A DNA stretch of 64,000 nucleotides. Source: Tricharina praecox (taxonomy: Eukaryota). Both the position numbers and the translations under genes were made by a program. The notes below the pieces were generated by a model. That model saw nothing but the letters and a program-made list of their open reading frames with translations, was not told where the DNA came from and searched no databases. Location: NCBI RefSeq assembly GCF_024521635.1, contig NW_026250408.1, positions 310,001 through 374,000 on the forward strand, in the 5' to 3' direction. This document shows, one piece after another, positions 1 through 64,000 of the stretch. Numbering within the stretch: position 1 is the first letter of the stretch; the number at the start of each line of letters is the position of its first letter.

Positions 1-326
1 TGCGCAAGTTTGTTTGAACGATTCTCCACTGAAAACCAGCAGGTGCTGGTGTCGATTGCGTTTCTACGTAAACACACGCAAACTCCCCCCCACACCATCG
101 CTACTTGCCCGCCCGATTAGTCGGGCGTCAAGTATAAGTAGTCCTGTTCTCCCCCCACTCTCTTCCTCTTTTCGTTTCCACGCACACGAGAAGATCTAGA
201 TACAAGCGAAGAATAGTAAGTTATCACCTCCTGAATCCTTCCCTATCCCCAACTGAATCACTCCTTAATCGTCCACGTTTCACGTGCCTGCAACCTCCGC
301 TAATTCCTGAAGAATCTGCAAGAAAA

Positions 327-1010
327 ATGGGTCGGGCGAAACACCCAACTGTGAAGCCCAGGTACGGACTGAGGGACCGTAAAAAGCTCAAGGCGCCCGA
401 GAGGGTATGTTCCCTTTCTGCCCCCCCCCTCCCCCCCCAATCGAACATCTTGCTAACTTACTTCCACAGTTGCAACAGGAGGCTCTCAAGCCGAGAAGGA
501 GGTACCCCCGCCGTAAGGTAAGTGATATTTTTGCACGACTGTAGATTACGGGTGCAAAACTGACGGTGTGTGTGTGTGTGTGCAGAAGACCATTGCTCGC
601 CCTGCCGCTCCCTCTGTGACGACCTCCCGTCCCCCCACCAAGACCAAGGTGAGTCCCGCATCACTTCCGCCATGACTCCCGCAGATGCTGATGCGAGTCC
701 CGCGTAGTCGGATGCGAGTTCCGCTGTGACTACTCCGACTGCGACTGATCTCAGTCCAGCCGTGACTTCCGCAAACTCTCCGCGCTCTGTCAAGACCTCA
801 TCGGAATCAGCTGAGAACTCATCGAGCTCAAGCACGGCGTCTCCAAGCCCCGCCACCGCTCCAAGAAGTGTATTCAGCTCCCCCGCTTTCGCGGTCGTCA
901 TATGGGTGAGTGGCCCATGATTCCGCGATACTCGTTTTCCTTCTCTGCTCCTAGCTGACCAAACCTAGAAAAGGCCTACGGTCGGTGGATTGAGGCTGCC
1001 TGGAAGTAGA
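327..1010 (+). CDS. Shorter paralogue (possibly degenerate) of the basic, Ser/Thr-Pro-rich micro-exon protein at 2532
   Basis: ATG 327, MGRAKHPTVKPRYGLRDRKKLKAPER, then GTATGT intron. The next exons and the GTAAGT/GTGAGT donors match the 2532 gene, but only one 63-nt repeat exon is present. 3' end approximate. Confidence 0.5.
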
Positions 1011-1214
1011 TGTCAAAAATGAGTGGGAATCGGGATACAGGTGGAAACTCGTTATGCCTTTCTCATTACAAGTTCCTTCCATAGATAAAATTCCTGCCAG
1101 CTATGTCTTGTCTATAAAACCAATATGTATTCGCGTACCCAATGCCCATGAAATTACATCCCCACCCCATACCTTCCCTTCCCCATCCCTTCCCCGCCTC
1201 CTCCCCGCACTACA

Positions 1215-1345
1215 TTATTCATATTTATAACACAGAATCCCCCCTAGCCCGCCCCCCGTGGTCGATGTTCGCGTGGTAGACGAAGAGGATCGGGCCGCTG
1301 GGGACGCCCATTGATCCAGCATCTAGTTGCCGGGTGTTAGTGCGT
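1215..1345 (-). pseudogene. Remnant of tyrosinase last exon (CuB region and C-terminus, internally deleted)
   Basis: 1260-1345 matches 4191-4280 (gtcgatgttcgcgtgg..., the HANID region) with substitutions. 1215-1245 matches the LCYxYE-stop end at 3931-3960. Confidence 0.75.
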
Positions 1346-1690
1346 GGAGGGAGGGAGGGGGGGGGGGGGGGGCGGAGGCGGGAGGAAACGAATGTGGTTA
1401 ATAGGGAGCATCAAGGTCGACGAGTCCAGCGAAGTCGTCAGCTCCTTAATGGTCAGCTTCTTAGCCGTCTGCTCCGTCTTCTTCTCTCTCTCTCATCATC
1501 TGCCGAATATAACCTAGACGACCAACATCCATATCTTGTCTTTCTTCTGTGTGCGCACTGTGCTCTCCTCTTGATTCCATCCTGCCTGGAGGGTTGTTAC
1601 CAAAAAAACCCGTCCGCAAAACCGTTGCTGTCTGGGCTGAGTCTCGTTGACGTTGTTACCTATGCATTTTCCATCCGGACGAATACAGTT

Positions 1691-1768
1691 GATATCACTC
1701 GTTCGTGGACGACTACTTTGGAGATCACTCGTTCGTGGAGGAATACCTTTGATATCACTCGTTCGTGC
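1691..1768 (+). repeat. Three 30-bp tandem repeats, core GATATCACTCGTTCGTG
   Basis: Cores at 1691, 1721 and 1751. Confidence 0.85.
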
Positions 1769-2531
1769 ACTATTCCCGACGCAGAAAGAATTGAACGTAT
1801 ATCCCACTAGACGAAGGTGTAGAGGATCGTTCAACTAGCTCCGATTAAGAGCTCGGGTCTTGCCATTACACGTGAATCTCGTGGTATGCATCTGCTGCAC
1901 TGTCAAATACCGGTATATGTGGTCGTAGATGAGCCGGCAATATGCAAACCGGCTGCGTAGCTTGCGGATCAAACAGTGCAGCTTGAGCTGAAAATTTGCA
2001 TAGATCCTGTTTCCGTACCGGTGTGCCGGTTAGTTGACCGGAGAAGGCACATGTCACTGGTTGAATCGTTCGGCTTTGGGTATTAGTGGCTGCGTCGTCG
2101 TTTGAGCGCCTCGCAATCGAATACTACCGGTACACCGCGATAGGGGTAGTGGATTGCTGCCGCTGATGTGCTGCCTTCGCTGTTACTCAAAGGTCGATTG
2201 CGCAAGTTTGTTTGAACGATTACCCACTGAAAACCGGCAGGTGCTGGTGTCGATTGCTTTTCTACGTAAACACACAAACTCCCCCCACACCATCGCTGCT
2301 TGCCCGCCCGATTAGGCGGGCGTCAAGTATAAGTAGTCCTGTTCTCCCCACATTCTCTTCCTCTTTTTCTTTTCCACGCACACCAGAAGATCAAGATCAA
2401 GAGCGACAAGTGACCTACGAGTAAGTTATGCCCTCCTAAATACTTCCCTATCTTCCACTGAATCACTCCTTAATCGTCCACGTTTCTCGTGCCTGCAACC
2501 TCCGCTGATTCCTGAAGACGCTACAAGAAAA

Positions 2532-3535
2532 ATGGGTCGCATCAACAAAAAGACCCTTAAGCCTCGGTACGAACTGAGGAAGTGTAAGACCGTCTCACGA
2601 TACAACCTCCGAGACCGAAAGAAGATCAAGAAGCCAGACAGGGTATGTTCCCCTTCCCCTTCCCTCCAGTCGAAAATCATACTAACTCACTTCCACAGCT
2701 GGTTCAGGAGCCTATCAAGGCGAGACGCAGATACACAAGACGCAAGGTAAGTGATATGTTTTCAACGGGCGTAGATAACGGGTGCAAGACTGACGGTATG
2801 TGTGTGTGTATGCAGAAGACCGTCATGAGGCCAGCCGCTCCTCCTGTAGAGTCCTCCGTCTCTCCCACCAAGACTAAGGTGAGTCCTACCATCACTCCCG
2901 CTATGACTCCCGCAAAGACTAACGGTGTGTGTCTGTGTGTGTCTGCAGAAGACCGTTGCTTCCCGTGTCACTCGTTCCGAGACACCCTCACCTTCCCCCC
3001 CCAAGACCAAGGTGAGTCCCACCATCACTCCCGCTATGACTCCCGCGAAGATTGACGGTGTGTGTGCGTGTTTGTGTAGATGACCGTCAAGAGCCCAGAT
3101 GCCCCTTCTGAGACGCCCTCCGGTTCCCCCATCAAGACCGAGGTGAGTCCCACCATCACTCCCACCATCACTCCCGCCGAGACTGCTGCGAGTCCCGCTG
3201 TGACTTCCGCGAAGACTGACGTTGTGCGTGTATGCCTGCAGAAGACCGTTGATCCCCGTGTCAAACATCCCGAGACGCCTTCCGGAACTCCCCTCAAGAA
3301 CAACGTGAGTCCTACCATCACTCCCACCATGCCTCCTGCCGAGACTGACGAGATACACGCCCAGACTCCCATCAAGAAACCTGTCACGACCCCCGCCCAT
3401 ACTCCCATCAAGAGTCTCGTCAAGACCCCTGCTCATATACTCCCGCCGCCAGTCTCGGCCAGAGTTCTTCTTCAAGTTCAACCACCAGTCCCGTTCAGAG
3501 TCGTGGAAGTTTGGTGGACAGCACCGCGAGTATAA
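2532..3535 (+). CDS. Hypothetical basic protein with RYxLR motifs and S/T-P-x-K repeats encoded by tandem 63-nt exons
   Basis: ATG 2532. Phase-0 exons 2816-2878, 2949-3011, 3080-3142 and 3242-3304 are each flanked by YAG and GTGAGT. The exon from 3365 runs to TAA 3533-3535. A further conserved GTGAGT at ~3565 makes the true 3' end uncertain. Confidence 0.65.
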
Positions 3536-3930
3536 CCCGCGGCTCGTTCGCCGTAGACTTGTGGGTGAGTGGCCCATGATTCCGCAATACGCGTCTTCCT
3601 CCTCTGCTCAGTGCTCATAGCTGACCGAATCTAGAAGCCCCCGGGAAGGTAGTAGGAACGCCTACTGTCGGTGGACTTTGCTTACCAGGCAGTGGCAGTC
3701 GATTTACGAGATAGACAGTAACTACTACTGGATTCTGGGCACCAAGTTCTTAAACGTCTTTTTTCTTTCGCATTACTTCCTTCCATTGATTACGTTCCTG
3801 CTAGCAGCTGCCTATGTCTTGTCTATACTATATATGTATCCGCGCGTCCAATGCCCAATGCTCATGAAATTACATCCGCCATCCCACCCTTCCCTTCCTT
3901 TCCTCCACCCCCTCCCCCTCCCCGCACTAC

Positions 3931-5256
3931 CTATTCATACCTATAACACAGCAACCCCCTTTCCCCCCTTTCCCCACCCCCGATCATAGACCCCCTAGTA
4001 TCCATAACCTGCTCCACCCTTACATCCAGCCTGCTTCCCATGGGGCCCATATCGATTCTGAAACCGAGGGTAACATTCCCCATTGGGGCGTCAGGCCACA
4101 GCGGCCGCGTGAGCGGGTTCCGCGACGCGATGGGATTGCCGATTGCCCACTGGTTCTGCGATGACTTTGACTGCCAGACTGACCAGATCCGGTCGATGTT
4201 CGCGTGGTGGACGAAAAAGATTGGGTCGCTGGGAGAGGCCCATTGGTCTAGCATCTACAGGTGGGGGTGTTAGTGCGTGGCGGGAGAGGAAGGGAGAGGG
4301 GACGTACATCGCCGCCGACACCTAGGTGCCCCGCGTTGTGGATGCCCAGGGTGTTATTTAGGTCGCCGTCGCCCTCTAGCACGACCGCAAAGCGCTCGTA
4401 GGTTTCGGAGGCGAGGACATCCTGTTCCGCCGCGGCGTTGAACCAGCGAGTAGCCGGGAGCTGGAGGAAGTTCCTCTTGATGCAACGCTCATGGTAGGTA
4501 GTATCGCCCTCATGGCCGGTATGTATGACCTCGCCGGCGAACGGCCCATCGAAGAGACACCCGCCGCCGTCGGCAGTGATATTGAGGAACGGGATGATAG
4601 CGGCGGGATCGTACGCGCCGTTACCGCCGAACCCGTGCGAGGGCGAGAAGATCGGCGCGCTGACGATGTCGGCCCCGTCCTGCTTTGCGTCCCAGTACGG
4701 CAGGTAGCCGGCGTAGTCGCATTCGCTGCGCAGCACGCGCTCGTACTCGTAACTGCGGACAGATATGATGTCAGCCCCCACACACCCACCCACCCCCAAT
4801 TAGCGAAAAAGTATGCGGATGCTTACAGGTACAGCCGGTGGAACGGCAGGAACTGCCCCACGTTGTGCACCATCGGCATCTTGATCTGGTGGATGTAAAT
4901 GAAGTCCTCCCAGCGAGTTTTGACGCCGGACGCCAGGGCCTGCAGCTTTCCCGGGGAGTGCATCAGGCACTTGACGGAGCGGACGTAGTCATCCTGCTGG
5001 TGTGTTGAGAGAGTACGCCTGATAGTGGTGTAACTGTATTAGCAGGGGGGACCGGGGCACGAAGAATGATCCATTGAAGTAGGTGTGTGGGAAGAACTGA
5101 CCACTCTTTCCGGATGGCGGGGTTTTTGCACGCGCCGTAGCGAGGTTTCGTCGACTCCCCGTAGCGATGTGTAGACTCGGTTGGCAGGGCGGTCGAGATC
5201 GTGGCCAGACCGAGAAGGCCGACTAGCGAGGAGGCGAGGATGTTGGTGAGCTGCAT
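3931..5256 (-). CDS. Secreted tyrosinase / type-3 di-copper centre protein, 4 exons
   Basis: Signal peptide MQLTNILASSLVGLLGLATISTA; RKEWRTL motif; CuA ...FIYIHQ...MVHNVGQFLPFHRLYL; LPYWD; CuB HNAGH...SPSDPIFFVHHANIDRIW; C-terminal LCYRYE. Three canonical introns (donors GTCAGT, GTAAGC, GTACGT). Confidence 0.93.
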
Positions 5257-7916
5257 GATGATTATTGCCGGCGGGCGTGTCGACGAATGGAATGATTAAT
5301 AGGTGTTGGTGGCGGACACTGAAGGGAGGATGCGATGTAGACTGAGGCTGCTGGTCTTCACCCTATATATACGGTTGTAAATCGATTGAGAGGCATCGCA
5401 GATCACCAGCCCGGTAGAGGAGGATCGCCGGCGCCGCTCTGTCCGAAGATGCACAGCCTGAGATCTAGGCTCACACGCCGAAGTCGGACGGATTTACTAC
5501 CTACCTACTCGAACCATCAAGTGAAAGTAGTAACATAGTAACATAGTAAAAGCACGCCCAGTTCCTTGCATGAAGCCCGCCTTGCTGTAGTAACGCCGGG
5601 GCGGGGAGATTTTCTCACCTCAGACCAATGATATGTTTAGAAGCTTCAAGCTGCCATTGCCGTGGAGTCCGCGGCGCCGGCCTCAAGCGCGAAGAGCTGT
5701 GTATGTGCACAAGACATCTCGCTACCCTTGAGCAGTCTGTGCACTGTGCATGCTACCTGCGCAGCAGCGGCGGCGACGGTAGCAACGGCAGTAGTAGTGG
5801 TGGTAGTAGTTGGGCGCAGGGCCACCGGCGAGCCCGAAATAGAGCTTTTTCCTCGAGAGTACTTACATAGACAGTACTAGTAACCACAGTCATGCCGATG
5901 CGGCACGGACGGGACGGCCTGAGTGGAGGCAGTCTGATCCTAACTCCACCTGCTCTGATAATATGTACCATGCACGAGGCAGTGGCCAGCTCAGTAGACG
6001 CCAATTCTGCCTCAGCCTCCGACGTGGAACAAAGTCAGCCCTTGTGGCAGGTGGCATCGGATGATGAGATATTCGTGAGGATGAGGAGAAGGATGATGAT
6101 AATCAGGCGTGCTGTGCTGCACCACCGCCAGCCACTTGATACAGTGTCAGTCTGACAGACGGCAGGTCGTTCTGACCTGGCATGCCCGATTTGCGTTGAG
6201 TTACCTACTCGGTTCTAAGTTGCGCTGCCGAGTCTTCTGACGTGTGACAGCTCCATGTTCGCATCTCGCTGCACCGCTCGCTGCACAGCTCGCTGGTTAA
6301 GCTTGTCACTTGTCACTTGTGCAAGTGTGTGTGCTGCGGGTGCAAAAATAACTGGTGACACGGAATACGGCAGATCTGCAATTCCGGTTTCAGACTTTTC
6401 AGTTCATCGGGCGCTGGTTGGCTCGTGTAGTGCGCCAGTACTATGGGGTAGGATAGTGTGGGTGGGTGGTGGTGCTGAGCCGCGAGCTCTCGGCCGAGAG
6501 AGACGCGGAACGCACGTCGCACGAACATTGGGTAGAGTATGCTATGCACCTCACCCATCAGATTTCACCTGCCAGTGGCCGGGGTAGCTACCTAGCTGGT
6601 CGAACCAAAGCAGAGCGATGCGACACTGCGACAAGCCTACATAGGAGTCCTCGTCCCGCTTTCCACCACAACCACGGTAAAGACCGTTTTCATACCGCTT
6701 CACCTATGTCTCTCTCTTGCGGACGTACGGCTGAGAACCGTCAAAAAACTACAATATCGGACGACTTTATTGCAGATTGGGAGGGGACCGGGGCCGGGAC
6801 CGGGGCTAGGACAGGGGCGTAACGATACTCCAGTCTACATTGTAGAGAACCTATGACGATGTATTGTGCAACCGTACTTAGTCGAAAGCTGAGCTGAGCT
6901 GAGCGACTTCGGTTTCCATGCGGCGTGTGGTGCGGCGTGCAGTGTGCGTCCGATCGCCACCGCACCCCACTAACATTTCGCCCGCACCGCATACCTATCT
7001 AGAGTACCTATTGCATTACCCAACCCCACCACGGCGTATTACCATTACAATTTACATACTACCAGTACGTGTAGATTCCTCGCAACTTGCGCGGGAACCT
7101 ATAGCCAAGTCCATTGAGTTGTGGCCTTTCACCGGCTCACGGGTTCACCGTTGTTTGAATCCGTCTGGGTTGCGAATCGCGATATAGTAGGAAGAGTCTG
7201 TGAAAGAGCCTGTAGTTGAAAATGGCCCATTTCGGATGTAAACATGGCCCCGCGATGAAAATAGGTACAATTTACTCTGCGATTGTAATCAACATGACAT
7301 GTAGAGTACTGCGCGATTCGCCTCTTGGATACATATAGGTAGTAGAGTGCGTGCCAGGTACAGGTACTCTATATAGTTGAGTCTGCTGGGTAGTTGAGTC
7401 TGCTGGGAAGTCGAGTCTGCTGGGTATATCGAGTCTATTACTCGATATAGGTACACTCTACTCATAGTACTCAGTACTCGGAACTCCACTCTCGATAGTA
7501 CTCTACCGTAGTAGAGTCTAGGGATGGTACGATGATTCAGCCTCCGCGCGCTAGATAACTTTCGGGTGTTAATCGTGCTTTCTCTTTTCCCCAACTTTCT
7601 TTATCGCAATCGTTTCTTTTCTTTTTCGCAGGGCCGAGACTCAAGAGCGAGCAAGAGCATGACGTTAAACTCTACTCCAACTACTCGGTACGGTACTCGC
7701 CAGCGGCCGCTGCTACCCGACCCGCTCGTGGCTCGAACGCTCGTGGCTCGAACGCTCGTGGCAGGCATAAAGTATCCGGAGTAACTTAGCGCAACGAAAA
7801 TCCTGGGAGTCTGGGACTGCAGATCTTCGTTCGAACCGGAAATTCTGCACCACCACCACCAACTGCTGGTTGAGGAAAAGCTTCATGCCGAGGAAAAGGC
7901 TGTATATCCGGATGCT

Positions 7917-8464
7917 ATGGTGGGAGACTCCTAGTCGCGATGTAGTGGGACATTCGTGGAAAAATCGAATTTAATTACAAAATGGGTAATAAATAGCGAT
8001 TTTTGAGAATTTTTTTTAGCAAAAAATGGCATTTTTAATTCCCTTTTCGGCCTATTTGTCCACATTTCAGCGTATTATGGTCCTTAACTCACCTGATCGG
8101 GCTTACCATGGGTCCAGGCACACTCAATAATGCTTATGGAATACAAAATGACCATGAGATGTGGCTCATGTGTGGCTAACATGTGGCTTCTTGAGATAGC
8201 ACCTTCCTAATCCGGAATTGGGCAGGGGTTAGGGGGGTTAGGAGAGGGACATTCGGGGGAGCGCCCCACCAAAATCACTTTTTTTCTAAATTCAAAGGAA
8301 AATCAACCACACTTTCTAAAATTCAAAACTTGTTATTAAGTGAATCTAAATAGCCTGATCTATCGACTAATAACGAGCTTTAAAAATTTGGTGTGGTTTT
8401 GTGGGAGGAGATAGGTGTCAAAGTTGGGGGTGTTTTTGCATCGGGACTAGGCGTCCCCCACCAT
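7917..8464. mobile_element. Putative MITE / non-autonomous DNA transposon (548 bp, 26-bp imperfect TIRs)
   Basis: atggtgggagactcctagtcgcgatg (7917-7942) matches the reverse complement of 8439-8464 at 23/26 positions. Interior is AT-rich and non-coding. No TSD seen. Confidence 0.6.
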
Positions 8465-8775
8465 GTGTAAATGCCTGGCGCCTTACACACACAACGCACA
8501 CTGTCACCAGGACCTCGAACCCCGAACCTCGAACGCCGGGGCCCGGAACCCGGGATCACTGGTAGACATATCTAAAAATAAAGTCATCTGTCCATCTCAA
8601 CAATTCCATTTCTATTCCATCTAGCAAATTCATTCCATCTCGCAAAGTCATTCCATCATTATTTCATCGTGTACCCATAAAGACAACTATCCATCTCAGT
8701 AATTCCATTTCAATTCCATCTCGCAAACCGATTTCCTCACGATTTATCTAGTACCCACCGCACAGATCTAAAGTT

Positions 8776-11740
8776 TTAAACATAGTGAGCCTCAACCGCC
8801 TTCACCGGCGCCGACACAATCATGTACGTATCAGTCCTCACGACTAGCGACATCCAATTCTGCGCCTGCATCATCTGCATGGTTTCCTTTTCCATCCACA
8901 AAGCAGCCCTGCACACGAACCGGAATGCGCCCTGTCTGCCCCCCTCTAGCTTCCAACCGAGATTTCCAAACAGGAGGATTTTACCGTATGTACCAGTACC
9001 GCAGGCACAATAGTTCCAGAGTTGGGTGAGGTCGTGTGGCGACTGGTCGGGTGCGACAAAGGCCACGCTGAGCATCTCGGTCGACGGCCCGACGGTGGTG
9101 TCGATTATGTTGAAGACTAGTGAGTATTTCTCGAGCGCGGAGCGCGGAGGGAGGGAGAATGACAGGTTGTATGGAAGGATTGGCTGGTGCCGGATCACAA
9201 GTGCGCGGAACTCGGGGATGAATGCATCGAGGTTATAGTTCTCTAAGCTGGGGGGCTCGGCACCGGGAAGGAGATAGGATACTTCTCTAATTGCCAAGGG
9301 AGCGGTGGTCGTAAAACGCGCCGCGGTCCACACCGAGCCGGAGAGGAGTGAGTCGATGGCGTTGGCTACCCAGTGGGGTGGGATGCCGCGGTCCTTCACG
9401 AGAAAAATCGAGAGCCTGATGAAGGAAGACAGCGTGAGCGGTTGGTTGATGCGCGTCATTCCATCCGCCATGGCTCGTGGCACGGGTAGGGCCAGCTTGA
9501 AGAACATCTGCGTGAACCAGCGGGTGAAAGAAGCTTTCGGCGGAAATGGCTTTCTCGTCGATAGCGTCCATCGGTCCGGATCGGACAGACGCACCCAGCG
9601 GTAAAGCTTGGGGATATTGGCATCATGTGCTTCGGAGTCAGGACTCTCCACGCGGTCGATACCGAGCATGGAACTGGCAACCTGGACCGACGGAACACAA
9701 AGGTACTCAGCGAGGGCACGCGGAAGGCCTTCGCTAAAGCATGCTGCGTTGAGCAGGATGTTGATCTGCGTGAAGCTGATGGCATCGAGGGTATCAGGCT
9801 TGAGCACTGGCAACGCATGAAGCGCAGTCGCCAGGTGACCGCCGGAACAGTCGCTTTTAGGGTTAGCTCTCAGGATGCCATGCTCAACAGGAACGAATAA
9901 CGTACCCAATGTTGCCCAGAAATATGCAATCGTATTGCGTGGGAAAATCTGACCGACCATCTGTCTTGTATCGAACGGTATCGAGATGGTGCAAGACCTC
10001 ATCAACTACCAACTCGATCGTAAAATGCAACTCCGCCAGCACTTCTGCGCACTGGCTGAATATCGGCATGCACATCTCGATAAGTTGAGGCTCAACCTCA
10101 ATCGGCGGGACAGGTCGCTCTCTCAAAACATCGGCCAGTGAAATCATCAAATGCTTCGGTGAGGCTCCAATGTAGAATTTCGTGATCGTTTCAACCACGT
10201 CGGTGGTATTCTTCCAAGTATACCCCCTACGCAGATTCTCAGCATACCAGATTACTATCGGAGGGGTAACGGGTTGGAGGACGCATACCATTTGTTGTAC
10301 CAGTCTGGCTCCTGAAGGAGAGTGATATTGACCTCCCAGTTCTTCTGAGCGTATTCTTTGAAGGCCTGTTTCGGTGTCAGCAGCCGCTTCGGCGATCACA
10401 GGCTAGCAGGGGAAATGCATTTTGCCTCAAATGAACACGCTTCCCATTATTCTCCTTGACGAGGGCAGCGAGCTCAGGTTCCTCCACTAGCTGAAGTATT
10501 GGGGGAGGGTATACGAGCATGCTTGCTTCGTATTGGTTCCATTCCGGCTTCAAGGAAGCCATGTCCTTCATTACAGGATTATTAAGGTATTCGGCACGCT
10601 TCGTCCACGACAGCCGCGTCTGGGCATACTTGACGTCGTAGTCAAGTCTCTCACGGAGCGTCATCGCATCGCCAAGCCAGTAGGAGAGCACCGAGCGAAT
10701 AGCATCCACCGTCTTCTTGTTGGTCCTCATCCACGGAATTCCGAAATTATCCCTTGTTTCCTCGTATAGCGATTTCATGACCGAGGTAAGGCGAGCGAAG
10801 ATGTATGGAGGCATGATATCGCAAGCGAGTGCGTACCAAATAGTCGACAGTATCATGGATTTCTCTTTCATCCGTGCCTTCGCATCCAAAAACCTCTGCG
10901 AGATCATCGTCAGATCGAACAAGAGACGATAGATGATCAGATTCAGCGCCATCGTGTGCGCACTGATATCCATCGCGGTAAAGAAGAATTTATCCGTGCT
11001 CGTCTTCTGCGTCGCGGGCTCGTCCTTCCGGTCCTTGTAATAGCCGTAGATGTGGTGTATCTGCTGAAATACTTGTCGGGAGTCGCCGATACCACCGTAG
11101 AACAGCGAGATATCGAGTGGCGACTTCGCTTTCGCTCGTGCATGCAATTCCTCCACCTTGATCCCAGCAACTGGATGGTTGTGGTTGCGCGGAAAGTAAA
11201 TGTTGAGTCCAGCATGCAGACTCGGCCTGAATCTCGGCATCTCGACCATTTCCGCCACTACCGCCTTCTTCACCGCTGCGGTGTACGGTTTCTTCCCATT
11301 GTCGACGGTCTTTTTGATGTTTAGGGCATCCTGGCTGCCACCGGAATAGCAGTCGAGCAAATCTCTCGCCTCCGGAAACCGGTTGAGGTGGAAGTAGCAC
11401 TTCGCCTGTCGTATCCTCAACCCCACCTTGTTCTTCTCGTCGGTCTCGAGCGGGAGAGTATCCTTGATCGTCGCTAGGCATCCCTGGTAGTCTCCGTTCT
11501 CGAATCTAGCGCTTGAGAGGCAGCGGCGGGCAGCGACGTCGGCAGGATCTAGATTTATCGCGGAAAGGTAGTTTGTGACAGCTAGGAGACATCTCAACAC
11601 AAAGTAACTTTGGGGGGTTGGGGTTCCCAAAAGGAAAACATACCGTCAGCGTACCTTCCCTCACGATAGCATCTCTTCCCTTGTCTCCTGAGGAGAGCAC
11701 CAGGGGCGGCCTCGGAACGTGCTGCGGATTGAGGGGTCAT
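8776..11740 (-). CDS. TPR-repeat protein with DUF4470-like (SAM-methyltransferase-like) domain, ~5 exons
   Basis: N-terminal TPR helices (LRRQGKRCYREGRYADAVTNYLSAINLDP; RQAKCYFHLNRFPEA), LFYGGIGDSR motif, WEVNITL and YDCIFLGNI motifs. ORFs 10377-11630, 9884-10399 and 8776-10005 can be joined by short introns; the second donor is uncertain. Confidence 0.8.
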
Positions 11741-12243
11741 GTTTGTGGGGCGGTGATCGTTATGGAAATGAATGGAGAGAACGGAGAGTATGGCGAGGTT
11801 GTAGGAGGATGATCTGCTGGGTTGACGTGGGGTGGTGTAAGGCTTAGCGTTAACCCTGAGAATGACCACTTCTATTGTGGTCGGCTATGTTTTGATTAGC
11901 GTGGTCCGAGTTTCCAAGATTTTATTTCATACCTCCACTTTCAAACCCCAATCCGTCCAGGTGCTTGTGCAAAATATTGCAGCCCCAACCAGAGACATTC
12001 AGTACAAAGGGTGTATCTTTCACCTTTGCACGGCAGCAGGCGAGATACGGTACCACTCTGCATGTTGTTTGCCAGACGACCGTCCCGCTTGACGTACCAG
12101 CACAAACAGCGTTCATAATGATGCAGTTTTTGTACTAGTGAGGGTGGATGGGTGTCCAATAGGCCCAGGCCTAGGAATTGTCCGTCCACTCCGTCCGGGG
12201 CCGACGTTATCGGGCCTGGAATCCCAAGGACTGTAGGGCTCCG

Positions 12244-12689
12244 AAATCTAGATCCTGCCGACGTCGCTGCCCGCCGCTGCCTCTCAAGCGCTAGATTCGA
12301 GAACGGAGACTACCAGGGATGCCTAGCGACGATCAAGGATACTCTCCCGCTCGAGACCGACGAGAAGAACAAGGTGGGGTTGAGGATACGACAGGCGAAG
12401 TGCTACTTCCACCTCAACCGGTTTCCGGAGGCGAGAGATTTGCTCGACTGCTATTCCGGTGGCAGCCAGGATGCCCTAAACATCAAAAAGACCGTCGACA
12501 ATGGGAAGAAACCGTACACCGCAGCGGTGAAGAAGGCGGTAGTGGCGGAAATGGTCGAGATGCCGAGATTCAGGCCGAGTCTGCATGCTGGACTCAACAT
12601 TTACTTTCCGCGCAACCACAACCATCCAGTTGCTGGGATCAAGGTGGAGGAATTGCATGCACGAGCGAAAGCGAAGTCGCCACTCGATA
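12244..12689 (+). repeat. 446-bp inverted duplicate of 11111-11556 (coding exon of the TPR gene)
   Basis: Both segments are 446 bp, and ORF-track translations are identical in several frames over the shared span. Confidence 0.95.
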
Positions 12690-14480
12690 GTCTTCCTTCC
12701 GGACAGACTGTTTTCAGGCCTTATTAGGCTTTGAGGCCGAGAATCTCCTCGGCGAGTCGTGAAAAGAAGCAGTCGTGGTGACCCGAGGGTCTTTAAAACG
12801 AATGGTAGCAGCGCTGGTACGGGAACCCTTGCAAATACCAACGACATTCTGTGTGTTCACCGTTGTCAATGACTATCGTCAGGTATAGGGGAGATACCTG
12901 CGGGCAGGCTCCCGCGACGGGGTCAGCTGACTTTTGAGTACCTAGTGGTATTTACATCTCATGAAATTGAGAAGTGCCTTGAGAATCTTCGCGGGGGTAT
13001 CCTTGACGACCGCGAGCCTTTTCGTGATGTCAGTGATAGATTATGCCTCCTGTTTTGGCATTGACTTACAACTCGATGGTTGTGCGCTTGCCAGCGTGTT
13101 TCCGACCGGATGCTTCACGTTTGCAGTGTCAGTTACGGTAGATGTGTACCTGAACTTGCTCTCAAGCCTATCTGCACCTGGTAGAGACTTCAGAAATCTA
13201 GTAACAACTTGCTTCGGTGACAGGCGAGGGGACGCGAAGAAAGCATATCATCTCCGATACCCGAAGAAGCGGCAGCGACCGAGATGGTACTCACATATCA
13301 TGCGGGAGGAAGGATTGGACAGTGGGGCAGCCCAGTCGAAGCAATGTTCACGGAGACACGCGTATTCGTGACCTCTGGGTTCAAGCTGACATGCGAACAT
13401 TGAGAAACAGAACATGGGCATCGTGCGGGGTTTCTTCAGGACTAATAACTATCAAAGATTGAGATGGCAGAGTTGCCTGAGGGCGGATAACTATGCAAAA
13501 CTGAGATGGGGGTTTGTTGTTGTGTGGTATGGTTGTATGTAAGATGCAGGAAGAAACACAGGTAGATAGCTCCGTTCGGTTGGTTTTGAGCTCGCTCGAG
13601 CCCGTGACCCACCGTGCCAAGCTGCCGTACTGCCAAGCCATCCACAAACCAGTTCTCGTCACATGATACCGACACCACCGAGCCGCACACTTAATATTCC
13701 CAGTCACATGCTTCAGCCACCGCACGGGCGACATACAGCGCCACAATACACGGCATCCTCCGGCGTCAGCCCCATACTTGTCAATCTGCCATGTGGGTGC
13801 GTGTTTTCCAGTATTTTGTAGTGTGCTATTCACGCAGTGCGAAACTCGAATATCGTTCAGGTAATCATATCACAGCATCTTTTTGGTAAATTAGGGTGTG
13901 TAAAGTAGAGCGAGCGATCGGAGATAGATTATCGCCACCATGATTCCCGAGAATGGCCCACATCGTGAGTACATAAGATTCTTAAATCCATCTCCTTCTC
14001 TCACAAATTCTAGACTTTCCTATTCTGGCTGACGTCGGTGTCAGCACTTTACTCTTGACCGACATTAATGTTAACGCCTAGCGTGCCTTTTCGACATCGG
14101 CGTTACAGGCATCCTGGCTGTTACACAGGTACGCAAGCTTATGGCCGACGATTTCGGCGGTAAGCACTGCGACATTTGCGACGCAAAAGCTTGCGCCGAA
14201 ATGCTTCGGACTTCATGTTATACACAAACGCACCCTATGTCGGGCCATAGGTGATAGTATGAAGGGCTACGAAAGCACGGCTGTGCTCGTAACTAAGTAT
14301 AAAGGCCCCGTGGTTTCCGAGAGTTGAGACTCCTCATCAGTAGCAGTTTCAACATCAGCTCCATTAGTATCAACATCAAAACAAACACCTCCACCTTCAA
14401 CTATCGCAATTCATCTTCCTACTATTACTGCCATCTCCTCCACCACCACCAAAATCCCCACCCAAACCACACAATCAACA

Positions 14481-15353
14481 ATGTCCTCTCCCCTCGTATG
14501 GCTCATTACCGGCTCCACCTCCGGGTTCGGCAGTGAAATCGCCAAAGCCGCCTTGGCCCGTGGCGACCACGTAATCGCGACTGCCCGCAACCCCTCCAAG
14601 CCCGAGATGACCGAGCTCACCTCCCTGGGCGCCTCCTCGCTGGCCCTCGACATCACAAGCAGTGACTCGGTGATTGAGGACGTCGTTGCCTCCGCCGTCG
14701 CAATCCACGGACACATCGATATCCTTCTCAACAACGCGGCGTACATCCTCGAGGGAGCGGTCGAAGAGTGCTCTCAAGACGAGATCGCAGCCGTGTTCGA
14801 TACCAACGTCTTCGGCCAGCTGAGGATGCTGCGGGCGGTGTTGCCGTACATGCGGAAGGCGAAGAGCGGGGTGGTCGCCAATATGGGCAGTATCGCCGGC
14901 TGGGGAGGGACGGTGAATGGGTCGCTGTACTGTGCAAGCAAGTGTGCCCTGCTCGCCATCACGGAGGGAATGAAATCGGAAGTAGCGCACTTGGGCATCG
15001 ACGTAACGCTCATCGAGCCCGGTTACTTCAGGACCAACTTCCTCAGCGGTGGACATAAGGTTTCGCCGAAGAAGCACATCGCGGACCTGGATCTAGCGAC
15101 GAAGCCGATTAGGGATGTGCTGGCGGGCTTGGATCACAAGCAGCCCGGTGATCCGATCAAGGGCGCGAAGCTGATCGTCGAAGCTTTGACGAAGAGTGGG
15201 AGGTGTGAGGGACGAAAGATACTGCCGAGGCGCCTATTGCTGGGCAGTGATGCGATTGCGTACACCATGGGCAAGATGGAGGCGTGGCAGCAGGATATTG
15301 AGGAGTGGAAGGAGCTGTCTCTCACCACCGACCACGATGATGTTGCGAAGTAG
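14481..15353 (+). CDS. Classical short-chain dehydrogenase/reductase (intronless, 290 aa)
   Basis: WLITGSTSGFG Rossmann motif, NNAA, NVFG, catalytic S...YCASK, IEPGYFRT, QPGDP. TATA-like tataaa at ~14299. Confidence 0.95.
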   Translation: MSSPLVWLITGSTSGFGSEIAKAALARGDHVIATARNPSKPEMTELTSLGASSLALDITSSDSVIEDVVASAVAIHGHIDILLNNAAYILEGAVEECSQDEIAAVFDTNVFGQLRMLRAVLPYMRKAKSGVVANMGSIAGWGGTVNGSLYCASKCALLAITEGMKSEVAHLGIDVTLIEPGYFRTNFLSGGHKVSPKKHIADLDLATKPIRDVLAGLDHKQPGDPIKGAKLIVEALTKSGRCEGRKILPRRLLLGSDAIAYTMGKMEAWQQDIEEWKELSLTTDHDDVAK

Positions 15354-16609
15354 GAAAATGGCTTGATAGGTTGATTGGGTTTCATTTTCGTTTTGTAATA
15401 GTATGTAGCTGGAAAGATTTGGTTCGAGAATTCAGCTACCTGCATCTTTTAACGTGAGTGACAAACAGTGCTTCAACCTGAGATCCAGATACCACCACCG
15501 CCACACGACCGTCATCTACCTTCCAGTCATACACACCACGACTTCAACCACGGTTCCAACAACGACTCTTTCCATCAAAGCCTCCTCCCCTCTCCGCACC
15601 GCCGTCGCGCGCACCTGCACCTGCGAATCCTCGGTCTGTGGCCTAGAATGGCCCCTTCACCTTACACCACGCACAGCGGCACCTCGACGGATTCCGAGCC
15701 GAACCCACAGTCAATGCCACACCGGAACCTTCTCCACTCTTACCGATGAGAGCTAGCTTGACCGTGCGGATGCCTCTTGATATGTGGGGCGTTTCCCGGG
15801 TGCAAAAACGGACTCGGAGTCTTCAAAGCTACACGTACTGGTATCCCTCCGACCGTCACCCCGCCGAGTGCCAAAACGGCCTCATATCGAGTTCAACTCT
15901 CCGTCCAGAAGTCCAGATCCGAACGATGTCTACTCCTCTTGTTCACCAGCCAACCGTCCCACCGCCCCACCGCACATCTTACCCCGACCTCTACACCGCT
16001 CAGGGCCCGGTGAGGCGTTCTTCCCTGATCGCCACGACATAGTGACACGCGGCAGGCGGATGGACAGCACAGGACCAACGGATTATGGGCGCAAAAAGAT
16101 TTCGGTCTAAGGGATAGGACGAAGGGGGAGAAGAGGAGGATGTTGGTGTGGATGAGCTGGAGAAGGGGCTGGAGGACAGGGAAGGGAGGACGTATCTAGG
16201 TTCAAGTCAGCGACGGCGAGAAGGCTGAAGAGATGTCGGTGAGCGCAATCGAGGTCAAGACGGGGATTTTCGTCAGTCAGCCTTTTGCGCAGTGGCATAG
16301 CCATGGGATGATATGGCTTCTAGCTTCATGGATAGAAAGGATCGTATTAGATTACGAATCATCTAAGCTGTATCTGCACTACCGGTACTGTAAGCACTGC
16401 GTTTAAGGGATATGTGGGGATTTCATCCGACGAATAGATGTCTTGTCTTCCACTGAAACAATATTGCCGGGCAGCCAGAGAGTGCATCCGTCGATCTACA
16501 TCCGTAAACAGACTTTTTCGAACCCGCCACACAATACCCCTATGCTCGTAAAATTCAGCCCAAAATCGTTTACTCCAGTTCTCCAGCCTCGTAACCAACA
16601 GGCACATGG

Positions 16610-16890
16610 TAGAAACTTAACAAGATTTACCCAGGACATCCTCCATGCACTCGAAATCAAAGTAAAATGCATAAAGTAAAATGGTAAAGATGCGAGATGG
16701 GAAAGGTCCGTCACCCCGCAGTGGCATAACGATGGGATGACATGGCCTTCTGGCTTCATGGGCGGATATATAAATTCTCACAGAAAGGATCAACTTCACA
16801 AGATTTCCACCCATGACATCCGCGATTCACTCGAAATCAAAGTAAAATGCATCAAGTAAAATGGTAAAGACGTGAGATGGGAAAGGTCCG
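16610..16890. repeat. Degenerate tandem duplication, ~180-bp period
   Basis: 'cactcgaaatcaaagtaaaatgcat..agtaaaatggtaaaga..gagatgggaaaggtccg' at ~16648 and ~16828. Confidence 0.85.
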
Positions 16891-17043
16891 CCACACCCCA
16901 CATTATCCCTTCCCCATCCCACGTCTTTTCATGTAAATTCTAAAAGCCAGAAAAAAAAAGAAAAAAAAAGAAGAAAAAAGAAAAGAAAGAAAAGAAGAAA
17001 AAAAAACAGAAAAAAAGAAAGAAAGAAAAAAGCCCCAGTCAAC

Positions 17044-18759
17044 TTAAGGTTCGCCCTCGGCCTGGCGACGACGCATGTCGCGGTCAATACGCCTAAAGAA
17101 ACTCCCCTTTAATTTCCTAGGGGGACGGATGGCCGTGGCCCGGGCGTTCTCAGCCGGCAACGTGCTCCCAGCAGGCCCGACGGGGGATTTGTGCTTGGGA
17201 TTTCTTTCCCCATAGTACAAATAGACGGGTGCGCCAAACACCGTCGCCGACACTGCCGTGTCTTCCTCGTCCTTAACCACCCCTCCTCCACGGATAGACC
17301 GTGTATCTGCTTGAGGAGGAGGATCGTCACGTGCCCGGAGTCCATTGTCGCTGGGAGGCATGTCGTTGAAACGAGGCCCTTTGGGCTGCTGCGGGCGCTC
17401 GTCGTCAATGGCAGGATATGAGCGTTGCCGCTCCTTGGATTGGCATTCCAGATGGGCTTGGGAGGCATCGTCATCCATGAATTCTCCGCGTTTCGGGAGT
17501 CCATTGTCGCCGGGAGACATGTCGAGACGAGGCCTCTTGGACTGCTGCGGAAGCTCGTCGTCAATCGCAGCGTACGAGCGTTTGAGCTGGGCTTCCTGCT
17601 CCTTGGCTTGGTCGGCATTGCCGTCCACGTTGGTCATATGGTGTACCCCCGTTTTTGGGTCCTTCGACGCATTTTGCTTGCGTTGGCGGAGGCCGGAAAC
17701 ACATCTGTCCGAGATGCTGAGATGCACGTGCAGTGACACCCAGTCGCCGCGGAAGTCGCAGCAACGGCACTGAAGCTGATGTCCGATATCGAGGTGCGAT
17801 TGAAAGAATTCCTTGGAATCCGAGACTGTTGATCCACAGGTGCATGACATATTACACCCTTGCGACTCCTTCAGATGCGAGTGGAGCGTGTGGCCATTGC
17901 CGCCCTTGAACTCATCACCGCAGGCCAGAAAGCTGCGAACGAGCAAAAGACGGTTGATGGTGGCGGATCTTGTTGGTTCGTCGGAACCGTGTGAAGTTAT
18001 CTTCCGATGTAGTCGGCGATTGTGGAGGGCGGATGCGACCTGGTCCATGACTAAGTGAGGGACCTCAAGCTTGTTCTTCTCCTTTTCGTATCCCCAATAC
18101 TCGCAGCACTCGCGCCAGTATCCGAGGTATTCGCGGTGTTCGAGACGCATTCTGATGACGGTGACCCCGGCCGATTCCCACTCATGCCAGAAGAGTCCCT
18201 CGATCTCGTCGCTGTAGGGATGAAAGTAGGTGAAACCTGAAGTAGAAGATTCGTACTTCGAGAGGACCAAGTAGAGGAATGAAGACTCCTCATCCGTGGA
18301 AAAGGCTATGAGCGCGCTGTCCTGTTCATCGTGCCGAGAAACCAGCCAGTCCGAACGTGACTCCTGATGCTTCTTCAATTCGTATCTAGGGTCGCTTGGA
18401 TGGATAGAGGTGAAGCCCAGGGAGATGGAACTGCGGTGCTCCGCTGTATTTTCGGCCGTCCACCGAAGGTAGGCTGCGGCGGATATCAGAATGAACTGTC
18501 GTACTGACGAAGGCGGGGATGAAACATGCCTGAAATTCCGTCGCCGTTCTCGGATGTGTTGAAGACCCGCCACTTGCGGGCCTCGGTGTCCATGATTGAC
18601 ACCTCTGTTACGTTGCAAGTCATGCTCATGGTTTCTGATGTCTTTTCCATCTGGAAGGAGACATCGCCCGGCTGGACATTTTGTCTGTGGCCTGTTAGTC
18701 TTTGTTCTGGTCGCGTAGATAGTGGGTTGAGATTGGAAGTGAACGCACCCAAATGTCAT
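17044..18759 (-). CDS. Orphan protein: unknown N-terminal domain, ~3 C2H2/C2HC-like zinc fingers and a low-complexity tail
   Basis: Model: ATG 18759, micro-exon, GTGCGT intron, exon in the 18486-18752 frame, GC-AG intron 18529-18474, then the 571-aa frame. Motifs CGDEF...HSHLKESQGC, CTCG...SHLDIGH, CRCC...HVHLSISDRC. Repeated AIDDExPQQ unit. Paralogue at 44071-45330. Confidence 0.65.
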   Translation of the reverse strand: MTFGCVHFQSQPTIYATRTKTNRPQTKCPAGRCLLPDGKDIRNHEHDLQRNRGVNHGHRGPQVAGLQHIRERRRNFRHVSSPPSSVRQFILISAAAYLRWTAENTAEHRSSISLGFTSIHPSDPRYELKKHQESRSDWLVSRHDEQDSALIAFSTDEESSFLYLVLSKYESSTSGFTYFHPYSDEIEGLFWHEWESAGVTVIRMRLEHREYLGYWRECCEYWGYEKEKNKLEVPHLVMDQVASALHNRRLHRKITSHGSDEPTRSATINRLLLVRSFLACGDEFKGGNGHTLHSHLKESQGCNMSCTCGSTVSDSKEFFQSHLDIGHQLQCRCCDFRGDWVSLHVHLSISDRCVSGLRQRKQNASKDPKTGVHHMTNVDGNADQAKEQEAQLKRSYAAIDDELPQQSKRPRLDMSPGDNGLPKRGEFMDDDASQAHLECQSKERQRSYPAIDDERPQQPKGPRFNDMPPSDNGLRARDDPPPQADTRSIRGGGVVKDEEDTAVSATVFGAPVYLYYGERNPKHKSPVGPAGSTLPAENARATAIRPPRKLKGSFFRRIDRDMRRRQAEGEP

Positions 18760-19018
18760 GATTGAGTTGTGTCGGTTTTGGAATTGTATGGAGGGTCGTT
18801 GGTGATGAGTAATTGTCGAAGTGGAAGCAGTGGTGGAAGGATGCTGAGCAGTGGTGGAAGGATGCTGAGCAGTTATCGAAGTGGCTTAGAGGAAGGAGGT
18901 TGTAGGTGGGAGAAGACAGAACTATAAATATAGAGAGACTTCGTGGAATTTTTTTGTGTTGTCGCTAGTGTGAGGCAGCACAGATCACTCACACGAGGTC
19001 ACTCGCACATCGTACCTA

Positions 19019-19328
19019 GTGCAAACTTCTCATAAAGAGTCACTCCACAATCCCACGACAGGTAGGATGATTGAATCAGAACAGCATTCTACAATATGGC
19101 AAGAGTAGATTTATCTCTTTCTGGTTTTATTTACTTAAGGTGCTCCACATGTATTTTTGGGGATGCTATAGCCGCATCGTAGCGAGTACAAACTTCTCAT
19201 AAGAAGTCACTCGACAATCCCACGATAGGTAGGATGATTGAATCAGAATAACAATCTACGATATTTGAGGAGCAAATTTATCTCTCTGGCTTCATCTACT
19301 TAGCGTGCTCTACATGTATTTTTGGGGA
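19019..19328. repeat. Tandem duplication, ~167-bp period
   Basis: 'caaacttctcataa...gtcact...aatcccacga.aggtaggatgattgaatcagaa...catgtatttttgggga' occurs twice. Confidence 0.85.
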
Positions 19329-20065
19329 AGCGATGTAGGGAAAGCTATGTGACCGCTCCGCATGACAGGAGTCAGTCGGAGTTTGTAGTTGATCCAGATA
19401 CATGGAACGCACGCAACCAACAATCATATATATATAAAAAAACCCTAAAATCCGTTCATACATTCTGAGCCATAGTCAGGTACCTATGTCGCAAGTAATC
19501 ATCCCTCCTCTGTGCATCGTGACCAGCTCCATTGAATTTGTCCAGGTGGCTAGTCCCAATACAGTGACACACTAGCCGGCTGCAGCGAAATGAGTGATAT
19601 ACAGCGACACTACGAGTATGTGGAGCGCAAACGCAGAACTTACGGCGAAACGGAGGTGATCACAACTTGCAGTTGAAATCCTCCATACTTCACGCCTACT
19701 GGCCGATCAGAGTAAGACGTCGTTGGCTGCGATGAGGTTTTCTATTACATGAAGCCATAGAATGGAAAATAAGGATTACGGATACACATTGGATGAATCC
19801 GTGATCACTGTTCACTCCCCCGCGATGAGAAGAAACACTTTTCAATCGGAAGCAAGAGATCGATTCTTTCGATAAAGAAACATCATTACCAGGCCTTCGC
19901 GCGGATGCAGATACGGGCTAGAGAACGGAGAAGAGACAGAAAATGAAACACAACAGTAAACATAAACCAATTGCAAACAGATATCTCGAAAGCGACCGCC
20001 ATAATGAACACGAGGGAATCGATAAGAAAGCCACCAAAATCTCGGCGTACCCCGAGAGACTACCT

Positions 20066-20791
20066 TCAACGACTCTGGTATCTCTGGAATGCAGTCGTAC
20101 CATAGTTCAGTGCGATTTCCTGGGGTGTGAAGTTCTCAACATGACCGTGTAGGGCCGACAACTGCACCAGATCGTTGCCATCCGCTGCTCGACGGGGTGC
20201 CTGTTCTTCACGCCTCAACTGTGCCAGTCGTTCGCGCCACCTGTGGTCCGCCACCTCGGGGGTCAAGTACCTCCGAAATTCCCGATCGAACCGCTTCTTC
20301 TCGGCGTCCTCTCGCTCTCTCGCACGAGCGTTCGCGGTGTCTTCACGCGCGATCCTGGCCATCATAGCCAGGGACTTGTCCTCATCATCGCGTATCGCCC
20401 TAATCCGCGCCTGTAGTTGCTTGTCCTGCTCGCGCTTCTTCCGTATCACTTCCTGCTTCCGCATCTGCTCGTCTTGCCGTCTTACCGCGTCCCGGAGGCT
20501 CTCCTCTTCCGCGAGCCTCCTCCGATAGTCGTCGACAGTCTGCCACCCCGGAGGTCTCTGCTCGATCGGCGGACGGGGTGGGTATAGAGGCGGTGGTGCA
20601 AACACGGGGACTGGCGGCCGATACATGCGTAGTTGAAGGATGCAGTTGTCGCACGTGCCCATCTCGTTGCGCACGAGGCGGGGCTGGCACGCCGCGAACG
20701 GCAGCATGCAGTGGGTTCCGTGGACGGCACGTCCGACCAGAGTGCTCAGGCAGTGCGGGCACCTGAGGGTGACTTCTACGCAGTCCGTCAT
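20066..20791 (-). CDS. Hypothetical protein: Cys/His-rich N-terminus (CPHC...HC...C...CDNC), Pro-rich linker, charged coiled coil
   Basis: 241-aa ORF with coding-like composition and a pyrimidine-rich leader. The 3' end could be spliced. Confidence 0.6.
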   Translation of the reverse strand: MTDCVEVTLRCPHCLSTLVGRAVHGTHCMLPFAACQPRLVRNEMGTCDNCILQLRMYRPPVPVFAPPPLYPPRPPIEQRPPGWQTVDDYRRRLAEEESLRDAVRRQDEQMRKQEVIRKKREQDKQLQARIRAIRDDEDKSLAMMARIAREDTANARAREREDAEKKRFDREFRRYLTPEVADHRWRERLAQLRREEQAPRRAADGNDLVQLSALHGHVENFTPQEIALNYGTTAFQRYQSR

Positions 20792-22095
20792 CGTGCGTTT
20801 GTAAATATTAGGGATGGGTTCGAAGATATGGATGATAGGAGAGATCGAAGGGATATGATGATATGGATGAGTACAAAGTGATGGAGAAGAGGAAGAGGAC
20901 GAACTCGGTGGTGTATGTACTTTGCCCTTAATAAAGCAATGTGGGGGTTCCCTACTTCACGCCGACGACGCTGGATACTTTCTATTGAGCCGATATTAGG
21001 TTCGGCGATGTAGCACAGCACAGCCCCGCGACGGGAGCTGTATCCGTTTGTATGGCTGTTCTTTGCCTACAGGCCGGTGTTTGCCGGATGTTTGTGGTTG
21101 AGAAGCCACTGCTAGTACAAACAATGTATCTCTCATCATCAGGTTTCGATATATCGGCTGCGTTTGCATGGTTGGTGTTTGTTTTGTTATGGTTCTCGCC
21201 GGATACAGACGGTACAGACGTCGGGGAAGGTGGTTGGACGGTACCGATGGATGGCCATCGTTTCGATTCCTGTGACATCCGCTCTTCGTTCAATGATGGG
21301 TGGTCACTTCAGTGACTTCACCGTCGACACGAGAGACCACCTGCGGCGGAGCCTTGATAAACATCCTCGTCGATGGCGCTGGCTGGCTACGTGCCAGCCC
21401 TGCCTAGCCGCTCGCGGCTGGGCGAGGCTTGCCTCGCAACAGTTTGGCTAGACGGTGGTTGGAACCGGCGGAAACAATTCTCATCTAAGAAGTAATCTCG
21501 TATATGAAGAGATTAATTTTGGCCATGCAAGCAATCAAATTTCTATCCCCAACCATCTACATACCGTATCCTTCCTCTCACAGCCTCGTCGACATCCCCT
21601 ACCATCTGCCATATCCATCCTCTTCGATCCAATGGCCTCGTCGACGGGGGTGACTGGCTGCCAGCCCAAGCCAGCCCAGGCCAGCCCTAGCTGGCCATTA
21701 GCGGCTGATTGTGGAGTACCTTGCTAACTGTGAACTTCTATCCCAACCATGGATATCCTTCCTCTTAAATCCAACTTCTTCGATGGGGTTAGCCATCTAC
21801 CAGCCAACATCGCCCAGCCGTTGTCGGCTGGGCGAGGCTTGCCTCGCAACAGCTTGACTACACGGTAATCGGAAGTGGTGAGGACAGTTCTCATCTTATG
21901 TAACGTTTCGTTCCCAGCAGACTTTCACATGCTCACTGACTGATTACTAAAGACAAGTGGACTAGACTCGGAAACTAGCACGCGTGTGTCACTAAGCTCA
22001 CGACCATGCAAACTCTGCACACCAGCATACAATCACTAAATATCACTTGCTACCAAAGCGCCAACCCTCAAAACTTCAAAAAGAGTTGTTGATTG

Positions 22096-22167
22096 AGCCC
22101 GACGTGGGACTCGAACCCACAGCCTCAAGATTAGAAGTCTTGCGCGCTACCATTGCGCCAGCCAGGC
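22096..22167 (-). tRNA. tRNA-Arg (anticodon TCT), intronless
   Basis: GCCTGGC TG GCGC AATGGTA GCGC G CAAGA CT TCT AA TCTTG AGGCT GTGGG TTCGAGT CCCAC GTCGGGC T forms a full cloverleaf. T5 terminator lies ~14 nt downstream (22078-22082). Confidence 0.96.
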
Positions 22168-22325
22168 CATTTGATGGTTTGAATAGAACTAGGTCAAATA
22201 CATTGAGAAGGTATCTGCAGCACTCAAGAGTAGAAGTCCTGCACGGAGCACCTGACATGTATGGGTGGTAGTAGAGTTGAGGCAGATGACTTCAAAGGTT
22301 AAAAGCCTACATGTAGTACAGTATG

Positions 22326-22601
22326 TGTCACGGCTCGCAACGGAATGAGGAAGAAAGGGCAGGCGCAACGATTGGAAGAGTCGTGTAACGGCACGGTCGG
22401 GCAAGGCTCCAGGTAGCAAAGTCGGGCTGGGGATCGGGTTCTGGGTTCGGTAGAGGCAAGACGGGTTCAGGGGACAAGGTGAGGCAGGTGTAACGGCACG
22501 GTCGGGCAAGGCTCCAGGTAGCGAAGTCGGGCTGGGGATCGGGTTCTGGGTTTGGTAGGGGCAAGACGGGTACAGGAGACAAGGTGAGGCAGGGCTCAGT
22601 G
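22326..22601. repeat. Three abutting family-A LTR fragments: 22326-22383 (+, 5' end), 22384-22488 (-, 3' end), 22489-22601 (-, 3' end)
   Basis: Each starts with an exact LTR terminus (TGTCACGG or TGTAACGG) and is cut off by the next. Confidence 0.85.
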
Positions 22602-23199
22602 TGTCACGGCTTGCGATGGAATGACGAAGGGAGGGTCGGCACAAGGATCGGGAGAGTTGGGGGGCAGTGCAGAGGCAGTGCACCGGCAGTGCAAGGATGA
22701 GTCGCAGAGGATTTGGGGCTGTGTGCAGGGAGCAGGGATAGCGCAGCAATGAGTCGCAGGAGATTGGGGCTGTGTGCAGGAAACAGGGGTAGTGCGGCTG
22801 CGCAGGGTATGAGTCACGGAAGTGGGGTACTGGCAAGGTGGATTTCTCAGGGTCTGGCACACGCCCACGGTCATTGTCAGGTTGCGGGAAGAAGTGGAGG
22901 ATTTTCTATATAAACGGGCCGTTGCCCCTCTGTATTTAGTTCTTCACGCAACAACTTGTTAATTCAACCACTGTTACCTCTGTCCTTGCCTCGGCTGCCG
23001 TCTGCGCCGTAGTCCTTGTGCCTGCCTCTGTTCTCAGTTGCCGTCTGCACTGAGCCCTGCCTCACCTTGTTCCCCGAACCCGTCTCGCCTCGACCGAACC
23101 CAGAACCCGTTCCCCAGCCCGACTTCGCTACCTGGAGCCTTGCCCGACCGTGCCGTTACACTTTGTTGCGTCCCCTATCTCTCCACCTAGCGAACTACC

Positions 23200-24396
23200 A
23201 TGGCCACCAACACTCAGGTACCCGACGTCCCCCAGCAGGACGAAGTACCAGTGGCACCCCCCTTCTACCGAGAAATTCCCGCCGCCATCTACGAACAACT
23301 CGAAATCATCGTCAATCATGATGTACCCGCCGATGATGCAACCCTGATGGGGTTGTACAATGAATTCAGAATCCTCGCCCGCGCAATCACCCAGTCCCCA
23401 ATAGCCGTACCGACCTGGCGATTCGACGACCTCGAAGAACAACTTGCCGACGCCCGCCGCATCGCCAACCGCCTCGCAACCGTCGAAACCCAACCTCAAA
23501 GCCGCGCTGAGCGTGTCCCAGAGCCAGCCATGTTCGACGGAACACGCGAGAAACTGGAAGGGTTCGTTGCGCAACTTCGACTCAAGCTGTACAGCGACCC
23601 AGCCCGTTTCCCAACTCCAGCACTCCGAATGGCCTATGCCTTCAACCGCTTGGAAGGCCGCGCCCAAGCCCAGATCCTGCCGTACATCGAGAATCACAAC
23701 ATCACCCTCACCAACGCTGATGCGATCATCACACTCCTGAACAACGCATTTGGTGACCCTGACCCAGCGGCCACCGCTCGAGCCAAGCTACACCACCTGA
23801 AACAAGGCAATAAGGAGTTCACCTCCTACTTTGCGGAATTCCAGATGCTTGTCTCCAAGCTCAATTGGGACGAGCATGCGAAACTTGACGCGCTGCGAGA
23901 GGGAGTATCCATCGAACTCCACCGGCAACTTGTGGGCCGTACTCAGGGCCTCAACTACGATGAGTTTGTGGCCCTCTGTCAACGCCTTGACTCCGAGCTG
24001 CGTGCCCTCCAACTTCGTGAGGGACGTCGCACCACCAACCCCCCTCGGCAGAGTAGCGCCCCACACCCAACGGCGCCGCTCAGGCACACCACCCACAACA
24101 CCATGCCCGCGACGACCACTGCCACAGGAACGGCCCCCGGAGCCATGGACTTGAGTGCCAACAGCCGCAGGATCCCAGACCAAGAGCGTGCTGCCCGGCT
24201 CCGCGAAGGCCGCTGCCTGTACTGTGGGGGAAGTGGCCACATGGCCAGGCACTGCCCCAACAAGAACCGAAATCCGTTCCGAGCAGCCGTTGCCCGGCTG
24301 GAGTCAGCCCAGCCCACCAACACCACCCCGACTCACACCTATCACAACTGCAACCAGGATTGCGGCGAGACCTCCCAGCAGTCGGGAAAAGCCTAG
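23200..24396 (+). CDS. gag: Gag (retrotransposon capsid + CCHC zinc knuckle), family A
   Basis: PEPAMFDG, LKQGNK...YFAEF, GAMDLS, CLYCGGSGHMARHC. Confidence 0.95.
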   Translation: MATNTQVPDVPQQDEVPVAPPFYREIPAAIYEQLEIIVNHDVPADDATLMGLYNEFRILARAITQSPIAVPTWRFDDLEEQLADARRIANRLATVETQPQSRAERVPEPAMFDGTREKLEGFVAQLRLKLYSDPARFPTPALRMAYAFNRLEGRAQAQILPYIENHNITLTNADAIITLLNNAFGDPDPAATARAKLHHLKQGNKEFTSYFAEFQMLVSKLNWDEHAKLDALREGVSIELHRQLVGRTQGLNYDEFVALCQRLDSELRALQLREGRRTTNPPRQSSAPHPTAPLRHTTHNTMPATTTATGTAPGAMDLSANSRRIPDQERAARLREGRCLYCGGSGHMARHCPNKNRNPFRAAVARLESAQPTNTTPTHTYHNCNQDCGETSQQSGKA

Positions 24397-27300
24397 ACCA
24401 ACAACCGCTTGATGGCACTGTTGTTGGTCGTACCCAGGATAAGTCTTTGTCTCCTATGTCCCCTATTTTTCGTTTGTCTAGTCTTTCAGTGTCAGGAATG
24501 GTTGTGGAAGAATCATCAATGGAAGGAAAACATCTTGTTGTATTGTGTAACCTTTCGTTTGGTGACAAAACTATTGCCACGCATGCGCTGATCGACTGTG
24601 GGGCAACCGGAATTGCATTTGTAGACAAAGACTTCGCCCGCCATCACCACCTACCCCTCGTACCCCTGAAATCCCCGCGAAGTCTCGAAGTCATTGATGG
24701 CCGTCCCATCGAGTCAGGCGACATCACACATGTTGCCACCACCACCCTGTCCATACAGGAATACCACGAGGAAATCCCTATGTTTGTCACCAAACTAGGC
24801 CACTACCCCGTTGTACTCGGAATCCCCTGGATGGACCTCCACGATGTGGCCATCCGGTTCAGCTCCCGAACCCTCACCTTCGGCTCCCAATACTGCACAG
24901 CCAACTGCAATGCGGTGCCCACAGTTGCACATGGAATCACCACCGACCCACCTGACGTATCCACCTATGCTCTCGCGTCAAAAGCAGCTCAGCAAGAGCC
25001 AGCGGTAAGCGCGGGGGCCGGCGACATCGTGGCCCGCTACATTACGTCTCCCCCAAGGAAGAATCACCAAGAATGCACTAACCTTTCAAGGGAAAGCACA
25101 GTCAGAATCTCAGCCTTACAGATGGAGTCATTCCAAGAACTGGTCGACAAGGAAAGCCTCACGATTTTCAACACCACGCTTGCCGAGGTCAACGGCGCAC
25201 TGGAAGGAAACAAGGACCCCACGGCACATATCCCTCACGAATACCACGAGTTCCTACCGCTATTCTCTGAAGCCCTTGCCCAGAACCTGCCCCCGCACCG
25301 ACACTACGACCATAAGATTCCACTCAAGGAGGGATTTACGCCCCCATACGGACCCCTGTACTCACTTTCGAAAACGGAGCTTGTCGCACTGAAGGAATGG
25401 CTTGACGACAACCTCCGCAAAGGTTTCATCCGTGCCTCTTCCTCTCCAGCAGCATCGCCAATCCTGTTTGTCAAGAAATCGGACGGCTCCCTACGCCTGT
25501 GTGTGGATTACAGGGGCCTGAACGAAGGAACAATCAAGAACAGGTACCCACTCCCACTCCTCCAAGAAACTCTGATGCGGCTATCCGGGGCAAAATACTT
25601 CACTACCCTGGATATCCGTGGTGCCTACAACCTTGTGCGGATGGCGGAAGGAGAAGAGTGGAAAACTGCCTTCCGGACACGCTATGGGCTCTTCGAATCC
25701 CTCGTCATGCCCTTCGGCCTCACCAACGCCCCTGCCGACTTCCAAGCTCTGATCAATGATGTGCTACGCCCGTTCCTCGACGGCTTCTGTACCGCATTCA
25801 TCGACGACGTCTTCATTTACAGCGGATCCTTAGATGAACACCGGAAACATGTCAGGAAAGTACTTCAGGCCTTATCAGCAGCCGGTCTGCATCTCAAACC
25901 CGAAAAATGTCATTTCCACCAGACGGAAGTCAAGTATTTGGGACTGATCATTACAACAAACGGGATCAAGATGGACCCATCGAAAGTCTCCTGCATACTG
26001 GAATGGGAGGAGCCGAGTACCGTCACCGATGTGCAATGCTTTCTGGGATTTGCGAACTTCTACCGGCGATTCATCCAAGACTATTCCAAGGTGGTATCCC
26101 CATTGACAGCATTGACCAAGAAGGAGGATGGAAAGTATGTTCCCTTCGTGTGGGGACCGGAACAGCAGAAAGCATTCGACGAACTAAAAACAGCATTCAC
26201 TTCGGCCCCGATCCTCCGGCACTTCGACTACGATCGGCAGATAGTAGTGGAAACCGACGCCTCCGACTACGTCTCTGCTGGCGTCCTATCTCAGTACGAC
26301 GACGAGGGAATCCTGCACCCAGTGGCATTCTATTCCAAGAAACATTCCCCGGCAGAATGCAACTACGAGATCTACGACAAAGAACTCCTCGCAATCGTCC
26401 GCGCCTTTGAGGAGTGGAGACCACACCTGGAGGGCGCTCCTCACCCCATCCAAGTCCTAAGCGACCACAAGAATCTGGAGTATTTCATGACAACGAAACT
26501 ACTCAACCGACGACAAGCGCGATGGTCAGAGTTCCTTTCCCGTTTCCATTTCAAGATTGTCTACCGACCAGGCAAAGCGGGAGGAAAACCGGATGCACTG
26601 ACCAGGAGGTCAGGAGACCTCCCTAAAGAAGGGGATGAAAGACTGCTTGCCAACCAGCAGGCAGTCCTGAAACCGGATAACCTACCGGAAGAGCTCCGGT
26701 TGGCAGCAACCAACACACCCGAACAAGACCGTCCCCTCCTCACGTCACTGATAACAGAAGGCTACGACATAGACCCCGTCCCAAATCGAATCCTCGAGCT
26801 ACTCCGAAATGGTACACGCCACTCGAAGCAGATCTCCTTGGCCGAATGCCGTGAAGTCAACGGGCGACTGATCTACCGAGACTGCCTCTATGTTCCAGAG
26901 TACGACCGACTCCGACTACGACTGATCCAGGACCACCACGGCCCACCGACCATGGGGCACCCAGGGCGCGCAAAAACCCTGGAACTACTTGCTCGAAGGT
27001 ACTACTGGCCACAGATGCGAAAGGACGTTGACCAGTTTGTCCGAAACTGCCACACCTGCCGACGAACCAAGGCCACCCGGCACGCACCCTATGGTGTCCT
27101 GCGCCCCCTCCCAGTACCCGAGAAGCCATGGCAACACATCTCAGTCGACTTTGTCACTGGCTTACCGGCCTCAAAGGGGTTTGACGCCATCTGTGTTTTT
27201 GTTGACCGACTGACCAAGCAACGCCATCTCCTACCATGTACCACGACCATCACCTCGGAAGGACTGGCCGAGCTGTTCTGCGACCGGATCTTCAGGTACC

Positions 27301-28385
27301 ACGGGTTGCCAGAAACCATCGTCTCGGATAGGGGTCCCCAGTTTGCCTCGAGATTCTGGAAACACCTATGCTCATGCCTCAAGATCGAGCCACGCCTGTC
27401 AACTGCCTTCCACCCCCAGACCGGCGGCCAAACCGAACGGATGAACGCCGTCATGGAACAGCACCTCCGTGCGTACGTCAGCTACCTCCAGGATGACTGG
27501 GTCGACTACCTCTTCTTGGCCGAATTCGCCGGCAACAACCAGGTCTCCGACACGACTACCCTGTCCCCATTCTTCGCTAACCTAGGATACCACCCACGGT
27601 GTGACTTTGAGCTGGATATCCGTGTCGACACCAAGGAGGAACATCAAGCTCAGAGTGCAGCGGAACGGTTGCATCAAATCCACGACGTCGCCCGCAGCCA
27701 AATGCGGTATGCCCAGGCACGGCAACAGGACGACTCCGACCGACACCGAACCCCTGCGCCAGCCTTCCAACCAGGCGACATGGTATGGGTGGATGGTCGG
27801 AACTGGCGCACCGAGAGACCCAGTCGCAAGCTGGAAAACAAACACCATGGTCCCTACCGTGTGATTCGGACAATCGGAACCCACGCCTACGAATTGGACA
27901 TCCCGGACACCGTTCAGAAGCACCGAACATTTCCTGTATCCCTCCTTCATGCCTCCGCTGACGATCCCTTCCCTGGACAAATTCCACCGCCACCACTTCC
28001 GGTAATCGTGGACGACCAAGAAGAATGGGAGGTTGAAGAGGTCCTCGACAGCCGGAACCTCAGGGGCAAACTCCAGTACCTGGTGAAATGGAGAGGCTAC
28101 GCGGCACCAACATGGGAACCAGAGGAGAACCTTACCGAGGTACAAGCTGTGGACGACTTCCATCGACGATACCCCATGCAGCCTGGACCAGTCGAACTTG
28201 CTCTCGTGGGAACTCGAGCCTTAGGAGGGACTACTGTCACGGCTCGCGATGGAATGACGAAGGGAGGGTCGGCACAAGGATCGGGAGAGTTGGGGAACAG
28301 TGCAGAGGCAGTGCACCGGCAGTGCAAGGATGAGTCGCAGAGGATTTGGGGCTGTGTGCAGGGAGCAGGGATAGCGCAGCAATGA
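24384..28385 (+). CDS. pol: Pol polyprotein (protease-RT-RNase H-integrase-chromodomain) in the -1 frame, family A
   Basis: ALIDCGAT; LRLCVDYRGLN; MPFGLTNAP; FIDD; ETDAS; HHCC zinc finger; VDFV...IVSDRG...ER; GPY; chromodomain EWEVEEVLD...YLVKWRGY...TWEP. Start given at the predicted slippery site. Confidence 0.96.
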   Translation, partial: GKSLDQQPLDGTVVGRTQDKSLSPMSPIFRLSSLSVSGMVVEESSMEGKHLVVLCNLSFGDKTIATHALIDCGATGIAFVDKDFARHHHLPLVPLKSPRSLEVIDGRPIESGDITHVATTTLSIQEYHEEIPMFVTKLGHYPVVLGIPWMDLHDVAIRFSSRTLTFGSQYCTANCNAVPTVAHGITTDPPDVSTYALASKAAQQEPAVSAGAGDIVARYITSPPRKNHQECTNLSRESTVRISALQMESFQELVDKESLTIFNTTLAEVNGALEGNKDPTAHIPHEYHEFLPLFSEALAQNLPPHRHYDHKIPLKEGFTPPYGPLYSLSKTELVALKEWLDDNLRKGFIRASSSPAASPILFVKKSDGSLRLCVDYRGLNEGTIKNRYPLPLLQETLMRLSGAKYFTTLDIRGAYNLVRMAEGEEWKTAFRTRYGLFESLVMPFGLTNAPADFQALINDVLRPFLDGFCTAFIDDVFIYSGSLDEHRKHVRKVLQALSAAGLHLKPEKCHFHQTEVKYLGLIITTNGIKMDPSKVSCILEWEEPSTVTDVQCFLGFANFYRRFIQDYSKVVSPLTALTKKEDGKYVPFVWGPEQQKAFDELKTAFTSAPILRHFDYDRQIVVETDASDYVSAGVLSQYDDEGILHPVAFYSKKHSPAECNYEIYDKELLAIVRAFEEWRPHLEGAPHPIQVLSDHKNLEYFMTTKLLNRRQARWSEFLSRFHFKIVYRPGKAGGKPDALTRRSGDLPKEGDERLLANQQAVLKPDNLPEELRLAATNTPEQDRPLLTSLITEGYDIDPVPNRILELLRNGTRHSKQISLAECREVNGRLIYRDCLYVPEYDRLRLRLIQDHHGPPTMGHPGRAKTLELLARRYYWPQMRKDVDQFVRNCHTCRRTKATRHAPYGVLRPLPVPEKPWQHISVDFVTGLPASKGFDAICVFVDRLTKQRHLLPCTTTITSEGLAELFCDRIFRYHGLPETIVSDRGPQFASRFWKHLCSCLKIEPRLSTAFHPQTGGQTERMNAVMEQHLRAYVSYLQDDWVDYLFLAEFAGNNQVSDTTTLSPFFANLGYHPRCDFELDIRVDTKEEHQAQSAAERLHQIHDVARSQMRYAQARQQDDSDRHRTPAPAFQPGDMVWVDGRNWRTERPSRKLENKHHGPYRVIRTIGTHAYELDIPDTVQKHRTFPVSLLHASADDPFPGQIPPPPLPVIVDDQEEWEVEEVLDSRNLRGKLQYLVKWRGYAAPTWEPEENLTEVQAVDDFHRRYPMQPGPVELALVGTRALGGTTVTARDGMTKGGSAQGSGELGNSAEAVHRQCKDESQRIWGCVQGAGIAQQ

Positions 28386-28798
28386 GTCGCAGGAGATTGG
28401 GGCTGTGTGCAGGAAACAGGGGTAGTGCGGCTGCGCAGGGTATGAGTCACGGAAGTGGGGTACTGGCAAGGTGGATTTCTCAGGGTCTGGCACACGCCCA
28501 CGGTCATTGTCAGGTTGCGGGAAGAAGTGGAGGATTTTCTATATAAACGGGCCGTTGCCCCTCTGTATTTAGTTCTTCACGCAACAACTTGTTAATTCAA
28601 CCACTGTTACCTCTGTCCTTGCCTCGGCTGCCGTCTGCGCCGTAGTCCTTGTCCCTGCCTCTGTTCTCAGTTGCCGTCTGCACTGAGCCCTGCCTCACCT
28701 TGTTCCCCGAACCCGTCTCGCCTCGACCGAACCCAGAACCCGTTCCCCAGCCCGACTTCGCTACCTGGAGCCTTGCCCGACCGTGCCGTTACATAGTG

Positions 28799-29244
28799 CA
28801 GACGGCAACTGAAAACAGAGGCAGGGACAAGGACTACGGCGCAGACGGCAGCCGAGGCAAGGACAGAGGTAACAGTGATTGAATTAACAAGTTGTTGCGT
28901 GAAGAACTAAATACAGAGGGGCAACGGCCCGTTTATATAGAAAATCCTCCACTTCTTCCCGCAACCTGACAATGACCGTGGGCGTGTGCCAGACCCTGAG
29001 AAATCCACTTTGCCAGTACCCCACTTCCGTGACTCACACCCTGCGCAGCCGCACTACCCCTGCTTCCTGCACACAGCCCCAATATCCTGCGACTCATTAC
29101 TGCGCTATCCCTGCTCCCTGCACACAGCCCCAAATCCTCTGCGACTCATCCTTGCACTGCCGGTGCACTGCCTCTGCACTGCCCCCCAATTTTCCCGATC
29201 CTTGTGCCGACCATCCCTTCGTCATTCCGTCGTGAGCCGTGACA
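28799..29244 (-). repeat. Remainder of the minus-strand family-A LTR interrupted by A1 (joins 22489-22601)
   Basis: Sequence resumes exactly after the TSD and ends in ...CCGTGACA. Confidence 0.9.
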
Positions 29245-31804
29245 CATTCGGCCAAGGACATCTCCTTCGAGTGGCGTGTACCATTTCGGAGTAGCTCGAG
29301 GATTCGATTTGGGACGGGGTCTATGTCGTAGCCTTCTGTTATCAGTGACGTGAGGAGGGGACGGTGTTGTTCGGGTGTGTTGGTTGCTGCCAACCGGAGC
29401 TCTTCCGGTAGGTTGTCCGGTTTCAGGACCGCCTGCTGGTTGGCAAGCAATCTTTCATCCCCTTCTTTAGGGAGGTCTCCTGACCTCCTGGTCAGTGCAT
29501 CCGGTTTTCCTCCCGCTTTGCCTGGTCGGTAGACAATCTTGAAATGGAAACGGGAAAGGAACTCTGACCATCGCGCTTGTCGTCGGTTGAGTAGTTTCGT
29601 TGTCATGAAATACTCCAGATTCTTGTGGTCGCTTAGGACTTGGATGGGGTGAGGAGCGCCCTCCAGATGTGGTCTCCACTCCTCAAAGGCGCGGATGATT
29701 GCAAGGAGTTCTTTGTCATAGATCTCGTAGTTGCATTCTGCCGGGGAGTGTTTCTTGGAATAGAATGCCACTGGGTGCAGGATTCCCTCGTCGTCGTACT
29801 GAGATAGGACTCCGGCAGAGACGTAGTCGGAGGCGTCAGTTTCCACTACTATCTGCCGATCGTAGTGGAAGTGCCAGAGGATCGGGGCCGAGGTAAATGC
29901 TGTTTTTAGTTCGTCGAATGCTTTCTGCTGTTCCGGTCCCCACACGAAGGGAACATACTTTCCATCCTCCTTCTTGGTCAATGCTGTCAGTGGGGATACC
30001 ACCTTGGAATAGTCTTGGATGAATCGCCGGTAGAAGTTCGCAAATCCCAGAAAGCATTGCACATCGGTGACGGTACTCGGCTCCTCCCATTCCAGTATGC
30101 AGGAGACTTTCGCTGGGTCCATCTTGATCCCGTTTGTTGTAATGATCAGTCCCAAATACTTGACTTCCGTCTGGTGGAAATGACATTTTTCAGGTTTGAG
30201 ATGTAGACCGGCTGCTGATAAGGCCTGAAGTACTTTCCTGACATGTTTCCGGTGTTCATCTAAGGATCCGCTGTAAATGAAGACGTCATCGATGAATGCG
30301 GTACAGAAGTCGTCGAGGAACGGGCGTAGCACATCGTTGATCAGAGCTTGGAAGTCGGCAGGGGCGTTGGTGAGGCCGAAGGGCATGACGAGGGATTCGA
30401 AGAGCCCATAGCGTGTCCGGAAGGCAGTTTTCCACTCTTCTCCTTCCGCCATCCGCACAAGGTTGTAGGCACCGCGGATATCCAGGGTGGTGAAGTATTT
30501 TGCCCCGGATAGCCGCATCAGAGTTTCTTGGAGGAGTGGGAGTGGGTACCTGTTCTTGATTGTTCCTCCGTTCAGGCCCCTGTAATCCACACACAGGCGT
30601 AGGGAGCCGTCCGATTTCTTGACAAACAGGATTGGCGATGCTGCTGGAGAGGAAGAGGCACGGATGAAACCTTTGCGGAGGTTGTCGTCAAGCCATTCCT
30701 TCAGTACGACAAGCTCCGTTTTCGAAAGTGAGTACAGGGGTCCGTATGGGGGCATAAATCCCTCCTTGAGTGGAATCTTATGGCCGTAGTGTCGGTGCGG
30801 GGGCAAGTTCTGGGCAAGGGCTTCAGAGAATAGCGGTAGGAACTCGTGGTATTCGTGAGGGATATGTGCCGTGGGGTCCTTGTTTCCTTCCAGTGCGCCG
30901 TTGACCTCGGCAAGCGTGGTGTTGAAAATCGTGAGGCTTTCCTTGTCGACCAGTTCTTGGAATGACTCCATCTGTAAGGCTGAGATTCTGACTGTGCTTT
31001 CCCTTGAAAGGTTAGTGCATTCTTGGTGATTCTTCCTTGGGGGAGACGTAATGTAGCGGGCCACGATGTCGCCGGCCCCCGCGCTTACCGCTGGCTCTTG
31101 CTGAGCTGCTTTTGACGCGAGAGCATAGGTAGATACGTCAGGCGGGTCGGTGGTGATTCCATGTGCAACTGTGGGCACCGCATTGCAATTGGCTGTGCAG
31201 TATTGAGAGCCGAAGGTGAGGGTTCGGGAGCTGAACCGGATGGCCACATCGTGGAGGTCCATCCAGGGGATTCCGAGTACAACGGGGTAGTGGCCTAGTT
31301 TGGTGACAAACATAGGGATTTCCTCGTGGTGTTCCTGTATGGACAGGGTGGTGGTGGCAACATGTGTGATGTCGCCTGACTCGATGGGACGGCCATCGAT
31401 GACTTCTAGACTTCGCGGGGATTTCAGGGGTACGAGGGGTAGGTGGTGATGGCGGGCGAAGTCTTTGTCTACAAATGCAATTCCGGTTGCCCCACAGTTG
31501 ATCAGCGCATGCGTGGCAATAGTTTTGTCACCAAACGAAAGGTTACACAATACAACAAGATGTTTTCCTTCCATTGATGATTCTTCCACAACCATTCCTG
31601 ACACTGAGAGACTAGACAAACGAAAAATAGGGGACATAGGAGACAAAGACTTATCCTGGGTACGACCAACAACAGTGCCATCAAGCGGTTGTTGGTCTAG
31701 GCTTTTCCCGACTGCTGGGAGGTCTCGCCGCAATCCTGGTTGCAGTTGTGATAGGTGTGAGCCGGGGTGGTGTTGGTGGGCTGGGCTGACTCCAGCCGGG
31801 CAAC
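29245..31804 (-). mobile_element. Truncated family-A internal region, copy A2 (gag end, protease, RT, RNase H)
   Basis: Near-identical to A1 ~24290-26848. The protease catalytic Asp is mutated (ALINCG). Cut by an A LTR at one end and by the TRIM at the other. Confidence 0.95.
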
Positions 31805-32213
31805 TGTCACAGTTCAGAAATCCTGGCCTTAAGTAGCTACTGGGATAATGGCCATCAGCCATCAAAATACCTTTTGGTCGAGTGGTATAGTACTTTCCCA
31901 GTGTACTTTATTACAGTTTGATGGCTGCAAAGGTCATGAGTTCAATTCCCACTGTGAGCAGTTACATTCCTCTGCTGCAGCGTTGTTCAGGAATTGCATG
32001 GCTTACAGTGAGTGACGGTTCATGATTGTTATCATGTATTATCACTCATTGGGGGTTAACTACTTGAAGGCTTCCTGGAGTAAGCCCCTAAAGAGGGGAT
32101 ACTGTCACAGTTCAGAAATCCTGGCCTTAAGTAGCTACTGGGATGATGGCCATCAGCCATCAAAATACCTTTTGGTCGAGTGGTATAGTACTTTCCCAGT
32201 GTACTTTATTACA
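31805..32213 (+). mobile_element. TRIM (409-bp non-autonomous LTR retrotransposon) with tRNA-type Pol III promoter boxes
   Basis: 111-bp LTRs 31805-31915 and 32103-32213 (TGTCAC...TTACA, 1 difference), 187-bp non-coding interior, PPT aaagagggga 32090-32099. A box 31875-31885, B box 31939-31949. Confidence 0.9.
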
Positions 32214-32623
32214 CGCACTACCCCTGCTTCCTGCACACAGCCCCAATCTCCTGCGACTCATTGCTGCGCTATCCCTGCTCCCTGCACACAGCCCCAAATC
32301 CTCTGCGGCTCATCCTTGCACTGCCGGTGCACTGCCTCTGCACTGCCCCCCAACTCTCCCGATCCTTGTGACGACCCTCCCTTCGTCATTCCATCGCGAG
32401 CCGTGACACTGGCACACTCCCACGGTCATTGTCAGGTTGCGGGAAGAAGTGGAGGATTTTGTAACGGCACGGTTGGGCAAGGCTGCAGGTAGCGAAGCCG
32501 GGCTGGGGATCGGGTTCTGCCTTCGGTAGAGGCAAGACGGGTTCAGAGGACAAGGTAAGGCAGAGCTCAGTGCAGAAGGCAACTGAGAACAGAGGCAGGG
32601 ACAAGGACTACGGCGCAGACGGC
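32214..32623. repeat. Family-A LTR fragments: 32214-32408 (-), 32409-32459 (+), 32460-32623 (-)
   Basis: Direct similarity to the A1 LTR, with LTR termini at the junctions. Confidence 0.88.
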
Positions 32624-33351
32624 TGTGACACCCCGATAGGTATCGGAGGTCACGACGGTCGCAAGAGATGTGATTAGATAGTTCGGGTGATTAGAATAGA
32701 GTTGCGAGCCGAAAGGATAGTTAGAAGCGATCAAGGACAAGATAGGAAGGAGGGAGCAAACGGATTCCAGAGTCTAGACAGTGATCGGAGATGCGGGTTA
32801 TCGGGATAACAGTCCAGAGGACTTTGAGATCTCCGATCATAGGGCCCCGCAGTAGGAGCTCCGATCCAGGAAAAAACTGTTATGACGAGAGAATCGAACA
32901 TCGACCGATGGGGGCAGACAACTTCGAGCGAAGAACTCTGCCGGCGCATGAGGGAGATAATTGCTCGGAAACTCCGATCTATCTTGGGCGCGTGGTGTTT
33001 ACCACCTGCCTAGTCGAGAAGACTATCCGAAGAGAGCTGACGACGACTCAAGGCTAGGCCGCGGAACTCCGATGCAAAGGAAGCAACGGAGCTACGTTAG
33101 GCCGCACTCTAGAGGAATCACGTGCTGAGGAACGGGACGACTATAAGTCGAACCGAGCGGGCAACCGAACAAACTACAATCATCGCACCGAACAAACCAT
33201 CGAACAAACACCCTTAAGATTATTCCGCTGTGAATTATCGAAATCCCTGACTTTTATTCTATCCTCGATTTTACTATAGACTCCGACGACACAAACCCGT
33301 CCCAGTCTCACACTATAATCTTAAGGTTACAGTCACCGATTTCTATCGAAA

Positions 33352-35355
33352 ATGTCCTCCTCAAACCTCGACATGCTCCGCCTCGAACTTCCTCAGACCC
33401 TGAGCAATGCGCTCGTTAGCATCCCGCAAGCATCCGAAACCGTCGAAGTACGAAACCCGGCAGCCTGGCTCAGGCTGATGAACCACCAATACCAAACGGC
33501 ACAAAGAGACCTGCGCCAGCTTTACCAAGCATGCGATCAGAAGTTCAACGAAGAGGACTCCCGAATGCAGGAAATCAGAAGGAACTACGAACAACTCTGC
33601 GATGGGGTCAAGTATGTGTACAACCTCTACGCTCACAACGCCGAAATGAATACAGAATGGCTTCGAACCGAGCTGTCAACGGTAGCGAACGCGACGCACG
33701 CCCTGAGCAGCGACGTATGGGCAGTCATTCGAGAACGTAACCAGAAAGACGAAGACAACCGCGAGTTGCAAAGCGTCGCAAAGACTCGGCTACAAGACGC
33801 CATCGTGTTCCTCGAAACGGCGCAAGTCGAACAACGCAGGGAGCAAGCGGTGTACAACCGCAACGTGGAAAATTGGGCAGGGAAACAGGAAGAGAAGGCA
33901 GAATACCTCTACAAGGAGCAACAGCGAATCAAGGAAAAAATCGCTCGAGCAGAGAAAAAATTGAAGGCTGTAGAGGTAAGGACAGGGAAGGCGAAGGAAA
34001 AGGCCCCGGAGTGGGTAAACACTACCCCATGAGGAGGATCGCGGGCAGAAAGATCAGCAACAAGGGAAACTCCGGCAGGTGCAGGAATGTCCCCTCCTCC
34101 TCCACCCCCAAGACGTCCGGTGACTAACCTTGGAGGTGATCCCACGGATGAGGAACCATCGGATGATGACGGTTCCATCCCCTTGCCGCGTCGTTCGCCG
34201 CCCCGTCACCGACACGCTCCGCTACCAAGAGAAGACGACGAAGACGAAGAGAGTCGCTTCGCTCGGATCATCGCTGCTGCCGTCTCCGCATCGAACCCGA
34301 GGGCCATCAAGCTTAAAATGAAAGAGCCCAAGCCGTTCGATGGCAAGCAAAGAACAGCCTTCCGTCCATGGTGGGACTCAGTTGAAGAATATCTTGAGTT
34401 CCACCCAGAGACAAACGAGCAGCAGAAGATAGCGTGGGTGGGATCCCGACTGGAAGGGACAGCGGCAGAATGGCATCAGGCCCGTCGAAAAAGCCTGAGG
34501 CAGCTACACTTGGAAGATACCTGGCAGGCGTACCAAGAGGCACTCAAGGAGGCGTACCGCGACACGCAGGAAGGAGCGAACGCATTAAGAAGGATGTGGG
34601 CCCTCGAATACAAAGGAGACATTCAGGCTTACATGACCTCCTTCCGATCGCTCAACATGATCGCTCGCGCCACCGGCGAACCGCTACAAGACATAGTCAA
34701 CCAGGCCATGACTACCGACATCGTTGATATGTGCTTCAACCAGCACACCGAACCCTACGAAGACGATGAAGACTTCCTGGAAACGGTGCTCAGGGCTGGC
34801 AACCATGTGGAACGACGGGACGCGCTGAAAAAGGCAAGGGCAATGAGGAAAGGGGGATCGGGTAGCCAGGGTTCCGGCGGCGACCGGAAGGGACCTGGCA
34901 ACGGCCGGCAGGGCCAAGGAAAGGGAAGAGACCCCGGGGGCCGCAAGGAAAGCGGGGAGTCCCCGGAGGGCCGAAAGGCCAAGGAAGCAACAGGAGTCAG
35001 GAAGGGAAGGACAAGGGAAGGGGACATCTACGCAGGAGCAAAGGAGGCTCTGGTAAGGGTTCCCCAGAAGGAGATCGATGCCCACAAAGCATCCAAGTGC
35101 GACTGTTGGCGTTGCGGACGAGACGGCCACCGAACCTTCCAATGCTACGCCAGAAAAACAGTCGCGGGTACCGAACTCCCCGAGAGTCCAAAGGTGTCAT
35201 CCGTGACAAAGAGAAAGCGGGACACCCAGGATGCCGAACCCACTCGACCGAGGTCCAAGCAACACAAGGCTGCGGCGGTTGTGGTGGAGGATGAAGCAAT
35301 GACGGAGGCCCCTCCATTCTGGGAAAGGAATGAGAGTGAGCCGGAGGATTTTTGA
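33352..35355 (+). pseudogene. gag: Family-B gag with long N-terminal coiled-coil region, interrupted by in-frame TGA at 34030-34032
   Basis: ORFs 33352-34032 and 34087-35355 are in the same frame with only one stop between them. KEPKPFDG; CWRCGRDGHRTFQC. Confidence 0.85.
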
Positions 35356-38300
35356 GCGGCCCCAGCACTCCGCAGACTGGACGGCCAAGTGTATATGTTT
35401 GCGGAACGAAGAGACCACGGCCTCAGGATATCGACAGCGAATCCAGAGATAAGCGAAGACGAACGGACCAACCTATTTCTACGAGTCCAACCGCGCCGAG
35501 CGCCTCAGGGTGTGAGCCCCCAAAACCTGTCAGCGGACCACGACCAATCATAGAGATGATGCTCCTCTGGTCTGAGCACAAGCGACGACGGATCCGAGTA
35601 CTCCTTGACACAGGATGTGCCATTCCGATCATCAAACGAAGCCTTGCACGAGAACTTGGGTTGCCCCTCATTCAACGACCCAAGCCGGTGGAAATCAAGG
35701 ACTTCCACGGAACCATAGTGGAAGGAGCCGGGGAATATTATACAATGCCGATGCTCCTTCAACACCGGAGCCACTACACCAACGAAACCTTCGAAGTGGC
35801 TCCCTTGGACGACTGCGATGCCTACCTCCCGTATTGGTGGATGGCTAAGCATGAACCGACAGGGTTGTGGAAGAATGAAGCACAGAAAATTCGCTTCACC
35901 AGCACCCGATGCAAGGAACAATGCACCTTGCAACAAGCAACCAGCTTTCCGATGGAACTTGACACGTCTGTCATTCACAATTCGGAGGCTCGCATTATTG
36001 GATACGTCTCAGCTGGCCCGGAATCAGATCCACCCATGAATCTGCTTCCGGAGAAGTTCAGACGATATGCCAACATCATGAGCAAGGAAGCAGCCGATAA
36101 GCTTCCCGACCACAAGTCCTACGGCCACGCAATCGATCTCAAGGAAGGAGAGACTCCTCCATGGGGTCCTATCTATGCCCTGTCAGAGAAAGAACTTGAG
36201 GCCCTCAGGGAGTGGCTCAAGGAGATGCTCCAGACAGGCAAGATTCGAAGATCCAAATCACCAGCCGGGGCGCCGATATTATTTGTACCAAAGGCGCACG
36301 GCAGGGGTCTCCGATTGTGTGTCGACTATCGCGGTATCAACAAGATTACCGTAGCCAATCGCTACCCACTCCCGATCATGGCAGAGTTGCAAGACCGAGT
36401 CAGGGGTGCGAAAGTCTTCACCAAGATTGATCTGAAGAATGGCTATCACCTTATCCGCATCAAGGAAGGTGACGAGTGGAAGACGGCTTTCCGCTGTCGA
36501 TACGGACTGTTTGAGTTTTTGGTCATGCCGTTTGGGCTGACCAACGCTCCAGCGACGTTTCAGGACATGATTAACCACATATTTCGGGATATGTTGGACC
36601 TGGGACTGGTCGCGTACATCGATGACCTCCTCATCTATGCGAAGACGCACGAGGAGCATGACAAGATAGTCATCGAGGTACTAAAGAGGTTGGAAGAAAA
36701 TAAGTTGGCAATCTCACCAGAGAAGTGTGCCTGGTCAACAGGGAGAGTCGAGTTCCTAGGATACGTGATATCCCAAGATGGAATTGAGATGGCTAAGGAA
36801 AAGGTGGAATCTGTGCTCTCATGGGAGGCGCCGCGGTCCCTGAAGGAAGTACAAGCCTTTCTTGGGTTCGCCAATTTTTACAGGCGCTTCATCAAGGATT
36901 TCTCAAAGATCACGAGACCCTTAACCGAGAGCACAAAAGAAAAAGGGAAGGATTGGAGATGGACAGCGGAGATGGAACTGGCCTTCGAGGAGCTGAAGTC
37001 TAGGTTCACCACGGCACCGATTCTCGGGCACTTCAACCCAGAATTACCTGTCATGGTGGAATCCGACGCTTCGGACTTCGCGTTGGGCGCGGTCCTGTCT
37101 CAAAGGACAGAGGATGGGAAGTTACACCCAGTTGCGTTCCACTCAAGAAAGTTTACCCCAGCCGAAATCAACTTTGAGATTCACGATAAGGAACTACTCG
37201 CGATAGTAGACTCTTTCAAACGCTGGCGGCAATACCTTGAGGGAGCAAAACACCAGATCCAGGTGTACAGCGACCACCAGAACCTTGAGTACTTCACAAC
37301 CACGAAAGTACTCAATCGACGGCAGGCGAGATGGGCACAAGAACTCGCTGGCATCGACTTCAAAATCTACTACCGGCCCGGCAGCCAGAATGGCAAGCCT
37401 GACGCATTATCCAGGCGCCCGGAGTACCGCCCTGAAAAAGGGGGGGGTGAAGATCAGCCGATTACGACGATCCTGCATAAATCACACTTTGCAGGCGACG
37501 ATTCGAGAGTTTCATCAATCAGCACCGGAGGCGAGAGCACCGTGTTTCTGGTTTCGTCAACTCGGCTACATTCAATCCCCGTGCCAAAGTGGAATGAAGA
37601 ATTTCTGGGTTGGGTCAGGAAGGCAGGAAAGGAAGATGCTGGGTATCAGGAGGCTCTGAGCAGCATCAAGGACACGAACGAGGACGCGGCTCAGAAGGAC
37701 ACTGAGTCGGAGGGCCGAAAGGCCTGGGAACTGGCCGCCGAGAGTAGGGACTCCGGCAGGATGGGCCGAAAGGCCAGGATTTTGAGGATGGAAGAGGGGT
37801 GCCTGTATAGGAAAGAAAGGCTATGGGTACCAGACGATAAGGAACTCGTCAGACACATCCTCGAGTCGGAACACGATACGAAAGTCGCGGGGCATATGGG
37901 CCAGGACAAGACTATCGAACTTATCCGACGCAATTTCTGGTGGCCAAAGATGGACGAGCAGATTATAGACTTCGTCCGGAGTTGCGCGCAGTGTCAGAAG
38001 GACAAAGCAACAAGGCACCAGCCGTATGGACTACTCAATCCCCTCGAGTTACCATACACCCCATGGCAATCAATAGCCATGGACTTCATTACCGACCTAC
38101 CGGAATCCAACGGTTGCGACCAGCTATGGGTGGTCGTCGACCACTTCACCAAGATGGCGCATTTCATCCCCCTACCTAAGGATGGAAAGATAGCCGAGGA
38201 TCTCGCGAAGATTTTTGCCCGCGAGATATGGCGCTTTCACGGATTACCAGCAGACATAGTGTCGGACCGAGACTCACGGTTTACCTCGGGTACATGGAAA

Positions 38301-39161
38301 GAATTCATCCGGCTGCTAGGCATTAAGCCCCGGATGTCAACAGCATTCCACCCACAGACGGATGGACAAACTGAACGCCTCAACCAGACGATTGAAGCAT
38401 ACCTCCGCTCCTTCGTCAACTACGAACAGAACGATTGGGTGAATCTCCTACCGATGGCTGAGTTTGCCTACAACAACTCGGTTACATCGGCAACCGGAAT
38501 GTCGCCCTTCTATGCGAATTTCGGATACCACCCGTCGGCGACAAACCCTGCTGCGGCAAATTCTCTCAACCCCGCCAGCAAGGTCTACGCTCACTGGATG
38601 CATACAGTCCACGAGGAAAACATCAAGACCCTCGAACGAACGCGCGAACGAATGCGCTAGTATGCAGATCAACATCGTCAGGAGGCACCGGCTTATCAAG
38701 TAGGAGACTTGGTAATGCTCAATGGGCGGAACATTCAAACCCGCCGACCCTCGCGGAAGTTGGACCACAAGAACCATGGTCCCTTCCAAATCGAGAAGAT
38801 CGTATCGCCGCTCGCTGTCAAGCTCACTCTGCCAAGGAAGTGGAAGATTCATAATGTCTTTCACGTCTCGCTCGTTGAACCGTTCCGAGCCGGCACCCGA
38901 GCACCACCGGATCCCTCTCAAATCTTACGAGAGGCCGATGATGTGGAAGGCAACGAAGAATACGACGTCGATGAGGTTATGGGCAGCTCGAAGAAAGGTC
39001 GACGAGTGCTCTACCTCGTCAAATGGCTCAACTACCCCGAACGACGGGACTGGACGAACGAGCCATTCGACAACTTCTCAGTAGGCGGTCGGGAAAAGCT
39101 ACGCGAGTTTCATCGCAAAAATCCCGATGCGCCGAGGGACTACCGGCTCACAGATGAGTAA
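35346..39161 (+). pseudogene. pol: Family-B pol (PR-RT-RH-IN-chromodomain), -1 frame, premature TAG at 38658-38660
   Basis: LLDTGCA; YIDD; ESDAS; HHCC; IVSDRD; HPQTDGQTER. The frame continues after the TAG through GPF and the chromodomain EEYDVDEVM...YLVKWLNY. Confidence 0.93.
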
Positions 39162-39993
39162 GAGTTTTTTCCCATGAGGTTTTTCTCGAACTCGGGCAGG
39201 TAGTAGGATGAAGGGGTTGGAGGACTTCATCCACAGTTATCAAGTTAGGATAAAGGCGAGGACTTGGGTGCTTCGGGCCGAAGCCTTGTGGGAGGGGAGA
39301 TGGTGTGACACCCCGATAGGTATCGGAGGTCACGACGGTCGCAAGAGACGTGATTAGATAGTTCGGGTGATTAGAATAGAGTTGCGAGCCGAAAGGATAG
39401 TTAGAAGCGATCGAGGACAAGATAGGAAGGAGGGAGCAAACGGATTCCAGAGTCTAGACAGTGATCGGAGATGCGGGAGATCGGGATAACAGTCCAGAGG
39501 ACTTTGAGATCTCCGATCATAGGGCCCCGCAGTAGGAACTCCGATCCAGGAAAAAACTGTTATGACGAGAGAATCGAACATCGACCGATGGGGGCAGACA
39601 ACTTCGAGCGAAGAACTCTGCCGGCGCATGAGGGAGATAATTGCTCGGAAACTCCGATCTATCTTGGGCGCGTGGTATTTACCACCTGCCTAGTCGAGAA
39701 GACTATCCGAAGAGAGCTGACGACGACTCAAGGCTAGGCCGCGGAACTCCGATGCAAAGGAAGCAACGGAGCTACGTTAGGCCGCACTCTAGAGGAATCA
39801 CGTGCTGAGGATCGGGACGACTATAAGTCGAACCGAGCGGGCAACCGAACAAAACTACAATCATCGCACCGAACAAACCATCGAACAAACACCCTTAAGA
39901 TTATTCCGTTGTGAATTATCGAAATCCCTGACTTTTATTCTATCCTCGATTTTACTATAGACTCCGACGACACAAACCCGTCCCAGTCTCACA

Positions 39994-40608
39994 GTTATTG
40001 CGTGAAGAACTAAATACAGAAGGGCAACGGCCCGTTTATATAGGAAATCCTCCCCTTCTTCCCGCAACCTGACAATGACCGTGAGCGTGTGCCAGACCCT
40101 GAGAAATCCACCTTGCCAGTATCCCACTTCCGTGACTCATACCCTGCGCAGCCGCACTACCCCTGCTTCCTACACACAGCCCCAATCTCCTGCGACTCAT
40201 TACTGCGCTATCCCTGCTCCCTGCACACAGCCCCAAATCCTCTGCGACTCATCCTTGCACTGCCGGTGCACTGCCTCTGCACTGCCCCCCAACTCTCCCG
40301 ATCCTTGTGCCGACCCTCCCTTCGTCATTCCGTCGCGAGCCGTGACAGATTTTCTATATAAACGGGCCGTTGCCCCTCTGTATTTAGTTCTTCACGCAAC
40401 AACTTGTTAATTCAATCACTGTTACCTCTGTCCTTGCCTCGGCTGCCGTCTGCACCTTAGTCCTTGTCCCTGCCTCTGTTCTCAGTTGCCGTCTGCACTG
40501 AGCCCTGCCTTGCCTTGTCCTCCGAACCTGTCTTGCCTCTGGCAAACCCAGTACCCGATCACCCGCCCAACTTCGCTACCTGGAGCCTTGCTCGACCGTG
40601 CAGTTACA
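39994..40608. repeat. Family-A LTR remainders: 39994-40347 (-, partner of 32460-32623) and 40348-40608 (+, partner of 32409-32459)
   Basis: TSD GATTT at 32455-32459 and 40348-40352 brackets the minus-strand solo LTR. The nest ends with ...GTTACA at 40608. Confidence 0.9.
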
Positions 40609-42379
40609 GCGCCCATAGGACTTTTTGTTTCTCCTGATGTAGAAATCCTAAGCATAAAGTTGTCGGCGAGAGGAGGAGGGCATGGTGGGTCGATGTCATG
40701 GGGAAGTTGGAAATACACTCAGTGAGCTGGGCACAACAATTACTACTCGGAGGCCAGTGCTGGATGAGCATAAGGCTGATATAAGAATTTCCGCGTCTTG
40801 CGGTCTGATTTTCACATATGCTCTACGTAGTGTGATCCCTCTATGTGGTGTTGACGAGTGATGGAGGAGCCGTCGGCGGAAGGAAGCGAATGTGGTTAGT
40901 TGGGAGCACCAACGTTGGCGGGGCCAGCGAGCCGTCTGCTATCTTAGTCATCCGCTTCTATCTTCTTCTTTCTCTCTTATCATCTACAGAATAGACGATC
41001 AACCTCTACATCCTCTCCCTCCTTGTGTGTTCTCCTTCTCTCGACCTACTTCCAGGCGAGGCATTAGCAAAAGAGCCCTCGCAAACCGGATTCCCTTTCA
41101 CCCTCGCGATGACAGCCGGTCGCGGTCCCTCGGTCTGCTACAGTCGCTGCCAAGCTCACGATCTCACCTCAAGTTCCCACGCGCCTTGAGTGGGTTCCCC
41201 GCTACCTCAGCAACATAATCATCGCGGATGTCACACCTAGTGAGCTTGCATTTTACCTACGGAGACGTGGATATAGTTAAAGATCCAATTGAGCTGACTC
41301 CTGGTTAGGACATCCACGGTTGCACTGTTGCAGTCGCCGGAAAACGGAGGAGAGTGATACAGCAGGCAGCGATCGCCGATGCGTCGAGTTCAGACTGACG
41401 GAACGGACACCGCGTCATCGCCCGGCGGAATCTAGCACGGCCCTCGTTTTCCGATTTCTCGCTGGCCGTGATTGCACTTCAGCCGGCAACCGTGATGCCA
41501 GTACAGATGTGGTGCAGCTTTGAATGTTTCCATTACGACACACTCGTTTTCAAGCGATTGGGAACTTCGACTCTTCCCCACTACGACACACTCGTTTTCG
41601 GTCGATTAGGAGCTCTGAACTGTCTTTCGTCTCCCCCGGGTGTGAGATTGCAACTCCAGCTGACAACCATGATTCTAATACAGCTGTGATTTAGCTTTGA
41701 CTGTTCCCACTACGACACACTCGTTTTTAGTTGATTAGGCGCCCTGGAGCGCTCACCTGTCTTTCGCTTCCCCTCGGCTGCGAATTCGTCGCTATGGCCT
41801 AACTAGTTTTCAGTTGCTTTCCTCCGCTCAAAGGTATCAAACACACGGCTTTAAGAAACCCCCCCCATGGTGTTGACAGAGCTGACTGAGATCAACGACG
41901 TTAGTAGAGTTTTGGTGGTGACGTCGAGGGAAGGAGCCGAGGGATTGGAGGTGGGTACATACGCTTGCTGGGCACCGTGATCACGAAAGATCTCTCGGTC
42001 GGGCGGAAGGGAGTACATAAAATATCCGGGTGCAAAAGTGGGGCAGTTGCACCTTTTTGACAAAAGAAAACAGGAAACCGCGGTATTGAGGATGCCTACT
42101 CGGCCAGCATTTTCCCGAGCGTCGTGCGCAACACAGTACCCCGGTGTCCGATCCCGAAATCCGGTTCGGCCCAAGACACTATCAATTAGACATCCCGGCC
42201 CATCCATCCCCGCAAACGCATGGTGCCTACAGCCTACAGCAATATATCTTGGAACAGAAAACAGGCCTCGGTCAATTTCTCCCCAAACCGAGATCTAGAT
42301 TGCGCTTGCCGTATATAACGTGTTCACCGCGCCCCCTTCGTGCATCTTGGTCCAACCCCGTCCCAGAAGTCTGGCAACA

Positions 42380-43188
42380 ATGCAGTTCCTCCGTCTCCTT
42401 CTCCTCCCGGTCCTTGCGCTCACCGCCGCCGCCGCAGCGCCCCGTCGTGCTTGCCAGAAAGCGATCTTCGTCCTCAGTGGCGATTCCACCACGGCCCCCC
42501 AGTCCGCGGGCGGCGGCGGCTGGGGCAACGGCTTCAAGAACACGACTCTGCTCGCGCCCAGCTTCGCCGAGAACCACGCAGTGAACGGACGGTCAACCCA
42601 GAGCGTCCTCGCGAACGGTGAATGGGCAGGTGTCTTGGACGCTGTGACGAAATACAAAAGCCAAGGGAGCGTTTATGTCACCATCCAGTTTGGGCACAAC
42701 GATCAGAAGTTAGTGAATTTCACGGGGCAGTTCGAGGTGAACCTTAAGAGGATGGTCGGGGATGTGAAGACGGCGGGCGGTGTACCGGTACGATTATCTC
42801 CCTGCTGGGCGTGAGTGGATTAAAGCTGATGGATGGATAGATTCTCGTCACCCCCCTCGCCCGCCGCACTTACACCGACGGTGTGCTTACGGACAAACTT
42901 GCGGATTGGGCGACGATCACCCTCTCGGTAGCCAAGCAGACGAAGACGCATAAAATCGATTTGCTGAAGGAGAGCATGCGGTACCTTACCGCCATCGGCG
43001 AAGCGAACGCGCGGAAGTTCGATCTGGTAGCCGATGATCGCACACATCTAAATGATGCGGGGAGCGTTGTGTTTGGGCGCATGGTCAGCGACCTCCTAGT
43101 CGCGGAGATGGGAGAGCCGGTGAGATGTGTTACGAAGGCGGACAAGGAGCTTAGTAAGAAGATTAAGGACGGGGTGATGGCGATTTAG
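42380..43188 (+). CDS. Secreted SGNH/GDSL hydrolase, rhamnogalacturonan acetylesterase-like (CE12); intron 42788-42840
   Basis: Signal peptide; LSGDSTTA; GWG; NHAVNGRST; TIQFGHNDQK; LVTPLARR; DRTHLN catalytic DxxH. Confidence 0.93.
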
Positions 43189-44070
43189 ACAGGGCTGTAT
43201 AAGTACTAAGGAATAAAAAAAATAGAAACAACGGTGTTGCTTCGGTGAGAAGGTACTTACCCCGAAGTCCTGGCCGTAAGCGATGGTCAAGCTTTCCCAC
43301 GCGAGATCTGCATTTCCCCGCATCCCACATTCCTATATTAGCCGGAACCGGAAATTTCGGGATCGGGGGTGGTGAAGGCCGGTGCCACGCTATTTCCGCA
43401 ACGGCCAGGCACAGGAATATCTGCGAGCCGAGGATGTTGTAGACACTACATAGAGGCAAAATTTGCGGTCACATGGTTGACCTCAATCCGTGCTCGGTGT
43501 GCGGACTGAGGGATAACAAAAGAATGTACACGTTAGTACGCGAATTTTAACATGGATAAGGTCCGTAACTTCTCCTACAGGTAAATACGATCTAAAAAAC
43601 GAGGGAAAGAAAACACCCATTGATCATTGCGTAACTCGTAGGTACAAGAAATTGCGGTACAACAGAACAACAATCCAGGAAAGTGCGCTGAAAACGCGCG
43701 AACCGTCGAGGGTAAAAAGGTGAAACACAGAAAAGAAAGAAGGGCTTGAAAACCGAAACAGAGTAAAAAACGGAATCAATGAAAACCGTCAGGGTGTAGT
43801 GAGCTGTGACAGTGTGGATCAACAGAAGGAAGAAACAGTGGTAACCTCAAAAAAAAAAATCAGACATATGACAAAGCACGACGAGAAGATGGAAACTTAC
43901 AGAATCTTGGAGGAGTTGCAGGCGCGTCTCCTTTTTTTTCGCAAGTTTAATGATTGAGTTCAATCTTCGGCGGGGAATGAGCGGTGTGGTCTCTGGTTTC
44001 TTCGGTCTCTGGCTGGAAGATCGGTGTCTCTAGCTGGAAGACCCTTTTTCCCTCTGCGATGCTTCTTCGG

Positions 44071-45330
44071 TCAGTTCTCCAGAACCGCAGGCTCCTCCAA
44101 CTCCCCTCCTTCATCCCCAGCCTCCCGCACGTACTCTTGCTCCTGAAGTTCCTCCAACCTCTGTCTTTGCATCCTGGCCGCTACGTGTTCCGCCGTACAT
44201 TCCGCATTCTTCATGAGATGCTGGGAGTAGGAGACATAGTCGCCAAGGTAATGACCGCAGTAGACACACTTCATCCTGTCGCCGCTACCTTGGTGGTGAT
44301 TCATGTTTTTGAATCCGACCTCGTCATCACGCTCGCAAAGGTACGTGCAGGGCTCCTTCTCGAAATGCACTAGAAAGTCGCAAGGAGTGGGAAAGCCTCC
44401 TCCGCAACCTCCGCAGATGCGGCGGTTGGGATGCAACGATAGGCATCCTTCTTCAGTTAATCGTTGCTTCTTTGCAAAGACGTATCGTCGTCACTCTCGC
44501 CGAGGAAATGCTCGATAGCCTCCGGGAGAAAGTGTCGCAGTGGCGTCCCTTCCGCAAACATCTCACGCAGGTAGTCGTGCACGTATCCTACGAAGTTCGG
44601 CTGCTCGAACTTAAGACGGATCAGGATCTCCTTGTTCTTCGACCGACCAACGCGGCATTGTTTGAGGATCGTTTGCCGCATTGATTGGTAGGCGATGTCC
44701 CGCGGTCTCCCCAGAGCCTCTGACGCACCTTCGACCACCACGAAGGTTATCGTGCCCTGTTCAGGCGCTGCAGAGAAACCACGCGGCGATTGAAAGATCA
44801 TGTGCCACTCATTTTGAATGCGGAGCACGAAACGCTCGTCGCGCGGATCGAGGGCGCTAAATACTATTCTGAGACGGTCGGGAGTTCTGTCGCCAGGGGC
44901 ATTCTTGAAGGCGCACCAGAGATATCCGAAGACGATTTCTTCTTGTGATTCTTCCTCATCGCATGTACGTGTGGCGGATGGGGCATCCTCCTTGAGACGA
45001 CGTCCGGGTGTCTCGAAGGTGATCCAACGCTTTGCTGGCGGGTCCGACTCGTAATCCACTATCGAGAACGTGGTGAACATGCCAGAAAATTGGTCGCGAT
45101 CAATCCCAGATTCCTTGAGACCTTGGCCGACTATGACGCCTGACTTCTTGAGTGAGGGCAGATCATCGGATGGCGGTGGACATGGAAAGATGCTTCCAAG
45201 GCGTCAGTAAAGCAATACGACACCACTCCAGGTAGTTATTAGCTAGCATCCGCCGTCTCTACTCTCTGTACTGGTCTGGAACAATCCATTGGAGGTTGCA
45301 CTATACTTACCAGTGTCTCGTTACCCATCT
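44071..45330 (-). pseudogene. Paralogue of the 17044-18759 zinc-finger orphan, apparently frameshifted near 44490
   Basis: Aligns by eye: TTFSIVD..PAKRWITFET vs TEVSIMDTEARKWRVFNT; GYLW vs AYLRW; FSALDPRDERFVL vs FTSIHPSDPRYEL. The fingers CGGC...HFEKEPC and CVYC...QHLMKNAEC lie in a different frame. 5' exon structure uncertain. Confidence 0.55.
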
Positions 45331-46764
45331 TGATTCCTGAGATCTCAGATGTGGATTGGGAATGCGGGTGGTGGATGTTCCGTTTGATTGATGATGGTGG
45401 GGGAAATTAGAAGGATTGTTGATGGTATTGTGGGGGAAAGGAGGAGGATGGTTGATGGTATGGAGGGGGAAAGGAGGAGGAGGAAGTGCGATGATTAAAT
45501 AAGTATTTCGACCTCACTGTTGATCATCGCGATAACAAACGATATACCTAACTTGGTAACGTAGATGTTATCGATCCGATAGGCAACATCTGCGTGCCCT
45601 GGAACTGGGGCAGCAGTTGCTTGTAGTCACACTGGGCCTAGCAAACAATTCCTCGTATGGTGCAAATCCGGCGGCTCCAAAGCGTCGCAATACGTCCTCC
45701 ACCGTCACGCAGCAATATCCAGGGAAAGGTTCTGCCTTTCCCGGGGCGGTCCCATGACTCTGTGTGCGGAATAACCAGACATATACGCAGCTGCTGCACC
45801 GCTTGATACTCTTACAGAGGGCTGTCAAAAACCATCAATCAGCCCCGTCTTTCGACTACAGCTTCAAAATTAATCGGTCAAGTCAGTCAGTGTTACCAGT
45901 AGCCGGTGAATTGGTGATGTGTAGCTTCGCAGTATGTTTTACTGCTTCCACGCAATCACAGGAGTCACTCGCAGTTTACTTACCCATATGCGATGACCCC
46001 ACAACAATAATTCCATTCGTATCCCATCCTGCCTAGTCACTATTGACCACCATCCTCTCCGACAATCCCCAAATCTCCCATCGTCTCCAATGAAACCTTA
46101 ATCGGTCAGAAGAAGGATAGGAACGCCATGAACCAACTCCGACGACAGTAGCAGGGCAGATGTGACTTTCACCGACAAACCACCGCAAGGTCATGTCAGC
46201 CTGCGTCTAGTCAGTGGCGATGCGCAGATCGGAGCTCTGGTCGCGAGGAGATGGCACAGCAGCCACGGACACCATCGGAAAAGGCGACGACCTTCGGAAT
46301 ATCCTCAACCAGGAAGTTAGGGCGGCCACAGGCAGTTTCAGGATCATCAACCAAGGCATCCTCGAGCTGAATCCGGACTGCGACCGGCAGCAGCACAACT
46401 CAACAACAGCGGCATACCTCTCAGACTCCTCAGCCATCAGCAATGTTCAAGGAAACCGACCCAGGACCACCTGGTCGAAGCACGGGCTGCACCGAGCATG
46501 GCTGGCTTCCAGCACCGAGCAGATATCCTGAGGAAACAGGACGTACTCCATACTACCGAAGCATCGCTTTGAGGGTCGCAGGGAGGGAGGGGATGGATCT
46601 ACGCGGTACCGGACGCCTTAATCGTGCATGGTTGGCCGCAACGAGGTGTTTTGTATTCCGATTTCCGAACGCTACTGGATCCTTCCATGTACGCCCGCGA
46701 TGTACGGAGGCGGGAAGACACGACCTACGAGGTATTCGGACAGCCACCCTACTGGTACCACGCA

Positions 46765-46957
46765 TCCTGTCCGAATAGCCATCCTGTCCGATTACTCAGC
46801 TATCCAGTCCGAATACCAATCTTTTCCGATTACCCAGCCTGTCCGATTACCCAGCCTGTCCGATTACCCAGCCTGTCCGATTACCCAACCTGTCCGATTA
46901 CCCAGCCTGTCCGATTACCCAGCCATCTTGTCCGAATAGCAATCCTGTCCGAATAGC
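46765..46957. repeat. 17-bp minisatellite (TACCCAGCCTGTCCGAT)n, ~5 near-perfect units plus degenerate flanks
   Basis: Directly visible at 46831-46924. Confidence 0.9.
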
Positions 46958-47619
46958 CATGCGCTCATATACTGGTAGTAGATACACCTATTACTTCCTT
47001 TAGGTATTCATAAGGACGGGATGAATCACTTCGAGGCCAGAAGCTATGTTGGTAGCGTGACTGGATCCATCATCTCCGTGAATCCTTCAACGAGCCGAGT
47101 GATCGCAGAAGCATCCGGCACTCCCTGTCAGGTTGTCGTCTCATGTCAACGTACGGTATGACGATAGGAAAGGTTACGAACTTACAATAAAATCACTATG
47201 GCTATGGCTATGACTACAGCTAGAAGTCTGAAAGCGTCGGTACGAATGGTTCCATTTTTTCGAGGTGCAGTAGGTACCTGGTAGGTACCTGCCCAGTGCC
47301 CACCGGAGCGGGTTACTTCCAGACACTTACGACATGTGGTAGTGGAGTAGAAGATGGTTGTTCTACAGTGGATAGAACTGGCTGATGATGGGATCGGCGT
47401 AATAGGTAGACGTGTTCCATCTCTTCATCCACGAGCTACCTACCTGATACCACCAGACAGCACCGGAGGTTCTCACAGTCACGACGATGGGCCACGAATT
47501 CATGATTAGCAAACTATGTACTTTCTGGATGCTATAGTGAGTTTACTTCGAGCCGGACTCGAGACCAGGCAGAATTGACAATTTCCGTCGTTTTATTCCA
47601 TAAGTACACACATCCCCCC

Positions 47620-48432
47620 CTACGTAGCCATAACCCCATCCCTAATCGCAGCACTAAGCGTCTCATTCCTGTTCGTGACACACCTGACGGGCTCTCCCAA
47701 CTCCGCACCGAGGAGATCGCTAACCAAGCGGGAAAACACCACAGCTCCCACAGCGTTCAGGTGCGTTTTATCGCCGGCGGCCAGATCGAACGTGCGCGCG
47801 TTCGCCTCGCCGATCGCAGCAAGGTACCGCATGCTCTCCTTCAAAAGCTCGATCTTGTGCGTCCCCGTCTCTGCCGCTACCGATAGCGCGATCGCGGCCC
47901 AGTCGCCGAGGAGATCGGTGAGGACGCCGCCGGACCACGTGCGCCGCGCGAGAGGCGTCACCAGAACCTATCACTCCCACGTCAATTCCGATCACTCTCG
48001 GGCAGCAAGGCCAGAAGAAAGGACAGATCCTACCGGCACCCCTCCGGCCGCCTTAACATCGTTGACCATGCGCCTGAGATTAACCTCGAACTGCGCGGTA
48101 AAGTTCGCGATTTTCTGATCGTTATGTCCGAACTGTATGGTGACATAGACATTTCCCTGGGCCTTATAGTCCTCGACGGCGTCCAGGACTGCGGCCCACT
48201 CGCCGTTCGCGAGCACGCTCTGTGTCGACCGTCCGCCCACAGCGTGGTTCTCGCCGAAGCTCGGCGGTAGCAGAGTCGTCGCGTTGAAGCTGTCGCCCCA
48301 CCCGCCACCTGGCGCCGTTGTGGAATCGCCGCTGAGGACGAAGATCGCCTTTGAGCAGGCGCGGCGTGCGGAGGCTGCCGAGGCGCCGGTGAGTAGGAGG
48401 ATTGGGAAGAGGAGGTGGTGGAGGAGTTGCAT
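47620..48432 (-). CDS. Second CE12/SGNH acetylesterase paralogue; intron 48033-47968
   Basis: Same motifs (LSGDSTTA, TIQFGHNDQK, DKTHLN) and same intron position as the 42380 gene. Confidence 0.93.
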
Positions 48433-49277
48433 TGTTGCTGGAGTGATGCTGAAACGGTTGGAGCTTGGGGACTATGATGCACAATTGGGCGCGGCGGTGA
48501 TCATGTTATATACGGAAAATGCACTCTACATCTCGGTTTGTGGGGAAATTTACCGAGGCTTGTTTTTTGTTTCCTGCAAGCTGTAGGCTGTCACGGTGAT
48601 GACCGTTTTTGTTTTCTTCCATGGCATGTTCACAGTTCCTTCCGTCCGCTGGATCGCATCGCACGTGGCCCCCCGCATCGATCGGCTCCCCTCACTCAGG
48701 CACCGTGGTCCGTGTAGGCAGTAGGCTGTATGTAGGCTGTATGTAGGCTGCAGGTTGTGGGGTACCTAGATGGCGCTGGGATGTTTATCGATAGTAACAA
48801 TATCATACCTACAGGCTGCCTCCAGCCGAACCGGATAGAAGGATCGCACGGCGGGATACTATATTACCCGCGACTGCTCGGGGAAATTCTGGCCGAACGG
48901 GGCGTCTTCTCGAACCATTTCGCAACCCATTTCTTGGGTCATGGGTTTCCGATTCCGCGGTGCAGAGTTCGTCACTGGATAACTGGGTCGCTGGCCTATC
49001 AACACCGAGTGATCTGTGATGGGGGAGATACGTCACTTTGCATGACGAGGAACAAAACAGGGGAACTCAGCAGAGGACTTGCATTCATCGGCTCACCTTG
49101 ATGAGTACGGACCGTACGGTATACATCTCCATGTGCTCTCCATGATAACTGGAATCCCGGAAAGACAGCCCGCCTAGTGCCTACAGCGGGCCCAACCTCC
49201 ACTATGGATCTCCCCGCTTCAGCGCAGCACGACTCACGAGCAGCCAACCGCTTGGAGCTTCACGTCCTCCCGCAAAC

Positions 49278-49655
49278 TTAAGTCGAATAGTCGACCAACC
49301 GTTTTATCACCACCCGCAGCCGCCTCGCCGCCTCCCGAGACCAGTTCGTAACCGCAACCACAGCCTTCACCAGCTGACGTACATCCCCGCGCATCTCCTG
49401 CAGTATAGAGAGCACCAGGTACCCTACATCTGCCGCGAGCTCGGCGAAAACGATGAGAACTGGGTGTACCCGTGACCCAATAGGTGAATACTTGCGATTC
49501 GCCGCTCCAGCTCGGCGCCGCCGGGAGTTGGGTGGTCGTGGAGGACGGCGTGGGCGACTGCCTACGTTGAGAGAGCTCCGGCAAACGTCGATGAGAGCCA
49601 TGAGGTGCTGGAAGAATCCCGCTGGGACCGGAGCGGTGGGGACGGGGTTGGCCAT
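49278..49655 (-). CDS. Small hypothetical helical protein (possibly spliced)
   Basis: accATGG context, 125-aa ORF with amphipathic segments; no recognised domain. Confidence 0.35.
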   Translation of the reverse strand: MANPVPTAPVPAGFFQHLMALIDVCRSSLNVGSRPRRPPRPPNSRRRRAGAANRKYSPIGSRVHPVLIVFAELAADVGYLVLSILQEMRGDVRQLVKAVVAVTNWSREAARRLRVVIKRLVDYST

Positions 49656-50297
49656 GGTGGAGGTTTTTAGAAATCTTGGTCGGTGGATTGGGGAGTGCTG
49701 TTGGAAGTGCTGCTGGCTGCTGGAAGTGCTCTTGTAAGTGCTGTTGGGAGTGCAGGTTAACGGGTGGACATTGGATGGAATACTCCTCCATGTACATACC
49801 ATGTGTATATTCTCTTTCGGTGGGCACGTGCACCGATGGCGAGATGAAAGAACAAGTAACTCCGACGAGAAAATTCGAGATGTATCGAGTTGAGCACGGT
49901 GTATATGTCTGGACGAAGACCAATACCGGCCATCAATAGAGACCTTTGGTTACACACAATTGTGCCTGCTTCCCGTCGGGGCCCGCTGCAGGTACCCGTT
50001 CCTTCTGTTGCTCTAGCTCCGTCGGCCCAGTTAGCTTGAGCCACACTCCTACGCAGCAGCCACGCTCGTTTCGTCGATTCCATCCGTTTGTTTGTCTCTA
50101 ACCTTTCGACTTCACATCGTTCACTGTCCATACCTTCACGCTCCCTTCGTCCTCGCTCTCTGCTGGAAACAACACTCCCTTCATCATCGATCCCTGTCCA
50201 AACCTTCACATTCCCTTCCGTCCTCCCTCTCCATCGAACACAACACTCCAGCTTCACTAGTCACTACAATCACTCCCTCCACCGCCCCCACCGCATC

Positions 50298-51086
50298 ATG
50301 TCCTCGCAGCCGCAGCCGCCTCCCAGCCTCATCAGCACACTCCTCCACAGCAGCATCCGCCTGCACCGGTCACGGTACAACCTCCCCAGCCTCGTTCTCG
50401 TGGTCCTAATCACTTCTGGGTGCATCTCGACTCTCCTCGCGATCCTCCTCGTTTCACCCTCGCCAGTCCCCCAGCACCGGCACCGCGTAATCGCCTTCCT
50501 CCCGTTCAGCGTAATAATCTTCACCTGCTGGTGGCTGCTCTGGAGCTTCCGCACGCCCGTCATTGGCGACGTCTCCGACGACGCCGAGGGCGGTGCACAC
50601 ACACACGCACACGCACACGCACGCGCGGATAAGCGCGGGCCGACGTGGCGCCGCCACCCGCCGCCGACGACGACGCCGCCGCAGGTCGTCACCCTGCCCG
50701 CGGCGATTGCGGGGCGCCATGGGCGCGGGAGGGATAGTGCTGGCATGAGGCTTGTGGTGCCGTCGGTTAGGTCCAGGAGTGGGTCTGGGAGCACGGATGC
50801 CACGGTCGTGGGCGTGGGGCTGTCCAGGGAGACGACGAGGACCGGCGGCGGGGCGGGACTGTCCAGGGAGACGACGAGGACTGGCGGCGGGGCGGGACTG
50901 TCCAGGGAGACGACGAGGAGCCAGAGGGAGCAGATGCTCGGAAGAGTCGTGGTCAATGGGCTGAAGAGAGGCGGGAGCACGGCGAGTAGGAATACTACCG
51001 CGTCGGCGAAGGAGCGGCTGGAGGTTAATACCGGTGGCCTGAGCAGGACTATGTCCACGCGCAGTGATGCGCCGGGGTTGCCGTAG
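50298..51086 (+). CDS. Hypothetical membrane protein, two TM helices and GLSRETTR repeats in a basic tail
   Basis: Hydrophobic LVLVVLITSGCISTLLAILLV and IAFLPFSVIIFTCWWLLW; three 39-bp repeats; pyrimidine-rich leader. Confidence 0.6.
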   Translation: MSSQPQPPPSLISTLLHSSIRLHRSRYNLPSLVLVVLITSGCISTLLAILLVSPSPVPQHRHRVIAFLPFSVIIFTCWWLLWSFRTPVIGDVSDDAEGGAHTHAHAHARADKRGPTWRRHPPPTTTPPQVVTLPAAIAGRHGRGRDSAGMRLVVPSVRSRSGSGSTDATVVGVGLSRETTRTGGGAGLSRETTRTGGGAGLSRETTRSQREQMLGRVVVNGLKRGGSTASRNTTASAKERLEVNTGGLSRTMSTRSDAPGLP

Positions 51087-52879
51087 GTACTTGGCTAAGC
51101 GTTTGTGACACTGTTCCGTGACGCTGTTTGTCAATTGCGGATTGCGGGTTGGTTGGCTGGCTGGTTGCGTACTTTTCTATATCGTGTGCTCGGCGTTGCG
51201 TTGGTATTGGTGTTGGCGTTGGCGTTGGCGTTGGCGTTCGGTGGTATTAACTGATGGGCATTGGGGAGTCGCGAGCGTACGCATGGCTTGTTTGTTTGTG
51301 TGTTGGTCCTGCGGTGAGTGAATTCACATCTTCTAGCGATATTAATCATGCCGTTTCGTAAGATTCGGAATCGAAACATCTCACGTAGTACCTATCACTC
51401 GTTGTCGCGATGGAACGGCTTCGGTCCGGTATGTGGCTGTAGCTGTGACTGTGTATTATATCACTATCTACCTACCCGAACTACCAGCGGAGATCATGAT
51501 GTAGAGAATCGAGAATGGCTACAAGACCAGTAGTAAGTACAGTTAATTCGCACCTCCACAGGATATATCACGGGCACACGCAATGCCCTTCTTGTATGTA
51601 GACGATCCTGATTATTTCTTCAGCCGAGCCCGCAAGTATACGGATACATCGTGAGAGCTCTTCTGGTGCAGTCGTAGATGCCAGCTGATTTCAATTGATG
51701 GAGTTTGACGACAGATTTTGATATCCGAGTGAGCGTATATGTCGCGGTATATTTCCGGGGCAATGGCGAGGCTGGGGGGAACAAGCAGCGAGTGGATTGG
51801 CACAATCCATATCTACTTCCATCATAATGTGAAGTTATAATTTGCTCTAAGTATTTGCAGATTCAGACCCGAACAAACTCCAGACTCCAATACGTACGGG
51901 ATAACTGCAGGCAGGACAGGTGTCTGTTCGGACCTAGGGGTTTTCTAGGTACTCCACCGATCCATCCGAAGCCGTATGTACTTTACATACCAATCTACAA
52001 AGCATAGGAATTTTTCTGAGGATGGTCCGGCCAACAAGCAGATCAGAACTATTCATGACCTGGCTGGTCTGCTGTCCGCTGGGCCGGCCCATCTAAAGAT
52101 GGGAAAATCTGCCGTGTAGGCTAGCACATATATAAGGTATCCATACTTAGTACACGGACCGTGGACGGTGACGCTGGCCGCTGGCGGACGGCTGGAACTT
52201 GGCGTAACTGTTTCTGTACCTACTCTACATATATCTGTATCTGTATGCATTTGTGCGCGTGCGCAAGATAGCCTGGGGTTGTAGCCATCTCCGCCACCTC
52301 CGCCATCTCCGCCGTGTGAGCCGGAAATTGTGGCAGTCGGAGTCGGGGCAGTCGGAGCCCGCAGGGGACGGGTGAGTCGTGGGGGACGGAGAAGCAACCG
52401 CGCGTCGAGCAGCCAAGTAAGCAAGTATGCAAGTACGCAAGTATGGCAATCCCGAGCCCCATGTAGGTACTCTATACGATGTGCGTTGTGCGCAAAATGT
52501 CCCCGACCCCCGCCCCCGCCCCCTCTGTCTGTGCTCTGTCTGTGCTCTGTGCGCAGAGACTCCGAGACCGCGAGACTGCGCATTCTCTTGTTTCATATGT
52601 ACATCTATCTTTCTGTCTGTCCGTCAGTCCTTCTTGGCACCTTTTCCACCCCCAAAAGCGCGCCGGCGGCGCGCCGGATGCCGTTGCTGTGCTGTGCTGC
52701 GCTGGTATCTATCGGTGTGCTGCATCTCTTGCTGCATCTCGTGATGGATCGAGGCGGCAGGTCAGGGTAAATATGCGGGTCACAACGTCACAGGTAGCGG
52801 GATGCGGTGGGTGTGCGCACCACACCGTGTTGTCGGCCTCAGGTTTTTTTTCTGTTAGGATGGATGAGATAGATAGGAC

Positions 52880-52945
52880 GGATGGGATGGATGGGATGGA
52901 TGGGATGGATGGGATGGATGGGATGGATGGGATGGATGGGATGGA
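52880..52945. repeat. (GGATG/GATG)n microsatellite
   Basis: Directly visible. Confidence 0.9.
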
Positions 52946-55140
52946 TACTGTAGATGTTCGCTTCAACTTCGCTTCTTCGCTATGAACCGTAGCGTCACTT
53001 GCGTCTTGCGGTGGCAAACCATAAGTTAAGTTAAGAAGGCCCACAACCTAATACACATCTCGTCTATGGGGAAACTCTGGAAATGAATAGATAGATATAG
53101 ATATTCGCTACGAACCGACGAACCGTGGCGTCACTTGAGTCGCGAGTGGCAAACCATAAGTTAATTTAAGCAGAGACACAATACATAGACTACCGGTAGG
53201 GAAAACTCACATTCGAGACAGGTCGTGAACATGGTACATACTACGGTAAATACATAGACTACAAACCTGTAGAGTAGCGATGCTGACCATTTTGCCCATT
53301 GCCCATGCCCATGCCACCATGGTGGGGAATGCGGATCTGCGTACAGGGATCGAGGGTGGTTATGTGACTCACCTCCCCAGCTACTCACCTCCATGGTATT
53401 CAGGTACTCTACTCAGGTACTCACTCCAAACTACGACTACGACTACGAGTCTACGAGTCTACGATGGATGTGGAGATGACGATGGATACAAAGTACGAAA
53501 AGAAAGACAGAAAGACAAAAAAGAATGGAAGACACTACCACCATAAGACGATTGAGTTCTACTAGTATTCGATGCCATCTCATTGAATGCTCGGGGTTGC
53601 CAATAGGTAGCGTTCTACGGCACAGGAAAAGAAATATCCATCTCGATTCTCGAGAAATAGAGTAGGTGCGGATCTGGGCTCTGCAAGACTGCAATGCAAA
53701 CCATCACGATCGCGACTGGTCACTGCACTGGTCACTGCTTGTGCGTGTACCTATGTGTGTGTGTGCATGTCAAGTACCAAGTAGGCATAGAATATATTGT
53801 AGATTTTAAGAGTGAAGGAAAAAGTAATCGAACCGACAAAAGAAACCATCCACCACCCATAGCAACCCGCACAAGGAGACTCCAAAGGAAGAAGGAAGGA
53901 ACATTGCTCAGAGCACCGACCACATCCATCCCCGCGTCCATGCCCCGTCTGGATACTTTCCCCGGACCGGAGAAAAGCAACATCAGAAAAGCCTAACAAT
54001 ATAAGTAGGTACAAAAAACAGACCCAGATCCTGCTACCAACCAACACCCGTAGAAACAAACAGACATGAACAAGAGTATGATAAAAGAAAAGCAAGCCCC
54101 ACTCGACATCCAGCCGGCCGGTGCTTGGCCGAGATGTGCGGTTGCGGTTGTGATCGTAGTCCGTCGGTGTCATCGCCGTCGCCGTCGTCAGTCGTCGATG
54201 CGCCAAAGATGGCGGGCCTCGGAAGTCGGAAATCGGAAGTCGGGAGTCGGGGAGTTCGTCGCCGGTAATCAGCTCGCATGGTTGTTGGAGCTGGATGTTC
54301 GCCCGTCGGTCGGAGTAAAGAGGAGTTTAGGGAGGAGTGGTGTTTATACATGCGCAGCGCGTCGCATACTGTCGTCGGATCGGCTCACTTGTGGCCGAAC
54401 ATGCCGTATGGCGCCGGAGGCAGATCCGGGGTCGGAATGCGCGGGGGCTGCGGCCGCGAGGGGGGGGTCGACGGGGCAGGCATTGCGATGGGGTTGCGGT
54501 GGTGGTTGTAGTGGCAGTGGTGGTAGAGTAACAGCAGTGGCAGCAGAGGTAGCAGAGGTAGCAGTGGCAGCAGTGATAGTGCCAGTGGGAGCTTCGGTGA
54601 TGATGATACGATGCGATGCAAGGGTGATCCTTAGTGGAAGCGGATGTTGCTGTTGCTTTGGTATTGAGAACTCGTGTTGGTATGAGGAGTGGTGGTAGTT
54701 GATGTCTTGCGATCAGGTATGAGCGAACGCGGGATCTTATGTAGGAGTAGGAGCTGGAGTAGGTAGGTGTAGGTGTAGCTGGATTGCGATCTGATCTGCT
54801 GAGGAAGGTGGAGTGAAGAATGGATCTCGAAACGGTGGTTTCGGGTGACTCTTATATCATACCGGTTTCCGCTGGACGAGGAGACGGACACCCGTGCGCC
54901 CTCTCCCTCCGCCGGGGAGAGGGAGGGAGGAGAGGGAGGAGGAGGGTGGTGCTGCGGTCTTGAGTAACGGCCGGCCGCTGAGCCGTGCTAGAGAGTGTGT
55001 GCAATGCGAGTCTTGCGGGTCTTGCGAGTCTTGCGACCCTTCGCTCCCTTCCGCTCATCGCGTCGCTCGGCAGGGCTCCAGCTAGTGGCTAGTAGCTTTT
55101 GCGTCACAGCGGGTCCCTGGCCCTAGCTGTTACGGCAGGC

Positions 55141-55262
55141 AGGGTGGGGGGAGGGGAGGGGAGGGAGGGAGGGGAGAGGAGGGAGGGAGGGGAGAGGAGG
55201 GAGGGGAGGGGAGGGGAGGGAAGGGGAGGGGAGGGGAGGGAAGGGGAGGGGAGGGGAAGGGA
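55141..55262. repeat. Polypurine (GGGGA/GGAG)n tract
   Basis: ~120 bp of almost pure purine on the + strand. Confidence 0.9.
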
Positions 55263-57488
55263 GTCGGAGGGAGCCATGGCCTCGCTCGTTCGGCGGTGCG
55301 GAATCAGGCTTAGAGGCTTAGAGCAGACGGAGCGGAAAACCCCCACGGGACGGGTAGGCGGGTGGTGGTGGGTGACGGGTTGTCTGCGGCGGTGGTGGTG
55401 GTCATGGTCGTGGGTGAGTGAGTGCGTGTATGAGTATTGTGTGAGCGTCGGGGCGATGAGGGAGGGGAGGGAGGAACATCGAGGCTGCCAGGGAGTCATA
55501 CCTGAGTAGGCGGAATTACCTGAGCATCATTAGCAGAGTTTCGGTGAGACCCAATGAAGGAGCCAGCAAATTAGGCAGAGCTGACTGGACCGGCTGGCAT
55601 CCCTGTTCCTGCTCGGGTCTAGCCAGTTCGGACTGGCGGACCAATCAGCAGCGTGCTTCAAGAGAGCAGCACAGCCCCAACGCGCGGAGAGAAGAAAAAA
55701 AGAAAAAAGAATGAGCCATCCGACGCGAAATCACGGGAACTCGCGGAGAGAAGAAAAAAAGAAAAAAGAACGAGCCATCCGACGCGAAATCACGGGAACT
55801 CGCGTACAGTAGTTTGCTAATATCGTGACTCCTCGCGGAAAGTGGGGGGATTCCGGCCGTGGCAGAAGATAATAAGAAGGGGGCTGGCCACTCGCGCGAT
55901 TTTCGCGATGAGCAAAGTCGCGTCTTCCCAGGCCACCAGCAATTCCTCTGGGTGGACACATAGTTCGGACACGCCCTCCGCTCACGCGCAAACGAAACGA
56001 ACTCGCTCAATTCACTGCCCCTCAACGCGTCTTCCCGGGCCGACACGGAAATGAGGTGGTTGGGGGTACTCGGATACGGAATCGTACGTGTGGAAGCGTG
56101 TCATTTTCGCGCCAAAAGCTAACGTACGCGTGGCGGCTCAGCTAGTTTGTGTGTTCTCATGAGTCGATACTCAGAATCTAGAGTAGTACACGAGGAAATC
56201 CCCCACTATCGGCAGATTTCGCGGAGACGGCGGAAACGGTGCTGAGGCAGCCCGACAGACGTCACGACTCACGACGGTGGATGTGGCTTTATTTTTTTAT
56301 TTTTTTATTTTTTTAAGTCACAGGAGGAGCGGGGGAGGGGGGAAAGTTTACTCTACAGCGGATTCGAACCGCACCGAAGCGAAGCGAAGCTGTCAAACCC
56401 GAGAGCGCGCGCGAGGGATCGATTGATTGATTGATTCGCACCGCCGACTCTCGAGAAGCAGAAGCAGAAGCAGTTGGAGGACCCTGTACAATGCTCCCAT
56501 TTCGCGGAGGAAACACCCACCGCGCCGCGCGCTGGCCGACTGGCTATCAATCGAATCGCGAACCCCCGAGCCTCGTCTCGTCTCGCCTCGCGATGAAACA
56601 ACGAGTCAACGACCGCGCCCCAGGGGGCCACCCGGGCCACCCCCGGTTTCCGGCGAAGACGAGGAGCACGGGGAACACGAGGGTCTCGTGCCTAGCGGAC
56701 GAAACAACCAGCCGCGACATTGACGTCGACGTCCACGGTGGCAGTGACAATGACTGACAGTGACTGGAAGTTTTTAGATGCATGTTTACTCCACGTGTTG
56801 CAACTTGCGCATGTCACGTCGCATCCCGCACCGCGTCGCAGTGCATGTGCGCAAGGTACTCTGCGTCTGCGTCTGCGCAACTTCACGAATCACTTCAACG
56901 GACTGCTATGTGTGGTAGAGTACAAAGTGCTTCTTGGTTAACCACATCCGCACGGGGGTTTCAGGCAGCCGACGATTCACACCGGCGTCGAATCCGCGCC
57001 GATATGATAACTGCCAACTGCGCAGAAGCGCGCAAGAGCACTGGGGAGACGATGGGCACTCTGGATCTCCGGTGAGGTGAGGCCCAGTACCAGACGAAAC
57101 AGTAATCAGAGTACTCTATCACACCCAGGACAGGCCAGTCATCATCCATAACTACGGCCGCTACCGTCTCCGCAACCCTAACCCACGCTCTCCCCCACTC
57201 CTCCGCCTCCGCTCCGCCTCCGCCTCCTCCTCCTCCTCCTCCGCCTCCTCCTCCGCCTCCTCGCCAACGTGCTATGTATCCCTCAACGTCAGCGAATTCA
57301 CCTTTTTTTTCCAGTCAGCACTGGCAGCACTGGCATAAGGCGTCGGATTGGAACCCTATCGTCGCCTAGTTACTAGCAGATAGCCTAAGCCCTGACAAGC
57401 AGAGAACATCTGGATTCTGAACAGCCTTGGCGACGGGCGTCATGTTAGCGAACAAACTGCCGGGCGCCGTGCGCGACTCGCTCGTCGA

Positions 57489-57505
57489 AAGAGAGCGAGA
57501 GAGAA

Positions 57506-57560
<55 letters not shown>

Positions 57561-57567
57561 AAGAGAG
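57489..57567. repeat. (GA)n microsatellite
   Basis: Directly visible. Confidence 0.9.
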
Positions 57568-58104
57568 GTGCAAGACGTACCCCAGGTACGCGAGGTGTCC
57601 ACGAGGTGTCCACGAGGTGTCCACGAGGTGTCTACGTAGTTCTCGCAGCTTCCTTTCGAACCCGTCGAAAGAATCAAAGTCCAAGCCATGCCGACGAGTT
57701 TCGAAAACGTCGTTACGCGCCGGAGACGATTGAGTCACGCTCCCTCCCTCTAAAGTTGAGTACTGTACTCAGCACTCTACGAACTGCCGCAGCTCGCAGT
57801 CGCAGTCGCAGATTATTTTGTTCGTAAGCTCGCCTCGCATGAGCATCACCGTCGTGGCTATACAGCATACTTTGTCCCGTGCAGTTACAGTCATCCATTC
57901 CCTCGAGTTCAGTGAGAGCGATGCGTGCGATGCGAGCGGAAGAGGCCGGGCAGACAGCTCCCAGCTCCCTACATAGAGATAAGTAGAGTGGAGTACCTAC
58001 GTCGGTGTTTCCAGAGTATGCAACTCAAGTACCACCGCCCCGCCCGGTCAGTCAGTCAGTCGGTCGGTTGGCGGCAGCCAGACCGTCGCCAGACCGTCTC
58101 CGAT

Positions 58105-58196
58105 GTCATCAACGCCGTCAATATCGTCAATGTCGTCAACGCCGTCAATATCGTCAATGTCGTCAACGCCGTCAATATCGTCAATGTCGTCAACAA
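58105..58196. repeat. 27-bp tandem repeat x3 (CAACGCCGTCAATATCGTCAATGTCGT)
   Basis: Directly visible. Confidence 0.9.
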
Positions 58197-60967
58197 CCGT
58201 TGATCCTAACGTCTAGACGTCCAGAATACGTTTCCCCTCACGGCTCACGAGCGAACGAAGAAGGCTCATGATGAAAGATATGGTACGATACTGACGTTTC
58301 CTTTAACTAGCGCGATGTTTGGTTACCGTACTCGTAGAGGATGATCCTGCGCGGCTGCCTAAGTAGGCTGGCAGCTGGCTTGGTGGTTGGCGAAAGGCGG
58401 TGAGAAGACTACCGTTACCGTACCGTTGAGTCCTGCCTACTCTACATACGTCACGAACGCGAAAGTACGGCACCTATTGCCAACTTCATTCAGCCCCCAA
58501 CGGCCAAATCGTGATGTCCGGCGGGGAAGAAGTAATCACGACTCGACACGACAGGCAGTGGCAGGCACATAGGAACCACGCGGATGCACCCTCCCCCTCC
58601 CCCTCCCCCTCCCCCACGTCACGTCCACACAGGTAGTCTGCGGGAAGGTTCTAGAAGTGCCGTAACGCGACGATCCCGCGCGGGGGGAGGGGGAGGGGGA
58701 GGCCTGAGGTTGCCTAAGGATTCGGCGAGCATTGAGGCAGCTGTTGGATTGGTTCGCAAGCGAGGGATATTCAGCATATGACGCTTTCCACGCAATGACC
58801 GTCGACGCGGGGACAGGCAGAGGTACGATTTGATGCGATGCGGTGCAATGTGCGATGCGAGGTCCCGCGATTCGCTGGTTCGTGGGTCTGTTGGACTGTC
58901 GGACGATGGACCCAGACTTCCCGGACCGGGGCCGGACAACGACTATCTTTAGCCCACGTCACTAAAATTAAGCTCGTGCCCGTGAGCACTCGTCAGTGGT
59001 GAGTCGTGACTGAGCGCCTAACCTCGCGCCGAGCACCGGAATGAGCACTGAGCACTTAACTAGCACTGAGCACTTAACTAGCACTGAGCACTTAACTAGC
59101 ACTGAGCCGTGGGGTGAGCAACCCAGGTGCGTAGGTACTGTCACCGTACTGTATGTACTCTACATGCAATCATGGGTATCTAGCTACCGTATATTCTCGC
59201 CGACGTCGACGACGACTCCAGAACTACTGTTGTTCTAACTTCTGCGTAGTGGGAGACTGGCAACTGTGGGTAGGGTCTAGATACTCTATTTCTGTTGCCT
59301 CAGGGCTCACATGGAGGTATTTCTGGGAGACCGGCGACGGTCGCCGAGCCAGCGGGGACAGGCAGTAGAGCACTGGTGTCGTAGGGCTTGTCTCTCGGCC
59401 TGGTCGGATGGGTACGATAGGTAGACGGGCACCAGTACAGAAAGAAACACTGGGCAAAGATAGATACCTACATTACCGTTTTCGGGTGAAGACTGTGTAC
59501 GGTAGTAACTCAACGACTCTGGAGAGGCATGTACCAGTGCCTAGAGCATGTAGGGCATGTGACGCCCTCTCCTCGCCCACAGTCCACTCCTCGCCCACTC
59601 CCCACCATATGCATAGATGATGGTGCCCAACAAACAAACAAACACCTAGGATAGACTCTGCCTCTACTCTAATTCCCGCTGATAGCTACCGTACTATGCA
59701 TCCCACCCACCCTCCATCCACCCATCCACCCTCCACCCACCCTCCACCCTCCATCCACACATCCACCTCCACCCACCCTCCATCCACACATCCACCCTCC
59801 ACCCACCCTCCATCCACACCGTCCCATATGAACCCCCACCCGCATACTCATCCCGCATACACTCATCGCCCAACACGGAACCAACAAGAACAAGGCAGGC
59901 ATGGAACCTTCTAGACGGTTGCACCGCAGATTCCAGAGTCCGCAGCCTCCGCAGATTACAACTTGCCGTATGTACTAGGTATAGGTAGGCTTGACTTGCC
60001 TTGCCTGGACTTGACTTGGCTGGTTACATAGGCAATCGGTCGGAGTTGTGGTGACCTGTGAGTATGCACAACAACGACCACACCAACCACACCAACAACA
60101 GCTCTGTGATTGGCTGATTACCGGAGTGACGAATCGAACCCCGGAGTCCGGACGTTGCGCCAACTCACCAAGACTTAAAAAATACACGAGTGTTCCGTAG
60201 GCTGTGGACTGTAGGTGTATAGGAGGCTGTCCTGTGTCTTGGCTATGAACGGGTGGTGAGGGGGAAGCGGTGGAAGCGGGGGGGAAAGCGGGAGGGGGCA
60301 TCTGCAGATTGCTCATCATCACAGATCACTCGACGGCCGTGTCTGGCGCTGCGGATTTTTCGGGCGTGTTTTCGGATTTCGGATTACGAACACGGTTGGA
60401 AGGAAGGGAGTGGGAACACTGTACTGGCGCTGGAGCTCCGGGCTGTCGAAGCCGACCCGGTGGGGAACAGGCGCCTGTCAGCTCCATCCCGCTGTAACGA
60501 GTATCCCGTCGTGGAGGATGACATCCGGCAGCCTGCAGTCGGGTATAGCCACAGTCTTACAGGCGACTACCGGTACATACGCTCTAGGGTGAGGATACCT
60601 ACCTCGGATGATAACTCGGAGGAAGATGGCAGCCGGTCACGAACCATCACTCACCCCTTCCGTTTTTTTCTTCAAATCACCGCTTTCCAATGTCCACTTC
60701 TGACAAGATCTCTCTCTAGACTACTATCATGCCATGCTCTACTAGCTACTAGCTATCTACTAAGTAAGAGGTTAGCCGCATACGAATCATCAACCAAAAC
60801 AAACCCAACCGCGGAACACCCTCACCGCTTTTCTCCAGGCCCCCGTCCTGAAGGTCCCCGGAGCCGCTCGCGCACTTACTCCGGCTGTTTACATCTCCTA
60901 AGCAACTACTTCTTCGTCCTCCATCGACCTCCGGGCGGCGTCGGCGGCGGGGGGACGGGGGGGAGGG

Positions 60968-61141
60968 CTATACAGATCTACACGACGAACACGGCTGGTG
61001 CCCACACGCCCAGCAGCCAATCGTGAACGATGTGCCGCAGACGCAGCAGTAGTGGCCGCCGTTAAGGAACGGAAGGGGCGAAGTGGGTGTGGGCGGGGGC
61101 GCGGGGTGGGTGTAAGGGCTGTGCGGGGTTATGGGGTGCAT
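60968..61141 (-). CDS. Small Pro-rich protein with C-terminal Cys cluster (YCCxC...CWACGHxxCxxC); start uncertain, possibly degenerate
   Basis: GGHYCCVCGTSFTIGCWACGHQPCSSC is paralogous to the end of 61833-62147. Confidence 0.55.
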   Translation of the reverse strand: MHPITPHSPYTHPAPPPTPTSPLPFLNGGHYCCVCGTSFTIGCWACGHQPCSSCRSV

Positions 61142-61832
61142 AGTGCCATGGGGGTAGGGAGGGAGGGAGGGAGGTGCTTGGTATAAAGAGTGGGGAGCGG
61201 ACGGGCGAGCGGGACAAATCGCTGTGGATATAAGGATCGTGGTGCTCATGATGTCCGCGACGTCGAACACGATGGGCGGGCCCTCAACATGCGCAACGAC
61301 AATCATCATCACCATCCTCATTAACATCACGGAACGTACCACCCGACCTCGCGCCGCTGATTTCGCTACATACCAATCACGAGGGAGGCGGAGGTGGAGC
61401 CTGAAGGCGCGGGATACCACCTACCTTTGTAGTTTCCTACGCCACTACGTCCAGGCAGATGTGGGGGGTGGGAACCATAGGCGCCACCCCCAACGTCCCG
61501 ACGTCTCACCTGCCCTGGACGAGAAACAAGTTACAACCCAAGCAGGACTACCGTACATATGGACACGAGGACCGCTACAAATCGCTTGCCAGGAGTATAA
61601 ACAAGACACATGCAGTCCGATACGATATGCTAAAACAAGCCGATCTTCGGGATCCAATTGCCAACTATTCCTCAGCCACAAAACAAGCCATCAGGTGGGT
61701 GGGTATTCACACATAGATATTAGATATTAGACCCTCGGTACATGATGACCATCCAACCATCCACCCATCCCTCCCTCCATCCCATCCACCCACCCATCCA
61801 CCCATCCATTCCTCCCAGTCAACCCTCAAGCC

Positions 61833-62147
61833 TCAAGCTTTAACACAAGCCGCACATCCCCTATGTCCACAAGCCCAGCAGGCATTATTATACGCGGTAC
61901 CGCACATGCAGCAGTAGAAGCCACCGGTAGCACTTTTACCAGTAGCACTTTCACCGGTACTATCACTATCACTGGCACTATTACTTCCACCGCTACCGCC
62001 CGGCTTCGTAACAGGTGTGGGCTGTGCAGGCGAGGGCCGCGGCTTCGTGGGCGGCTTCGTGGGCGGCTTCGTGGGCGGCTTCGTGGGCGGCTTCGTGGGA
62101 GGAGGGGGGGCGCGAATGATGGGGCAGGGGTCGAAGACGGGGGCCAT
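61833..62147 (-). CDS. Small protein: (PTKP)n repeats, Gly/Ser linker, C-terminal double zinc-ribbon-like Cys cluster
   Basis: accATGG start; GGFYCCMCGTAYNNACWACGHRGCAAC. Confidence 0.7.
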   Translation of the reverse strand: MAPVFDPCPIIRAPPPPTKPPTKPPTKPPTKPPTKPRPSPAQPTPVTKPGGSGGSNSASDSDSTGESATGKSATGGFYCCMCGTAYNNACWACGHRGCAACVKA

Positions 62148-62913
62148 GGTTGTGTAAACTACTGGAGGTTGATCGGCGCGGCGTGGGTGTTGGGGACGGC
62201 GACAGAGGACGGTGAATGGGGGAGTTTATAGACGGCCGCGGGAAACGTCACGAATCGGAACCGGCAACATCCAAATTGAATGGATCGTGATACCAAACGC
62301 CTGTGGTCACTGGTGGGCTACATGTCGAAGGACGCTTCCGTTTCGACTTTCGGATGGATGCCGGACGTGGGCTCGGGACCAAGTCAAGCTCTATCGTATA
62401 GGTGCCCATTTGGAGAGTGGAGAGTGGGGGATGTTTGCAACCCGAGTCCACAAACAGACCAAGAGTATCAGGCAGGAAAAATGCGTGCTCTGGTATCATT
62501 CTATCGATGGTTGCAGACACCAGACACTTATCCACCATCACGAGGGAGAACTCGGAAGAGACATACCCAGCTCCAGCCCATTAAAGGCATGAGCTTTGGC
62601 AAAGCCCGTTTGCATCCAGGATCGAAGAGGTTATATAAGTAACTTCTCGAGCGCCCGAAGATTCTTCATCTTTTTTTCCCCATCCAACCCCCATTCCCAG
62701 CACAAACATTGACCAACAACTACGATGTCTCCCTCCCATCCCCGCCGGGCCCCCCGCCGGACCCCCCAACAACACTCCCGGCACGCCGGCCACGCCCAAA
62801 AGCACTCGGGTCGGAGTAGAAGACGGCTAGCTAAAATCTGTACCTAAGCAATTACAAGACGCAAAACATTCTCAAGAAGGCGCTGCCTGTCATTCCGTCG
62901 TGTGTGGATCTAA

Positions 62914-64000
62914 CTACTCTGAATCCCTCTCGCGAAGCGCATGCAACATTTCCTCCACTTCTTTGACATCCTGGCGGCTTCCTTCCGCCCATCCCGCTCT
63001 GTGCCAGCTCTTAAGGCATTCAAACGCCTCAATAGCATCGTCTCCCACCCCGCACCAGCTCTCAGACAGTGCAAGTTTAGCACCACTGAACACCTGCTTC
63101 GGCTCCGCACTCATGGCAGGTATCGTCAGGTAATCCAGAGCCATGCGGGCGAGGTCGCAGTACTGGGGAATACCCGAATGCATCCTCCAGTATTTGACGA
63201 CATCGTTAACATCATTGCGGGTTGGGGGATCCTGTTGAAATTCGTCCATGATGTCATTGTTGGCAGTGTCGTAAAGACCAAGCGCAAGGCGCTTGCGGTC
63301 CCAACGGATCCCTAGTTTCGAATCGTGAAAGTGATGGTTCAGATCTTGACTATCCGCCCCATGCAGTCGAATTGCTTGTGCTGCACTGTATCCACAGTAG
63401 GTAGTCTTCCAGATCTCTTTCACGGTGCGCTCGGCCTGCTCGATCCACTCGGGCCTTGTCTGCCACTCTTCGCGGAAATAGGCAAACCTCATGTTGGGAT
63501 GAAGTGCCATAGCCACTGCATATCCGGGGCAGAGATCAGTCTTCGAGTAGTATCTAGTAGCAGCAGATACAATGTTAAAACTATAGACAAAAACAACCGG
63601 GTAGAGTAGGTACATACTTATCCATGATGGACCAGCCATTATTGATCCTTGTGAGTAGATGTTCGTCGCTGTGGAACTGAATTTTGAGATCCTCAAGGTG
63701 AGAGAGAAGCTCATCCATCGTCGGTAGAATATCAGCCACACATCCATTGCCGTCGCGCACTTGTAGTCTGAGCGTCCACTCCTTGAACGGTTCAAGGATT
63801 TGCTTGATGCAGCGTAAAAAGTCCCAGTCCTCTGGAAACAGTCTGTCCGGGCCATCGCTATCACCGGTGGAATCTTTCAGGATGGCATCATCCACAAAAG
63901 CATCAACTGCGTCACGTAGACGAAGGGCTCTCTGAATGCTCTCGTAGTCACTCGACCAACTCGTGACATTGCCGATAAATACTGTGTAGACAGTTTCATC
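62914..64000 (-). mobile_element. hAT-superfamily transposase, C-terminal part (continues beyond the window), probably inactive
   Basis: TSWSS (TRWNS-like), ILEPFKEWT, KYY...ALHP, dimerisation domain DLARMALDYLTIPAMSAEPKQVFS (catalytic E of ERxFS replaced by K). Intron 63617-63554 joins the two ORFs. Confidence 0.88.

Follow-up and report, generated by a model that had tools for sequence, protein, structure and literature searches.

TRIMs in the classical sense are LTR elements of <1 kb with terminal repeats of 100-250 bp, an interior that runs from a PBS to a polypurine tract (PPT), no genes, and a PBS complementary to a tRNA (excerpts of PMC6934838). Several groups have been connected with Pol III. 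Helenus, the tRNA-type group of TRIMp3, comprises elements of 311-1263 bp with LTRs down to 116 bp (Kojima 2024, PMC10886601), Cassandra occurs in plants and Ajax in nemerteans (PMC10886601; excerpts of PMC7215508). TRIMs with a Pol III promoter are also present in fungi, the Agaricomycetes included (PMC10886601). For Helenus, the main text of the same paper reports no complementarity between LTR and PBS (PMC10886601). Self-priming, on the other hand, is known from Tf1, in which the RNA's first 11 bases anneal to the PBS, RNase H cutting between bases 11 and 12 (excerpts of PMC7175516). Tj1 and Tcn1 are likewise described as self-priming (excerpts of PMC7175516, PMC4600332 and PMC6934838). A full-text search of the literature for a self-priming TRIM found no report, and a paper on bivalve TRIMs mentions both TRIMs and self-priming and, in its excerpts, leaves the priming mode open (PMC6934838).

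We analyzed a window of 64,000 nucleotides of Tricharina praecox (contig NW_026250408.1, positions 310,001 to 374,000, forward strand) that contains a miniature LTR element. From its sequence, we read this element as a self-priming, non-autonomous TRIM for which a chromovirus of the family-A type supplies RT/RNase H and integrase, and we put the probability of this reading at about 0.85. The fuller statement, in which this self-priming TRIM dependent on family A is also transcribed by Pol III from a split tRNA-type promoter, is one to which we give somewhat less than an even chance.

Structure and genomic context of the element

We verified the anatomy of the element and list its features, together with those of the neighboring elements, in Table 1. 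The initial annotation had described a 409-bp element with 111-bp LTRs, and every one of its coordinates matches the sequence. The two LTRs are identical at 110 of 111 positions, with a sole difference at 31847 A / 32145 G. Their ends are of the TG..CA type, starting with TGTCAC and finishing with TTACA. Provided that the RNA begins at 31856, U3 would comprise 31805-31855, and these 51 nt are without a TATA. The A-box-like and B-box-like words are indeed found where they had been placed, each 1 mismatch from its consensus, and the B-box-like word lies 24 nt beyond the end of the 5' LTR. The T4 run of the LTR is the only kind of T run of ≥4 in the element, and there are none of ≥5. The dimensions (409 bp with 111-bp repeats) fall within those of TRIMs (<1 kb, repeats of ~100-250 bp), and the element has an internal PPT (AAAGAGGGGA) and no coding capacity, the longest ATG ORF wholly within it being 55 aa.

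Table 1. Coordinates of the miniature element and of the neighboring Ty3/gypsy elements in the window.
Feature	Position	Strand	Remarks
Miniature LTR element	31805-32213	+	409 bp, LTR-interior-LTR
5' LTR, 111 bp, TGTCAC...TTACA	31805-31915	+	Direct repeat with 32103-32213
Candidate self-primer CAGCCATCAAA, predicted RNA nt 1-11	31856-31866; second copy 32154-32164	+	Exact complement of 31917-27
T4 run, +17 to +20 from 31856	31872-31875; second copy 32170-32173	+	Weak Pol III terminator or R end possible
A-box-like word TGGTCGAGTGG, within LTR	31875-31885; second copy 32173-32183	+	1 mismatch to TRGCNNAGTGG
Predicted U5 stem-loop, enclosed by primer/PBS duplex	31882-31914	+	RNA fold
PBS position TTTGATGGCTG, 1 nt past 5' LTR	31917-31927	+	Exact reverse complement of 31856-31866; MFE fold pairs both
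tRNA T-arm-like stretch AGGTC-ATGAG-TTCAATT-CCCAC-TGTGAGC	31931-31959	+	Contains the B-box-like word
B-box-like word AGTTCAATTCC, interior	31939-31949	+	1 mismatch to GGTTCRANYCC, 2 to GGTTCGANTCC
Polypurine tract AAAGAGGGGA	32090-32099	+	Followed by TAC (to 32102), directly 5' of 3' LTR
3' LTR	32103-32213	+	Direct repeat; other copies switch to unrelated flanks at 32102/32103 and 32213/32215
Family A copy A1, intact Ty3/gypsy chromovirus	22602-28793	+	559-bp LTRs TGTCAC...TTACA
A1 self-primer (9 nt)	22946-54	+	~39 nt after TATATAAA
A1 PBS	23163-71	+	Complement of 22946-54
Family B, second Ty3/gypsy element	32624-39993		Full-size; self-primer layout

The element is part of an LTR-retrotransposon nest that spans about 22383-40608. 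Its left flank is a reversed, truncated family-A copy, in which 29245-31804 corresponds to A1 26848-24289 at 98.4% identity; to the right, the element abuts a family-A LTR in reverse orientation, from LTR position 196 downwards. Because family-A sequence makes up both flanks, the element replaces ~1.5 kb of a reversed family-A copy. The 5-bp TSD that had been proposed as a check is missing from this copy (GCAAC on the left versus CGCAC on the right). Family B also lacks a TSD (ACGGC versus GTTAT), and the nest has therefore been rearranged. A1, which sits within a reversed family-A LTR, is flanked by CAGTG/TAGTG. Recombination between two insertions of the miniature element, or a flanking deletion, would account for the lost TSD. 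As to the host, one protein-atlas look-up pointed to fungi, with Basidiomycota most frequent, which we take as a tentative lead.

Copies in public sequencing runs

Part of the element is contained in 20 of the 22 public sequencing runs listed (11 studies). Ten of the 22 contain at least half of 34 sampled words, X19 and X20 have small shares, and 3 are recorded as RNA. We compared contigs in four runs (X1, X2, X14, and X15), the listing covering 25 of the 130 pieces and 16 of the 21 loose ends. All four have contigs that carry the element, and X14 is from a second organism. Contigs spanning LTR, interior, and LTR are 328 nt long in X1 and 327 nt long in X2. In X14, coverage is deep over 31882-32110, and LTR positions 9-77 are without cover at high depth. 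The RNA library X15, which by itself is no proof of transcription, yielded one 243-nt contig over 31899-32141 and also has uncovered parts. The ratio of family A to element depth is unequal between X1 and X2, and we do not read it as a copy number. Exact-word scans of metagenome contigs for the LTR end (32188-32213) and the interior (31974-31997) gave 0 matches, as did an exact-word scan of prokaryote genome contigs.

In all four runs, 32028 is C and 32037 is A, where the window copy has G and T; therefore, other copies exist. Among the contigs listed, further LTR copies differ from the window LTR at 6-11 sites. Unrelated flanks start at 32102/32103 in at least 1 + 3 contigs of X2 and at least 2 + 1 of X14, and at 32213/32215 in at least 2 + 1 contigs of X2 and at least 1 + 1 of X14. 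Since the flanks break exactly at the LTR borders, these are the borders of a mobile unit, and the view that this is a repeated element is borne out by other LTR copies with other flanks. A shorter variant without the PBS/B-box part is also present (joint 32213->32013, depth 2.5). The full-length copies seen are ~99% alike, and the conservation of their B box and PBS therefore carries no weight. Among the copies listed, 11 LTR sites are variable. None of them falls in the primer or in the first or last 30 nt (the latter being LTR positions 82-111), and the primer segment shows no differences among the listed contigs of the four runs.

We considered whether contig ends might be RNA ends and set both candidates aside. 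Contigs start at 31880 in X2 and, in the deep contigs of X14, at 31882, where a sequencing adapter precedes that base. If these were RNA ends, the start would lie ~25 nt downstream of the primer. A break of the assembly graph at the variable LTR positions 74/76/80 explains them equally. The lengths of the 328- and 327-nt contigs equal the 298-nt LTR + interior period plus about k-1, and we read these contigs as an unrolled loop of the assembly graph.

Self-priming layout and the likely helper

The initial annotation held that the PBS position is an 11-nt complement of the LTR word 31856-31866. This complement is exact over 11 nt, neither end can be extended, and only 1 of 5000 LTR shuffles gave a complement of ≥11 nt at offsets 0-4. 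The site past the LTR does not begin with TGG; the comparison with tRNAs covered the single tRNA of the window. We folded the RNA 31856-31960 and obtained an MFE of -30.4 kcal/mol (z -2.58; 3 of 200 shuffles were as stable). In this prediction the primer/PBS duplex encloses a small hairpin and the stem-loop 31882-31914.

The same layout is found next door. In the family A copy A1, a 9-nt LTR word is complementary to a site 2 nt past the end of the LTR (28 of 5000 shuffles equal), and the MFE fold also closes on the primer/PBS duplex, the fold as a whole being no better than those of shuffles. In family B, the 12-nt word 33212-23 complements 33315-26 (1 of 5000 shuffles equal), and the fold closes on the primer/PBS duplex with z -4.7. 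Thus, a predicted self-priming layout of the Tf1 type is common to the two full-size Ty3/gypsy elements of the window.

It had been suggested that the termini and the PPT followed by TAC resemble those of family A, and the alignment agrees. The PPT/LTR junction aligns in register with its family-A counterpart (CCTAAAGAGGGGATAC|TGTCAC versus CCTTAGGAGGGACTAC|TGTCAC), with 17 of 22 positions identical and 0 of 500 shuffles equal. No alignment beyond chance was found for this junction with family B (216 of 500 shuffles equal). The LTR end and PBS start are identical to family A at 11 of 13 positions in register, a match equaled by 62 of 500 shuffles. The LTR body and interior have no similarity to families A and B beyond the junction signals. 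The LTRs of A1 are 99.3% alike, its gag and pol frames are open, and Pfam assigns to it RVT_1, RNase H, Integrase_H2C2, rve, SH3_Tf2-1, and Chromo domains. Because the PPT/LTR junction is in register with that of this intact chromovirus, family A is the likely helper. A chromodomain integrase would fit the landing of the element inside a TE nest.

A candidate split promoter and the Pol II alternative

We searched both strands of the 64-kb window for A+B box pairs 30-90 nt apart and detected two, one in a genuine tRNA-Arg gene and one in the miniature element. Markov simulations (40 runs) gave a mean of 0.175 such pairs per 64 kb. Between 31856 and the last base of the interior lie 247 nt that are predicted to be transcribed. 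Shuffling them produced an A+B pair in 25 of 200,000 cases, and one whose A box lay at +9 to +26, counted from the primer-defined start, in 3 of 200,000. The box hypothesis was framed after the sequence had been inspected. A box pair at this distance from the primer is far beyond chance, even allowing generously for a post hoc idea. We also note that CCATCAAA stands 16 nt ahead of the element's A box and 17 nt ahead of the A box of the tRNA-Arg gene, a post hoc comparison with one tRNA gene.

The description of the interior as a tRNA-like variable loop and T arm survives in part. ARAGORN with default settings did not find a tRNA in the element, and neither did Rfam (E ≤ 10) on 2 kb and on 126 nt. 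A relaxed ARAGORN search returned a tRNA-Ser-like fold at 31871-31959, which we regard as noise, as the window gave 13 calls and shuffles gave 2-17; allowing introns, the window gave 132 calls and shuffles 105-133, again noise. In the T-arm-like stretch, 3 of 5 pairs of the T stem can form. Alignment to the tRNA-Arg of the window is insignificant (159 of 2000 shuffles equal), also for its 3' half (101 of 5116 window segments equal). Compared by eye with the sequence file of PMC10886601, 31928-31959 is identical at 27 of 32 positions to an internal stretch of Helenus-2_PGr and at 23 of 30 to the T arm that Helenus-6_PSt carries in its LTR. These likenesses indicate that the interior stretch is truly T-arm-like, and it is this part of the description that stands; the tRNA as such was found by neither program.

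The sequence suggests, tentatively, a Pol III promoter that is split by the LTR border, with its A box in U5 and its B box behind the PBS. In the same reading, the Pol III start might coincide with the first base of a Tf1-type self-primer and solo and 3' LTRs might be silent, a proposal that we hold to be a serious one at somewhat under even odds.

A self-priming TRIM dependent on family A could also be transcribed by Pol II, from the short U3 or from an initiator. The boxes would then be leftovers of a tRNA- or SINE-derived ancestor or a structure of the priming RNA, and no promoter today. This account may be correct, although we would not wager on it at even stakes. Pol II is the default polymerase of LTR elements, and both self-priming neighbors look Pol II-driven, family A having TATATAAA ~39 nt upstream of the primer. 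The A box of the miniature element shares nucleotides with the predicted small hairpin and with the lower end of the U5 stem. It is also the most variable segment of the LTR: 4 of the 11 listed variable sites fall within its 11 of 111 positions (P=0.012), contrary to the conservation among copies that had been set as a test of the idea. Three of these four changes (G>A 32174, T>C 32176, and G>A 32178) are consensus-compatible, and T>C at 32176, which is seen in at least 3 contigs (depth 57/184 in X2), yields a perfect A box. The fourth, G>A at 32182, destroys its invariant GG. Copies with a variant A box may be dead solo LTRs, making the variability test weak either way. The Pol II account further gains from the failure of ARAGORN and Rfam to detect a tRNA fold, and from the T4 run at +17 to +20, which would hamper Pol III. 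The tRNA-Arg gene of the window ends in T5 and then T4, so T4 may terminate Pol III in the element. In addition, rust Helenus elements with a promoter in the LTR only also carry internal T-arm-like stretches (PMC10886601), and such a stretch need not, therefore, be half of a promoter. Against Pol II, however, the U3 of 51 nt is without a TATA, and the spacing of the boxes from the primer-defined 5' end (3 of 200,000) is left to coincidence or history.

Other explanations

The element could also be a dead relic of a family that was once mobile, so that neither the window copy nor the copies nearly identical to it are still transcribed or mobilized. We consider this improbable. The lost TSD, the heavily rearranged nest, and the shorter variant that lacks the PBS/B-box part at low depth (2.5) would all suit a relic, and the contigs from the RNA library are in themselves no proof of transcription; on this account, presence in RNA libraries would stem from read-through or DNA carry-over. 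A relic fits poorly, however, with LTRs identical at 110 of 111 positions, with ~99%-alike copies in two organisms and several environmental runs, and with a likely helper that is intact and has LTRs 99.3% alike.

That there is no retroelement here, and that the repeats are a local 298-bp tandem duplication or a recombination scar in the family-A nest, is very improbable: it would suit the missing TSD and the replacement of ~1.5 kb between a left flank of family-A internal sequence and a right flank of family-A LTR, but it is contradicted by LTR copies elsewhere whose unrelated flanks break exactly at the LTR borders, by the TG..CA ends, the PPT in register with family A and the complement at the PBS position, and by the lack of family-A similarity beyond the junction signals.

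Discussion

A cycle can be proposed for a self-priming TRIM with a split promoter. The RNA of the element would begin at ~31856. It would be made by Pol III from an internal promoter of the tRNA type, whose A box is located in U5 (+20) and whose B box follows the PBS (+84); this is the weakest step of the proposal. A complete promoter would arise only where a 5' LTR is joined to the interior. Pol III would need to pass the T4 run (+17 to +20) in the 5' LTR, and perhaps some transcripts would end at this run in the 3' LTR, in which case the terminal redundancy would be 17-20 nt. Nucleotides 1-11 of the RNA would fold back onto 31917-27, enclosing the U5 stem-loop. RNase H of the helper would cleave after nucleotide 11 and its RT would extend the primer, as in Tf1. 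The PPT would prime the plus strand, and the chromodomain integrase of the helper would insert the copy.

The locus thus presents what appears to be a self-priming TRIM with a statistically striking candidate for a split Pol III promoter. TRIMs have usually been described as tRNA-primed, and Cassandra, Helenus, and Ajax keep the whole Pol III promoter in the LTR. A TRIM that copies the self-priming of its helper would imply that parasites on LTR elements follow the helper in its mode of priming, besides its integrase and PPT signals. A shared priming mode would then be a simple sequence rule for matching a TRIM to its helper. Should the split promoter prove real, it would explain how transcription is driven with a U3 of 51 nt, keep solo and 3' LTRs silent by design, and extend the TRIMp3 class. 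As regards annotation, elements of this kind would leave tRNA-box look-alikes and potential TFIIIC sites dispersed over fungal genomes.

Comparison with known elements

The miniature element resembles classical TRIMs in its size, its repeats, its interior from the PBS position to the PPT, and its lack of genes. It differs from them in the PBS, which is complementary to a tRNA in classical TRIMs and to the element's own LTR here.

With Helenus it shares that both are small, non-autonomous fungal LTR elements with a PPT and with boxes of the tRNA-gene type proposed as a Pol III promoter. Some rust Helenus families have, as the miniature element does, a T-arm-like stretch in sense orientation in the internal part. 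In Helenus, however, both boxes lie in the LTR, whereas the LTR of the miniature element contains the A box alone, its B box following the PBS. The Helenus PBS pairs with a cellular tRNA, at its 3' end or anticodon loop, and the PBS position here pairs with the element's own LTR. Fungal Helenus elements are tied to Copia helpers, whereas the junction alignment points here to a Ty3/gypsy chromovirus. The comparison with Helenus that had been recommended accordingly gave no match to the described families: none of six 10-12-nt words of the element is present in the sequence file of PMC10886601, and shared words are limited to the generic T arm.

Cassandra and Ajax are, like the miniature element in the reading with a split promoter, TRIMs for which Pol III transcription from a promoter inside the element is presumed (PMC10886601; excerpts of PMC7215508). 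According to the same sources, their promoter is of the 5S type (box A, IE, and box C) and lies wholly in the LTR, and they are primed by a tRNA (PMC10886601; excerpts of PMC7215508). Cassandra RNA has an 18-bp terminal redundancy (PMC10886601), near the 17-20 nt expected from the T4 run here.

A split promoter might represent a SINE-like promoter strategy set on the life cycle of a self-priming LTR element and served by a Pol II-transcribed chromovirus, a combination that we put forward with some hesitation. tRNA-derived SINEs are short, non-coding retroelements with an internal A/B-box promoter that is carried by each new copy. They differ from the miniature element in having no LTRs, PBS, or PPT, and in being copied by LINE machinery at the target site (also PMC10886601).

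In priming, the closest likeness is to Tf1/Tf2, Tj1, Tcn1, and the Tf1/sushi group. As described in excerpts of the papers on these elements, they too have a PBS complementary to an LTR word (11 nt in Tf1, 11 nt here), an enclosed U5 stem-loop (predicted here), and fungal hosts. In the miniature element, the enclosure of the U5 stem-loop by the primer/PBS duplex is found in the predicted fold, at the z of -2.58 given above. As far as these excerpts go, the elements of the Tf1/sushi group are autonomous, 5-6 kb long, and Pol II-transcribed, whereas the miniature element is non-coding and has a 51-nt U3. It has no RT/RNase H and no Ty3/gypsy pol of its own, and the neighboring family A has both. 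By its layout, the miniature element appears to work like the Tf1 group without being a member of it.

Nested Ty3/gypsy elements beside a tRNA-Arg gene

Transposable elements form a nest on the upstream side of a tRNA-Arg(TCT) gene, beginning ~215 bp from it. Pieces of the LTR of family A, a Ty3/gypsy chromovirus that is the likely helper of the mini element (a 409-bp TRIM), occur in both orientations in this nest, and the end of the LTR is found reversed in two tandem copies at 22383-22601. The family-A copy A1 appears to be a young, intact element: its two LTRs share 99.3% identity, the gag and pol frames are both open, and it encodes a Tf2-type SH3 and chromodomain. A1 is flanked by CAGTG and TAGTG, and its self-primer/PBS pair, in which a word of the LTR is complementary to the site just behind the 5' LTR, comprises 9 nt.

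Family B, a second Ty3/gypsy element, has LTRs of 689-690 bp with the termini TGTGAC...TCACA, and its self-primer/PBS pair (33212-23 / 33315-26) is 12 nt long. The element interrupts a family-A LTR, of which ~40 nt are missing at the joint, and its insertion is without a target-site duplication. In the family-B LTR, the region around the self-primer (33200-33222 and 39881-39903, both on the minus strand) is similar to the tRNA-Arg anticodon arm; local alignment against the tRNA-Arg of the window gave a score of 30 over tRNA positions 35-57.

Coordinates of the nest and of other features of the window
Feature	Position	Strand
Diverged direct duplication	1-1367 and 2199-4301	
130-bp tandem units	2786-3350	
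Inverted repeat, arms	11111-11556 and 12244-12689	
tRNA-Arg(TCT) gene	22095-22167	(-)
TE nest	22383-40608	
Reversed family-A LTR ends	22383-22601	
Family A copy A1	22602-28793	
A1 gag	23191-24396	
A1 pol	24057-28385	
Family B, Ty3/gypsy element	32624-39993	
hAT-domain ORF	62914-63876	(-)

Other repeats and open reading frames

The inverted repeat is perfect (100% identity over 446 bp, with 687 bp between the arms). The direct duplication, spaced ~2.2 kb apart, consists of several blocks that are 67-83% identical, and includes the tandem units. Pfam detects a hAT-family dimerisation domain (E 2.5e-10) in the minus-strand ORF, which is probably what remains of a DNA transposon.

Mini-element copies in public sequencing runs

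One contig of run X2 (depth 2.5) joins 32213 to 32013: the end of a diverged LTR is followed by GTT and then by the sequence from 32013 on. We read this contig, from its sequence, as a variant of the mini-element family in which the PBS and B-box part (~31916-32009) is missing. A deep contig of a second organism in run X14 begins at 31882, preceded by 25 nt of Illumina adapter, and deep coverage of the mini element in this run ends at 32110; this may reflect the true end of a molecule or may have arisen during assembly.

Comparison with rust Helenus families

Three rust families, Helenus-2_PGr, Helenus-3_PSt and LTR-1_PTrit, also contain sense T-arm-like stretches in their internal parts (sequence file of PMC10886601); that paper does not discuss these stretches. 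It does state that the internal part of LTR-1_PTrit matches the start of the Copia-9_PGr internal part.
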